DNA of 59,619 nucleotides, taken from positions 20,486,239 through 20,545,857 of the forward strand of contig NC_057725.1 of the NCBI RefSeq assembly GCF_004010195.1, given 5' to 3'. A program made the translations under genes and the position numbers. Below the pieces are notes generated by a model. That model ran no database searches, was not told the origin of the DNA, and saw nothing but the letters and a program-made list of their open reading frames with translations. Source of the stretch: Chiloscyllium plagiosum. Its lineage: Eukaryota. Below, piece after piece: positions 1 through 59,619 of this stretch (its first letter is position 1; each line of letters opens with the position of its first letter).

Positions 1-1268
1 TAAAGAATTTACAGAAATATTGGCTGGTCCACTTATGGACATGCATATAGTCAGGGCTCCCGCCTTTGCTGAAAGAGGCAAATATCTCTCTTATCCTCAA
101 AAAAGGAAAGGACCCAGAAGATTGTCCATCATACAGACCAATATCCTTGCTAAATGTAGATTTTAAAATCCTCTCTAAAACGTTAGCACTGAGATTAGAA
201 AGGATACTGCCATATATTATAAAGGAGGATCAGACGGGGTTTATTAAGGGCCGTAGATCATCCAATAATGTTAGAAGGGCTCTGAATATGATTCAAGCTT
301 GTCATCAGGGAAAGATACCAGGAGTAGTGGTTTCATTAGACCCGGAAAAGGCATTTGATAGGGTTGAATGGTCATATTTGTTTTACACATTGTAAAGGTT
401 TGGCGTTGAAAAGGTGTTTACCAGATGGGTCTCAACATTGTATAGTGATCCCAAAGCAGTTGTGGTTACCAATGGATTAGGTTCGGATAGCTTCAGTGTG
501 GGTAGGGGCTGCCGTCAGGGATGTCCTCTCTCGCCATTGTTATTTACGCTAATAATTGAACCACTAGCAGAAGCTATATGAACTGATCCTAATATAACGG
601 CCCCGAGGATTGGTACAGGTAAACATAAAATTACCCTTTATGCAGATGATGTCCTTCTATTCCTCAGTAACCTCTGATGTCCGTACCTCGCTTAATCCAA
701 GTTATTAATACATTTAGCGCATTCTCAGGCTATAAAATTAATTTTTCAAAATCAGAGGCTATGCCAATGGGTGGCCTTGCTATGATACCTCGCTTAGTGG
801 ACGGATCCCTTTTTCCCTTTCGTTGGTCCCTGGAGGGCTTCTTATATTTAGGTATTTTTATTACCCCTGTATTTGGTCAGTTGTACAAGTATAATTTTGT
901 GCATTTACTGGAAAGGCTAAGGCAGGACCTCCAGCGATGGGGAGACCTTCCAATTTCCTGGCTGGGTAGAATAGCACTAATTAAAATGAATGTCCTGCCC
1001 CGTCTCCTATACCCTATGAGAATGCTTCCGGTGATGCTGCCGAGGCTGGCACTACGTAAATTATATGGCTGGCTGGGTTCCTTTATCTGGAATCATAGAC
1101 GGCCCCTCATTAAGCTGAAGAAGCTACAGCTTCCACAGGCAAGGGGAGGATTGGACTTCCCAGATTTTAGGAAATATCAGTTAAGTTCCCTATTAAGTTA
1201 CATAGCTGATTGGGTCTTGTCTGATCCACAATCAATCTGGCTGGATATCGAGGCCTCTCAAGTAAAAT

Positions 1269-1439
1269 CTTTGAGAGAAAGCGAGGGCTGCAGATGCTGG
1301 ATATCAGAGCTGAAAATGTGTTGCTGGAAAAGTGCAGCAGGTCAGGCAGCATCCAAGGAACAGGAGAATCGACGTTTCGGGCATAAGCCCTTCTTCAGGT
1401 TTCCTGAAGAAGGGCTTATTTCCAGCAACACATTTTCAG
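1269..1439 (-). mobile_element. Short Penelope-type (pLTR-derived) insertion with partial fold-back, inserted into the L1
   Basis: 14-bp direct repeat ctctcaagtaaaat at 1255-1268 and 1440-1453. Same family sequence as the terminus of the Penelope at 30.9 kb. Confidence 0.85.
1367..1400 (-). ncRNA. Minimal hammerhead ribozyme core (Penelope type)
   Basis: Minus strand reads CTGAAGA-AGGGC-TTAT-GCCC-GAAA-CGTC-GATT: CUGANGA, stem II, GAAA and a GUC cleavage triplet. Confidence 0.7.
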
Positions 1440-3199
1440 CTCTCAAGTAAAATACCCACTTATTAACCTTTTATTTTCAGACAAGAGGAAAATCATTACA
1501 GATCATTGTAAAAGCCCTATAATACTAAACACAATTAAGGCTTGGAACATAATGCGGCAAAATGAGGGCAATTCACATAAAACATCCCCCTATGCACCGA
1601 TAGTGGGAATATGGGGATTCCAACCGGGGTTTACAGATGCCACTTTTAAACTCTGGAGATCCAGGTATATCTCATGTCTAGGGGACCTATTTAAAGATGG
1701 GGTCCTGATGTCTTTTGAACAGCTGCGTCAGAAATTCGGATTACCTTATGGAAACCTCTTTCGATACTTCCAAATTCGAGACTATATACAGAAGAAGACT
1801 ACATTATTAGATAGTCTTTATAAATCAGATAGAGAATGTAGAGTCCTACGACCAGTGAGGGTATCTTCCGTCAGTACTATTTATCATTTACTACATGATG
1901 AAGTATCAGGAGATATGGATAATCTGCTTAAAACATGGGATCAGGATTTGGGACTAGAAATCTCTATAGAAACGTGGAATGATATTTGGGAAAACGCTAG
2001 AAGAATTAAAATAGAGGTGGGCACTCTTGTACATTGCTTATGGACCTGTCATAAGATCCGTAGATATTGGACTATAGTAGCAAGTACCCTGACAGAAATT
2101 TTAGGAACGGAAATTGAAGTGGACCCTGTATCTCTCCTTTTGGGCTTTTCGAACTTTCCCTCCCTGAACATGTATGGGAAGAGACTATTTTCTATTCTTT
2201 CTTTCTGTGTAAGGAAAAATATTTTGGTGAACTGGGTGGCTGAGGGTCCCCCTGGACTTCCAAATTGGCACAGATTAATTATGGAATGTATTCCCCTTGA
2301 CTTCCTTACACATGTGGTGCACCGAAAGACCGAATTATTTTATAAAATATGGCAGCCCTTCTTGAATTACATAAATACAGATATTTCGGCTATCCTAACA
2401 AGGGCTTTATTTAATTGAGATTACGAACTTGGCTGGTTCGGGACCCCTTAGGAGAGGAATCCCGCATGAATACGGGTTTTATTACATTTGATGTTAACAC
2501 ATTCCGAGCATGTAAGAGACTTAAATATACACTCTGGTTAGTTGTAGGTTAGATTAGTAGTTAGTTGAGTTTTGTTTTTTTTTTCTTTCTTGGTGTTTTT
2601 TCTTTTGTTAAATTTTGGCTATTGTATATTTGATTTAATTGTATATCAATGTTTGTACTTGAGAGTTTTGTTTATTTTTGTAAACTTGTAAAAATGTTAA
2701 ATTTCTAATAAAAATATCTATTAAAAAAAGAAATGAGAAATGAGAGTGTCAGAAAGAGGTGCACCTCATTATTGAAGAAAAGGAAAGATGACAAGTAAGG
2801 AATAAACCTATTAAATAGGACTGGTAAGGCAAATTATTTTATTTAAGTTGCATTTCGCATTTTAACAAGGTGATGATTCTGAGAGGGTTTTACCTGGGTA
2901 CCTGCATCTCAACACTGCTGTACAGTGTAGCCAAAATAGTTTCATGGAAAATCCTCAGGGATTTTCCCATTTATATCCAACCCAGCAAGTTTGGGAACCA
3001 GCCAGTAACAGGTGATGAACCTGCTTGACATAGGCAGACACAACATTTGACACACAGACTGTAGCTTTCCTGCATGCTGATTTGTTGATGGCCTGCATTT
3101 TCACATTCAAAATACTTGTCTACAGATCACTCACATCTATTTTACTGAATGTCTCTGGCCGTATCCTGGACGAGGCTCAGCAGTTTGATCTCTGAGCAG

Positions 3200-4160
3200 T
3201 TTATCAATGAACATTCCTCAGGGTAGGCTCAACCATCTTCAACTGCTTCATCAATGACATTACCTCCATCGTAAGGTGCTAAATGGGGATGTTTACTGAT
3301 AATTGCTCAATGTTTAGCACCATTCACAACTCCTCAGATATTGAAGCATTCCATGTTCAAACATAACAAGATCTGGACAACACCCAGGCTTGAGCTTACA
3401 CGTGGCGAGTAACATTTGCACCATACAAACTTAAGGCAATAACCATCACCGATAAGAGACAATCCAACCATTGCTCCTTGACATTTACCATCACTGAATC
3501 GCCCACTATCAAAATCCTTAGGGTTACCATTGACCAGAAACTCAAATGATCTGGTCAGCATGGACGGATTGGACCGAAGGGTCTGTTTCCATGCTATACA
3601 TCTCTATGACTATGACATAAACATAGCGGTTCCATGAACATCAGAGGTTAGGAATTCTGTGGCGAGGAATTCACCTCCTCTTTCCTCAAAGCCTGTCCAC
3701 CATCTACAAGGCACAAATCAGGAGACTGATGGGATACTCCCCACTTGCCTGGATAGTGCAGCTCCAATAACACTCAAGGAGCTTGATATCATCCAGGACA
3801 ATGCAGCCTGCTTAACTGGCACTACATCCACAAGCATCCACTCCCTCCATTGGTGGCCTCAGTGGCAGCAGTGTGTACCATCCACAACATGAACTGCAGA
3901 AATTCCCCAAATACCCTCAGTCATCACTTTCCAAACCCATTGCCACTTCCAAAATAGAAGGAGATGCATGGATACACCCTCTAAGCCACTCACCATCTTG
4001 ATTTGGGAATATATCACTGTTCCCTCACAATCGTTGGTTCAAAGTCCTGAATATTCCCCCCAAGGGAATTGTGGTCGACCCACAGTATGTGGACTGCAGT
4101 GGTTCAAGAAGGTAGCTCACTACCACCTTCTCAAGGGCAACTAGAGATAAACACTGGCCC
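3200..4160 (+). mobile_element. Degenerate CR1-group LINE 3' fragment
   Basis: Decayed PQG..PTIFNCFIND and MF.D.CSMF motifs near 3210-3310. Related fragments occur at about 19200-19460 (-) and 24560-25570 (+). Confidence 0.6.
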
Positions 4161-4178
4161 AGCCAGAGATGCCCATGT

Positions 4179-4386
4179 TCTGGATTAGTGGTGCTGGAAG
4201 AGCACAGCAGTTCAGGCAGCATCCGAGGTTTAGCAGTAAAATCGACGTTTCGGGTATTCCTGAGGAAGGGCTTTTGCCCGAAACGTCGATTTTACTGCTA
4301 AACCTTGGATGCTGTCTGAACTGCTGTGCTCTTCCAGCACCACTAATCTAGAATCTGGTTTCCAGCATCTGCAGTCATTGTTTTTA
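4179..4386. mobile_element. Fold-back Penelope-type insertion
   Basis: Inverted arms, flanked by 16-bp TSD ccagagatgcccatgt at 4163-4178 and 4387-4402. Confidence 0.88.
4255..4291 (+). ncRNA. Minimal hammerhead ribozyme core
   Basis: CTGAGGA(4260-4266)-AGGGC-TTTT-GCCC-GAAA(4280-4283)-CGTC-GATT. Confidence 0.72.
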
Positions 4387-4789
4387 CCAGAGATGCCCAT
4401 GTACCTCAAATAAACTGAAAAAAATATAGAAACAGCTCAATAAAAACCAAAAGAACTGCAGATGCTGGAAATCAGAAACAAAAATGGGAATTGTTGGAAA
4501 AGTCAGCAGGTCTGGAAGGATCATGGAGAGAAATCTGAGTTACCGCTCATACACCAAATGGTGAGTTGGGATCCTCATCACATAGAATAGCACGCCCCCA
4601 TCCTGATTGAAACTGCTCACCTGTGCTCACAATGTCATAAATAACCAGTTCTTGTGTCTTGCTACTTGTGAATTTTATATCTCTGCTTAATTCACTGGAT
4701 TCTCACAAGAGCAGACTTAAAAAACTTGAAGACACTGGACAAAAGGTGAAGAGGAGGACGTTAACTCAAAAATAGCAACCATCACCAGT

Positions 4790-5535
4790 GAAATAATGCT
4801 GGGAAACTATTAAACATGAAGTCTGGACCTGATGGCCAGCATCTCAAAGTCTTAAAAGAAGCAGCTGTAGAGCTAACAGACGCATTGGTTGCAATCGTCC
4901 AAAGTTCTCTGGACGTTGGAAACATTCCAATGGCTGTACATCTCTATTCAAAAAAGGAAGGAGTCCAAACTACAGACCAGTTAGCCTGACATTTATCATT
5001 GGGAAAAAAGCTCAAATTCATTATTAAATCGGTAGCAGTGTGACATTTAGAAAATCATAACATGATTGAGCAAAATCAACAAGATTTTGTAAAAAGGAAA
5101 AAATATATAATAAATCTATAATAATTTCCATAAGGATGTGATGTGTGGAGTAGATAAAGTGAAATCAGTAGATGAGATGTATTTGGATTTCCAAAAGGTA
5201 TTTGATAATATGCCATATAAATGGTTATTGAAGAAGTTAAGAGCTTATGGTGTTGGGAATGATAGTTTGCCATAGGGGTATGCCTGACAAACAGGAAACT
5301 GAGAGTCAGCATAAATCAGTCATTTCATTTGGTTAATTGTAACTGGTGGAGTACTGCAGAAATCAGAGCTGGAATCTTAATTATTTACAATCTGTATCAA
5401 TTACTTGAATGAAGGAACCCAGTGTATTGCAGCCAGAGTGCAGACAATTAAAAACGATATGTAGGAAAAACGGTTGTGAGGATGATGCAAAGAATTCTGT
5501 AAAGGGATATAGATAGGTTAATTGAGCAGACAAAA
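4790..5535 (+). mobile_element. Degenerate CR1 LINE RT fragment
   Basis: Decayed PGPDG.HP.VLKE, LFKKG, NYRPVSLT and YLDFQKVFD motifs. Confidence 0.8.
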
Positions 5536-5620
5536 GAACCATGTTCATATATAATGAACTGGACACATTAGGATTTTAACATACTGATAAAAGTTTTACA
5601 GAATTCTTAAGGTTACTTAC

Positions 5621-5752
5621 CGAGCATGTTTATAAATGTGTAATTGCCAAGATGAAGATGTGCATGTCTTGTTCCAGCACCCACCATCACAGAGGTACCA
5701 TATGGAGGTTCAAGAAACTTAACCTCCCAATAATGTTCTCCATGGATGAAGC
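5621..5752 (-). CDS. SPSB3-like SPRY domain/SOCS-box protein, coding exon 2
   Basis: Acceptor ttgaacag| and donor |gtaagt; 132 nt, phase 1-1. Translates (G)FIHGEHYWEVKFLEPPYGTSVMVGAGTRHAHLHLGNYTFINML(G), which matches the SPSB3 segment [24 protein letters not shown]. Not present in the supplied ORF track. Confidence 0.9.
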
Positions 5753-6079
5753 CTGTTCAAACAGCACAATAATGAATAAAAGGGTGCATTTCATAAAGAT
5801 ATTTTCAATGGATCAATATGTTAAGCATCTGATTCAAGCAATGTACAGGTTTATATTTCTGCCACATCAATGCTCCTTTGTGCCTGAACATTTTGGAATA
5901 ACAATTCATTGTATTGACTTCTTCATTTTCCACATCTTCACAATAGTAATTTCTAAACAAATTCGGCAGTCAGGAAATCATTGCTGACAATGTCAGTGAA
6001 TAATCACAACTATTTCCATTCAATATTCTTGTATATACTACTCTAATGTAAAATAGCAAACTGTAGAGCTGTTGACAGA

Positions 6080-8345
6080 AATTTTCCAGATCTCTCTTAT
6101 CACAGAATTAGTCATGGGGACTGGAGGATTGCAAATGTTATGCCACTGTTGAGAAAAGGACAAAGGAAAATTATAGACCTGTCGGCTTGGCATAATACAG
6201 GATAAGACAAATATACGTTTAGAAAAAAGTAAGTTCATTCCAGACAGTTAACATGGCTTTGTCAAAGGACAGGTCATGTCTGTCAAATTTAATTGAATTC
6301 TCTGACAAAGTGACATGGGCAGTGGATTTGTGTCGTGCTGTGGAAGTTGTATCTTTGGACTTTCAGAAAGTATTTACTATAGAGCCACATGGCAGGTTGG
6401 TTGGCAAATTAGAAATGTTTGGGATTGACAGATTCTTGGCAGCATGGATTAGAAGTTGGCTAAAAGATAGAAGACAGAGAGTTGGTATAGATGGACATTT
6501 CTCAGATTGGAGACAAGTTGCAAATGATGATCCCCAGGGCTCGGTTTTCGGACCCTTGCCTTTTCTGATTTATATAAACAATTTGGAAATGGGTGTTGAC
6601 AGCAAAATCAATAAATTTGCAGATGATACAAAGATAGGGAGAACAGTGAATTGTATGGATGTAATTAATATAAATGATTTGGATGAGAATTTAGGAGGGA
6701 TGGTTAGTAAGTTTGCAAACGACACCAAAATCTGTGCTGTAGTTGACAGTGAAGAAGGTTATCTAACATTACAAATAGATCTTGATCAATTGGGCAAATG
6801 GGCTGAGGAGTAGCAGATGGTGTTTAATTGGGATAAATGCGAAGGATTGCATTTTGGTAAAACAAATAAGGGTAAGGCTTATACAGTTAATGCTAGGTCC
6901 TGGGTAGTGTCAAATAGAGAGACTGAGGAGTTCAGGTACATAGTTCTTTGACAGTTGCATCACAGGAGACAGGATGGTTAAGCCAGAACTTAACACGCTT
7001 GCCTTCATTGCTCAGACCATTGAGTATAAGAAATGAGATGTCATATTGAGGTAGTACAGGATGTTGGTGAGGCCACATTTGGAGTACTATGTGCAATTCT
7101 GGTCGCTCTGCTACAGAAAGGATGTTGTTAAATTGGAGAGGGTTCAGAAAAGATTTACCAGGATGTTGCTGGGAATGGAGGGTTTGAGCTATAAGGATAG
7201 GCTGGGACATTTTTCACTGGAGCGTAGGACATTGAGAAATGACCTTAGAGAGGTTTATAAAATCACTTTTGCCTCGAGTCGGGGAGTTCAAAACTATGTG
7301 GTATATTTCTAAGGCGAGAGGGGAAAAATTTAAAAGGGACCTGAGAGGCAACTTTTTCACACAGACGAATGAATTGCCAGAGGAAGTGGTAGGTGCAGAT
7401 ACAGTTACAGCATTAGAAGACATTTGGATAGATACGAACCGTTTAGAGGGATATGAGCCAAATGCAGAAAACTTGGTTAGCATGGACGAGTTGGACTGAA
7501 TGGTCTGTTTCGGTGCTGCATGACTCTATGGCTTCAGAGGGACATTGACAAGTTGACTAAATGATCAGACACCTGGCAGATGAGTTTCAATGCAAGGAAG
7601 TGTGAGGAAATATATTTAGATGGAGAAACTCAGAGAAGCAATGCAGGCTCAATTGTATCAGTGTGAAGAGAGTACAAGAGCAGATGGACCTCAGGGATTA
7701 TGTGCACAATTCTCTGAAATGGAAACAGTTGTTCAGAAGGCTTATAGGATCCTTGCATTTATAAATAGGGGCACAGAGTATTACAGCAAGGAAGTGATGC
7801 TACACCTCTACGAATCATTGGAGCATTGTATTCAATTCTGGGCACCTTATTTAAGGAAGGATGTTAAAGCCCTAGAGAAAGTGCAAAGGAGATTTAGCAG
7901 AATGATATAAGGAATGAGGGATTTTCAATACAAGGAAAGATTACAGAGATTGGGCTTGTTCTTCTTGGAGCAGAGAAGATTAAGAGGCGACCTTATTGAG
8001 GTGTTCAAAATGATGAACAATTTGGACAGGGTAAAGAAGGATATTCTATTTTCACTAGTTGGTATGTCAGTAACTAGGGATCACAACTTCAAAATTGTCA
8101 GCAAGAGAGCTAGCAATGAGATGAGGAGAAACCTCTTTGCCCAGAGAGTGTGAGGATTTGGAATACACTGTCTGGGAGAGTGATGGAGGCAGATTCCACA
8201 TGACGTTTCAAAAGAGAGCTGGATATATATTCAAAAGTGATTAATTTAGGAGGCTACGGAGGTAAGGGTGGAGCATGGAACTAGATGGGTAGTTCTTTTG
8301 GGAGCTGGTACAGACACAATGGGTCAATGGTCTCCTTCTGCAGTA
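6080..8345 (+). mobile_element. Nested cluster of CR1 LINE fragments (an older copy interrupted by a younger copy at about 6665-7530)
   Basis: ORFs 6253-6813 (LDFQK, QGSVFGP, KFADDTK occurring twice), 7061-7312 (LVRPHLEY.VQFW), 7620-7910 and 7914-8153 (LEQRRLRGDLIEVFK). Confidence 0.9.
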
Positions 8346-9112
8346 TCATATTGAGGAGTATTAAATAATTGTCAACTAATATTGTCAGAATCAGTTTTGG
8401 GTCTCCACATAGTCATGGTTATATTTTTGTACATTTTTGTAAAATAACTGTAAAATAAGAAATTGAAAAGGCAAAGAGAATCCAACATAAAATTACTGCT
8501 AAAAATTGTGGTTGCTGAATCGGAGGGAACTGCAAGTAAATGATCCAGAAATAATCTGATGTTGTTCGGCTTGAGCATATAAGTGCACAATGTTAACTGG
8601 CAGCAGCAGTAACAAGAGTGCTCGGTGAAGGGAATGTTTAATGAGCTAACTAGACAGCAAGAAAAAATATCAAACAGCATTGTGTTTGTTGCCCACACTA
8701 TCTGTTAAACATTAACATCAAACAGAAGATGTTAAAAACGTATTGCCCTGTGTATTGTGGCTGATTATTAAAACATAAGTGAATGCTTTGTGGCAATGCA
8801 ATTTACTTCAGCATTGCTGCCAATTTAGTATAAGTTGATGCAACTGTTGATTTTATTTACATTGGTCTAATACTGATTGATGAAGCATAAATATAAAGCA
8901 CAGGGCAATGTCAGTACACCCAACACAGCAATGCAATCATGCAATCACCATCTACATCTTGGCTGTAGATGGCTACAGCTAGGACCATTCATACACTAGG
9001 AAACACATTAATGTGAAACATTTTAACAATACATTTGAAGTAAAGAAAAACCTCCCTTATTCTCAGGTATTAACTAAAAACCAGAACACAGCAAAGTCTA
9101 TTTTGATATCAC

Positions 9113-9290
9113 CTTTTGTTCCTCTAACTCCGGCTGTACCTTCACTTTGCAGGACGGGATCAATATGAAAGTAAACTGCTCTCCGACATGGAGAAAGTTG
9201 TACTGCTGGTGACTTCGCATTAACATCCCACTCCCAACATTCCACAACAAAGTTATCTGAGAAGGACTGAGGTGGACAATGATATTCCAT
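9113..9290 (-). CDS. SPSB3-like SPRY domain/SOCS-box protein, first coding exon
   Basis: MEYHCPPQSFSDNFVVECWEWDVNAKSPAVQLSPCRRAVYFHIDPVLQSEGTAGVRGTK|G matches SPSB3 WVWDDLNKS..VSFH..CGTAAIRGTK. Acceptor tctgtttcag| at 9310, in-frame TAG two codons before the ATG, donor AAG|gtgata. Phase 1 joins in frame to 5752. Confidence 0.9.
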
Positions 9291-9524
9291 TGTCTATCTT
9301 GAGACATAATCTGAAACAGATTACAATAAGTACCTACTATTAAAATCAATTTAACAGCAAATTATAACTTATAGTATTGTATTTGAACTATATTGGAATT
9401 GAATTAAAGAATAAAGCACAAATATCAAATGTATGTTATATATTTGAACCTCAACTTTTGCTGTTGTTCTGGGTATTTTCTCCTCCCTTTTAAAAGAAAC
9501 TGCCATTCTGCTGTCACTCTTAAA

Positions 9525-10345
9525 CATAGAAGATGGCAGCGAAATAAACTATGTGACCCCTCGAGTCTGCTCCACAACCCAATATGATCATGGCTGATCA
9601 TCGAGCTCCATACTCTAATCCTGCCCTCCCCCTTATCCCTGATCCCTTTACTCACAAGAGCTATATCTACCTCCTTCCTGAAAATAAATAATATTTTGAT
9701 TTCAACCACTTCCTGTGGTAGTGAATTCCACTGGCTCACCACTCTCTAGGTGAAGAAATTTCTCCTCTCAGTGCTGAAAGGTTTACTCATTATCCTTAAA
9801 CTGCAGCTGGTTATGGACACCCCACCATCGGGAACAACATTTCTGCATCTAATATCTCTAGTCCTATTACAATTTTACAGATTTCTAAGAGATTCCCCCT
9901 TCATTCTCCTGGACTCCTGTGAGTGCAATCCTAACTGATGCAATCACCATCTTTCTGCAGCTACCAACCTACTCAATCCCATCATCATTTTCTAGCCTTT
10001 CCCCCATTACAACCAACACTTTGTCTTATCAGACTGATTCCTGGGATGGCAGGCTTGTTGTATGAGGACAGATTGGATCCTTATATCCTGGAGTTTAGAA
10101 GAATGAAAGGGGATCTCATTAAGACATATAACAATCTGACAGGGTTAAACAGACTGTATGCAGGACAATGTTTCTCTTGGCTGAGTAATTAGGAAACGTG
10201 GTCATGGTCTCAGGATAGTGGGCAGGCCATTTCAGACTGAGACGCGGAGATGTTTCCTCACTCAAAGAGTGGTAACCCTGTAGAATTCTCTACCACAAAA
10301 GGCTATGGAGACCAACACTGAATATTCAAGAAAGAAATAGACAGT
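9525..10345. mobile_element. Two CR1 3'-end fragments in opposite orientation (about 9525-9940 minus, about 10028-10345 plus)
   Basis: WNSLPQ.VVE and LEFRRMKGDLI.TY motifs. Confidence 0.75.
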
Positions 10346-10663
10346 GCCATTTCCCTCTATGTATTCTTCTCACAAGACCTCTGTTTATGTCGTGATTGTA
10401 CCTTCAGTTACATCACTGACTGATTTCCATTAACTTCTTGTTCTGCAATAATCACATGAATCTTCTCCAATGCCTCGCCACTTGTGTTTCTGCTTTAATG
10501 GGTGAGCAATACAGACTAATATCCACATTCCAGCAACATTTATATATGTAGCACAAGCTGAACCAGGCATGATTCGCTGAGGTCATTCTTACAAAGAAAA
10601 TTTACAAATGGAAATAATCTGGAGAAGGGTCTTGAAGATTTCAAATCTTGGGGCAGTATATAA

Positions 10664-10795
10664 TTAGGAGAAAGTGAGGACTGCAGATGCTGGAGACCAG
10701 AGTTGAAAAATGTGGTGCTGGAAAAACACAGCAGGCCAGGCAGCATCCGAGGAGTAGGAGAATCGATGTTTCGGGCATAAGCCCTTCTTCACCTG
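10664..10795 (-). mobile_element. Penelope-type terminal-repeat fragment with decayed hammerhead core
   Basis: Family sequence gctggaaaaacacagcaggccaggcagcatcc...tttcgggcataagcccttcttca. Confidence 0.75.
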
Positions 10796-10965
10796 TATAT
10801 ATTTACTTTGGCAGCTTGTTCTATTGTGGCATTGCTCTTGTGAAGAAAGCCTGTTAATACTATCATCAACGAGGCTGGAAAAGTTCACTGTTGCTCTAGA
10901 CCCACCATCTCATAAGTCACAACATAAAAGTATTTATTCTAATTATTAAGGTAACTTATCTATAT

Positions 10966-11203
10966 AAAACTGAAGTTCTGCAGATGGTGGGGAGCTGAAA
11001 TAAAAACAGGAAGTGCTGGAGAAATTCAGCAGGTCTGGTAACACACGTGCAGAGAGAGACAAAGTAAATGTTTTCAATCCAATAGGATTCTTCTTCAGAC
11101 TTGAAATGTTAACACTGTTACATTTTTCTCATATGCTCATTCTTTGTAAGAATGACCTCAGTGAATCATGCTGGGTTTCTCCAGCACTGTCTGCTTTTAT
11201 TAT
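10966..11203. mobile_element. Fold-back Penelope-type insertion (second family) containing an inverted copy of nearby sequence
   Basis: TSD cttatctatat at 10955-10965 and 11204-11214. Segment 11140-11171 is the reverse complement of 10567-10598. Confidence 0.75.
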
Positions 11204-12229
11204 CTTATCTATATCAACTAGATTTTTAATAAATAGAATTATCAGTTTATTATCAAAACAAAGCTTATTCAATAAACATGCAATATTTTGTTAACATACA
11301 TAAGATCAGCGATACAGAAGTATAAATACTTCATCCTCTAAATATTCCAAATACACACGCAAAATTGCACGCATAAACTTCAGAAAAAGAGACAAAAAAT
11401 TCTCTACAGAGATTGGCTTTCTGGAAAAAGCAGTTTGGCCAAAAGGTTATTCTTAAAAGCAGAAGAGTAAAGCATAGAATGTTCCAGAGTCCGGTACTTT
11501 GATGTTCTGACACGTGGTCATGTTGCTAATCATGTATGATAATATCTGAAATCTTGCAGATACAACTCGCTTAGGAAATACAGTTTTAGATTATTCTTTC
11601 AATCGCTTCTTCAAAAATGCAAGTAGGTTTCACTTGCAACAGACACAAAATTATTCCTGGAAATGTTCTAATTTTGGAAATGGAAGAGATCAGCTGGGCA
11701 GCTCATTCACAGCAAGCATTCCTCCAACTCATCTCGCCTTCGCAAGCTTTCCTTCAACTGAACCAAATAGAACAAGAATCTCACCAAAGCAGTCACTGTT
11801 CAAAACAGCCTGAGCAGGGTCGACAGCAAAATAAGCAGTTACCACCAGTCATATAATTTCGTGGAACCCTTGCTAAAGAAAATCTGAAATGTCCACAGTG
11901 AACATTCACTGATCTCTTTTATATGAACTGTCGCAAGTAGCTTTACAAAGCTTGAAATAAATGTCTTTGTCAACCATCCTACAAAATTGAAGTTGACCAG
12001 CAAAATTAAATATAAAGCATCAATGTAAGAATACAACGTCATACAGTCACAGTGTATTACAGCACAGAGACCTTTTGGCCCATCATTCCATGCCAGTAAA
12101 GCACCTATATATACTGTCTTGAAAACAAATGGTCTTTCTCGTTTGTGTGGATGGCAATCTTACATTGTCACCACCAGAGGGCACCAGGTACATGTATGTG
12201 CCAAATCCCACCAATCCATTCCATACTTT

Positions 12230-13260
12230 ATAGAACATGGTCAGTCAATTTCTTTCCCCTCCCTCGCTGTAACGATTCCCATATTTACTGATAGATGTGA
12301 CTCTGGTGTATTTCCCTTCATGATTTCATGCAGAATTAAGCAGTACATATTCGGTAACTTCAACCTTATATCTCTCTCCACATACAACGTGCACACTCCA
12401 AGATTGAATGAACGAACAAACCTTTGATATGCTGCAATTCTAATATTATTTAGCAAAAGGCATTCCTGCAAACATCCAAGAACTCGGTTTGCTTTGGGTA
12501 TTAACTGTTAAATGTAGAATCCCCAATAAAGATTGTTTTTAAGGTATGGTTTTGTATCTACCTGAGAAAACTTGATGACAGAATGTAAGGCTATCTTTTA
12601 CGTGGTAATGCACATCACATAGCTTTATTTGGTATTGAATGCTATCACTCATTGGTCTTGCTATTTCTGCAATTCTAGAAGATCATCTTGCAGTGTATTG
12701 ATTGGGCTTTGAGTTTTGATCCTGATGTGTCATCTGTATGCAGTCATACCTTGTTTTTTTCACTTATTGGGAAGGTCTTTTATGCATATGGGTCTCAACA
12801 CGGTTCCCGGGTTCACTCTGGAGACAACATCTTCAGGAGAGGATGATTCCCCATCGTTAACCTCTGTTGGTAAGGAAGTCCAGCCATGACCACAGATTCC
12901 ATATGGAGATGTTTGACCAAGAGTTTCTCATGAGGGACTTCGTCAAAGGCTTTGAGAAAGCTTGTATTGCCATATGAGGGGTCTTGTACATTTAGACAGC
13001 TGAGATTAAGCCATAAACTCTATGAAAACTGAAAACCTGCTGACTACTGCACATTGTAAGCCTCAAAGTGCTGCAAAACATGAGTACAAACTATATATTC
13101 AAAGAATTTTCTCATGGCATTGAGTGAGAGGTAGGGATTTGTAGTTTTTTGGCTAACTTTTATCCACTTTTTTTTTGAATATGCAATAGATGTTATTGTC
13201 TCCATCGGTGGTAAGTAGCTGAAGTTGATTGACTATTGAAAAAGGATGGCCAATACCAGA
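12230..13260 (-). mobile_element. Old, heavily decayed LINE RT (CR1/Jockey group, distinct from the young CR1s)
   Basis: Minus strand FSKAFDEVPHEKLL, LQDDLLELQK..D...IAFN and AAYQRFVR remnants. Confidence 0.65.
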
Positions 13261-13269
13261 GCTAGTTCC

Positions 13270-14112
13270 TAGAACACAGAACAATACAGCGCAGAGCAGG
13301 CCCTTCGGACCTGGATGTTGCGCCAACCTGTGAACTAATCCTAACCCATCGTGCTACATATCCCATCATCATCCATATACTTATCCAAGGACTGTTGAAA
13401 TGCCCCTAATCTGGCTGAGTTAACTACATTGGTAGGCAGGACATTCCACACCCTTACCACAGTCTGAGTAAAGAACCTGCCTCTGACATCCGTCTTAAAT
13501 CTATCACCCCTCAATTTGCAGCTGTGCCCTCTCGTACAAGCAGATGTCATCATCCTTGGAAAAAGACTCTCACTGTCCACCCTATCTAATCCTCTGATCA
13601 TCTTGTATGTCTCTATTAAATCCCTTCGTAGCCTTCTTCTCTCCAATGAGAACAGACCCAAGTCCCTCAGCCTTTCCTCATAAGACCTTCCCTCCAGATC
13701 AGGCAACATCCTGGTAAATCTCCTCTGCACCTTTTCCAATGCTTCCACATTCTTCCCGAAATATGGCGACCAGAACTGCACACAATTCTCCAAGTGAGGC
13801 CGCACTAGCATTTTGTACAGATGCAGCTTGATATCACGGCTCCGGAACTCAATCCCTCTACCAATGAAACCTCACACACCGTATGCCTTCTTAACAGCAC
13901 TATCAATCTGGGTGGCAACTTTGAAGGATTTATGTACATGGACACCAAGATCCCTCTGCACATCCACACTACCAAGAACCTTTCCATTGACCCAGTATTC
14001 TGCCTTCCTGTTATTCTTACCAAAGTGAATTACCTCACGTTTATCTGCATTGAACTCCATTTGCCACCTTTCAGCCCAATTCTGCAGTTTACCCAAGTCT
14101 CCCTGCAACCTG
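13270..14112 (-). mobile_element. Young 5'-truncated CR1 LINE
   Basis: ORFs 13872-14108 (WAERWQMEFN, RDLGVHVH) and 13341-13811 (LVRPHLENCVQFWSP). Microsatellite-like 3' tail near 13270. Confidence 0.92.
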
Positions 14113-14119
14113 CAACATT

Positions 14120-14345
14120 ACATGTACCCTGATGACACTCAGTTCTATCTAAACACACATCTCTTACTTCCATCATTGCCTTTACTCTGTCAAGCTGCAT
14201 GCCCAACACTTTCGATTGGGTGAGCAGAAATTTCCACTAATCAGATACTGGGAAAGCCCAGCCATTTTCTTTGATCTCCAGTGAAAACTCTGTTCTTTAA
14301 TTCATCCACTAGGTCTGGCTCTATGACTACCATCTGACACTAAAC
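14120..14345 (+). mobile_element. L2 LINE fragment
   Basis: MYPDDTQFYL (decayed YADDTQLYL). Similar L2 pieces at about 14895-15200 and 43300-43850. Confidence 0.6.
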
Positions 14346-15730
14346 CAGATCACTCTCAAACTAGAAACAGCCTCTGCCGCAAAAGCTGCAGGGCACCAGC
14401 AAGGCAGGTAGTTCAAAGCTCCAAATGATGATTTACATCTGAGTGCCTCAACAACAGTTACACTCCCACTGTACAGAGGACTGTGTATCCTAACCGTTCC
14501 TGGAAGCCCACAATTATGAATATACACATTGTTGCCCATGATAGCACTAAACAATGTGAGTGAGAGAGCCCAGACTGGGCTGCATCTTCAAGGCTATAGG
14601 CAATCAGCTACATGAAGGAAACAGCTACTCGGGTAGCAATGATGCCTGGCTGTCTGGTTGTTACGAATGGAGAATCACACAGAGTGAGCGCTAAAGGTTG
14701 GAAGGGCACATTAGAATGGGATATTAATGGTGGAGGCGATCTTGTTGGTTCATTAAGCAGAAAGGGATGCTGGTGTGACAGAGAATGTGAAAGTTAGGTT
14801 GCATGAAAAGGTCAGTATAATTATGTTTAAAGACAATGCTGTGTATCTGTAACAGCAGTTAAAAAAGAGTCACAAAACATAACCCTCTTATAAACCTTGT
14901 CTGATTTTAATCGCTTCATCTGTCATGTCCATGCTTTCAGCTACCAGAGCCTCAAACTCTTGAAATTCTCTCTCAAACTTTTTCCACCTCCCCTTCCCGT
15001 TCCTCCTCCTTTAACATTTTCCTTTAAACTGTTATTTTGCCAAAGTGTTTTGTCAGTTGTCCTATTGTCCGCAAACTTTCAGGTTTTATTTGATAAAATG
15101 CGCCCAAAAGGCATTTAGGCAAATCTTACTGTTAAGGGCACAATGTAAGTGAAAAGGGTTGTTGTTGTCGCATTTATATAGCGCCTTTAACACAGTGAAA
15201 TGGCGGAAATTGGCTCCAAATATAAAAGAGGCGTGAATAATGTGTAAAAATGGTCTGGCCACACACAGAAAGCTATGTATAAATCTGGTGACTGCAACAT
15301 AACAGGGATATGCAGATACTGGAGCAGATCAGAAAAAGCAGCCAAGCTGAAACCTGAGGTATGTGTGCTGAAGGGGTTGATTTATTTACCATGGTCACAA
15401 CACACTCTCAGCGAATCTGAGAGTTTGACCTACCGTTTAGTGCAGTCACTGTGATATAGCTGTCGGTTTATTGGAATTGCAGATACTTCATGGGCTTGCT
15501 GAAACTGTGCAATTAGGATGGGGAGGAAGGGGAAATGTTTAGATCATTCAGAGAACGTTGTGAGCTCCTAGTTTCTGGTATTCACTGGGATTGATGCCTA
15601 CACTTCCTCATCTTTATGGCATACGATCAGTTGCCCTTACCGACACTCTGTCTTGTTACAGTTCCCCACCTGCATCAATACCAAAGGAAAGCTGATTATT
15701 CCCTGGGGAATGGGTCTGATCCGCACTTAC

Positions 15731-16060
15731 CCCTTCGCTCCCCTCGCTCTCTGCAGTCCTGTTTACCACAAAGTGGAACTGAAGTTGTAAACACGCGGCT
15801 GGGAACAGTTCCCAGGGACAGTTCCCACTGTCATTAGCTGAGAGACGAACCGACCCCCCGAAGTCATATTTATCCGGAACACGTTCCCCGTGAGAATTGA
15901 AACAGTCTCCGGTCAGTGGGCACACGTTGCACCTGTTTGGAATCGAACTCCTGTGGGATCTTTCCATTCAGGGGTATTGGAGATAACATTCCCAACCAGT
16001 AGGGGAACGCCCTCCTGTCTCGCTCAGCTCATTGGTTCAGTATATTAAGGGTGGGTTATT
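15731..16060 (-). promoter_or_regulatory. Candidate CpG-rich promoter and non-coding first exon of the SPSB3-like gene
   Basis: Local CpG enrichment in non-repeat sequence, a minus-strand CCAAT near 16031-16035, and a strong minus-strand donor GGG|gtaagt at 15731/15730. Confidence 0.5.
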
Positions 16061-16407
16061 TTCCGTTTGATTTGCTCCGAGTATTTCTGGCTGCTGGCAG
16101 GCAGAGTTTGTGCTAACTTTACTCCGCTGTTTCACAGGTCTGTCCAGGGTTTATCTTCTGCGTTTCTTCAAACCTGATCTGGATGGGCTGGCACATTCTA
16201 CACTGCAGTGTAGGAGGTTGCGAGATGACCTTCTAGAGGTTTATAAAACCACGGGGGTGGGGGGTGCATAGATTTGGTGAATGGTGGGTGTATTTTCTCT
16301 AGGATGGGGGATTTCAAGGCTAGGGAGTATTTTTTAAGTTGGGAGGAGAGAGGTTTTAAAAAGAAGTGAGAGGTATTTTTTTTACACTGAGGATGGTTCG
16401 CGAGTGA

Positions 16408-16760
16408 ATCATAGAATCCCCTCAGTGTGGAAACAGGCCCTTCGGCCCAACAAGACCACATCAGCCTTCCTAAGATTAACCCACCCAGACCCATTCCCCT
16501 ACCCTATATTTAACCCCTGTATTACATAATACATAATGCATCTAACCTACACATCCCTGAACACCATGGACAATTTAGCATAACCAATTCACATGACCTG
16601 CACATCTTTGGATTGTGGGAGGAAACCGGAGCACCCGGAGGAAACCCACACAGTCATGGGGAGAATGTGCAAACTCCACACGGACCTGATGTTGGAATCA
16701 AACCTGGGTCCCTAGCGCTGTGAGGTAGCAGTGCTAATCACTGAGCCACCATGCTGCCCC
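16408..16760 (-). mobile_element. HE1-like tRNA-derived V-SINE, inserted in a CR1 3' fragment (about 16190-16970)
   Basis: Minus strand head ggcagcatggtggctcagtgattagcactgct (A box), B-box-like ggtttgattcc, and core tgtggagtttgcacattctcccc. Confidence 0.85.
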
Positions 16761-17009
16761 CTCCCTGGAATGGAATCACTTCCTGAGTAGGTGGTGGATG
16801 TGGGCACATTTACAATGTTTGAAAGGCAGTTTGATAAGTAAGTGAAGAGGAAAGGTTTAGAGGGACATGGACCAGAAGCAGATAGGTAGGACTAGCTTAG
16901 TTTGGAATTCAGTTTGACATGGACTGGTTAGACTGAAGGACCTTTTTCCATGCTGTATGACTCTATAATCCCTGAATTCTGTTCGTGGGAAAGAATAATA
17001 CTCTACACC

Positions 17010-17320
17010 CGGCTCAGTGGCTAGCACTGCTGCCTCACAGCACCAGGGTCCCAGGTTCAATTCCAGCCTCGGGCGACTGTCTGTGTGGAGTTTGCTCATT
17101 CTCCCCGTGTCTGCGTGGGTTTCCTCTGGGTGCTCCAGTTTCTTCCCACAGTCCAAAGATGTGCAGATCAGGTGAATTGGCCATGCTAAATTGCCCATAG
17201 TGTTAAGTGCATTAGTCAGAGGGACATGGGTCTGGGTGAGCTACACTTCGGAGGGTCGGTGTGGACTGGTTGGGCCAAAGGGCCTGTTTCCACACTGTAG
17301 GTAATCTAATCTAATCTAAA
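17010..17320 (+). mobile_element. HE1-like V-SINE
   Basis: ggctcagtggctagcactgctgcctcacagc..ggttcaattcc..tgtggagtttgctcattctcccc, ending in an (aatct)n tail. Confidence 0.88.
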
Positions 17321-17541
17321 ATTCAATCTGCCTGAGTAGGGTTCAGTTGCAATTGAGATAGCCAAATGGGGTTAAATCTATACTGTCTGTCATGAAACAG
17401 TGAGGTCTCTGGACCAAGGTTTCTCAATTCAAATCAGATTGGATTGTATATAAGTTCCAAGGCTGACATGTTGAAGTCTTGTACAAAAACAGGAATTGCT
17501 GGTGAAATTCAACAGATTAGTAGACATTGTGGGAAGAAAAC

Positions 17542-17579
17542 AGTTAATGTTTCAAGTCCAGTAACTCTTCATCAGAACT
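17542..17579 (-). ncRNA. Decayed minimal hammerhead core in a Penelope-type repeat
   Basis: AGTT-CTGATGA-AGAGT-TACTGG-ACTT-GAAA-CATT-AACT. Stem I is AGTT/AACT; the ACGT palindrome has decayed to ACAT. Confidence 0.55.
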
Positions 17580-20500
17580 TAGTCTTGCACCAAGTTGCCA
17601 TCTTGTGGATGTGAGGTTAAACCAAGGACCCATTTGCAGTCTCCGACAGATGTAAACGATTACATGGAACTCAGGAGTTGTCTTGGTTTGATAGGGTTTT
17701 ATTGGGCCAAACCACATGATGTTCACCTTGACTAGGCTGGGCCATGTTGTGTGGGGCTAGGTTGGGTCAGGGAGGGCTGGCTTGGGATGAGCAGGGTAGC
17801 GTTGGTTCAAGCTGAGCCAACTAATCTGCTTGACCTGCTGTGCCTTTTCCAGCTCCACATTTTATTGACTCTGACTATCCAGCATCTGCAGACTTCACTA
17901 TCTCCACATGGGGCTGGATTGGTAAGGGCTGGGCTGCACAAAAATAGGTCTGCAGGGTTGGGATGGGTTGAGTCCTGCTGGGTCACATTGGACCGTTATC
18001 TCAACATTACAAAAAAATGTCTGCTTAGAAGATAAGAACAATTTACTTCAGTGCTTTAAAATGCAGATGAAAATTGAATATTGCAGATTGAAAGAAAAAT
18101 CAAAATGTATCCAAGAGCAATTGACGCCCAAAATCAGCTGTGCAGCAGCTCGATGGGTGGAATGGCCTACTCCATATATATCTTCCTTTAGGTTTGTCTT
18201 TCTAGAACTATTTGGGATTTTCAATTCAAGCAGCAAAGCGATCAGTTCTCAGCAAGAAAATTAAGGGGCACTTCCCTGATGTTGGAGTCCAGATTGCTGC
18301 TGAAGCTGGAGATGGGAGTGCTGAACCTGTGAGACCAGGACTTGGAGAGTGGCTGGAATTATCAACATGTCAAGTCCAGGAGGTTGTTGAGAGGCTATAG
18401 GAGTGAAATACCAAGAGGATAGAAATGTGCATATGCACTGTTACTACCCAGCATGAGAGTCAAAGATCTTCAAAGCTCACCATGATGATCAAAGACAATC
18501 TCTGAAGATCAAGAGTATGGAAAAAGTTCTGGAAACAGACAACTTGGGACATGGGATAAACCACTTCAAATACAGAAACATAAACAGAAATTTCTGGAGA
18601 AACTCAGTAGGTCTGGCAGCAGCTGTGGAGAGAAAACTGCATCAGTCTTTCAAGTTCAGTGACTCGTGCGCTCTGAAAGAGGGTCATGGAACTCAAAATA
18701 TTGACTCTGTTTTTTCTCCATTGGTGCTGCCAGACTGGCTGAATTTCTCCACCAATTTCTGTTTTTGTTTCAGATTTCCAGCATCTACAGTTCTTTGTTC
18801 GGTTTTACCCCAAATACAGGATGGTGCTGTAAAATCAAGGTCTGATTAATTAATAACCTCATAGTGACCATATCCCTAGAGAGCAATGATTGTAGTTTGA
18901 TTTAATTTTGCATTTATTTCCAGGGCATTGGATCTAAGACTAGTATTTAGACTTGAATAAGTTTAATTAATAATAACCCAACCTTAATATCATGTCTTTA
19001 TTATTTTTTTTCATGCTAACAGGTAATACAATTACCCTTTGTTTTACTCAAGAAAGCCTTGTGCTTGGCCCTCACTGCTACAGTAGAAATTAGTTAATTA
19101 TATTTTATTTGGGGAGAAGAACAGCATCCTGCTTAAAACAAAATTAGGTATTCATCGTGACTAAAAGTTGGAAAAAGGGAAGCTAGTCTTTCTCACCTGG
19201 CTGTAACAGTGACCATTACCCAGCAATTGTGTGATCTGAATTGTAATTTATCAGACCAATCTTGGATGGGTGTCCATGTTTTTCTGTATGTGGGCAAGGA
19301 CTGTTTCAGTCCCTGAAGAATTATAATTGAAGTTAAATGTTTTGGAATAATCAACAAATAGTCCTATGTCTGACCTTATGGTATCAGGAAAGTCATTGAT
19401 GAATAGCAAAAGATGTTTGAATCCATGATATGGGACTAGGGAACCTTTAGCGTGGTGCACCTGGTCTGAACCGATAGACCTGCTACCCTTTATCCCAGAT
19501 ATAGAATTTCCCTTTGATGCTTTGAGTCACTACACTTCTGCTACCTCAGCCAGTCCAATGTTACACTGCATAGTAGTTCCTATCCAAAGTCGGAAAGACT
19601 TTGGTCAATATTCCTATGTAGCAGCTTCTAGAAGTATTCAAGAGCAACCTCCAGTGATCGTCAGTTCATTTTTCATGTCTGTTTTAATCACGAATATTTG
19701 CATTTGCCTTTCTCTTCTGAGATAACAAAATTAAGTCTTAATGAAAGTTCCTAATTTCCAATAAATCCTAATCAAGATGATTTTTCCTAATTAATATGTC
19801 AAACTTTATGTTAATATTTAACAAATTGATTAAGGATTATTTACAAAACAGCTATATAATTGGTATTTGCTGCTGATTTGTCAGTCATATTACAAATAAT
19901 TACTCTTGCATACTGTAAGAACCAAGCAAATGATTTTAAATATTAGTTACTAGGAAAGTTAATGTGCAACTTTAATTTGGATACTGACAATTTGCTAACG
20001 TAATTTTCTTTTTAACAATTCATATCCATTATTTCTGCATCTAATGTCCTTATTGATGCAATATCCATCATATTCTACTTTGCTATTGTGCAACAATGAG
20101 AAAGTCATTTCAGCCGCAGTTTTTAATAATTCACGAAAGTTGGAACACAGACTTCATGCCCACATGTCTAATAGTAAATACAGGCAAATTCCATTATGGC
20201 TATCATAGAGTTTTAATAACATGCAGTTGCTTAAATTAGCAGTGTTGCTCAAAAGGGCACAAAGAAAAAGAGAACAGCAGCTCATATATGGTCAATGTCA
20301 GAGTGAGATAGAAAAAAAAGATTGAGGGATAGTTTTGAACAATCCTGGTTGGGGTGTCTTTTCAGTAAACAAAGGATAGAGTAGCTGGGGCATCCTATGT
20401 GAAGTATTTTATAATCCTTGCTACAGAAGGCAGGAAAATTAATAATCATTATAAACATAATTATCAAAATATTTCAGTAATGTGTATCTGCTGTATCGAT

Positions 20501-20784
20501 GTAATCTTTCCAAAGCACAATAAAGCAATAAAATGTTATATGTGTACATAAACGTCTCTAAATAATCAGTCATCACCAATTTGCTGAGCCATGGAGTTCC
20601 AAATGTCACCTGAGCCATTTTGGAAAGAGCCAAGTACAAACCTGTGCACTCCCAAATAAAAAATCTTGGAAACCGTATCTCATTGTAATCAGTGATCCCT
20701 GACTTTCATCTGGTGTATTCCACCTCCACAATGCCAGTGCCAAAAGGGAGTGAGACATCTAGAGGGATGGTCAGAAATTGAGGC

Positions 20785-20975
20785 ATGATCCCAACCCAAC
20801 ATACTTGTATTTCACTCCAGCTCAGACTTTGTCCTTCCAGGAACACCTGAAGAAGACCGCAGCACGTGTCAAAGCCAGAAATAAGTTATTAACCAAATGC
20901 TGATGGGCATTGCTGCCATTACACTCTGGACCTCAGCAGTTGCCCTAACCACGTTCTGCAGCAATATCTGCCAAA
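20785..20975 (+). mobile_element. Ingi/Vingi-like (I-group) LINE fragment, antisense and just downstream of the SLC26 stop codon
   Basis: Translates to PNPTYL..T..QTLSFQEHLKKTAARVKARNKLL ... TLWTSAVAL. Confidence 0.55.
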
Positions 20976-21188
20976 ATTCATCAGTTGACATCCTTGGATA
21001 TTCCTTGATGCTACATGCAAATAGCATTTGTCAGAAAAAGTGTTTTTTTGAGTCTATCCATTTGAATTTACCACTATGTAACGGGGAAAATGGAACCAAC
21101 AAACTATTGCAACAGAAATGCAATGTCAGATGTAGATCATTGTGTTAATAGTTTCTATGCTGGTTTGAAAGATTCAAACAAATTTTTG

Positions 21189-23606
21189 TTACAAAGCTGT
21201 CTCATATTCGATTATTCTTTGATTTCTTGATTTTACACCAGCCCTTTGATGGGAATTACTCACACCTCCTTCCACATGGCAAAGCCCTGTATTTGTGCTG
21301 ATGTTAGGATCTGCCTTAATTTCAATTGTGTCGCATTCAGTTAATGTTTCTCCATTTGTCTCAGGAATGTATTCAGATCCTTGTGGGCTCTGGTTTCTCT
21401 CTGCTGCTTGTTGCAGGGCATACAGAACAGCATCATGGATGCTGCGGAAAGCAAATCTTTGACTTGTTGATTTGAAGTAACCACGTTCTTGTAGACTCTT
21501 CAGAACTGTGCTTGAACAGCTGGCAATGATAAAGCTAACACCCATTCTTTGATATTGCTCAGACAGGTAAATCAAAGCACTCACTCCTTCATCATCCACA
21601 AAGCTTACTGACCCACAATCCAAAATTACAGTGTGAACATCTGCAGTTTGTTTGGATATTTTACGTCTGTACAATGCAGTATGATTTATTCGTCTCAAAG
21701 CATGTTCATCCAATTCAAGGAACTGTGTAGATTCCAGTAACATATGATATTTATCTTCTTCACTGTATAACTCATTATCACTTCCCAAATTACCAGACTG
21801 AAGATAAGAATTGACTTTAAGTTTTATCCAAGACAATAAAAAATCAATATTCCCATAATAAATAGAATCAAATGTTTTTATAATTTTAATTCCAACGATC
21901 TCTTTAGCAGTTTTCTCAACGGATAGGTCAGCATAGTTTTCTGTGTTGGGAATATGGCCGAAAATGGCATTGGATGGTCTCTGAAGCCTGTGTAGAGTGA
22001 GCAAAATTGAGAAAAGCACTCCAACTCCTAAACCGATATCTATATCTAGGATGCAAACTGCTGCAAATGTTATAATTCCAGCCCAAACCTCATATTTATT
22101 CTTTTTGCATGCAAAACAATACTTCCAGAAGAACTCGAGGTAACAGCCCAGATTTGAAATCAGAATAGCACCAAGAACTGCTTTGGGCACCAGTGGAAGC
22201 AGGTTTTCTGCACAAAGCAGAGCTGTAAGACAAAGGATTGCTGCAATCAGCCCAGCTGCTTGGGTTTGACCCCAAGTTTTTTCTTGAACCACTGTTTGTT
22301 CCCAAACCCCAGAAGCTGCAAAAGTCCCTAGAAATGAGAGTAGCAGGTCACAAGACCCCAAAACTATTGTCTCTTGGTGTGGGTGATAGGTTTCATTGTG
22401 TTTTTTGGAGTTTTCTCTCCCTAGAGAAATGCTCACTGCAAAGGTCACCAATGCAACAGTAACGGCATCTTTAACAACAACAGGTATTAAGGAGAAAGAA
22501 GGAAGGACAGGTTTTGGTAAGGTGAAAGGATAATCATTTATCAACCTGAGATTGTGGCTACTCTCTAGTTCCAACCAGAATGACAACCAAATGGAAGCAG
22601 CTATTGCAACAAATTCTATAGGTATGAGATGTCTGCTATAAAGAGAATTAATAACTTTAAAAGGCATCAGAAGTGCCAAAGTGGCTAAACCAGTGATTAC
22701 TGAGGCAGTGTGTGTTTCATGAATATTTTCAATTATAACCTTGCACTTATAAACAAGTGATAAAGAGCCATGATGAATTGGTGGATCAATACCAAGTATC
22801 AAAGTCAGGAGGATGGTGAATAAATGCAAAGCTGTTCCAGCTCTGAAACCATTCATAACATGCTCGGAAATGTATATTCTTATGAAACTGAGGTGAAATG
22901 CTCCCATTGAAATTAAAACAATTCCTGAAACAAAGGTGAGAGTAGTCACATGTAGTTCTCTCGAACATGTTGGAATACAGCCACTGTCAGAATCCACTTC
23001 ATGAGTTTCATTATGACTTATGCCATTTGCAATGAGCAGGCTGGTAAATGCAGATGCTCCATAGGACAGGTGTTTTGTCGTGCCAAGCAAGCAATATAAA
23101 ACTGTGCTAACTAAACTTGTGTAGAGACCATGAATAGGTGGTTGTCCACCGCAGACTGCAAAAGCAAGGGACAGAGGGATGGTCAGTAAACCCACACTAA
23201 TTCCAGACAGCAAGTCTCCTATGAACCATGCTTTCACTCTGTACCTGGAAAACCATCTGGAAAAGGGAATAACTCGTTGGAATAATTTCTTCAAATTGTA
23301 TGAAACTGGTAAGGTTAGTTCAGATGCCTTTCTTTCATATTCACACACCTTTTCTTCATTGTGCTTATCAATGCGGTGAAAATAAGGAATGTCATTCGTA
23401 AATGAAACCCTATGTGATGTTCTTGGGTTATAAATGGAAGTCCTGTCAGTTCTGACCAGAGGGATATTCGAACCTGATTGATCAGGAATTGTGTCACTGG
23501 ACCAAAATGATTCTGAACTTCCCAGCATGTTCTTCAGCTTAGTGCTCTTCCCATCCTTTCTTAACATTGTCTTCAACGATGCATTGATTAAATCTTTTTC
23601 ATCCAT
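21189..23606 (-). CDS. Divergent SLC26/SulP family transporter with STAS domain, single coding exon, 805 aa
   Basis: IPFSRWFSRYRVKAWFIGDLLSGISVG, PPIHGLYTS, GTTKHLSYG, IPIEF, HQETIVLG, VQEKTWGQTQ, LDIDIGLGVG; STAS motifs IYYGN, VILDCGSVSFVD and SIHDAV; C-terminus ETAL. Acceptor tcttcag| at 23623 and an in-frame TAG upstream of the ATG. Subfamily cannot be assigned by eye. Confidence 0.95.
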   Translation of the reverse strand: MDEKDLINASLKTMLRKDGKSTKLKNMLGSSESFWSSDTIPDQSGSNIPLVRTDRTSIYNPRTSHRVSFTNDIPYFHRIDKHNEEKVCEYERKASELTLPVSYNLKKLFQRVIPFSRWFSRYRVKAWFIGDLLSGISVGLLTIPLSLAFAVCGGQPPIHGLYTSLVSTVLYCLLGTTKHLSYGASAFTSLLIANGISHNETHEVDSDSGCIPTCSRELHVTTLTFVSGIVLISMGAFHLSFIRIYISEHVMNGFRAGTALHLFTILLTLILGIDPPIHHGSLSLVYKCKVIIENIHETHTASVITGLATLALLMPFKVINSLYSRHLIPIEFVAIAASIWLSFWLELESSHNLRLINDYPFTLPKPVLPSFSLIPVVVKDAVTVALVTFAVSISLGRENSKKHNETYHPHQETIVLGSCDLLLSFLGTFAASGVWEQTVVQEKTWGQTQAAGLIAAILCLTALLCAENLLPLVPKAVLGAILISNLGCYLEFFWKYCFACKKNKYEVWAGIITFAAVCILDIDIGLGVGVLFSILLTLHRLQRPSNAIFGHIPNTENYADLSVEKTAKEIVGIKIIKTFDSIYYGNIDFLLSWIKLKVNSYLQSGNLGSDNELYSEEDKYHMLLESTQFLELDEHALRRINHTALYRRKISKQTADVHTVILDCGSVSFVDDEGVSALIYLSEQYQRMGVSFIIASCSSTVLKSLQERGYFKSTSQRFAFRSIHDAVLYALQQAAERNQSPQGSEYIPETNGETLTECDTIEIKADPNISTNTGLCHVEGGVSNSHQRAGVKSRNQRIIEYETAL

Positions 23607-26317
23607 GCATTCAAATATCTAATCTGAAGATAAAAGTACAAATAAGCATATTTGGTTTTGTTTTCTGGATTTTGTTAAGTTTTCACTTTCATTCTTAAAC
23701 CTCTAACATATAGCTTCTGATACCCATGGATCCTCAATATCATTGTTCCCAACAGCTTTCACTTAGGAAGCAATGAAATCTCTTCTCCAGTGCTCCCATG
23801 CCTTACATCATCTCTAATTGCAAACATGCCTAGAATAGTGGTTGAGATGGGAAATCTCATAACCTTTAAAAAGTACTTGCCTGAGCACTTGAAACATCAT
23901 AATGTTCAAGGCTATAAGCCAAGTGCTGGGAAGCAGGACTGGTGTAGATATAAAGTAATTTTGTTGTTGTAGACTCAAAGGGTCTCTTTTGCACTATATG
24001 ATTCTATGATTAAGAATCATTCTTCATGATATTTCTGCAATACAAAACCTCCACTTCTCCAATTCTGAAACTTTATTGCTGGAACAGCACAGCAGGTCAG
24101 GCAGCATCCTCTCGGTTACTGCCTGAACCACTTTGCTTTTTCAGCAATAAAGTTTCAACTTTGATCTCCAGCATCTGCAGACCTTACTTACTTCTCCAAT
24201 TCTACCTTACTTCAAATATGGGAAAAAAAATTCCATAAGAGTGTAAAGGAAGAGCAAAGATGTTCATTTCTTTCTGAAATCTGCCAGTGCTTACTTTACA
24301 CAAATTAGACTTTTTGTCAGTAAAAGGTCAAAATTCAAGATTTTATAAGACAACATATCTTTTGACTTACCACAGAATATTTGCTAGTTTCATGTTTAGC
24401 AAGTGTCCACCGAAAACAAATGTCAAACTCCAAATGACATTTTCATATTGACTTGGTTACAGATATAAATAACCTCTAAAAAAAGACAGAAAGCAAATCA
24501 TTGATATAGAAAGTTAAATTTACAAGGAATTGTGCACATTTCAAGCTTGATCTGATAATTAGCAAGTAACATTCATGCCTAATAAGTGTCAGGCAATGAC
24601 CATCTCCAACAAGAGAGGATCTAATTATCTCAGTGTCATTCAATTACATTGCCATAATTGAATGCCCCAGCATCAATGTCTTAGTGTTATCATTGACCAG
24701 AAATTGAACTGATCCAGCCATATACTGTGGTTTTAAGAGTCGGTCAGAGGTTGGGAATGCTGCAGTATACAGTATAACCCACCTCCTGACAATATCAAAT
24801 TCCACCCTACCCCCATGCCCAAGATGTCTATGTACCATCTACAAGACACAAGCCAGAGGTACGATATGATCATCTCCATCGGCCTGGATGAGTTTCAACA
24901 ACACTCAGGAATCTGTATGAAGTCCAGTTCTAAGCAACCTACTTGACTGACACCGTATACACCACCTTGAACACTCACTCCCTGCTCCATTTTACAGTAG
25001 CAGCACTGCAGCTACTCTCCAAGGCTTGGTTGCAAGTAATTTCCAAACTCATGATTTCTACTACCTGAAATAAATCAATGAACTGCAGATGCTGGAGTTC
25101 TGAAATAAACAAAAACAGAAATTGCTGGAAAAACTCAGCAGGTCTGGCAGCATTTGTGAAGAAAAAAAACCGGGTAAATGTTTCAAATACTTTTTAACTC
25201 TGCTTTCTTTTCATTGATCGTGTCAGACCTGCTGAGTTTCTCCAGAAATTTCAGTTTCACTTCTACCACCTAGATCAATAAAGACAGCAGATACCTGGGA
25301 ACACTACCACCAGCAAGTTCATCTCCATGCCACTCACCATCCTGACATTGAAACATAGAAATGAAATGATACAACACAGAAGGGGGCTATTTGGTCCATC
25401 TTGTCTTGTTTGTCATTCCTTTATTATTGCTGGGTCAAAATCCTGGAACCGAGCCTCCCTAACCGCATTGTGGGTGTCCCTACAACACATGGACTGCAGC
25501 AGTTCTCGAAGGCAGCTCATCACCACCTTCTCAAGGGCAATTAGGGTGGGATAATAAATGCTGGCATAGCCTGTGAAGTAATTAAAAATATATATATAAC
25601 TCTGCAGGCATCACAGCTGATTTTAATTCAATTCTCATTTGATGTGCACATGTGGAAACCTTCCAACCAGAGTTAATGGTTAATAATCACACTTAAATAT
25701 TTCTTTTTATGAGGCCAAGAGGCCATTTGGAGCATTCTTATCCAAAACAATATGAAAGAGTCCAGTAGAAATTAGAGGTCAGATTTCAGCTTTTACTCAG
25801 TGTTTTTGATCTTCTCTATACCGGACAATATATTCACCAGTCGATTCATTGTTTGAGATCACAACTACAGGAATTGAGTGTGTAAATCTATTAGCTCAGC
25901 AAGAAAGCTGAACCATGTTGGATCAAAAGGTAATGAAACTCAGAGGGAGGGATGGATTTTCATTGAGACACAACATCATAAAAGGGGGCGGCATGAGTAA
26001 GGTATCTGAACTGTCCATCTTCCTTCCCACCTATCTGCTCCACCCTTCTCACCAACCTATTACAATCACCTCCTACCTGCATCTACCTACCTTTGCCCCA
26101 GCCCCAACCCCTCTTTGCCTATTTATTTTCAGCCCCCTTCCCCTTCCCTGTCCTGATGAAGAGTCTTGCCCGATATGCCAACTCTCTTGCTCCTCAGATG
26201 CTGCCTGACCTGCTTTACTTTTTCCAGTCCCACATTTTATCGACTCTGACTATTCAGCATCTGCAATCCTCACTATCGCCTCAGTGAACAAACTGGTAAA
26301 AATAAGTAAAAGTGCTC

Positions 26318-26330
26318 ACTTACCAGATGT
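26318..26330 (-). promoter_or_regulatory. Candidate 5' splice donor of an upstream non-coding exon of the SLC26 gene (alternative at about 24365-24375)
   Basis: Consensus CTG|gtaagt at 26324/26323 in non-repeat sequence. The coding exon begins with an acceptor, so an upstream donor is required. Confidence 0.35.
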
Positions 26331-28141
26331 CACTTCTTTGTAGCTATTTCATGCAGGGTATCTAATTTGTGACATTCGCTTTTGAGGAAATTTGGTCAGG
26401 GCTTAGGACCAATTTTGTGCCACCAACAGCTCTCATTCTGAATGAATATCATGGTGATGTAAAAAGTTTCAGCTGATCTTCAAAGATGTAACTACTGACG
26501 TATCATCGTTCAATCTGTCTCAAACACAATAAAATGATCAAGCATGATGCAGTTAAACCAACTGTAGCATTCACTCCTCACCCCACTCTCACTATCACTC
26601 TCTACATCCATAAAATGGACAGACTACTCATTGTCATATTGTTGTTTGTGGGAGCTTGTTGTTGTGAATATTTCTGACATTATAGCAGTGATTACATATC
26701 AAAAGATATTTCATTGGCTGGAGAGCATGGTAAATGTAATTTATCCTTCCTGTCTTCCATCCCTCCCTGCCCTCCCTTCCTCCTATCACTCTGCCAGTCT
26801 ACTTGTAGTCCGAAGTGACATTATCACTCAGTTAAACTCAAGGGAGGTCATGTACAAGGACACATGTATGTATTAATTAACATATGACTTCTAATCTGAA
26901 CTTTATTCCCATTTGCTGAGACCTTGAGTGTTTGTCAGTGTTCCCTGTGTGATCACTACATACATTTAAAATCCAATAAATTATGCAAGAAAGTGTTGTA
27001 AATAAATGGAATTACATAATGTGTAATCTGTGAAGATCAACTAACGTATCTACAGGAGTTTACAAATTTCAAATGAGTAATATGCAAAAAGGTGGCTAAT
27101 TGTGTACAAATTCTCTTCAGTTTTATGTGGACGTTCCATTTCTACAAATGCATGGAATTGGCTGTAGGCAGATTAATTTATTTTGTAAAAGAAAGTCAGT
27201 TAATTATTGTAAATAAATTATCAAGTAATAGTGAGTTCAAATCCCACAGTTCTTCTGTCAAGAAATACATTGAAATCATTTGGCAGCTAGAGTAAGGGCC
27301 AAGTATCTCTGTTAACCCTTTCTCGGGTGGTTGCAACAAATAATTTAGTTTAGCATGCAGCTATATATATGTCAATTAAAGGTTTAGTTAACTAATTCAA
27401 AACAAAAGAGTCAATTACAGTTTCCGAGAGTCAAACAAAGATAATTTTACTACCCCAGGTAAAAAAGCGACATAAAACACAAACGCAGTCAATTTTAAGT
27501 CATTATTCGTTCTTTTTAAAAATTTATTTTTGCCCATGAGAGGTCTCAGGTCTAATGATCTGATAAAGGAAGTTAAAGTTTGATAGTTACAATTGCCACC
27601 ACATAAAACATCCTTTAAGAATAAAATACCAGCAGTGGTGGGATGAGGCCATCAATTGGCATTTAGTGCCTTGTTGGGTGAGTGAGTCACCTGCCACGAG
27701 TAATTTCCATCCCTGTACTATGTCAACCAATTTTATGCCACCCCTCACATGCCAGCTGCAATGGAAAGGGTTGGGTTATACAACAGAAAATGAAGAAACT
27801 GCTTGACGTCCTGTCAGGTCAAAGGCCATTGAAGACATGCAGTGGAATCTTATCAGGGCCTGAACAATGTGGGCAATGATGGGATTTATGGCAGAATCAT
27901 ATGAGTGTTGGGAAAGCCTATCTTGACGTCAGGAGCAATTTGCTGCACCTTTTTTTGCATCAGTCAGAAAGCGAGGTGAGTTTCTCATTAGGCTGCGGTG
28001 AGTAGCTAATTAAAGGAGATTATAGCTTGTTAAAGTCCTTAGTAACTGCACAACTCACCTCTTTAATATTCCCATCCTTCCAAATGAACCAAACAAATGA
28101 GACATTGAGAAATCTCAGAGCAGGTTACCTGACAACTTGAG

Positions 28142-28529
28142 TCAAGATTAGAGTGGTGCTGGAAAAGCCCAGCAGGTCAGGCAGCATCCGAGGAGCAGGA
28201 AAATCGACGTTTCGGGCAGGAACTCTTCACCAGGAATCCTGAAGGGTGGGATAGCTGTCTCTCAGGGGTCCGAACAAAGTAGGTCAAAGGCAGCCCCCAC
28301 TACCAGTCCAGGGACTTGGTCACAGTCAGTCATCTGCTGGGGGTGTTCAGAGTCAGATTCCTCTCTCCACAGAGGGGATGATGAACTAAATGTTAGGAAT
28401 CCTGATGAAGGGCTCCTGCCCAACACGTCAATTCTCCTGCTCCTCGGATGCTGCCTGACCTGCTGTGCTTTTCCAGCACCACTCTAATTTTGACTCTAAT
28501 CTCCAGCATCTGCAGTCCTCACTTTCGGC
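28142..28529. mobile_element. Fold-back Penelope-type insertion with a roughly 150-bp internal captured segment
   Basis: 16-bp TSD tacctgacaacttgag at 28126-28141 and 28530-28545; inverted arms of about 100 bp. The centre (about 28244-28397) resembles about 29022-29178. Confidence 0.88.
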
Positions 28530-29469
28530 TACCTGACAACTTGAGCTCACTGTTTGCGCCAAATGACCTCCATGTTTGGTACTGAGTACCAACTACTTTG
28601 GACATGCTTCATGGGCACAAGACAAATGCACCCCACATCCATGGACATTGGCATCCAGTACGTGCCAGCCTTTAAAAACATTCATGGTATGGCATACTTA
28701 CAGTATGCTTCTGTATCTCGATGCTGCATTGGCCACCATCATTGTAAGGTTCCCATAAGGAAACTGTTTGCTCAGGGATATGCACAACTCATGGACTGGG
28801 TCAGGCTGCATCTTGGGCTCCTCACTGGCTGTCATGGCACTCACCCACTCTAAGCCCACCTGGGTGCTCACAGCACCTCTGCCTTGCATAGCCTTACTTT
28901 ATGCACTTTGTCCCCTCAGCCAGATATACTGATTCGTAGTACTTATCTCTTTCCTTACAATGTAGTGCAAACATAAAGGTAGGAAGCTTGTCATGGTTGT
29001 TTTCAGACCTCAGTCAAGTCAAGGGGGGATAGTTTTCTCTCAGGGGTCCTCATAAAATAGGTCAAAGGCAGCCCCCACAAAGGCACCCTCACAAAGGCAG
29101 TCCAGGCACTTGGTCACAGTCAGTCATCTGCAATCAGATTCCTCTCTCCACATAAGGGATGATGAACTAAGTGTCAGGCACCTCCCTTCAAGTTTTCTGC
29201 CACATTAGGGCTGCTTCCTAGAATGAGAGGTAAGCAGATATTAAGAGATATGAAAATGGATGGTACAGCTGTTACTTTTGGTGCAGGTAGGGAGGTGTGC
29301 CAAGCTCATGAATAATCAGCATAGAGGCCATTAAGGGGTTTGGATGGGTGAAAGTGAGTGAGGGAAGATGTTGCAGGCAATAGTGAGGATGGTAGAGCAT
29401 GGACCTTGGTGGGAGGAGGGTACAGTATCAGAGACAGAGTGAATGTGAGGTATCAAAGAGAAGATGGTG

Positions 29470-29700
29470 GCACTTAAGCTGATGGAGTGGAGAAGGCCTT
29501 CACTTTCTCCAATTGTACTGTGCATTCCCCAGTACAGCTAAGACTACATGACCCAGAGTAACCTCAGACTAGGCCAGTATAGCCTACTGTCCTGGCCTCC
29601 ATTGTGGTGCAAGTGGATGTTCTGCTTGTGTACCAGCCCTCTATCAAAACACTACCCTCCACGACCCTGGGGAAAATAATTCCCTGACAGCCATGTCTGG
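29470..29700 (-). mobile_element. Possible decayed Harbinger Myb/SANT-like gene remnant
   Basis: Frameshifted LA.SEV...NAQ...RKVKAFLHS-like remnant resembling the better-preserved copy at 36.9 kb. Confidence 0.3.
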
Positions 29701-30378
29701 GCAAATGTCAGGAACATTGAAGTGCAGGTCCATACTGACAGTATTTGTCCAGGTGCACCACGGGGCTTTGAAAGATGCACAGGCACAAGGCATGCTGGTC
29801 TTTCAGAAGATATTCACTGAGTATTCAGGTAAGATGGGGTCAGAAGCAGTGAGAGGGGCAACACTGAGGCAGGTCGTTAATGAGATGAGCTTGGGAAGAT
29901 GAGATGAGAAAATCCACTTGGGCTCTCAACAGCATAACCCTCCAAACGATGCAATGGCAGCCAAAAAAACTCAAGATTCAGCTTATTGTCTCCCTGCTTC
30001 TTGCAAAAATGCTCTCCTTTATTGCCAATTTTCCGCCTCCACTGCATCTGTTCCCAGGAGGACCAGTTCCATTACAGAACACACCAGATGGCCTCCTTCT
30101 TTAAAGACCGCAATTTCCCTTCCCACATGGTTGATGATGCCCTCCAGCGCATCTCACCCACGTCCTGCACCTCCACCCTTGAACCCCACCCCTACAATCA
30201 CAACAAGGACAGAACCTCCCGGTCCTCACCTTCCACCTCACCAACCTCCATATACATCTCATCATCCTCCACCATTTCTGCCACCTACAAACGGATCCCA
30301 CCACCATAGATATATTTCCCTCCCCACTCCTATCCACTTTCTGTAAAGACCGTTCACTCCGCAACTACCTGGTCAGGT

Positions 30379-30438
30379 NNNNNNNNNNNNNNNNNNNNNN
30401 NNNNNNNNNNNNNNNNNNNNNNNNNNNNNNNNNNNNNN
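30379..30438. other. Assembly gap (60 N)
   Basis: Run of n inside the Penelope element. Confidence 1.
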
Positions 30439-30903
30439 CCCCCCTAACCAGCCACCCTCCCCCCGGCACCTTCTCCTGCTACCATAGGAATTGCAAAACC
30501 TGCACTCACACCTGCCCCCTCACATCCGTCCAAGGCCCCAAAGAGCCTTCCACATTCATCAAAGTTTCAGCAGCACTTCCACACATGTCATTGACTGTAT
30601 CCGTTGCTCCCATTGCAGTCTCCTCTAGATTGGGGATTCTGGTCGCCTACTTGCAGAGCGCTTCAGAGAACATCTCCAGGACACCTGCACCAATCAACCC
30701 CACTACCCCATGGCTGTAAATGCAGGTCCTGGTTCTCCTCCATTGCCACTCCAACACCATCTGACACTTGGAGGAAGATCGCCTCATCTTCCGCCTTGGG
30801 ACCCTTCAACCCCATGGCATCAGTGTGGACTTCACCAGTTTCTTCATTTCCCTTCCCCTTACCTTACCCCCATTTATCTCTGCACCCCCGAGGCTCCCAG
30901 GCT

Positions 30904-30940
30904 CATTCCTGATGAAGGGCTTTTGCCCGAAACGTCAATT
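30904..30940 (+). ncRNA. Minimal hammerhead ribozyme core in Penelope terminal repeat, sense to the ORF
   Basis: CTGATGA(30909-30915)-AGGGC-TTTT-GCCC-GAAA(30929-30932)-CGTC. Confidence 0.75.
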
Positions 30941-33900
30941 TTCCTGCTCCTTGGATGCTGCCTGGCCTGCTGTGCTTTTCCAGCACCACTCTAATCTTGA
31001 CTCTGATCTCCAGGATCTGCAGTACTCACTTTTGTTTCATGGTCTCTAATTGTCTAGCATATAATAAGCACAGGCAAGAGCATATGAAACACTTGATGGA
31101 CTCTGCTTTCTCCTTGAGATGATAAAACCTAGAGATGGATAATTGTCTTACAGCATAATACACAGGGCCTGGAGCACTTCTTCCTGTGGAGTTTGTCTGG
31201 ATCTGGGACCAGAATCAACCTGGCCAAGGTTTGAGTGCTTTGATTCTTACTTAGTCATTACTTAGAAGTTCTTACTTAGAGAACACTGACTACAGCATCC
31301 TGACAGCCAACAGATTGGTGCCGGTGTCTACCAGTGAGCAACCTTTGCAGACCTGGAGGAACTGCCCAGGGGAATATATCCTGACCATCCAATGGACTTA
31401 CTTGGTTTTACACCTCTTCTGAAACAAGGACATTGTCGAGCAGATTAGTTAAGCTATCTTGCTCTTTGAGCCAAAGGAACTAATGGTGGCACAGGGTAGA
31501 CATGGAATAAAAATGTACATATTTTATGCGTAAAATGAAAGACTTGGGGGAGGTGCGGCATAAAGGGATAATAGCTGTTATGCCAGATAGCTTGGGTCTA
31601 TCATCAGTGATGACAGGTCACTAGGACCTTTGGGAAGAAGATTCTTAGGGAGTCCTGCTGAGCCATATTTCTGGAAACATTGAAACAGTGTAAGTAGCTA
31701 ACAAATGTTCATTAACTTGGATTAATGTAGATTCCAGTCCTCAACTGTCAAGAGTATCCAGGCACTGCTGGTGATGTTGATACAGCTGTCAATCCCTCTT
31801 TGGGAGGCAGGGGTAAGGATGGAGGGCCTGGTGGGGGAGATCTGTAAAAATCCAACAATAATCTCTAAAATAAAGCCTATAAGGATTTCAGATGGAACTT
31901 CTTTAGACAGAGAGTAGTTGGAATGTGGAGCTTGCTATCACAGGGATATTTGAGGCACAAAGGAAAGAGAGATTGAAGGGGAAGCTAAAAAAAAGTGCAG
32001 GAGGGGGAAAGACTTCAAAGGAGTTGTTGATCAACTCAGATGAAGTAAGGTGGGAGGAGGCTTGTGTGGATTATAAACACTGGGTTAGATCTGCTGAGCT
32101 GAACAGCCTGTTCCATGATCTAAATGCTCTGTAATAAGATGTAAATTTTTAAGACATGGCGGAGTGTAAATGTATCATTTACAATTAGCTCTATATATCA
32201 AACTACATTGACCTAACTGACACTTTTATCTTATTAAAAGCCAATAGCATTAACAGAGTTTATTAATATTCAAAGCCTAACTGGTAATGTTTCAGATAAA
32301 GAATGTGTTTTAAGAATAGTTATTAATTCCGTAAATATAATTGAGTTTGTTTTGAAGACTACAAACAAATCATTCATTACATGTGAGCATTTCATAAAGC
32401 AATGCAATAGTAGCATGTGACAGTCATCAGATATACAGTTCCCAGAACAATTTTCCAGTAAGTTCTGCTCAGAGTTGTCTGATTCATGCGTGAAGTGTCA
32501 GTTCTGCAGTTAGGGAAGGTAACATTCCTAGAGAAACAGAATCCCGTAGATCTTTTCGCGTGAACCTTATTATAACCTGTAGGAGGAGTCCGATGTGAGG
32601 GGTTCCAATGCAGGCATTAATTCATTTGAGCCCCTGCAACTGGAGGCTCAGGAGATTTTAACTGCAAGTGGGAGTGGGATCTTTGCAAATGCAAGGACAG
32701 GAAGGGACACTTACCCTACAGCCAGCTGGTTCACTCTATAATTTGTGGTGCTGAGGGATGAGTACAGTAAAGGGGAAGGGAAAGTCGAGGGGAGGGGAAC
32801 ATCTGAGCTTTATTTTTGAGAGCTATACAAGTACTCCAGCTCTGCCTGGCTCAGCAGAAAATCTTCAAAAAGTGCAAGTTAAATTGTACCTTGGTGTCTT
32901 CTGGTCACGATCCTGCCAGTTGCTGTTAGTTCTTGTTGTAGATCTGCCAATCCTTACTGCCCACTCATATTGCCCACTCTTCCTCACAGCTCTGATACAG
33001 GGCAAGGGATCATTGACCTCCAGTTAAAAGCTTACATGGGTCCAGTTGACATAATCGGAGCATAACTTTGACATTATCATTAGGGTCCTGTTTAGTTTTT
33101 TGAAGTAAGTATTTGCCCTATAAGAAACAGCAACGGCAGTCAAAACAGCAGCCAGTGGAAATAGTTCAGGAGATCACAAGCTCAATATTAAATCGCTTTA
33201 TGCATCTTTCCTCATACTAGAATAGGGTTAAAATGAGTAAAGGAGTTTGATTAATGCTAAAACCTCACTTTTGACCATGCTGTGATCAAAATACTAAATT
33301 ACTGCTCTGTTTTGCTCGACTTACCCATTTCCTAATGCTGTGGTTAAAGGTGGTGAAGAGGTGGTTGAGTCAATGCAGAGAGAACTAAAGTAATCCTCAG
33401 TAACAGTGTTGTGAAGTTTAAATGCGGTCTCCCTAATAAGGACTAGCTTTAATATCCCTGCCAAAAATAGAACTGGCATACAGTAACCCAATCTCTTAGT
33501 TTGATATGACCCTTTACAGCTGGTAATCCCATCAAATGTCCTCTGCCAAAATTCTAAGGCAGAGTTTCACATATTGCCCATTGAGGTGAGGTATTTTATG
33601 TAATATAAAACTATTTGTGATATCCACATATGATGTTCCTTGGTCCTTTACAAGTGTTTTTTTTTAAGTTAATTTTGACAATACATGATTCTACTTCACG
33701 AATCACCTAAAGTAAATTTAGCAATAAAATTCTTTAACAAAATTCAAAATTTAAATTAAGGGCTTTTCTGAATTTCTTGGAAATTGGGACAAGGGCTATG
33801 ATCTCTCCTCCATCTGTAGATTCAGAGGCAGATGCTGTTAGATACTAATTTTTCTATCCTGCACTCATCGAGTTTTGTAGCCAGATGTTTTCTTTAACCT

Positions 33901-34034
33901 GGAGTCAGTCAGGTCAGATTTAGGAGCTCTCAGGCTCAACTTCTAATCTTAGTTGTGTCGAGTTGGAGCTGCTGAGTGGAAGGTGTGACTTGTTCCAAGA
34001 GGGAATTCAAGGGGAACCATTTGAAGTTAGATAA

Positions 34035-34205
34035 AGGGGTGATTGCATTTGTCCTGCATGTTGTGGGTATAGGGTCTTTTGTCTTGGATAGTAACTGGCA
34101 AAATGTGGCTGTTGGTTTGTGCGCTGTCATTATTCCCAGAGGGCATAGGAGTCCAGTAGTCAGTTCTGAGATGTTTCTAATATAGGGTAGGGTGGTCAAA
34201 GTGTT
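34035..34205 (-). mobile_element. Penelope-like (Poseidon-like) ORF fragment
   Basis: TLPYIRNISE...AHKPTATFCQLLSKTKDPIP, the region preceding the GIY-YIG domain. Confidence 0.75.
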
Positions 34206-34489
34206 GAGAATTTATTGAATGGAATTGAATCTTTACAGGATAGAGGTTTGAAGGAAATGTAGTCAAGATAGATGTGGCAAACACTGCTTCTTATTGGTTG
34301 ACCAACATCATACTATTGAAAGTGAGCTGAAACAAATAGTCACAAGGGCAAATGATATCCACTTCCTGCTGATGTATGATAATGCTTCATCGTGCCCATA
34401 ATTTAAATAGTTAGGTGCCTCATGATTATTAAATGTGATTCAGTCTCTTCCTTGATCACCAATGTGTTCTAAACTCTAAGCAGTGACCC

Positions 34490-34920
34490 CCTCTTCCTAT
34501 AGGCATCAGAAACTAAGGCAATCTACAGGAATCTCAAAGCTCCGGAAAAGTACCATTGGGAGTGTGTTCGCAAGATGCTCCAAATCCAGTGGCAAGAAAG
34601 GCAATCAACAACATTCCCGCTGAGGCGCTAATCACTCAAAACCAGATGTCCACACAGCAACTGTTTACTTCAAACTGGATTGGGGCAGGAGACTCCCAGG
34701 CACATAATCGAGATGTTCTCAAAGTATCAAAGGATCAAAAGTTCCCATTGACTCATCCGAGTCTCCAGCTTGTGACTGACCAATATGGAGAAGGATTTCT
34801 CAGGAAAATGCCAATGGACTGACAGACTTTCTCAGGAATGTGTGATGGTGAAGTCGAGGCATTGGTGAGGGTGCAGAAACCTCCACACGTCCCGCCCGCC
34901 TGACTGTTCAAGCATCAAAA
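34490..34920 (+). mobile_element. RTE-clade LINE 3' fragment
   Basis: ASET..IY.NLKAPEKYH..CVRKMLQIQWQER remnant. Confidence 0.6.
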
Positions 34921-35099
34921 AGAGAAGGTGACATGAAAAATTCTAAACTCAAAAGGCAAATTAGAAACAAAGACAGGAAATCACTTGAAAGAATTCATGG
35001 GAAATGAATGGCTAATTATTTAAGTTCAGACAATTGTCAGAAATATAGAACATGGTCTCTAGACAAAACAGTAGAATAATTTATTTACATTTATATTAC

Positions 35100-35430
35100 A
35101 TCTTTCAGTCTGTTTCAAAGTACTACACAACCAAATAACTGCTTTGAAGTATAATGAAGGTAACACAGCTGTTAACAACTCTTAGAAACTGCAATGGAAT
35201 AAATAACCCATGAAAGTGGTTCAGTGGTGTTAGTTGGAGAGATAAATATTGGCAAGGGCACTGGGAAAACTCATTTACACCCATCCGAGAGGGCTGGTAG
35301 GATCCCATTTGATGTGTCATCCAAAAACATTGCCTCAAAGTGCAAGCTGAAGTTACATGCTCAAGTCCTTGAGTGATGTTTAAATGCATGGTGTTCAAAC
35401 ATAGAAGTGAGTGCCACCACCAAGTCAACA
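35100..35430 (-). mobile_element. Old Deu-domain SINE (SacSINE1-like)
   Basis: Minus-strand tRNA-like head (ttggtggtggcactc..actcaaggacttgagca) and a decayed core resembling the copy at 58.1 kb. Confidence 0.45.
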
Positions 35431-36856
35431 CTGATAACTTTCATTGTGTTTTTGCTACTTTTAGATATGAGCAGGACTTTACTGTGTTTTCTTCCATCTT
35501 TTAGTTCTGGGGATATCTTTTGCTGTGTTTGTTATATTTAAAAAATAGTGTAATGGAAACTCAGTATAACACAAGGAAATGCTACTTTATACAAGAGACT
35601 ACAAAAATTAGTAAATCCAACAAAATATTCCCTAGATTTTCAGAATTTGCAGTTTTCCTTCGAATGTTAAAGTAGATTCCAAACCAGTCTGCTGAAGCAG
35701 TGATGCACATTTAAGATATAAGCCACTCACTCCATCCTGCAGCTAATCATTACAAATATGTCCACAAGATGGCAGTTCTTTACAGGAATTTCTACCATTT
35801 AAAGATTGTTGGAATCTTAAACTCAAACAATTAGCAAAGTTGTTAGTAAAAGAATCAGTAAAATCAGTGCTACTTGAAAAGCAAAGTCAACTGTTGGTGT
35901 ACTTTGTCAATTCAACCAATTTGCTTGTTACTAGGTTGTAAATGACAATGAACTGACGCGTAGTGGCATAAGAGAATCTGTTGCAGAATTCTATCATTAA
36001 CAGAATAATCAAGACTACTGATCTAGAAATGGATAGAAATATGACACTCGATTTGCAAAATGCCTTTAAGAAATTCTGAATTCAGTAAAGAACCACGAGA
36101 ATTTCCTTACTCAGTTGTTTAGAAATGCTGAAAATAACTTAATATATGCCTTGACTCATGCTTCTGCTCGTGTGACATGACCTCCTCCAAGGTAACAGGG
36201 ATATAACTGAAGCCATATGTTGTTCAACTCCCTAGTGTTGGCAATTCGATTGTTCACCTTTTACACAAACAATATATCATGTATTTCAAAACAATGTTAT
36301 ATAAATGTAGTGAGAGTTTATCTCTCTAATGGCAACGATAACTTCTACCAGCTTACAGGTTGAATGTTTGGAAGCTCAGGCTGGTGAGCCTTTCATTGCA
36401 ACATCTCCGCAGCTGACTGAGGGGAAAAAGATGGCCCAGGCCGCTGACCCTTTTGGGTCCTCTCCTGGGGTGGCCATCTTGGGTTGGACATTCATTCAAT
36501 GCAATGGCTACATTAAAACTCTACGAGTTGAATCTTAGTTATTTTGGCTAAATGTCACTTACGTCGAGTTTTTTTAAAGACTATTTGCTGTGAGGCCTAG
36601 CAAGATTTCTCACCATATCTTACCAAACACACCTCATTATTTACCTACCCGGCCTCTATGGTGTCCCTGTCATCTGATTCTAGTTCCATGTGACCATGTG
36701 CCAGTCCCACAACAACTTGCCAATCAGAGGATGTCTGGCGATAGCGAATTCCTCGTGTTCATGCCATATTTAAAAAGCACCCAGACAAACGCTGGCAATC
36801 CGAAGATGCCCTCTTCAGTGACACACATTCAACCAGAAGATGTCACAGAAGGGGAA

Positions 36857-37060
36857 GATGGTGCTGTGATTCTCTGACAGGGATTTGGAGATCCTAGTGA
36901 AGGTGCTTGTGCAGAGAAGGGACATTCTCTTTTGGAAGGACTGCCACAGGAGCCCACACACACCAAAATCTGCCAGCTTGGTGTGCAGTCGCCATAGTGC
37001 AGAGGAATGGACAGCAATGCCACAAGAAGATAAATGATCTTCTCCAATCAGCCAAGGTTA
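36857..37060 (+). mobile_element. Harbinger-type Myb/SANT-like (MSANTD/NAIF1-like) gene remnant
   Basis: FSDRDLEILVKVLVQRRDILF, then a frameshift, then LPAWCAVA..RNGQQCHKKINDLLQSAKV. Confidence 0.7.
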
Positions 37061-37120
37061 TTGCCATACATCACTCCCTCACACTCACAGAAAGTCTCAG
37101 CAAGGCTGCTCTCTGCATGC

Positions 37121-39960
37121 ACCAGCAGCTCAGACACAGACACCGCAGTGGGATCCCAGCAACTCAGATACTGACACCGCAGTGGGAACTCAGCAGCTCA
37201 GATACTGACACCACGGTGGGATCTCAGCAGCTCAGATACAGACACCGCAGTGGGATCTCAGCAGCTCAGATACTGACACTGCAATGGGATCCCAGTAGCT
37301 CAGATACACACACTGCGGTGGGAACCCAGCAGCTCAGATACAGACACCGTAGTGGGATCCCAGCAGCTCAGATACTGACACTGCAATGGGATCCCAGCAG
37401 CTCAGATACAGATACCGTAGTGGGAACCCAGCAGCTCAGATACAGACACCGCAGTGGGAATCCAGCAGCTCAGATACTGACACCGCAGTGGGAACTTGAC
37501 AACTCAGATACAGACACCACAGTGGGAGCCCAGCAGCTCAGATACAGACACCGCAGTGGCAACCCAGCAGCTCAGATACAGACACCGCAGTGGGAACCCG
37601 CAGCTCAGATACAGACACCGCAGTGGGAAGCCAGCAGCTCAGATACAGACACCGCAGTGGGAACCCAGCAGCTCAGATACAGACACCGCAGTGGGAATCC
37701 AGCAGCTCAGTAACACACATCGCGGTGGGAACCCAGCAGCTCAGATACAGACACCGTAGTGGGAACCCAGCAGCTCAGATACAAACACCGCGGTGGGAAC
37801 TCAGCAGCTCAGATACTGACACCACGGTGGGAACCCAGCAGCTCAGATACACACACCGTAGTGGGAACCCAGCAGCTCAGATACAGACACCGCAGTGGGA
37901 TCCTAGCAGCTCAGATACAAACACTGCAGTGGGAACCCAGCAGCTCAGATACAACATCGTGGTGGGATCCCAGCAGCCCAGATACACACACCGCAGTGGG
38001 AACCCAGCAGCTCAGATATAAACACTGCGGTGGAATCCCAGCAGCTCAGATACACACACCGCAGTGGAAACCCAGCAACTCAGATACAAACACCGCAGTG
38101 GGAACCCAGCAGCTCAGATACAGACACCATAGTGGGAACCCAGCAGCTCAGATACAGACACCGCAGTGGGATCCTAGCAGCTCAGATACAGACACCACGA
38201 TGGGAACCCAGCAGCTCAGATACAACACCGTGGTGGGATCCCAGCAGCTCAGATACAACACCATGGTGGGATCCCAGCAGCTCAGATACAACACCGTGGT
38301 GGGATGCCAGCAGCTCAGATACACACACCGCAGTGGGAACCCAGCAGCTCAGATATAAACACTGCAGTGGAATCCCAGCAGCTCAGATACACACACCGCA
38401 GTGGAAACCCAGCAACTCAGATACAGACACCGTGGTGGGAACCCAGCAGCTCAAATACCAACACCGCAGTGCAAACTCAGTAGCTCAGATACACACACTG
38501 CAGTGGGAACCCAGCAGCTCAGATACACACACCACGATGGGAACCCAGCAGCTCAGATACTCACAGCGTGGTGGGAACCCAGCAGCTCAAATACACACAC
38601 CGTGTTGGGAATCCAGCAGCTCAGATACACACCCTATCTTGGGAACCCAGCAGCTCTGATACAGACACCGCAGCAGGAACCCAGCAGCTCAGATACACAC
38701 ACCGCAGTGGTAACCCAGCAGCTCAGATACTGACACCGCAGTGGGAACCCAGCAGCTCAGATACTCACACCGCAGTGAGAACCCAGCAGCTCAGATACAG
38801 AACCACGGTGGGAACCCAGCAGCTCAGATACAACACCGTGGTGGAATCCCAGCAGTTCAGATACAGACACCGCAGTGGGAACCCAGCAGCTCAGATTCAC
38901 ACACCGTGGTGGGAATCCAGCAGCTCAGATACACACCCCATCTTGGGAACCCAGCAGCTCTGATACAGACACCACAGTGGGAACCCAGCAGCTCAGATAC
39001 AGACACCACAGTGGGAACCCAGCAGCTCAGATACAGACACCACAGTGGGAACCCAACAGCTCAGATACTCACAACGTGTTGGGAATCCAGCAGCTCAGAT
39101 ACACACCCCATGTTGGGAACCCAGCAGCTTAGATACAAACACCGCAGCAGGAACCCAGCAGCTCAGATACACACACCGGAGTGGTAACCCAGCAGCTCAG
39201 ATACTGACACCGCGGTGGTAACCCAGCAGCTCAGATACAGACACCGCAGTGGGAACCCAGCAGCTCAGATACCACACAACACAGTGGGAACCCAGCAGTT
39301 TAGATACACACACCGCAGTTGGAACCCAGCAGCTCAAATACTCACAGCGTGGTGGGAACCCAGCAGCTCAGATACACACACTGCAGTGGGAACCCAGCAG
39401 CTCAGATATACACACCGCAGTGGGAACCCAGCAGCTCAGATACAGACACCACAGTGGGAACCCAGCAGCTCAGATATTCACACCGTGTTGGGAATCCAGC
39501 AGCTCAGATACACACTCCATGTTGGGAACCCAGCAGCTCAGATACAGACACCACAGCAGGAACCCAGCAGCTCAGATACAGACACCGCAGTGGGAACCCA
39601 GCAGCTCAGATACAAACACTACGGTGGTAACCCAGCAGCTCAGATACAGACACCGCAGTGGGAACCCAGCAGCTCAGATACAAACACCGCAGTGGGAACC
39701 CAGCAGCTCAGATACAGACACCGAAGTGGGAACCCAGCAGCTCAGATACAGACACCGCAAGTGGTAACCCAGCAGCTCAGATTCAGACACCGCAGTGGGA
39801 ACTCAGCAGCTCAGATACAAACACTGCAGTGGGAACCCAGCAGCTCAGATACAGACACCGCAGTGGGAACCCAGCAGCTCAGTTACAGACACCACGGTGG
39901 TAACCCAGCAGCTCAGATACTGACACCGCAGTGGGAACTTGACAACTCAGATACCGGCAC
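37121..39960 (+). repeat. Minisatellite, 34-bp unit ccagcagctcagatacagacaccgcagtgggaac, about 80 copies
   Basis: Direct tandem periodicity. Overlapping ORFs in all three plus frames have a 34-aa (3-unit) period. Confidence 0.97.
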
Positions 39961-42514
39961 CGCTCTGAGAATGTCAGCCTTTGAAAGTTTGGGCTGGGAC
40001 CTCACTGCAATAGTTGGCTGAGGAAAAGCCTGATGCTGCCTGATCGGCGTACTTTTCCAGTATCACACATTTTGACTGAAGAAAGACATGGGCCAGGCCA
40101 CAGTTATTGGGGGAATGCCGTAGTCTAGGCACCTGCTCAGGCCAAAGCAGGAGAGGACCCTATAGTGATGACAAATTCATCCATGTTCTGCTGCATGTGG
40201 AAGCAAGATGAAGAAGACATATATGAGACAATGGCCCACTGCCCCTCACTTATTATCTAGCCTGTCGGCCTAGAAGTGTCGATGTAAATGAAGTGGTCAG
40301 CAATGCCAGGGGCAGAGAAGTGTACAGTAGACAGGGAGCTAATGCCTTGGGATTCAGGAGCTCTTAGCTATGTGTCATGTATAATGCATTGAGCTGTGTG
40401 TAATATTCTTGCTCTCTAAAAGGCCTTGTATTGGTGGGTCTTGTTGCTTCCTCCTTCACAGATCAAGGCACTTACCTTACCCACTCCAGATATGGTCACA
40501 GCCAGTTTCTTTCCCCTATCATACTTTCTATTTCCAACACAATGGAAGGTGACTACGAAAAGTCTTTGGACAGCAGTTGCCAGGCTTCACCTTCTACATG
40601 TTGGTGAGGACCTTGAGCGTCCAAATCAATTTCCTGGACTGCCCTGCCTGTAAATCTATCTGCAAGAGGCTTCAGATGCCCATCGTTTTACCCCAAAGCC
40701 CCCTGCACATGAGGTGACCATGCCAGGTGTGGTCAGACACTGTCACTCCCACCTCACGTGCTCCTGACCATGAACAGCCTCCACATCTCTACCCCCACAT
40801 TTCCCCATTCCTATCCATACTTTACCATGTTCCCACTTCCATTGTAAATGCAACTGTCCCCCTCAACCCGGTTCACAACTGTCATCTCTATTCCCCACAG
40901 TCTGCAGCCCACAATCCCACTCCCCACAAACAGGTTGTTGAGTCTCTTTCCTGTGGCATTAGCACTCCTCGTTCCCCCCATTGTCACCCTCACCCTACTT
41001 TTTCTCTCAGCTTCTCTGGACAGAGCTGTGGAACTGGTCCTTACGGAGTGTGCCCTGAGATATTGTTTCGTGCTGAGTAACATGGAGTTTCCTGGCAGCC
41101 AACTCCAAGCTGAAATTGCTAGGTATTTGTTCTGACTTTCATGTCAAGGATTCTCAATGTCTAGTTTGTTAGGTGCTGCACACTAATAAAACATTTAACA
41201 AGCATTAATTCCACTCAGTTGGCAACTTGTTGCTTTTGAGCAAGAAGCTTAACTTTACACATGGCAGATTCATAAAAAGATGCAGCAAGTTGCTCTGGAA
41301 GTTAAGATAGGCCTACTCAATGCAATGATAGTGCTATTCACTATCTCCAAACATTAACTAAACAGGTAACAGGATCAAAAACAAGACCTTGCGATATTGT
41401 TTAATAGGAATCAACTGCAAATGGGTGAATGCACCAACACCTTTGATATTGCAGATCGATTCATTTCACACAGGGTGGTTTGCAGCTTGTGTAACATTGT
41501 CAGTGTTCTGCGCTGTAGCTTCAAAAGATTTGGGAGTGTAAATTTTTAATTCTGTTCTTGTGTTTGACAATGACTGACAGACAGTTCAGATGCTTGATTG
41601 GGCACCTGCATAAAATAATAACAGGTTGACGTTATTCACATTTGATACTGCCTTACTCTTCCCTTCCCCCACCCAGACTATAAAATAAGGGGAATCTTCA
41701 ATGTGAAACTGATGGTGCTCGAAAATGCACCGTGATGTCGATGGGGATTTAAAATGTGCTGGTGACTGGAGGGCCACTCATGTATCCCAAAGCAAAATAA
41801 AAATACAATACAAATCTGCAGGAGAAGCACAGATATGAGGAAACCACTGTAAATGCATCACCCCAACCAGGTAGGTCAGCTCCTGATGAATCCTTTGTCA
41901 ACTTGTAAATTTCACCCATGAAATGATGGCGGCTGACAGTGAAATGTCGGGAATTCTGACCTTTCATGTCATGCCTTACATTTGCACATGCACACAAGTG
42001 AAGGGAAAACTGAACAGATGGACTGGAGATTTCATCAAAATGCAAATGAGGCAGAAATGTTTCAGGAGTGGGGCCCCACCCTACAATTCAATATTAAAAT
42101 GGAAATTTAGTTATCTTGCCTAAATAAAATGGGCTTTTGGTCCCACTAATCCTCGTTGATAAAATCGGCTTTCTTGCAGTATACATTTGTCAAATGTGAG
42201 ACTTCAGATTCCCACAAGTGCTTCCTGGCTGCAGATTTCACCCCTTGTAGGTCACTATGAGGTTGAACCAGACCATGTTTTAATCAGTAAGGTGATTAAA
42301 GGCTATGGGGAAAGGGCAAGAAAGTGGAGCCGAGGTGAATTAGATCAGCCACGATCTCATTGAATACAGATCAGGCTTGATGGGCTGAATGGCCTACTTC
42401 TGTTCCTATATCTTACAGTCTGATGACCACTCATAATCTCAACCCAGCCTGAGCAGACCTACCGATCACTTTATCACTAAAATCGCCTACTTCAGTCTCT
42501 GGTGGGAATGTGTT

Positions 42515-43300
42515 TTGTGAAGATAATGCAAAGAGGCATTAAAAGGGTTTGTGCAAGCTGAGACTGGGTAATGTAGATAAGTGTGAGGTTATCCACGTTG
42601 GTAAGAGGAATATTTCTTAAACATTGAGAGGTTGGGAATTGTTAATGTCTAAAGGGTTTATGTCATAATAAGTGAACATGAAAGCACAGCAAGCAATTAG
42701 GCAAGGGAGCAGTATGTTGTCTTTCATTGGAAAAGGATTTGAGTGCAGGAGTAAAGATACCTTGCTGTAATTGGATAGAACTGTGGGAAGACTGTATCTT
42801 GAGTATTGTGTGCAGTTTTGATCTGCTGACCTAGCAAAGCATATAATTTTCACAGAAGGAGTGGAGCACTTAAGAGATTGGTTGTTGGGATAATGGGATT
42901 GTCCTGTGAGGAGAGATTCAGGAGACTAGTCCTGTACTCTAGAGTTTAAAAAAAGAGAGGTAATATCATGAAAACTTTTTAAAAATTTTAGAGGGCTAAA
43001 CAGGATATTTGTAGAAAGGAAATCTTCCTGTATTGGGGTCTAGAACCAGGGTGCACAGAATGATGGGCAATTTGTTTTGGACTGGGATGAGAAAGACTTT
43101 CTTCAATTAGAAGGTGCTGAGTCTTTGGAATTCTTTCCTCCAGAGGAGTTTGGAAGATCAGTCTAAGATCAGGATTGATAGATTTCTAGATACTAACAAA
43201 GTCATGGCATATCAAAATAGTGCAGGAATATTGCATTGAGGTAGATTTGAATGGTGGAGCAGCCTTGAAGGGCTAAATGGCTTAATCCTTTTCTTATGTA
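42515..43300 (+). mobile_element. Degenerate CR1 3' fragment
   Basis: NVDKCEVIH, LEYCVQF.S and WNS.PQ remnants. Confidence 0.75.
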
Positions 43301-44194
43301 ATATTCTACCTTCTCAGCCAATCTGTTGCTAAAATCCTAAGTTACTACCTCCAGATTTGACAACTCTAATGCTGAGCTGGCTGCTCTTCCCTAGACCAGC
43401 CTCCATAAATTTTAGCTCATCACGATCTCTGCTGCTTCCATCTCTAACTCAGTAGACTTGCTTGAGTCCACAGTACTGCAATTGCTGATCTACAAAGGAT
43501 CCCTTAAACCTTAAATTCTCAACTTTGTGCAATCTACCCCCATCAATGCACCCCTTTTGATCTCTGTAACCTCACCAGTTGTAAAGTCTTATAAAATCCC
43601 TCCCCTCCTCCTGTGCTGATCTTTTGTATGTCCTTGATTTACGTTGCCCCACTATTAGCCTTTGGTTGCGTAGGATATAAATTTTGAATTTCCCTATTCA
43701 GGATTCCCTCCTGTTCGCGCCTCTTTCTTCTCTTCTAAGTTGCTCCACAAAACTGTCTTATCTGACCAGATTTTTTGACACTTGTCCTTTCTTTAAGTGC
43801 ATGTCCTTCACTATATTAAAGACACTGCCTAAATGCATGTTGCTGTCATTGTTTCTTGGCTGACTTCATTATGGTCATAATTTCCTCTAAAAAATGATAA
43901 TTTTCCTTGTGGAATGTAGTATTCCGAATTCTAGCATGCAACCTGCAATCATAATCAAATAGTGAAAGTTTTCAGCAGAAGAAACTTTCAAATAACTTTC
44001 AAATTTGTAGCTTTTCAGGAGGTCAAAAACCTCCAACAGGAAATGGAGGCAGGAATGTAGAGAAGTTCCCCCTTCCAAGCAATTCCCCAATTTTTTGGAA
44101 GGTCGAATGTCACAGAGCTTCTTTAAAGTAATATGCCATTTTATTAAGTTCTTCCAATGTGTTCTGTATTTCAATATCTTCCATCCTCATAATT

Positions 44195-44550
44195 AAAAAA
44201 TTACACAACACCAGCTTCTAGTCTAACAGGTTTATTTGGAGGCACTAGCTTTCAAAGCACTGCTTCTTCATCAGGTGGTTGTGGAGCAGAATCATATGAC
44301 ACAGAATTTATTGCAACAGGATTGCAGTGTCATGGAATATAATACTAAACAAACTTAACTTTAATCTTACATTCCATGCCACTGCAATCCTGTTGCCACA
44401 AATTCAGTGTTGTATGATTCTGTTCCATAACTACCTGATGAAGAAGCAGTGCTTCAGAAGCTAGTGCCTCCAAATAAACTTATTGGACTATAACCTGATG
44501 TTGTGTGACTTTTAAACTTCGCCCACCCCAGTCCAACAACAGCACTTCCA
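44195..44550. mobile_element. Fold-back Penelope-type element (third family)
   Basis: Inverted arms of about 140 bp around about 44340-44370, each carrying a CTGATGA..GAAAGCTA-type core. Confidence 0.8.
44243..44277 (-). ncRNA. Minimal hammerhead ribozyme core
   Basis: CAC-CTGATGA-AGAAGC-AGT-GCTTT-GAAA-GCTA-GTG. Stem I is CAC/GTG, stem III is the palindrome AGCT, and the triplet is CUA. Confidence 0.68.
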
Positions 44551-44589
44551 AATCTATTTTCATAGATATTTACAAACATTCACTACACA

Positions 44590-47385
44590 TTTAAATTAGT
44601 AATTTTACTAATGTACAAGGACTTTCTCTGCAAAGCTATATTCCAGCAGGAGACGTGTGACAGTCTCTAACCTAGAATCACCTCCCCCCCCAACACAGCC
44701 ACTTCGAGGGCAGCATGTCATCTGCAGTGAGTGTGGGCGTACATGAAGAATCTCACAGGCAGTGTCCTTCTCGCCACCAGACAAGCGATGTCTTGCTTGT
44801 TGGAAAGTTCTGGTGATGAGGCATTCTACCAAATGACAGTCTGCTCAGAGAACAACTTGACAGGATGCACCCTCCTATTTTCCCAAAGTGTCTTGAGGAC
44901 ACTACATAGAACATATAGCATAGAACATAGAACATTACAGTGCAGTACAGGCCCTTTGGCCCTCGGTGTTGCACCATCTATGAAACCAATCTGTAGTCCA
45001 TCTAACCTACACTATTCCATTCTTATCCACATGCTTATCCAATGACCATTTAAATTCCCTTAAAGTTGGCGAGTCTACTACTGTCGCAGGTAGTGCATTC
45101 CATGTCCCTACTATTCTTTGAATAAAGAAACTACCTCTGACATCTGTCCTAAATCAACCAACCCTCAATTTAAAGCTATTTCCCCTTGTGCTAGCCATTA
45201 CCATCCGAGGAAAAACGTTCTCACTATCCAACCTATCTAACCCTCTAATTATCTTCTATGTCTCAATTAAGTCATCTCTCAACCTTCTCCTCGCAAACAA
45301 AAACAGTCTCAAGACCCTCAGCCTTCCCTCGTAAGACCTTCCCTCCATACCAGGCAACATCCTAGTAAATCCCCTCTGAACCCTTTCCAAAGCTTCCACA
45401 TCCTTCCTATAAAAACTGTTATAGTTAGAAAAATGTTCTAGTCAAGCACATTGTCCTGTTCCTAATAAATTGCTTAATCCGTACTTACTAACCACTTCCT
45501 GATGGCCTTGTGGTCAAAGATGTTTATCTTTGCAAATTTATCACAGATGACATGGAATGTTCCAACTACTTGGGAGTGTTCCCAGGTGCTGAGGGCAGAC
45601 CCATCCTTCGCAACACCAAGGACAGGTAGAACCTCAGTACATAGTGACACTTGGTATTTATGCACTGAGGGTCTATGCACAGCTTGATGCAGCTGCACAC
45701 AAGGTGGCCATCAGGATGCGGGCAGAATTGCATATGTTCCTCCTCCCGCTTATCCAGAACTTTGCACATGGTGTCTCTGCAGACACGGTCCATTTTAGAC
45801 CTCCCAGTAAAGTGGAAAATGGTTCAAGTGACTGCAATGGCACAGTTTCTAGGAATGGTTCAGGCCCACGCCAGGTACAATAACAGAGTACCTGATGACC
45901 AGGTTTTTCAACCACAGTGGAGAGAGAGAGGTGCTCCTAAAGGTCTGGTTTCTGCCTCACCTTGACAATGTGCTCTTCCCAAATTTGTGTGCATACCCCA
46001 GCCCCTCTGAATCATATTCCTCCCACCTTCAGGTAATCTGTCCTGATGGTGAAAGGGATAAAGAATCAGTCAGCCCAGTTCCCAAAGAACATGGCCTGGC
46101 TCTTACCACAATTTACCAAGGCAGGTTTGAACTGGTCACATTGCAGATAAGTCTGCGCACTGACATTGGATCCAAGCAAGGAATAGCAACGTCATCCATG
46201 TACAGGGGAGGCTCTGACCTGCAGGCCTCCACTGCCTGAAATTGTCACTTCTCTCAGGCTTACATCTTTCCTGATGGACTCAGCACACACAAACTGGACA
46301 GGAGAGAGCATGGTAGCCCTGCCTAACTCTAGATCTGATCGGGAAGCTTTCTGATTCTCGTCCCTTGATTGAGACTGCATTAATGATGTTGGTACAGAGC
46401 AAGTCGGATCCAATCGCAGATTCCCTACCCAAAGCCCTTTTTGGAAGGCCTTCTCCTGGTCCAGGTTGATGAAGCAGGAGTCCACTCTCTCTGTTCTGCA
46501 CATAGGCGATTGTATCCCTGAGGAGTGTGAGGCTATCAGAGATCGTGCAGCCCTGTACAGCACAGGTTTGATCGGGATGAATCACTGATCCCAAAGCAGA
46601 TCTGACCCAGTTGGTGATGACCTTAGACAGAATTTTGTCATCCACATTTAACAATGAAATTGGTCACCGATTGCCAATTTTCTCCCACTCTCCCTTCCAC
46701 TTGTAGGTGAGGGTGATGATACCTTTTCTCATGGATTCACATATGCTATCTCCCAGAAGCATACCTCCAGCAGATCTTGGCAGTTTACTCTTTTCTAAAG
46801 ACTCGAGAGCTTTGGTCAGCTCATCAACAGATAACGGCTGCTCCAGCCTCTCCCTTGTGCATCCATCTAAGACCTCTGTGATAGAGGACAGGAACAACTG
46901 GGAGGCTGTGCCGTCTGTGGGCTTGGTGTCGTACAGTCTGGCATACACTCTGATCCTCAGGATATCAGACTGAGATGACATCACTGAACCATTTTCTTCC
47001 TTCAGGCTGCTGAGCACAGGGCTCTTTTTGTGCACTTTCTGGAAGAAGAAACTTGAGCACATCTCATCCTGCCTCATAATGTGGACCCTGGACCAGAAGA
47101 TTACCTTGGAGACCTCTGAGGCAAAGAGCGAGGTTTTTGGAGATCCTCCCTGATATTGACCCCCATCGTCTACAGCAGGCGTAGGTTCTGCATGTCTTTC
47201 TGGGGTTTGGACAGCTCCACCACCACCACCCCCCTCCACCCGTCTCCCTTTTTCTCTCTCCCCTCTCTCGCCTTCTGAACACCTTTGAGGATAAAGAACC
47301 TCTTGATGTTCCCTTTGACTGTTTCCCACCTGTTCACCGGAGACTCAAACAGGGACTTCATGTTTCCCTAACCTGTGTAATCTCT
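44590..47385 (-). mobile_element. Tx1/L1-clade retrotransposon ORF2 remnant
   Basis: WETVKGNIKRFF, CSSFFFQKVHK, LNVDDKILSKVI...IHPDQTCAV, LDQEKAF, GVRQG and C-terminal CPRSGC...ETVTRLLLE remnants. Confidence 0.88.
44905..45410 (-). mobile_element. CR1 3' fragment inserted in the Tx1 element
   Basis: (atagaac)n tail at about 44905-44932; closely similar to 13270-13760. Confidence 0.88.
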
Positions 47386-47389
47386 TTTA

Positions 47390-47815
47390 ACTGGAATATG
47401 CAGACCATGATCACACTGAGATTGGAAACTGTTGGACCAATATCGCACTGGGATTGATCAGAATCTACAGGGGCCAGGATCACAGTGGGATTAACCGGAA
47501 TCTGCAGGGACATGTATCACACTGGGATTGACTGGAATCTCCAGAGACCTGTATCACACTGGGATTGACCGGAATCTGCAGGGACCTGTATCACACTAGG
47601 ATTGACCAGGATCTTCAGGGACCTGTATCACACTGGGATTGACCAGAATCTGCAGGGGCCAGGGTCACAGTGGGATTAACTGGAATCTGCAGGGACATGT
47701 ATCACACTGGGATTGATTGGAATCTGCAGGGACTTGTATCACACTGGGATTGACCGGAATCTGCAGGGACCTGTATCACACTGGGATTAACTGGAATCTG
47801 CAGAGACCAGGGTCA
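47390..47815 (+). repeat. Minisatellite, 37-bp unit gggattgaccggaatctgcagggacctgtatcacact, about 11 copies
   Basis: Direct tandem periodicity. Confidence 0.93.
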
Positions 47816-47864
47816 GTGTGAGGATGGGCTATCTACCAAGATCCATCAGAAATCCTCCAGACTT

Positions 47865-48030
47865 TATCCTGCGATCCATTTGGACGGTTTTGGCTCCGCC
47901 CCCTGTGTCCTTCGCCGCCCTGCGATTGGTGAAGCTCCGAAATTGAATTTGCATTGTGGAATGCGATTGGATTTGGGTGGGATTGACAGGGACCCGGGCG
48001 GGGCGGAGCGGAGCCGGCGTCAAATAGAAA
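47865..48030 (+). promoter_or_regulatory. ABTB2 TATA-less CpG promoter
   Basis: GC boxes (ccgccc twice, gggcggggcgg) and two gcgATTGG inverted CCAAT boxes. CpG-rich sequence continues through exon 1 to about 49120. Confidence 0.7.
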
Positions 48031-48531
48031 AATTGGGCAGAACAGGAGAATGAAGGTGAACAATGAATGGATTGGGAGTCCTGAGGTTGTCAGGATAGCG
48101 GTGTCCAGTCATTACGCTTGCAGTGTGTTTGGACAGGAGTTTTACAATTGCAGTGGTGTTATTTAAAAAAAAAGACATTCCCAGATAACTTGGGGGATAG
48201 TTCTGCCTTCCCTCTGAAATTGAAGTGAAGGACGGGAGTTTTAAAAAAGTTTTGTTTTGGGCAAAAAAAAAGTTCGGTCGGAGAAGCTTTGAATTGGATA
48301 CCTTTGTGGGAAAGAAAATCTTGTTTTAAACAAAAAAAAAGCAGGAAGATTCGCTGCAGAACTTGAAACGGTCTGTATCCTCCTCACACAGGGGGAGTTA
48401 ACAAAAAGAAAGAGGAAAAAAAAACTCAGCGCTTTTATGTCGTGGGGAAAATAGAAAAGAGAGAGTTGGAGAGCGACCCCGATCGCAGCGGAATTGGCCA
48501 GGAATTGAGCAAACAGTTCCAAAGCTGCACA

Positions 48532-49121
48532 ATGGCCGGATTGTACAACCCGACCCTGAAGACTCTTGAAGATCTGACTCTGGACTCGGGTTATGGAGCA
48601 GGGGATTCCTGCAGGTCGCTCAGTCTCTCCTCTTCCAGATCCAACTCGCAGGCCCTGCAGTCAGCTCACCGGGGGAACTGGTGGTACCTGTCCGGCTCCA
48701 TGAACAGCCGCAACAACAGCTGGGACACTGTCAACACGGTGTTGCCCGAGGAGCCGGAACTCGGCGACATCTTCTTCAAATGCCCCCGGCTCCCGGAGCT
48801 CGAGGAGTTCCCCTGGACCGAGGAGGACGTGGGCAAGCTGCTGCGGAAAGGGCGAGCCGCCGGGGAGGCTGGCAAACTCTTCTCGCAGGAAGCGGTGAGG
48901 CGCCTGTCCATGCTGCTCAGGAGGGCTCTGCTCCGGGTCACCAGGGAAGCTCAGAGGCTCAGCGTCGTCCACTGCAAATGCACCAGGTTCGAGATACACA
49001 GCGCCATCCGGCTCGTCCTGTCCTGGTCCCTGTCCGAGAGCTGTGTCTCCGCTTCAGTCAAAGCCCTGTCCCTGTACAACATGAGCGCTGGGGACCGGCT
49101 GCGGAAAAGCAAGAGTTCCAG
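48532..49121 (+). CDS. ABTB2: ABTB2 (ankyrin repeat and BTB/POZ domain protein 2), coding exon 1
   Basis: [35 protein letters not shown]...[14 protein letters not shown]...[20 protein letters not shown](R). Kozak context acaATGg; donor AG|gtacct, phase 2. Confidence 0.93.
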
Positions 49122-51221
49122 GTACCTCCTGCATTTTTGTTTCCTCCTTGTTTCAAAAAAAAAGTGCAATGGACAGAGCCCGGCTCTAAAATAGTCACTC
49201 AGCACAAAACCAACTGTCTGTACTCGGGTACAGACCCCCCCCCCCCCTCTCGTTTTGAAAGCTTTGAGCCAAATTGAGTTGGGTTTAGTCTCTGAGGATT
49301 TCCCCACTGAATGAGCACAGACGCCATGAGAAAGGTGGGTGGGCAAAATGAAAATGTTGCGCTGATTTGTTTGGGAGAAAATTTAACTTTTATTCATGGG
49401 CAAAAAAAACCATTTACAAACGCATTTGGAATTGGAAACAAAAACGTAAATTGCTGAAAAAGCTCAGCAGGTCTAGCAGCAACTGTGCAGAGAAATCAAT
49501 GTGAACGTTTCGGGTCCAGTGACTCTTCCTCGGAATTTCTGTTTTCGTTTCTGATTTACAGCATCCGCAGTTGTTTTGGTTTTTACTCGGATCTTGCAAC
49601 TTTTCTTCAATGAGTGTGTTGCACGTTTGGATGCCTCAATCTCATTGCAATACGATAACTTGCTACCTGCATTCAATGACTAGGGTAAGCCCAAATGGGG
49701 TGGGGGAATCTTGTGTGACACAATAACAGTGTCCCTCCTTCTGGTCTAGGAGACCCTAGTTCAAGTCGCACCAGCTTCAGCTGTGTGTCTAACCTCTCTG
49801 AACAGGTTCAACAGCTCCAAGAATGTTATCATAGTTACCATCCCCATGGTGCACAGAAATACCTTGGTGGCCTTTCCTCATTGCAACTTTACAACACTTG
49901 CCCAAACTTTAGTGTGCTCCTTAGTAAGTAGTCCTGGACCTTGACATGCACCACTCTGCAGCACTAGATTGAGGACACCTTATGCTGGAAGACCAGTAAG
50001 CTTTGGGCACATCAGAGTGCCATTCGCTGACATGGTGGTCCTCCAGCAGCAGTTAACATTTGCTCGGTGAACAGCTTATAGAGCCCAGAGTTCTGCAATT
50101 TGTAACTGTTTGGGAGGAACCCTGACAAAAAAACTATTACATTTCTCTCCAGATCATCTTTGCAAAGATATATTTCAGCCAGAGTTGCTGTACCAACTTT
50201 GCAGTGATGCACAGAGATTGCTTTCCTGATTTATTTAAGAGCATAGAGTGACTTGTCCTTTTTTTTGTCTAGTCTACCTGATCTAGTGCAGCTTGAACCT
50301 GACACTGAAAGCCTGATGTAAAAATTGTTCAATTTCTCCATGTGAACATTCCTGCTTTGTGGGTGGCCTTTTTATTTAATAAACTCATATTAAAGTTGTT
50401 CGAATGTTATCTTATGACTGAAGTACAAATCAACTTTACATATGTTAATTGTTCAAGGAGGGTGTTGCTTTGGACGTATGCGATTCAATCATACAGAAAT
50501 CTGCACTTGGATACATCCTTGGGTGGAAGCTTTCTCTGCTATGTGTAATGATCTGAAAATAATTGAGTAGCATTAGTTCAATTCTTTAGGGACATATATC
50601 AGCAGCATGACAATTTCATATAATTCTGTTCAAATTCTGGTTAGTTTGATAACTTCACTCCAGTAAATTGGTAATGATAATTGTAGAAAAGGAAGACAAA
50701 ATCAGATAAATGCAAGCAAGGATATTTTTCTGGACTTGATGGCTGCTGTTTGGTCAGGGAGTTAATGCTCAATTTCTCAAATAGTTAAAGAGCTTAGAAA
50801 TGTTTTCTACAACATATAATTTCTTTTGCAAACATATATACCAAAATTGTTGGTTAAGCAATGAAAACTGCAGCTTTGAAGTTACATTCTCTGTATTCCT
50901 TTAGCTATAGTTCGCCAACAATACTCTCCTTTGGTTAATTGGTTTGTTATCATTATCCTATATGATTAATAAATTAAAAGTTTTTATTCTAACAGACTGA
51001 TCTGAAAGTGTGACAGTTAAATCCTAAGTAATAGTTTTGCATAACATTTTTGTCAATTTTATACAGAGCATAGTCACTAGATTGGAGATAAGCTGCTAGA
51101 CTTGGGAGAATGAGCTGCAATGCACAGAAAATCACCAGATGACTGATATTAACTTTAAGAAACTGCTGTGATCCCATTATGTGTTGGTCATTAGGATTGA
51201 AATAGTGAAGTGCTGAGGCAA

Positions 51222-51755
51222 CACTAAACAACTCTTGGAATATTGTGTTCAGCTCTGGTCACCTCATTATAGGAAAGATGTGGAAGATTTAGAGAGGGTA
51301 CAGAGGAGATTTACTAGGATGCTGCCTGGACTGGAGGACATATCTTATGAAGAAAGGTTGAGGGAGCTAGGGTGTTTCTCATTGGAGTGAAGAAGGATGA
51401 GAGGTGACTTGATAGAGGTGTACAAAATGATGAGAGGGTGGATAGCCAGAGACTTTTTCCCATGGTAGAAATGTCTATCATGAGGGGACATAATTTTAAG
51501 GTGATTGGAGGAAGGGGAGATTTAGGGGAGATGTCAGAGGTAGTTCTTTACATAGAGAGTGATTGGTGCGTGGAATACACTGCCAGCAGTGGTAGTAGAG
51601 TCAAATACATTAGGGACATTTTAAATGACTCTTGAATAGGCACATGGATGATAGTACAATGAAGAGTATGTAGGTTATTCTGATCTTAGAGTAGGATAAA
51701 AGGTCGGCACAACATCAAGAGCTGAAGGACCTGTCTTGTGCTGTTCTATGTTCTA
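51222..51755 (+). mobile_element. CR1 3' fragment
   Basis: [17 protein letters not shown] and RMRGDLIEVYK motifs; ttctatgttcta tail. Confidence 0.88.
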
Positions 51756-52281
51756 ACTTCTTTCCTTATGAAGTTTAGAAATTAACAGAGACTGATGGAT
51801 GTATCAAATTAATCCAATATCTGAAGATATTTTTGATGTCCTTTAAACCTAGACAAAGATATTATTCATAATGGAATAATAAAAATAAAGTTTAGCTGCA
51901 CGTGATATTTTTGTCATTTCAGTTTTCCACTATAAACAATAATTTCAACATTAAGCAATGCCACAATTTGTGATTCAATGAAAAATTACTATAATTATGT
52001 CTGTCAGTTGTGATGTTTGACAATTAACGAAACTGATAAATGGTCTTGTGTTAATGAAATACCCTCCCTTATCTGTGCCAAATTATATTTTTGGGTGAAT
52101 TTTCATTTTATAGATCATATTTCAAGTATTGTAGTGTCATAACAATGTAGCAGAATTTGGAAAATTTAATATCGGAACTCCAGTAGGTTTCTGCACAAAA
52201 CAGTGACTTTGAAAATTAATGATATTTCCAAAGATTTGTTAGCTTTTGTGCTCCACCTCTGAAAGATTATCATAGGATCAT

Positions 52282-52530
52282 CATAGAATCCCTACAGTGT
52301 GCAAACAGGCCATTTGGCCTAACAAGTGCCATCGACTCTCGGAAGAGTAACTCACCCAGATCAATTCCCCTACCCTATTACTTTATATTTACCCCTAACT
52401 ACTGCCCCTAACTCTCATATCCCAGAACACTATGGGCAATTTGGTATGGCCAATTCGCCTAACCTGCACATCTTTGGATTGTGGGAGGAAACCAGAGCTC
52501 CTGGAGGAAACCCACGCAGACACAGGGACA
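52282..52530 (-). mobile_element. 5'-truncated HE1-like SINE
   Basis: Similar to 16408-16760. Confidence 0.8.
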
Positions 52531-53573
52531 ATATAAATTCCTGAAATCCTCTGTATCAGTATCAAATTCAAAACTGTGTGGGAGAGGGAAAATTGGTTTG
52601 TTTAGATATTATGGCACAATTATTGCTGCCACTACATTTTCCAAAATAGGATAGGATGAAATCAAGTCTCAAATTTTCTGTAGTCTCTCATTGTCCAAGT
52701 CATCTTAATTAAATATCACCTAATTGCATCTTAAACAACAAGTAACAATAAAAAAAGTAACAGTGGAGGTCCAAAAAACTTGGTGGGTGAGATGATCATG
52801 AACATGCATCAATAAGATGTTTTGAATGGGTACTGAACGTAGTCAAAATGATTTCCCAACCAATATTGCATTCCATGTATTTGGTAATAACTTTCACGAT
52901 CATAATGAAACAGTCAAGATAGTAAGAGGGAATAGTCTCCTCAACGAGCAGAAACAATGTCTAGGGGTCAGAGTCAAAAATGTAAAAGCTAGATCTTTTA
53001 AATGCGAAGTCATGAAACATTTCTACACACAAGGTGATAGTAGTTTGGAATATTCTTTCACAGTTGGCAATTGATAGCAGTACAATTGCCAATTTAAATC
53101 TGAGCTTGGTAGGATGTTGTTGTTCTAATGTTAAGGGATATGGGACAAAAGTGGGTATGCAACTTTAAGTTACAGATTAGTTGTCTTTCAGTTTGTTTTT
53201 GTCTGGGCCTCATTTTGACTTCAGATACTTATTCCCTTTTAAGCTTGTTTTACCTGGAATTTATTTTTGCTTATCAAAATGAGTAAGCAGGAATTTCCCT
53301 ACTTTTTTTGCATTATATGTTATGATCCCAAGTATGGAATAACTCAAAAGCAATGTGATGATTCTCTTAAACATTTGACTTTAACTCCCCTGGCCGCTGA
53401 TTTGAAATTTTCCAAGGCTGGTCATTTTTGTCGATTTGCCAGTTTAGTGCTGAATCATAAGCAGGATCTTGCTGCTGAATTGCTCCCTGCAAGGATGGTA
53501 TTTAAATGATGTTGATCTACCACAGAAGAGGGAAACTCTAACTAGTATGGACCAGATATAAGCTTAATTCCTA

Positions 53574-53727
53574 GGTGACAATGAATAATGCAGATGCCAG
53601 AGATTAGAGTCAAGATTAGAGTGGTGTTGGAAAAGCACAGCAGGCCAGGCAGCATCCGAGGAGCAAGAAAATCAACATTTCGGGCAAAAGCCCTTCATTA
53701 GAATTAGGGCTTTTGCCTGAAATGTCG
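53574..53727 (-). mobile_element. Penelope-type insertion with short fold-back
   Basis: 16-bp TSD ataagcttaattccta at 53558-53573 and 53728-53743. Confidence 0.85.
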
Positions 53728-53992
53728 ATAAGCTTAATTCCTACTGATCAAAGGATATTAGAATTTATCTTGCCAAGCGGCCTCTAGCTTTAAATATTTA
53801 GCTTTGCTATTGTTATAACTGCCCAAATTCCACTATGAACTGGAGAATGTAACAAAATCCCAGATGCATATTTCAGGGAAATGGAATAGGCAAGTTCCTA
53901 GAATTTATGCTTAGACCATCTTAATATTGATTTGCAGTGGTTCATCTTTGATTTGTTAAATCTCTTCACATCTTTGCTTTTAATACTTTTAG

Positions 53993-54288
53993 GTGTGGCC
54001 TTACTTTCTCGGTGGGGCGCTTCTTTAGATGGATGGTGGACACAAGAGTTTCCGTGCGTATTCATGAATATGCTGCGATCTCTTTGGCCGCTTGCATGGA
54101 GAGTCTGTTGGAGGAGATTGGGATCAGGGTAGCAGCAGGACATGGTTCAGAAGGAGGAGGGGGAGCCATGCATGACGGCAGACAAGAGCTTTCGATGGAA
54201 ATGTTGGAGCTGTGCATCAACAATGATGCAGAACTCTGGGGAGTCCTGCAGCCTTACGAACATCTCATCTGCGGCAAGAATGCAAATG
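53993..54288 (+). CDS. ABTB2: ABTB2 coding exon 2
   Basis: Acceptor ttttag| and donor G|gtaagg. Translates (R)[36 protein letters not shown]...[23 protein letters not shown](G), in frame with exon 1. Confidence 0.94.
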
Positions 54289-55079
54289 GTAAGGAGAGAC
54301 TGGTTGTCAGAACCTTTTACTGAAACTTTCAGTCCCATTTTGTGGTAATTTAATCCTCTCACTAGCATTTTCATTACTAAAGAGTTAAGACCAAAATGTC
54401 TTCTAAATATTTTTTGAAAATTGCAGACATCTTTATTTATAAACCTTTCAAAGCTTAGCGAATGTTCTTCCACAGCAAGCAGGAAGTTTAATTTTGGAAC
54501 AGCTACCTATATATTTAGTTGCAATATTTTGGATGTGAAAAGTAATGTTTGCTCCAGAGTCAGTAGTAAACTCATTCGAATGAAGAGACATTTTTACCAA
54601 AAATTTCATGTCAAAATTCTGGACAAATGGTATGACCCATAATGCAGGGCATGGAGAATGGATAGTTTAGGAAAAGTAGAAAGCCACATTGATAAGCATG
54701 TACATCATGCCCAGTGTTTTAAATTTCTGAATAGCAGAGGATGACTGAAAGAAAAAAGGTAAGAGTTGAATTGGAGGTGCGGTGTCTTGTGAATGCCCTC
54801 AGAAAGGAAGGAAAAAAAAGCTTTTCAGTTCTGTGCATCACTGAGACAGACTACATTTTTGAACCATTTGAAGTTTATAAAATGAAATTTCAAAATAGTC
54901 CACTGATATTAAAAATTACAGCAAGCTCCACTGCTCACCAGGGGCATGATCTCTTGCAAGACTCAGGGATGGCATCAGCTGTTACTAGAATCTTGTTCTT
55001 TTGGGAGATGTGAAGTCCAGAATTAGTGTAACTGCAACAGAATTGCACTTTTTAATAATTGCATATAGTTTTCAACTTC

Positions 55080-55308
55080 AAAGTTTGGGTGAAGATTTGT
55101 AGCTCGGGTGCTCGTTGTTGTGGTTCTGTTCGCCGAGCTGGAAATTTTTGTTGCAAACGTTTCGTCCCCTGTCTAGGTGACATCCTCAGTGCTTGTGAGC
55201 CTCCTGTGAAGCGCTTCACAGGAGGCTCGCAAGCACTGAGGATGTCACCTAGACAGAGGACGAAACATTTGCAACAAAATTTTCCAGCTCGGCGAACAGA
55301 ACCACAAC
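55080..55308. mobile_element. Spacerless palindromic Penelope-type insertion (fourth family)
   Basis: 13-bp TSD agttttcaacttc at 55067-55079 and 55309-55321. Arms of about 97 bp centred at 55212/55213. Confidence 0.9.
55153..55192 (-). ncRNA. Minimal hammerhead ribozyme core (mirror copy at 55233-55272, plus strand)
   Basis: GCA-CTGAGGA-T-GTCACCT-AGAC-AGGGGAC-GAAA-CGTT-TGC. Stem I is GCA/TGC and stem III is the palindrome AACGTT. Confidence 0.75.
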
Positions 55309-56472
55309 AGTTTTCAACTTCTAACATGATGTAATAACAACAAATATTATGATGTAAAATTTGATTAATTTGTTTGGTCTCTGTGTCATCTGTTGCTTTT
55401 AATACCTTAAGTATTTAAAGGGCGAACATCTTTAAAACCCATATTCTGAAGTTCAGAGTTAAGATTTACAAATGAGAAAAGAGGACAACGAAAGGAACTT
55501 TTTTTAAAAAAAAAAGCAATTTCGTGTGCTGAATGTAAAGGACTATTTGGGAAATGGTCATGTTTAATATAAATCATAACCATAGCGCTAAAGGTAAAAG
55601 ACAATTATTTATTTTTAGGCAATTGAAGCATATTATTATGGGATTGACATGCTGCTGCAGTTCTCATGGGATAAGTATTTTATTTCTTTGGGGAAACTGA
55701 AGCTGATTAAACTCTGTTCTTTATTCAATGATTTATGATACAGTAGTCTTTTATGTGCAAAGTCACCATGGCAGTGATTTTTTCCTTTGAGTTAACACTC
55801 ATTCAGGAATGTGATCACTGACACACGGATTACTGGAATAATGTTGTTCAAACTTTCCAAAGGAAAAACATGAATAAGATAATTTTAGCGAATTCACCCT
55901 TTTCTTTCCCCTCTAGAATTTCTCCAACCTTTTCAAATGGCAGTCACTGCTCAACTATGACCGCTTCCAATTGCTGAGGTTAAGACGTAGTGGAATTTTC
56001 TCTGATTTCTACCCTGAGAAAAAGCAGAAAAATGTCTTCTCCTGTGGTTTGTTAAAATGATTCTGCTTATCAGGGTTTAATCTTGTGATTTAAACTGCTT
56101 GGCTCACAGTATCAGCTTAGATCAGAAGAAAAATGTTATAATAATCATTGCGAAATTGCTGTCTGTTGTAAGATGATTTAACCATGGTTTTATTTTTGTT
56201 TGACTTCACACTGGGCATTCAGATATCCCATCCAATTTATTAATATTTAGTAAGAATATATGTACTGAGGATTTTGTTTTTGAAGAATTGTCTCCTAAAG
56301 AAACGTTATTCCAAGTATCCGCAACAAAGATTTGCAGAAATGGACTTGCTGATCTACTCTACACAGACATGCTGTCCGTTTCTTCCAGAAAATGTAAATT
56401 TATGTCCGTTCGATCTGCAATAAGTAGTGCAATAGAAAGGCTCTCAGAAAGACTTGTGATATTATTTTTGCC

Positions 56473-56704
56473 TATGTGTAAAAAAATCCAAAAGAACTTT
56501 GGATGCTGAAAATCTAAAACAAAAACATAAATTGCCGGAGAAACTCAGCAGGTCTGGCAGCATCTGTAGACAGAGATCAGAGGTAATGTTTTGAGTCCAG
56601 TGACCCTCAGGATTTGAGGAAGGGTCACTGGACTTGAAACATTTACTGTTTTCTCACCATAGCTGATGCCAGAACTGCAGAGTTTCTCCAGCAATTTCTA
56701 TTAT
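56473..56704. mobile_element. Fold-back Penelope-type insertion (second family)
   Basis: TSD tattatttttgcc at 56460-56472 and 56705-56717; inverted arms. Related copies at about 18575-18810, 25070-25260 and 49430-49585. Confidence 0.8.
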
Positions 56705-56964
56705 TATTATTTTTGCCAGTTGTCTTTAAATTATAGTAATCATTGAAGAGATATTGATAATTTTAATATTGTTCAGCAATAGTAGTCGAACAAGTTACAA
56801 GAATAAGTGATTACATAAGACAAAATATGAAAGAACTGCTTAGGCAGATACAGGAGTAAATTCCTCCCAAGTAACAGCTGAAAGGAACTCTAATTGTAAA
56901 ATTGGTGGTGACTTATCTGAGACTTTGTGTCAGACTAAACATAAATATGCAAATATATGAACAC

Positions 56965-57615
56965 ATGAATTAAGAGTAGGCCATTCCACTCCCAATTGCT
57001 CCACAGCTTGATAAGACCCCACTTCACATTCCCATCTACTCCATCAATCTTTAATTCCCTTGTTCGTTGTGAATCTCTCATACCTCAACTTTAAAAGAAT
57101 TCAATGACTCGGCCGCCACTGCTCTGTTAAAACTCCAAATCCTCTGAAAGAAAACTGTTTCTCCTCATCTGTGTCTTAAATGGAAGACCCATAATTTTAA
57201 ATTGCATCTGTTAGTTCTAATCTCTCCACCGGGGAATCCTCCTCCTTGGAGTATGCATCCTGTCAAATCCCCACAAAATCTTGTATGTCTCAATAAGATC
57301 AACTCTAATTCTTCTAAACTTCAAAGGATACAGGCCCATCTGGTCAAACCTTTCCTCCATAAAATGACTTTTTCATCTCTGGAATCAGATTATTGAACAT
57401 TCGCTGAACAATTTTCAACATACTTATATCCCTTTTCAAAGAAGGAAACTAAAACTGTAACAAATGGTAATACTTCATTTGCTTTCATAATCACTTGCTG
57501 CACCTGCAAATGAATGTTATGTGATTCATGTACCTGAACCCCCTGATCATTTTGTGTCCCAGATTTCTGCAATCTCTCTCTCTGTTTAAATAGTATGCCT
57601 TTCTATTCCTTCTGC
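56965..57615 (-). mobile_element. Degenerate CR1 3' fragment
   Basis: GVQVHESH..HLQVQQVIMKAN remnant plus CR1 3' UTR-like sequence. Confidence 0.7.
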
Positions 57616-58089
57616 TTCCTTCAAGCCAATGCTTTACAAGTGCTAATATGCCGGTCAATGTTTCCCATAATTTGACTTTAGAATCAAAATGTCACGTGAG
57701 AAATGGAAATCTCACATTGATGCAGTGGGATTTGGCTACACTGTAGAGTTGGGTTAAAGCTGGACATAATTCTTTAACACACGGAAACATTTTTCTCTTG
57801 GAGCTGACCTCTGTTGCGTTTATGATACCCTTAATCCAAATTTCATCCTCTAGTCTCAAAATAATTTTAGGAATTGTGGAATTGGGTCTCAAGACCATTA
57901 CTAGCACGTGTGATTTAATAGGATAGTTTTCCTTTTGACCAAGACTTATTGAGTGAACTAGTTTCTGGGAAAGAGAAGGAGATAGTTGTAGTAAAGCTGT
58001 TATTACTGTTCACTGTGACAATTTATGCTCTCTAACAGGTGCAGTGGCTGACTTTGCTATTTGACACACTCACATGGGCCAAGATCACT

Positions 58090-58380
58090 CGCATTTTAGC
58101 TTAATGATGTCAGCTTTGTCTCACTAGTCCAGGATGTCAACACATAATCCAGTAAAGTGCTGTCAGAGGTGCCTCTTTATTAATGAGATGTTAAACTGAA
58201 AGTTCATCTGCCTTTGGTGGTGTACATCTAAGATTCTGTGGTACTATTTGAAAAAAGAGCAAGCCAGTCCTTTGCAGGTTCCTGGGAGTGCCTAATCATC
58301 ACTTAGAACACAGAATAGCTGGGTATTATCCAATTGCTGTGTGTAGGACCTAGCCATTTGCAAATTTGCTGCCATTATCC
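58090..58380 (+). mobile_element. Deu-domain SINE (SacSINE1/AmnSINE1-related)
   Basis: Core gtgctgtcagaggtgcctcttt..atgagatgttaaactga..catctgcc. Confidence 0.6.
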
Positions 58381-58994
58381 TGAAGTGAAAATACAAAAAT
58401 GGCAAAAAAAAGTCAAGCCATATGATTCAGGCTAAAACTGCTTATTAAGCTTATTATAGTGACTCAAATCATACAGAAGCTTCAATAGCACACCAGATAA
58501 ACCAGAACTCCATTTGTAATAGCATCTATTCCAAAGTAGCAAAAGTTATAGAAACAACCCTACAACCCTAAAGAACTTTACACAAAAAATGAGTCTCAGC
58601 TCTATTATCTTCTAACCATCCTATCAGTACAGTGAAATGGAATATTGAAGGACATTAACAAATAAATAGAAGTATATACTGAGAAAATCAAACTGACAAA
58701 GGCAACCACAACACTGAGAGCTGGTTCTTCAATGAAAAGAGAGTGAAGCTGTTAGAATTTTTGGAGATTTAACAAACATGTATTTGCTAAAGTGGGCCTT
58801 ACTGGTACAGTCAGTTCCAGAATATTGAGGTGCTGAGCATTGATTTTTTTCAAACAATATCAGAAGATTTGGCCCGATGTTGCAGGGACAAGTGAACTTT
58901 GTGGAAAACTAGAAAGACGAAAATTATGTATCTGCTAGAGATGTGGTGTAAAATAAAAATGTAAGACTTATTTTGGTTCTGTTTATTAGGAATT

Positions 58995-59275
58995 CAAAAC
59001 TGGAGGATATAGTTTTAAGGTGGGAGGGAAAAATTTAAAACGAACCTGAGGGGAACTTTTTCACACAGAGGGCAGGTGGTATGTGGAATGAACTGCCAGA
59101 AGTGGTGGATGCAGATACCATCACAACATTTAAAAGACATTTGGATAGGTACATAAAAAGGGAAGGATATGGACCAAAAGCAGGAAAACGTTACTAGTTT
59201 TTAGTTTGAGAAACCTGGTTGGCATGAGTGAGTTGGTTTGAAGGATCTGTTTCTATGCTATAATGCTCTGACTGC
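58995..59275 (+). mobile_element. CR1 3' end
   Basis: KVGGKKFKTNLRGNFFTQR..WNELPE. Confidence 0.8.
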
Positions 59276-59409
59276 ATAATGGTTTAGTCAATGTTTTCAG
59301 TCTGTTGATTTTAGTTTGTTCAGTAGAAGTCTTAAAAGGTGAACTGTTGCCTTTTGGTTGTTTCTGTTGATTCCTAGAATCCCTACAGTGTAGAAGTTGG
59401 CCATTCAGC

Positions 59410-59619
59410 GCGGACACCTCCACCTACTGCCCCCTTGACCATGACCCCACCCCCCACTACCAAACCATCATCTCCCAGACCATCCAGAACCTCATCACCT
59501 CAGGGGATCTCCCATCCACCGCCTCCAACCTCATAGTCCCACAACCCCGCACCGCCCGTTTCTATCTCCTGCCCAAAATCCACAAACCTGACTGCCCCGG
59601 CCGACCCATTGTCTCAGCC
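59410..59619 (+). mobile_element. Young Penelope-like element, RT N-terminal region, running off the window
   Basis: Open frame ADTSTYCPLDHDPTPHYQ...PRTARFYLLPKIHKPDCPGRPIVSA with CpGs intact. Confidence 0.88.

What the first reader, a model, noticed from the sequence alone, without database searches (positions are those of the whole stretch)
22296..23174. SLC26 transporter with a charge-reversed, rewritten anion-binding pocket
Seen: TM10 reads ASG-VWEQ-TVVQEKTWGQTQ, TM1 reads IPLSLAF, TM3 reads TKHLSYGAS, TM9 has HQE and TM5 has GFRAG. Established: in prestin/SLC26A5 the anion site is formed by Q97, F101, F137 and S396-L397-S398-R399 (CSLSRSLVQEGTGGKTQ), and NQE and GFT are family-conserved. 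My ungapped manual alignment gives Q97->L145, P136/F137->A184/S185, S396->V434, L397->W435, S398->E436 and R399->Q437, plus N->H410 and a new R255 in TM5. The basic residue is lost and a carboxylate sits where the anion binds, resembling engineered Ser->Glu anion-mimic mutants of prestin. The fold, STAS domain and 805-codon frame are intact. Inference: this is not a conventional Cl-/HCO3-/SO4 exchanger. It could carry a neutral or cationic solute (urea or methylamines would be notable in an elasmobranch), be an anion-independent voltage sensor/motor, or be a transport-dead STAS scaffold.
Basis: partly seen in the sequence, partly recalled or inferred. Interest (0 to 1): 0.88.

Follow-up and report, generated by a model that had tools for sequence, protein, structure and literature searches.

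The report
Shark-only SLC26 with charge-flipped pocket
Sharks, rays and chimaeras share an extra, spliced gene of the SLC26 anion-transporter family whose binding pocket has a fixed acidic residue and has lost its basic one, so it likely no longer exchanges chloride or sulfate and may carry a different kind of solute.

Summary
Window 21189-23606 (-) is an intact 805-codon SLC26 gene with one coding exon and spliced non-coding 5' exons. A confident model puts E436/Q437 at the start of helix TM10, in ungapped register with prestin S398/R399. L145, S185, V434, E436 and Q437 are fixed in 27 of 27 orthologue sequences (21 named sharks, rays and a chimaera). No other SLC26 examined has that Glu or Gln (0 of 311). 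It is not prestin: the genome has a separate multi-exon prestin, and the lineage sits on a 1.8-substitution stem. Published mutants at the same sites abolish anion transport (chicken prestin S404D, R405C) or motor charge movement (R399Q), so ordinary anion exchange and the motor idea are unlikely. Prestin S398 corresponds to UraA's uracil-binding E290. Best guess (0.38): a carrier for a neutral, zwitterionic or cationic solute. Rivals: self-plugged scaffold or sensor (0.28), proton-gated anion carrier (0.18). Substrate, tissue and dN/dS are untested. No paper describing it was found. A new variant of a known kind.

The parts
21189..23606 (-). Coding sequence, 805 aa, uninterrupted; SLC26 transmembrane domain plus STAS. 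Start may be M1, M14 or M27 (orthologues are annotated from all three).
19967..23623 (-). Large last exon: short 5' UTR piece, whole CDS and 3' UTR. Alternative acceptors at 23623 and 23618. Contig ends near poly(A)-type signals at 20127 and 19976.
24371..24475 (-). Non-coding 5' exon, GT-AG introns on both sides
26324..26516 (-). Non-coding 5' exon; contigs carry another 210-298 bases upstream whose exon was not located in the stretch laid (17500-30300)
   Evidence: table 8
22086..23225 (-). Pfam Sulfate_transp match (aa 128-507)
   Evidence: E 6.6e-69
21438..21716 (-). Pfam STAS match (aa 631-723)
   Evidence: E 1.8e-11
23172..23174 (-). L145 in TM1, replacing the Gln that tethers the TM10 basic residue (prestin Q97, SLC26A2 Q125); Leu in 27 of 27
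23052..23057 (-). A184/S185 at the start of TM3 (prestin P136/F137); Ser in 27 of 27
22842..22844 (-). R255 in gate helix TM5; Arg or Lys in 27 of 27, in none of the 291 other SLC26 rows with a residue there
22809..22811 (-). L266, replacing the TM5 Gln found in 285 of 311 other SLC26 rows; Leu or Phe in 27 of 27
22413..22415 (-). E398, new acidic residue at the end of TM8; 27 of 27
22377..22379 (-). H410 in place of the Asn of the NQE motif; 27 of 27
22347..22349 (-). D420 in TM9, at the position of the SLC26A2 disease change N425D; 27 of 27. Its partner Gln (A2 Q233) is L231 here.
22296..22307 (-). V434-W435-E436-Q437, start of TM10 (prestin S396-L397-S398-R399)
22146..22148 (-). G487 in TM12, replacing a Lys/Arg of the cytosolic vestibule (prestin K449, A2 R492); 27 of 27
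21192..21203 (-). C-terminal E-[T/S]-x-L, a class I PDZ-ligand-like motif (consensus recalled); 27 of 27, while the preceding tail has 3 of 59 invariant sites

Best explanation
This is a cartilaginous-fish-specific SLC26 paralogue that keeps the family fold and likely works as an elevator-type carrier retooled for a neutral, zwitterionic or cationic small solute rather than chloride, bicarbonate or sulfate. Shown: the gene is intact and spliced; the fold and STAS domain are kept; the pocket was rewritten on a long stem branch and then fixed. Inferred: E436 sits between the TM3 and TM10 helix ends, repels free anions and hydrogen-bonds a substrate N-H or amine, as UraA E290 does with uracil. 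F137>S opens room for a larger substrate. Loss of the TM10 Arg freed its tethering Gln (now L145). Speculative: the new Lys/Arg at 255 in gate helix TM5 faces the transport cleft and could pair with E436 to hold a zwitterion (an osmolyte such as taurine, betaine or TMAO) or act as a gate salt bridge. The C-terminal motif likely docks it on a PDZ scaffold.
For: Fixed, family-unique ionisable or polar residues in or near the path: E436, Q437, S185, H410, D420, E398 in 27 of 27, and K/R255 in 27 of 27. New buried charges are not the expected result of simple decay (inference). Prestin S398 superposes on UraA E290 (section read), and E290 hydrogen-bonds uracil (passages). The TM domain is as conserved as STAS (194 of 443 invariant vs 52 of 135 in the folded STAS parts) and far more than the tail (3 of 59). 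Confident SLC26 fold. Stem 1.82 substitutions per site against a window-to-chimaera path of 0.54, similar to 0.41 for SLC26A6: a burst of change followed by constraint. Vestibule basic residues are lost.
Against: No transport assay, substrate, tissue or atomic pocket geometry. Pocket invariance (5 of 7) is not clearly above the TM background (44%), and replaced sites overall are invariant in only 24 of 52 cases. Several polar path residues became hydrophobic (L145, L231, I265, L266, V434), which fits a sealed protein. The second UraA carboxylate and His on TM8 (E241, H245) have no counterpart: mid-TM8 carries no ionisable residue. W435 is Cys in 6 of 27, so an aromatic cage for trimethylamines is not conserved. 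A stingray kidney table lists seven slc26 contigs and no prestin-like one (weak, table may be filtered).
Confidence: 0.38

Rival explanations
1. Transport-dead, self-plugged SLC26: E436 stands in for the bound anion and caps the two helix dipoles. The protein is kept as a membrane scaffold, regulator or sensor acting through STAS and the PDZ-type tail, possibly on a channel or another SLC26 (precedent for SLC26A8/A9 with CFTR is recalled, not checked).
For: An acidic residue at this site abolishes chicken prestin transport (S404D), as does loss of the Arg (R405C). S398E blocks chloride residence in simulations. The protein carries equivalents of two SLC26A2 disease changes, Q125L and N425D. 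52 of 196 family-conserved TM positions are replaced, more than in any paralogue tested. The PDZ-type end is kept in 27 of 27.
Against: Several new ionisable residues are fixed rather than one cap. The TM domain is not relaxed relative to STAS. F137>S enlarges rather than fills the site. N425D is compensated by loss of its partner Gln (L231), which suggests rewiring rather than damage (inference).
Confidence: 0.28
2. Atypical anion transporter: E436 is a proton site whose protonation admits an anion (H+/carboxylate or H+/anion symport), or anions slip through uncoupled as in SLC26A9.
For: SLC26A9 lacks the Arg and conducts chloride fast; R399V gives prestin a small uncoupled chloride flux. Glu protonation gates sulfate binding in SLC26A11 and SULTR4;1. 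F104A, the F137 equivalent, increases halide flux in SLC26A7. The TM5 His of the second halide site is probably kept (H261 in 25 of 27; mapping inferred). K/R255 could be a relocated positive charge.
Against: The known proton Glu lies on TM8 about 7 A from the anion, not in the cleft. Placing a carboxylate in the cleft blocks anions (prestin S404D, SLC26A7 F104E). The Ser/Gln ligands and vestibule basic residues are gone.
Confidence: 0.18
3. Conventional Cl-/HCO3-/SO4 exchanger that tolerates the changes.
For: Fold, STAS, F149, N485 and L486 are kept. SLC26A2 chloride binding relies mainly on helix dipoles, and Q125L keeps 40-70% activity.
Against: 6 of 7 pocket residues are replaced; single changes at these sites abolish exchange in prestin, pendrin and SULTR4;1.
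Confidence: 0.07
4. Anion-independent voltage sensor or motor, a natural version of prestin S398E.
For: S398E and S396E prestins keep non-linear capacitance without chloride. Prestin is the top structural match.
Against: R399Q largely or fully abolishes the capacitance. True prestin exists separately in this genome with intact Ser-Arg. Placement as sister to prestin is rejected (AU p=0.006 under LG, 0.045 under C20-PMSF).
Confidence: 0.06

Closest known systems
Prestin (SLC26A5) and its engineered S398E/S396E mutants
   Same: Best solved-structure match (about 30-33% identity; Foldseek TM up to 0.84; VIA Z 51.4, rmsd 3.3 over 591 residues); Glu at the S398 position. Databases name the orthologues 'prestin-like'.
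   Different: Not the orthologue; lacks R399, Q97, F137 and S396; one coding exon against a multi-exon prestin elsewhere in the genome.
SLC26A1/A2/A12 sulfate-transporter subfamily
   Same: Best or near-best tree placement (AU p 0.84 and 0.64); these genes are also intron-poor (two coding exons).
   Different: Placement is not distinguished from the root or tunicate branches (14 of 75 placements not rejected under PMSF). A1 and A2 are present separately with Gln and Lys intact. This gene lacks their shared coding intron and lies near RAG1/RAG2.
SLC26A9 (also A10 and reptile/bird A8)
   Same: Natural loss of the TM10 basic residue; A9 also lacks the TM5 Gln and ends in a similar T-A-L motif.
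   Different: They keep Gln in TM1 and a small neutral residue at the S398 site; none has an acidic residue there. Sister placement to A9 or A8 is rejected (p 0.015 and 0.003).
UraA / NCS2 (SLC23) nucleobase carriers
   Same: Same 7+7 fold (VIA Z 29.4); Glu at the equivalent TM10 position (E290) and no TM10 Arg.
   Different: 13% identity, no NCS2 Pfam match, no TM8 Glu/His pair, has a STAS domain. The likeness would be convergence, not membership.
Proton-coupled SLC26s (SLC26A11, SULTR4;1, SLC26Dg)
   Same: A carboxylate near the substrate site can coexist with anion transport.
   Different: Their Glu is on TM8, and SULTR4;1 keeps the TM10 Arg; here the Glu is in the cleft itself.

Membership tests
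SLC26/SulP family | Sulfate_transp domain followed by STAS domain | tested here: met
SLC26/SulP family | 14-TM 7+7 fold with TM3/TM10 half helices | tested here: met
SLC26/SulP family | Canonical anion site: TM1 Gln, TM10 small residue plus Arg/Lys (typical, not universal: A9 lacks the Arg) | tested here: not met
SLC26/SulP family | Anion transport activity | not testable with these tools
   needs oocyte, HEK or liposome assay
SLC26/SulP family | Homodimer | not tested
   no complex prediction was run
Prestin (SLC26A5 orthologues) | Groups with SLC26A5 in a tree | tested here: not met
   p=0.006; p=0.045, marginal; long-branch caveat
Prestin (SLC26A5 orthologues) | Is the genome's SLC26A5 locus, with S398/R399 | tested here: not met
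   separate multi-exon prestin on G000:C23 with Ser-Arg
Prestin (SLC26A5 orthologues) | Non-linear capacitance or electromotility | not testable with these tools
   patch clamp needed
SLC26A8 | Groups with tetrapod SLC26A8 | tested here: not met
   AU p=0.024 and 0.003
SLC26A1/A2/A12 subfamily | Groups with A1/A2/A12 | tested here: inconclusive
   best or near-best placement but not separable from root positions
SLC26A1/A2/A12 subfamily | Two coding exons with the shared intron | tested here: not met
   single coding exon; intron described in PMC12357937 (passages)
NCS2/SLC23 (works-like comparison) | Glu at the start of TM10 (UraA E290) | tested here: met
   E436 = prestin S398; S398 = E290 from a published superposition, not my own
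NCS2/SLC23 (works-like comparison) | TM8 Glu/His for substrate and proton (UraA E241, H245) | tested here: not met
   no ionisable residue in mid-TM8
NCS2/SLC23 (works-like comparison) | Xan_ur_permease profile match | tested here: not met
   one search lists only Sulfate_transp and STAS at E up to 0.001
Retrogene | Coding region without introns while paralogues have them | tested here: met
Retrogene | Identified parent gene at another locus | tested here: inconclusive
   parent unresolved; loss of one intron from an A1/A2-type copy fits equally

The most novel reading that the evidence does not exclude
A previously unnamed vertebrate SLC26 member, unique to cartilaginous fishes, that re-evolved a UraA-like glutamate pocket and transports a non-anionic or zwitterionic osmolyte (TMAO, betaine, taurine or urea): the first animal SLC26 that is not an anion transporter or anion-dependent motor, and part of what lets sharks, rays and chimaeras run their osmolyte physiology.
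Probability: 0.2. Interest if true: 0.88.

Novelty: new variant of a known kind. Interest (0 to 1): 0.66.

Why it matters
It adds an unrecognised member to the vertebrate SLC26 set, hidden under the automatic name 'prestin-like'. It is a natural, long-conserved version of the S398E plus R399Q combination that prestin labs build by hand. It therefore offers a direct test of what the TM3/TM10 cleft does when a carboxylate replaces the anion and the Arg is gone, and of how an SLC26 could cross to SLC23-like chemistry. If it carries an osmolyte it would bear on elasmobranch urea/TMAO physiology. If it is transport-dead it is a clean model of an SLC26 pseudo-transporter.

Tried and rejected
Pseudogene or assembly artefact: rejected. 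The frame is intact in 27 sequences, spliced contigs exist in three runs from two studies, and 3 of 4 coding differences in those runs are synonymous; the fourth, R717S, matches 23 of 27 orthologues. Misalignment of TM10: rejected. Prestin, A6, A8 or A9 orthology: rejected by placement tests, marginally for prestin under PMSF. Coding 5' exons: rejected, in-frame stops. First structure prediction from the 12-sequence alignment failed (pLDDT 32) and was not used. The careful IQ-TREE search did not finish; the quick PMSF tree was used, and the placement tests kept the backbone fixed. No RNA holder was on record in the run search; the single-cell run X9, read at about 2%, gave no reads on the coding exon, which says nothing about tissue. 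SLC26A7 and A8 were not found in the genome, but those searches used a stricter first look, so absence is not shown. No poly(A) relic was seen at the 3' end, uninformative at this age. Literature searches that found no description of this gene: 0 hits; 0 hits. The two supplements of PMC11145369 gave no text match for the chimaera accession or 'prestin', but its tree figure could not be seen. Subscription journals are not covered. No earlier scan findings. ESM Atlas returned only Sulfate_transp clusters.
Full report
1. The observation. The window's longest ORF is 21189-23606 on the minus strand, 805 codons. It matches Pfam Sulfate_transp and STAS and solved SLC26 structures, prestin first. An AlphaFold model of residues 95-740 built on 150 sequences reached pLDDT 91.4 and pTM 0.88. 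It shows short strands at 182-183 and 432-433 with helices starting at A186 and W435, the TM3/TM10 crossover that forms the substrate cleft. Foldseek and VIA place it with SLC26 (TM up to 0.84; Z 51.4 to gerbil prestin; UraA Z 29.4).

2. It is a real, expressed gene. Contigs from three runs in two studies join 26324-26516, 24371-24475 and a large exon from 23623 or 23618 down to about 20000, across GT-AG introns. The runs are not on record as RNA, but the joins are splice joins and the genome search found one copy of the gene. The 5' exons are non-coding and hold several short upstream ORFs. The tissue is not visible. Of four coding differences in those contigs, three are synonymous and the fourth matches most orthologues.

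3. Distribution. Searches found orthologues at 65-99% identity in sharks, rays and the chimaera Callorhinchus, all named 'prestin-like' or by domain only: 27 sequences, 21 named species, including three duplicate-species records and two unnamed ones; one 52-aa fragment was dropped. An exhaustive HMMER search of 1.84 billion representatives gave one hit at 66% (the chimaera) and then a drop to 34% or less (best 150 of 874 at E<=1e-30 listed). None of those 150 other than the chimaera joined the clade. The closest named protein is from a bamboo shark (99%). The shark-chimaera split at roughly 400 million years is recalled knowledge.

4. The pocket is rewritten and fixed. L145, S185, V434, E436, Q437, H410, D420, E398, L231 and G487 are invariant in 27 of 27; position 255 is Arg (16) or Lys (11); W435 is Cys in 6. 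Among 311 other SLC26/SulP rows (many are near-duplicate isoforms), none has Glu at 436, one has Asp and keeps the Arg, none has Gln at 437, and none has Lys or Arg at 255. Loss of the basic residue alone occurs in 21 of 311 (A9, A10, reptile/bird A8, others), so the Glu is the distinctive part. Six of 7 pocket positions are replaced against 46 of 189 other conserved TM positions (p=0.0015, partly post hoc); six paralogue groups show no such enrichment. Against over-reading: pocket invariance (5 of 7) is not clearly above the TM background of 194 of 443, and the divergence is protein-wide (52 of 196 conserved positions).

5. Origin. The genome holds separate loci whose best matches and tree positions are SLC26A1, A2, A3, A4, A5, A6, A9 and A10, plus a weak A11-like match; its prestin has the intact Ser-Arg. 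So this is an extra paralogue. In a 43-sequence tree its stem is 1.82 substitutions per site, while the window-to-chimaera path is 0.54, close to 0.41 for SLC26A6. Placement tests on a fixed backbone favour the SLC26A1/A2/A12 branch or basal positions and reject sisterhood with prestin (p=0.006 LG; 0.045 PMSF), A8 (0.024; 0.003), A6 and A9; 14 of 75 placements survive under PMSF. A long branch can be pulled to the root, so the parent is unresolved. The gene lacks the coding intron reported in all slc26 genes compared in PMC12357937 (passages), which fits retroposition or loss of one intron from an A1/A2-type copy. It lies 105 kb from RAG1 and 137 kb from RAG2, past a BTB-kelch gene and a SPRY exon, and head to head with an ABTB-family gene 25 kb upstream. 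Catalase is on the same contig 41 Mb away. That these genes are linked on human 11p is recalled.

6. What the changes imply, from published mutants. PMC3988826 (section 9 read): prestin S398 superposes on UraA E290; R399Q largely or fully abolishes non-linear capacitance; chicken prestin S404D and R405C abolish transport. PMC10699807 and bioRxiv 2024.01.29.577264 (passages): S398E keeps capacitance without chloride, and voltage dependence is described as needing both the negative charge and R399. PMC11059360 (passages): SLC26A2 Q125 tethers K442; Q125L and N425D are disease changes; N425 bonds to Q233. By spacing these map to L145, Q437, D420 and L231, so both partners of each pair changed together. 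PMC8298490 (passages): the Gln is called universal in eukaryotic homologues, and alanine at the Q, Y, S or R sites nearly abolishes transport. Against a dead protein: SLC26A9 conducts chloride without the Arg (PMC11078650, passages); SLC26A7 F104A increases halide flux while F104E blocks it (PMC12356840, discussion read); Glu protonation gates sulfate binding in SLC26A11 (PMC13408680, passages). UraA E290 hydrogen-bonds uracil together with E241 (PMC5539350, passages); this protein has no TM8 counterpart to E241.

7. Mechanism. Shown: intact fold, spliced transcript, fixed acidic pocket, lost vestibule positives, conserved E-[T/S]-x-L end. Inferred: free chloride and sulfate are excluded. Most likely (0.38) the cleft now binds a neutral, zwitterionic or cationic solute through E436, with room made by F137>S and possibly a counter-charge from K/R255 in TM5; that this residue faces the cleft is inferred from helix periodicity only. 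Next (0.28) E436 plugs the site and the protein is a scaffold or sensor. Then a proton-gated or uncoupled anion carrier (0.18), a conventional exchanger (0.07) and a motor (0.06). The only tissue hint is negative and weak: a stingray kidney table lists seven slc26 contigs and no prestin-like one, although that species has the gene (PMC9396271, passages).

8. Novelty. Seven searches of the held library found no description of this paralogue. The 2024 slc26a12 paper counts twelve members and its text does not mention it (passages; its tree figure was not visible). Subscription journals were not searched. It is a member of SLC26 by fold and domains but fails the canonical anion-site test, so I file it as a new variant of a known kind. 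Interest 0.66: the sequence facts are solid and directly testable, the function is not yet shown.

Noticed in passing
window 48532-49121 and 53993-54300 (+): First two coding exons of an ABTB-family gene (ABTB2/BTBD11-like; Atlas Histone_ABTB clusters at 0.87, a lead only), head to head with the SLC26 gene. The SLC26 gene's unmapped first exon might start near this promoter.
   Followed up: partly
L054:2945-6130 (-) and L057:3024-4649 (+); G000:C16 20.37-20.40 Mb: Intact RAG1 and RAG2 open frames, convergent, 105-137 kb from the SLC26 gene.
   Followed up: partly
L049:1121-6941 (+) and L046:6668-6904 (-): A BTB-BACK-kelch gene and a SPRY-domain exon lie between RAG1 and the SLC26 gene.
   Followed up: no
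window 37122-39963 and 47434-47808: Tandem arrays: 34-bp unit, about 84 copies, and 37-bp unit, about 10 copies. The first produces the long repetitive ORFs.
   Followed up: no
window 51-2418, 6223-6813, 13341-13871, 46283-46663: Fragments that look like LINE reverse-transcriptase frames (by eye from translations).
   Followed up: no
window 23607-26516 (-), spliced 5' UTR: At least eight or nine short upstream ATG frames and two tandem acceptors 5 bases apart, which suggests translational control.
   Followed up: partly
proteins P0084, P0205, P0208, P0217, P0039, P0074: Reptile and bird SLC26A8, cod SLC26A10 and a frog pendrin-like protein also lack the TM10 basic residue, so SLC26A9 is not the only exception in vertebrates.
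   Followed up: no
listing: Among the 120 best hits to an SLC26A8 profile, proteins named SLC26A8 came only from tetrapods; none from fishes or sharks.
   Followed up: no

Follow-up and report, generated by a model that had tools for sequence, protein, structure and literature searches.

A single uninterrupted reading frame in the genome of the cartilaginous fish Chiloscyllium plagiosum raises three questions: which member of the SLC26 family it represents, how it came to lie in one coding exon, and whether its product still exchanges anions. The window, that is, the whole stretch of DNA analysed, spans 59,619 nt of contig NC_057725.1, and positions count from its first letter. Read from the window sequence, the frame runs on the minus strand from 23606 to 21189, is the longest of 10 ATG-initiated frames of at least 120 amino acids, and comprises 2,418 nt including the stop codon, which gives a protein of 805 amino acids. 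Its Pfam matches, both above the curated cut-offs, are Sulfate_transp (E = 6.6e-69) followed by STAS (E = 1.8e-11), and by this domain order, as judged from its sequence, the protein is an SLC26/SulP member. Papers marked "in part" below are cited for passages from them.

The coding exon, its leader and its neighbour

The preliminary description of this locus had reported an intronless coding sequence free of transposable elements amid repeats, and both points are borne out. Long contigs from two runs span the coding sequence without a break. A self-BLAST of the window gives a repeat cover of 0 over the frame and of 0.05-0.29 over most of the remaining 2.5-kb bins, and piles of repeat-derived reads end at the edges of the frame. 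The first methionine lies in a weak context, and the window protein has it in common only with those of Chiloscyllium and Hemiscyllium; a start at M14 or M27 is common to more orthologues.

Spliced contigs in two runs link three non-coding 5' exons, all flanked by GT donors and AG acceptors, to the one coding exon (Table 1). The gene is therefore transcribed, a call that rests on these spliced joins, since the runs carry no RNA label on record. Four of 20 runs were mapped to the window. Read depth is low, about 1-25 in three of them; the fourth, a single-cell run of which about 2 in 100 were read, has no depth on the coding sequence and is uninformative without its tissue. The longest contig ends 11 nt beyond an ATTAAA at 20127-20122, the probable polyadenylation signal.

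These joins revise the 5' end. Both long contigs enter the coding exon at 23618, after a TAG at 23620-23619 and 12 nt before the ATG. The acceptor proposed earlier, 17 nt before the ATG, does exist as a CAG, but the contigs do not use it, and the junctions sought at 23623 are found at 23618 instead. The TAG taken for an in-frame upstream stop is intronic in both long transcripts; the nearest in-frame stop of the spliced leader lies 28 codons upstream, within the exon at 24475-24371. Similarly, the recruited non-coding leader is real, but it consists of three joined exons, with one or two more inferred, rather than of one. For the first of these candidates, the 73 unplaced nt of one long contig predict a depth of 1.43 in its bin, where 1.42 is observed. 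The second resembles the N-terminal extension of a whale-shark model (82% over 45 amino acids), but a stop is present here. The leader contains 16 upstream ATGs, which suggests that translation may be tightly limited.

The SLC26 gene lies head to head with a putative ABTB2/BTBD11-type neighbour, a separate gene. A promoter common to both was considered and is not supported, as the 5' exons found stop 12-15 kb short of the neighbour. A search against Pfam with 119 of the 128 stop-to-stop frames of at least 75 amino acids outside the tandem array gave no host or second gene, and matched two reverse-transcriptase fragments only; short exons would escape such a search.

Table 1. Positions of the SLC26 gene, its exons and motifs, and the neighbouring gene within the window
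Feature	Position	Strand	Remarks
Single-exon coding sequence, 805 aa	21189..23606	-	TM domain ~aa 100-541, STAS ~aa 542-735, PDZ-type motif at C-terminus
Last exon	20111..23618	-	12 nt leader, whole coding sequence and ~1.08 kb 3' UTR
Codons E436-Q437, start of TM10	22296..22301	-	Prestin S398-R399 anion site by alignment; coordinates computed from ORF start
C210-x3-C214 motif, loop before TM4	22965..22979	-	Common to SLC26A1/A2/A12-type proteins
Non-coding 5' exon, 105 nt	24371..24475	-	Shown by joins; carries nearest in-frame upstream stop
Non-coding 5' exon, 191 nt	26324..26514	-	Shown by joins
Non-coding 5' exon, ~228 nt	32890..33117	-	Joins; contigs align from 33116, 33101, 33118; AG acceptor 33119-33118
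Further 5' exon, putative	33326..33397, 5' end not fixed	-	Strong donor at 33325
Alternative 5' exon, putative	36650..36785	-	Ends at GT donor; depth 2 in one run
First coding exon of ABTB2/BTBD11-type neighbour	48532..49122	+	Score 0.86, lead only; CpG-rich stretch; GT donor at 49123

Range and family placement

Intact orthologues with 65-99% identity, automatically named 'prestin-like' in RefSeq, come from 21 named species, which comprise sharks, rays and one chimaera. A protein cluster search returned 11 clusters in this range with the next matches at 31% or below, and in a full scan of 50% clusters one of the 150 matches listed exceeds 34%, the others lying at 25-34%. No close bony-vertebrate relative occurs in the collections searched. 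The earlier view of an old and lineage-restricted gene is supported, and the gene is intact and transcribed; its best explanation, as read from the sequences, would be a separate SLC26 paralogue that was already fixed when chimaeras and elasmobranchs diverged. For five of the species listed, several RefSeq accessions encode one identical protein, which fits splicing that varies only in the UTR. The continuous coding exon is an observation on this window alone. No published description of the gene was found in the literature searched, which left subscription journals mostly outside, and six orthologue accessions are unmentioned there; the main text of PMC11979771 contains neither 'prestin', 'slc26' nor 'abtb2', and a protein atlas search gave generic SLC26 clusters only.

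Placement within the family was examined with two tree sets, the second fuller, and with fixed-topology AU tests, run for set 2 under LG and a mixture model. The A1/A2/A12 type was represented in the trees by only three lineages (two with partial sequences), and sharks contributed no A1, A2, A5, A9 or A10; an initial FastTree, which pulled the clade to the prokaryotic-type outgroup, served only for choosing references. Set 1 places the cartilaginous-fish clade as sister to A3-A9 (SH-aLRT 82), and set 2 places it outside the A3-A9 crown at 100/100 with a stem of 2.0. This stem is very long throughout (1.84-2.01) and may draw the position toward the root. All four tests that included gnathostome A6 and A3/A4 rejected a sister relationship to either; for gnathostome A5, three of the four did so (p-AU 0.023, 0.006, 0.067, 0.023); in set 1 the A8, A9 and A8+A9 placements were not rejected. 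Derivation from the A3/A4/A5/A6 group, as first proposed, is not supported by these tests. The motifs cited for it, RYRVK.W and IPIE, do not mark that group: A10, A1/2/12-type and invertebrate rows carry them, and human SLC26A2 has IPIE.

Orthology to prestin (SLC26A5) was likewise rejected, given the A5 tests, the position outside the A3-A9 crown in set 2 and the replacement of S398 and R399. Prestin heads the PDB matches (329 bits for the human protein; Z 51-54) and shares fold and domain order, while identity is ~28-29% and the cartilaginous-fish gene has one coding exon in this window. Match ranking was discarded as a sign of kinship, for an A1/2/12-type query also gives prestin as its best non-family match.

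Other residues point toward the intron-poor A1/A2/A12 side. A CxxxC in the loop before TM4 occurs in 22 of 22 orthologues, in human SLC26A2, and in 8 of 425 other rows, six of them A1/A2/A12; Pro315, Ser146 and a DC in STAS are also common to proteins of this type. A position as sister to the whole A1/A2/A12 subfamily is compatible with the data (p-AU 0.36-0.54; three lineages, two partial), whereas nesting inside the subfamily as sampled by three lineages is rejected (p-AU 1.6e-11). The differences are an identity of ~29%, the absence of the coding intron of these genes and the replaced anion site. Published work reports the subfamily as intron-poor, with only two coding exons in its cartilaginous-fish genes (in part, PMC12357937), and slc26a12 as adjoining slc26a2 and absent from cartilaginous fish (PMC11145369). 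On balance, a parent on the A1/A2/A12 or A10 side is about an even bet on sequence grounds, one on the stem of A3-A9 is a tentative second candidate, and A8 itself is a very doubtful one. If the parent lay on the A1/A2/A12 side with its two coding exons, one intron loss would suffice, which weakens the argument for a retrogene. The absence of introns in this window remains in its favour, and retroposition is slightly favoured as the origin. Insertion traces such as a poly(A) remnant or a target-site duplication would hardly outlast the age of such a gene.

The fold and the replaced anion site

The structure model (pLDDT 90.3) matches prestin best, with Z 53.9 and an rmsd of 3.6 over 573 residues (Foldseek TM 0.80-0.82). 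It predicts that the 14-TM 7+7 fold is kept, guided by the family alignment: 69 of the 82 alignment rows are ordinary SLC26 proteins, and pocket chemistry is beyond the model's reach. An earlier model, based on 16 rows, scored poorly, with a pLDDT of 52.5.

All five canonical anion-site positions are replaced in 22 of 22 orthologues (Q97L, F137S, S396V, S398E and R399Q in prestin numbering). The resulting residues L145, S185, V434, E436 and Q437 occur in 14/434, 3/433, 1/442, 0/442 and 0/442 other SLC26/SulP rows, respectively. T142 is likewise invariant in the orthologues, the NQE motif has its N changed to H, and many family motifs are retained (E331, E412, the STAS aspartates). The preliminary description was silent on this site.

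The state that is wild type here, S398E/R399Q, is one that has been engineered in prestin. In chicken prestin S404D and R405C each abolished transport, and in rat prestin R399Q largely or fully abolished nonlinear capacitance (NLC) (in part, PMC3988826). Prestin S398E is salicylate-insensitive (in part, PMC8755724), S396E/S398E prestin shows no anion binding in simulation (in part, bioRxiv 10.1101/2024.01.29.577264), and acidic residues act as mimics of the bound anion (in part, PMC9584906). Loss of the arginine alone does not stop transport, since the position is Val in SLC26A9 rows and Thr in A10 rows. Because prestin mutants with an acid or without Arg at this site lose transport, binding or NLC, anion transport has quite likely been lost, by analogy with single mutants and by extrapolation to the combination of changes. 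That the new pocket residues never vary among the orthologues would be expected of a locked site and equally of a pocket adapted to a new substrate.

Possible roles of the protein

The best explanation, which we hold at roughly one chance in two, is that one coding exon behind several non-coding exons encodes a distinct SLC26 paralogue that would retain the fold and have given up anion exchange. Glu436 would occupy the anion position between the TM3 and TM10 helix ends as a permanent stand-in for the anion. Gln437 takes the place of the partner Arg, and the remaining anion contacts are altered (Q97L, F137S, S396V and the N to H change in NQE), so that the membrane domain may serve as a self-liganded anchor. 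The work would then be carried by conserved cytosolic parts, namely STAS with its insert and two short motifs, one of RVxF type at the N-terminus and one of PDZ type at the C-terminus, which might regulate or position a partner, for example an anion channel. A protein with a built-in negative charge probably does something other than anion exchange; for the scaffold or regulator role itself the odds stand about level.

Conservation of these parts is uneven. The STAS insert core has 21 of 44 columns invariant, the TM domain 199 of 442 (45%) and the tail 4 of 60, so the insert, normally variable, is unusually well conserved. An N-terminal RVx[FY] occurs in 21 of 22 orthologues and a YE(T/S)xL end in 22 of 22, short motifs that would be of RVxF and PDZ type. 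Regulation of CFTR by SLC26 proteins through STAS and PDZ offers a precedent (in part, PMC6813192).

Rather unlikely is a transporter with a repurposed pocket, in which E436 would be a protonatable ligand as in the nucleobase:H+ symporter UraA, and in which a neutral or cationic solute (nucleobase-like, urea, or a methylamine such as TMAO) or protons would be moved by the same elevator motion. UraA/NCS2 (SLC23) proteins share the 7+7 fold (Z ~30) and have a Glu, E290 in UraA, where TM10 begins; this uracil ligand superposes on prestin S398 (in part, PMC3988826). None of the 22 orthologues deviates at E436, Q437, S185, L145 or T142, core and gate helices are conserved, F137S would widen the cavity, and the gene is limited to a clade in which urea and TMAO accumulate (in part, PMC9601739). 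Identity to UraA/NCS2 is however 13-14%, STAS is missing there, and the likeness concerns one ligand site and would be convergent. The literature searched on a shark TMAO carrier or on SLC26A2 loop cysteines yielded nothing usable, and the low read depth and uATG-rich leader count against a transporter. A renal role is slightly disfavoured by a kidney table of the red stingray, in which none of seven slc26 contigs goes by the name prestin-like (in part, PMC9396271). It is doubtful that the gene founds a vertebrate SLC26 subfamily of its own, the thirteenth and one limited to cartilaginous fish, whose UraA-like acidic pocket would carry a neutral or cationic solute, possibly urea or TMAO.

An anion transporter or channel-like conductor of altered selectivity, with E436 protonated or acting as a gate, has still lower odds. 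The fold and the retained family motifs would suit it, as would SLC26A9, which conducts chloride without the Arg (in part, PMC9584906), but five anion-site positions changed together, Glu at the site is found in none of the 442 other rows, and an acid there abolished transport in the chicken prestin mutant.

Improbable, too, is a role in sperm as what SLC26A8 (testis anion transporter 1) has become in chondrichthyans, whether the gene descends from A8 or is a retrocopy that replaced it. Testis transcripts often have leaders of several exons rich in uATGs, and retrocopies are frequent there, which speaks for it. A8 is likewise long-branched and lineage-restricted, its pocket is eroded in some members, and it regulates CFTR (in part, PMC6813192). 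No cartilaginous-fish A8 appears among the 120 matches listed for the A8 profile, whose A8 rows are tetrapod only, nor in the red stingray kidney table (in part, PMC9396271), and the protein has QEK after TM10 in common with A8 rows. The AU tests allow a sister placement in set 1 (p-AU 0.29, 0.54, 0.40) and in set 2 under LG (0.12), but reject it in set 2 under the mixture model (0.017); in set 2 the clade also falls outside the A3-A9 crown (100/100), and two long branches can attract one another. Identity is 24-28%, 4 of 26 A8-diagnostic columns match, SLC26A8 genes are multi-exon, and A8 rows lack CxxxC and have Ser, not Glu, at the S398 site.

A chloride-independent voltage sensor or motor is very improbable: S398E prestin does retain NLC without anion sensitivity (in part, PMC8755724; bioRxiv 10.1101/2024.01.29.577264) and prestin is the best PDB match in sequence and fold, but that match implies no special kinship, R399Q removes most or all NLC as noted above, both charges are said to be required (in part, PMC10699807), and rays have a separate slc26a5 (in part, PMC9396271).

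The gene represents an apparently undescribed branch of a well-studied, disease-linked transporter family, hidden under an automatic 'prestin-like' label, and such matches in sharks should not be taken for hearing genes. It is a natural, long-conserved form of S398E/R399Q, the changes that hearing researchers engineer to probe the anion's part in prestin, and offers a ready test of whether folding, movement and function of an SLC26 protein are compatible with a built-in charge. As a pseudo-transporter it would reveal that SLC26 proteins can have a regulatory role; if it carries another solute, it would document a switch of substrate class within the SLC4/SLC23/SLC26 fold, with possible relevance to osmoregulation or reproduction in sharks.

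The gene, its transcript and its locus

A single unbroken open reading frame on the minus strand encodes an 805-aa protein with Pfam matches to Sulfate_transp (aa 128–507) and STAS (aa 631–723). It overlaps none of the repeats found by comparison within the window, bearing out the preliminary description of an uninterrupted coding sequence free of repeat insertion. The gene is not unseen but already automatically annotated: the protein is present in NCBI and shares 99% identity with a protein of Chiloscyllium punctatum labelled 'prestin-like'.

Reads from four of 20 listed sequencing runs were aligned to 18200–37050. Runs X1 and X2, which belong to one study and whose status as RNA is only a guess, each yield one long contig joining the four exons in the table, and all three skipped intervals have GT donors and AG acceptors; therefore, spliced RNA exists for this gene. 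Run X3 gives only fragments over the aligned region, and run X9 has no reads on the coding sequence. Coding differences listed for the aligned runs are silent in four of five cases. The acceptor used in both contigs is the TAG at 23620–23619, 12 nt before the ATG, rather than the CAG originally proposed at 17 nt, and the supposed in-frame upstream stop is, in these transcripts, this acceptor itself. The proposed non-coding leader is real, although it comprises three joined exons and not one. It is at least 535 nt long when spliced and contains 16 upstream ATGs, one of which sits 4 nt before the first Met (window 33117–23607), with the nearest in-frame stop 28 codons upstream; M14 and M27 have a better start context than M1. 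The longest contig ends 11 nt past an ATTAAA. Read-depth arithmetic points to a further 5' exon ending at donor 33325, and a whale-shark gene model to another at about 36785–36650.

Two AG acceptors lie 5 nt apart at 23625–23619 on the minus strand. In the whale-shark model this stretch is coding and is read straight through, suggesting use of the distal CAG in that species and a later origin of the TAG acceptor. A 60-base N gap occupies 30379–30438, within the second leader intron.

Features of the window, with strand and supporting evidence
Feature	Position	Strand	Evidence
Broken LINE-type fragment	51-2418	+	Pfam reverse transcriptase match at 51-392
Broken LINE-type fragment	6223-6813	+	Pfam reverse transcriptase match at 6223-6810
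Broken LINE-type fragment	13341-13811	-	judged from translation
SLC26 CDS	23606-21189	-	ORF; Pfam Sulfate_transp, STAS
Last exon, with CDS	23618-20496/20111	-	X1, X2 contigs
5' exon	24475-24371	-	X1, X2 contigs
5' exon	26514-26324	-	X1, X2 contigs
5' exon	33116/33101-32890	-	X1, X2 contigs
Broken LINE-type fragment	46664-47077	-	judged from translation
First coding exon, candidate ABTB2/BTBD11-type gene	48532-49122	+	protein-atlas lead Histone_ABTB, 0.86

A lone coding exon preceded by several non-coding ones, with no other SLC26 gene in the window and an ABTB2/BTBD11-type exon in head-to-head orientation, looks like an old retrocopy. However, in cartilaginous fish slc26a1 and slc26a2 carry just two coding exons (one here), whereas jawless fish have four to six (PMC12357937), so an origin on that side would require no more than the loss of a single intron, or a share in the same purging of introns. 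Retroposition is slightly favored as the origin. The neighboring gene is a candidate of ABTB2/BTBD11 type; a 37-nt unit repeated ten times (47434–47808) lies just upstream of its CpG-rich start. At 37122–39963, a 34-nt unit is repeated in tandem 83.7 times; this array starts about 340 nt upstream of the putative 5' exon near 36.7 kb and yields a spurious 198-aa ORF.

Taxonomic range and placement within SLC26

Relatives at 65–99% identity, all full length, come from 21 named cartilaginous species (sharks, rays, skates and the chimaera Callorhinchus milii), and below them identity falls to 31% or less in a protein search. HMMER, run over all 1.84 billion cluster representatives, lists 150 matches, of which one, a chimaera protein (66%), belongs to the group and the others lie at 25–34%. 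Among the matches listed from the collections searched, none is an orthologue from a bony vertebrate or a cyclostome, in agreement with the proposed lineage restriction. A single protein sequence is shared by several RefSeq accessions in each of Heterodontus, both Scyliorhinus species, Leucoraja, Callorhinchus and others. This agrees with alternative splicing restricted to the UTR and is compatible with more than one coding exon too.

For phylogeny, 51 labelled proteins were aligned, certain labels being given by tree position. Set 1 (45 rows, 555 columns; P0199, P0214, P0286, P0294, P0010 and P0408 excluded) places the clade, on a stem of 1.84, as sister to A3/4/5/6/8/9 (SH-aLRT 82). Regrafting rejects sisterhood with gnathostome A5 (p-AU 0.023, 0.006), A6 (0.0002, 0.0008), A3/A4 (0.004, 0.002) and A10 (0.008, 0.003), and retains A8 (0.54, 0.40; 0.29 in a constrained search), the A10 and A1/2/12 stems, and amphioxus. 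A CxxxC before TM4 occurs in 22/22 orthologues versus 8/425 other rows, six of those eight of A1/A2/A12 type; human SLC26A2 also carries it. Set 2 was chosen after this motif was noticed and includes it (564 columns; P0199 put back, P0015 removed and two stretches masked). Here the clade, with a stem of 2.01, falls outside the A3–A9 crown at 100/100, in a polytomy with A10, A1/2/12 and amphioxus. The mixture model, applied to 19 of 78 placements, rejects A8 (p-AU 0.017), A5 (0.023), A6, A3/A4, A9 and every position within A1/2/12, whereas LG retains A8 (0.12) and A5 (0.067). Pro315 is common to the clade, A10 and A1/2/12 rows, and at ten columns splitting A3–A9 from the rest the clade sides with A3–A9 at three, the rest at five and neither at two.

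These trees argue for a separate, strongly diverged branch that is a 1:1 orthologue of no named SLC26 member sampled. The A3/A4/A5/A6 origin first suggested is disfavored, with only A5 surviving, under LG. The parent appears to lean toward the A1/A2/A12 or A10 side, a placement limited by long-branch pull and thin sampling, which included no shark A1, A2, A5, A9 or A10 and no A7 or A11. Shark prestin is rejected as the gene's identity, since a red stingray kidney table lists a separate slc26a5 contig alongside slc26a1, a2, a6, a9, a10 and a11 (PMC9396271). Among the best 120 of 316 rows of an SLC26A8 profile search, the A8 proteins are all from tetrapods, after which matches drop to A6; sharks, rays and ray-finned fish contribute no A8.

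The anion pocket and the cytosolic surfaces

Mapped onto mammalian prestin with matching numbering, the canonical anion site is absent in all 22 orthologues (duplicates P0012, P0053, P0057, P0061 and P0062 and the unrelated P0058 excluded). Q97, F137, S396, S398 and R399 are replaced by L145, S185, V434, E436 and Q437, each in 22/22. Among 444 other SLC26/SulP proteins (450–1,299 aa; biased to A6, A8, A9, pendrin and invertebrates), the same residues occur in 14/434, 3/433, 1/442, 0/442 and 0/442, respectively. Altogether, 22 positions, including H410 in an NQE motif, are invariant in the orthologues with a residue rare elsewhere. A structure model of aa 95–736, built from 82 alignment rows, has a pLDDT of 90.3 and matches SLC26 structures throughout, so the SLC26 fold is predicted to be kept. 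Domains and modeled fold mark the protein as a family member that, on present evidence, fits no named subfamily. No account of the gene was found in the literature searched, though subscription journals and supplements could contain one; the accessible text of the papers defining slc26a12 (PMC11145369) and surveying slc26a1/a2 (PMC12357937) does not describe it.

By analogy with prestin mutants, E436 would permanently occupy the anion site, the exchanger cycle would be lost, and the protein would act through its cytosolic surfaces. We give this reading of a self-liganded, non-exchanging protein a probability of about 0.5. Acidic substitutions at the prestin site have been read as bound-chloride mimics (PMC9584906; PMC10699807), and anion binding to them is absent in simulation (bioRxiv 10.1101/2024.01.29.577264). 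Chicken prestin S404D and R405C abolish transport, and R399Q largely or fully abolishes nonlinear capacitance (Gorbunov et al., PMC3988826); S398E retains it and loses salicylate block (PMC8755724).

The chief rival, an unlikely one, has the pocket converted to carry a neutral or cationic solute, in the manner of UraA, whose E290 superposes on prestin S398 (Gorbunov et al., PMC3988826), the site of E436. Altered anion transport is somewhat less likely still; SLC26A9 and A10 also lack the Arg, in their alignment rows, and function without it, where this protein has Q437. Descent as an A8-like sperm protein, retained in set 1 and under LG but rejected by the set 2 mixture model, is improbable, and a motor protein highly so.

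The self-liganded reading is further supported by cytosolic parts that are conserved beyond the family norm. In the STAS insert, 21 of 44 core columns are invariant across 13 orthologues, against 4 of 60 in the tail. An RVx[FY] motif, which we take to be of PP1-docking type, is present in 21/22 orthologues, and all 22 end in YE(T/S)xL, presumably a PDZ-type motif. The family offers a precedent, CFTR being regulated by SLC26 proteins by way of STAS and PDZ scaffolds (PMC6813192). A putative, convergent testis role would be compatible with such a scaffold-type protein.
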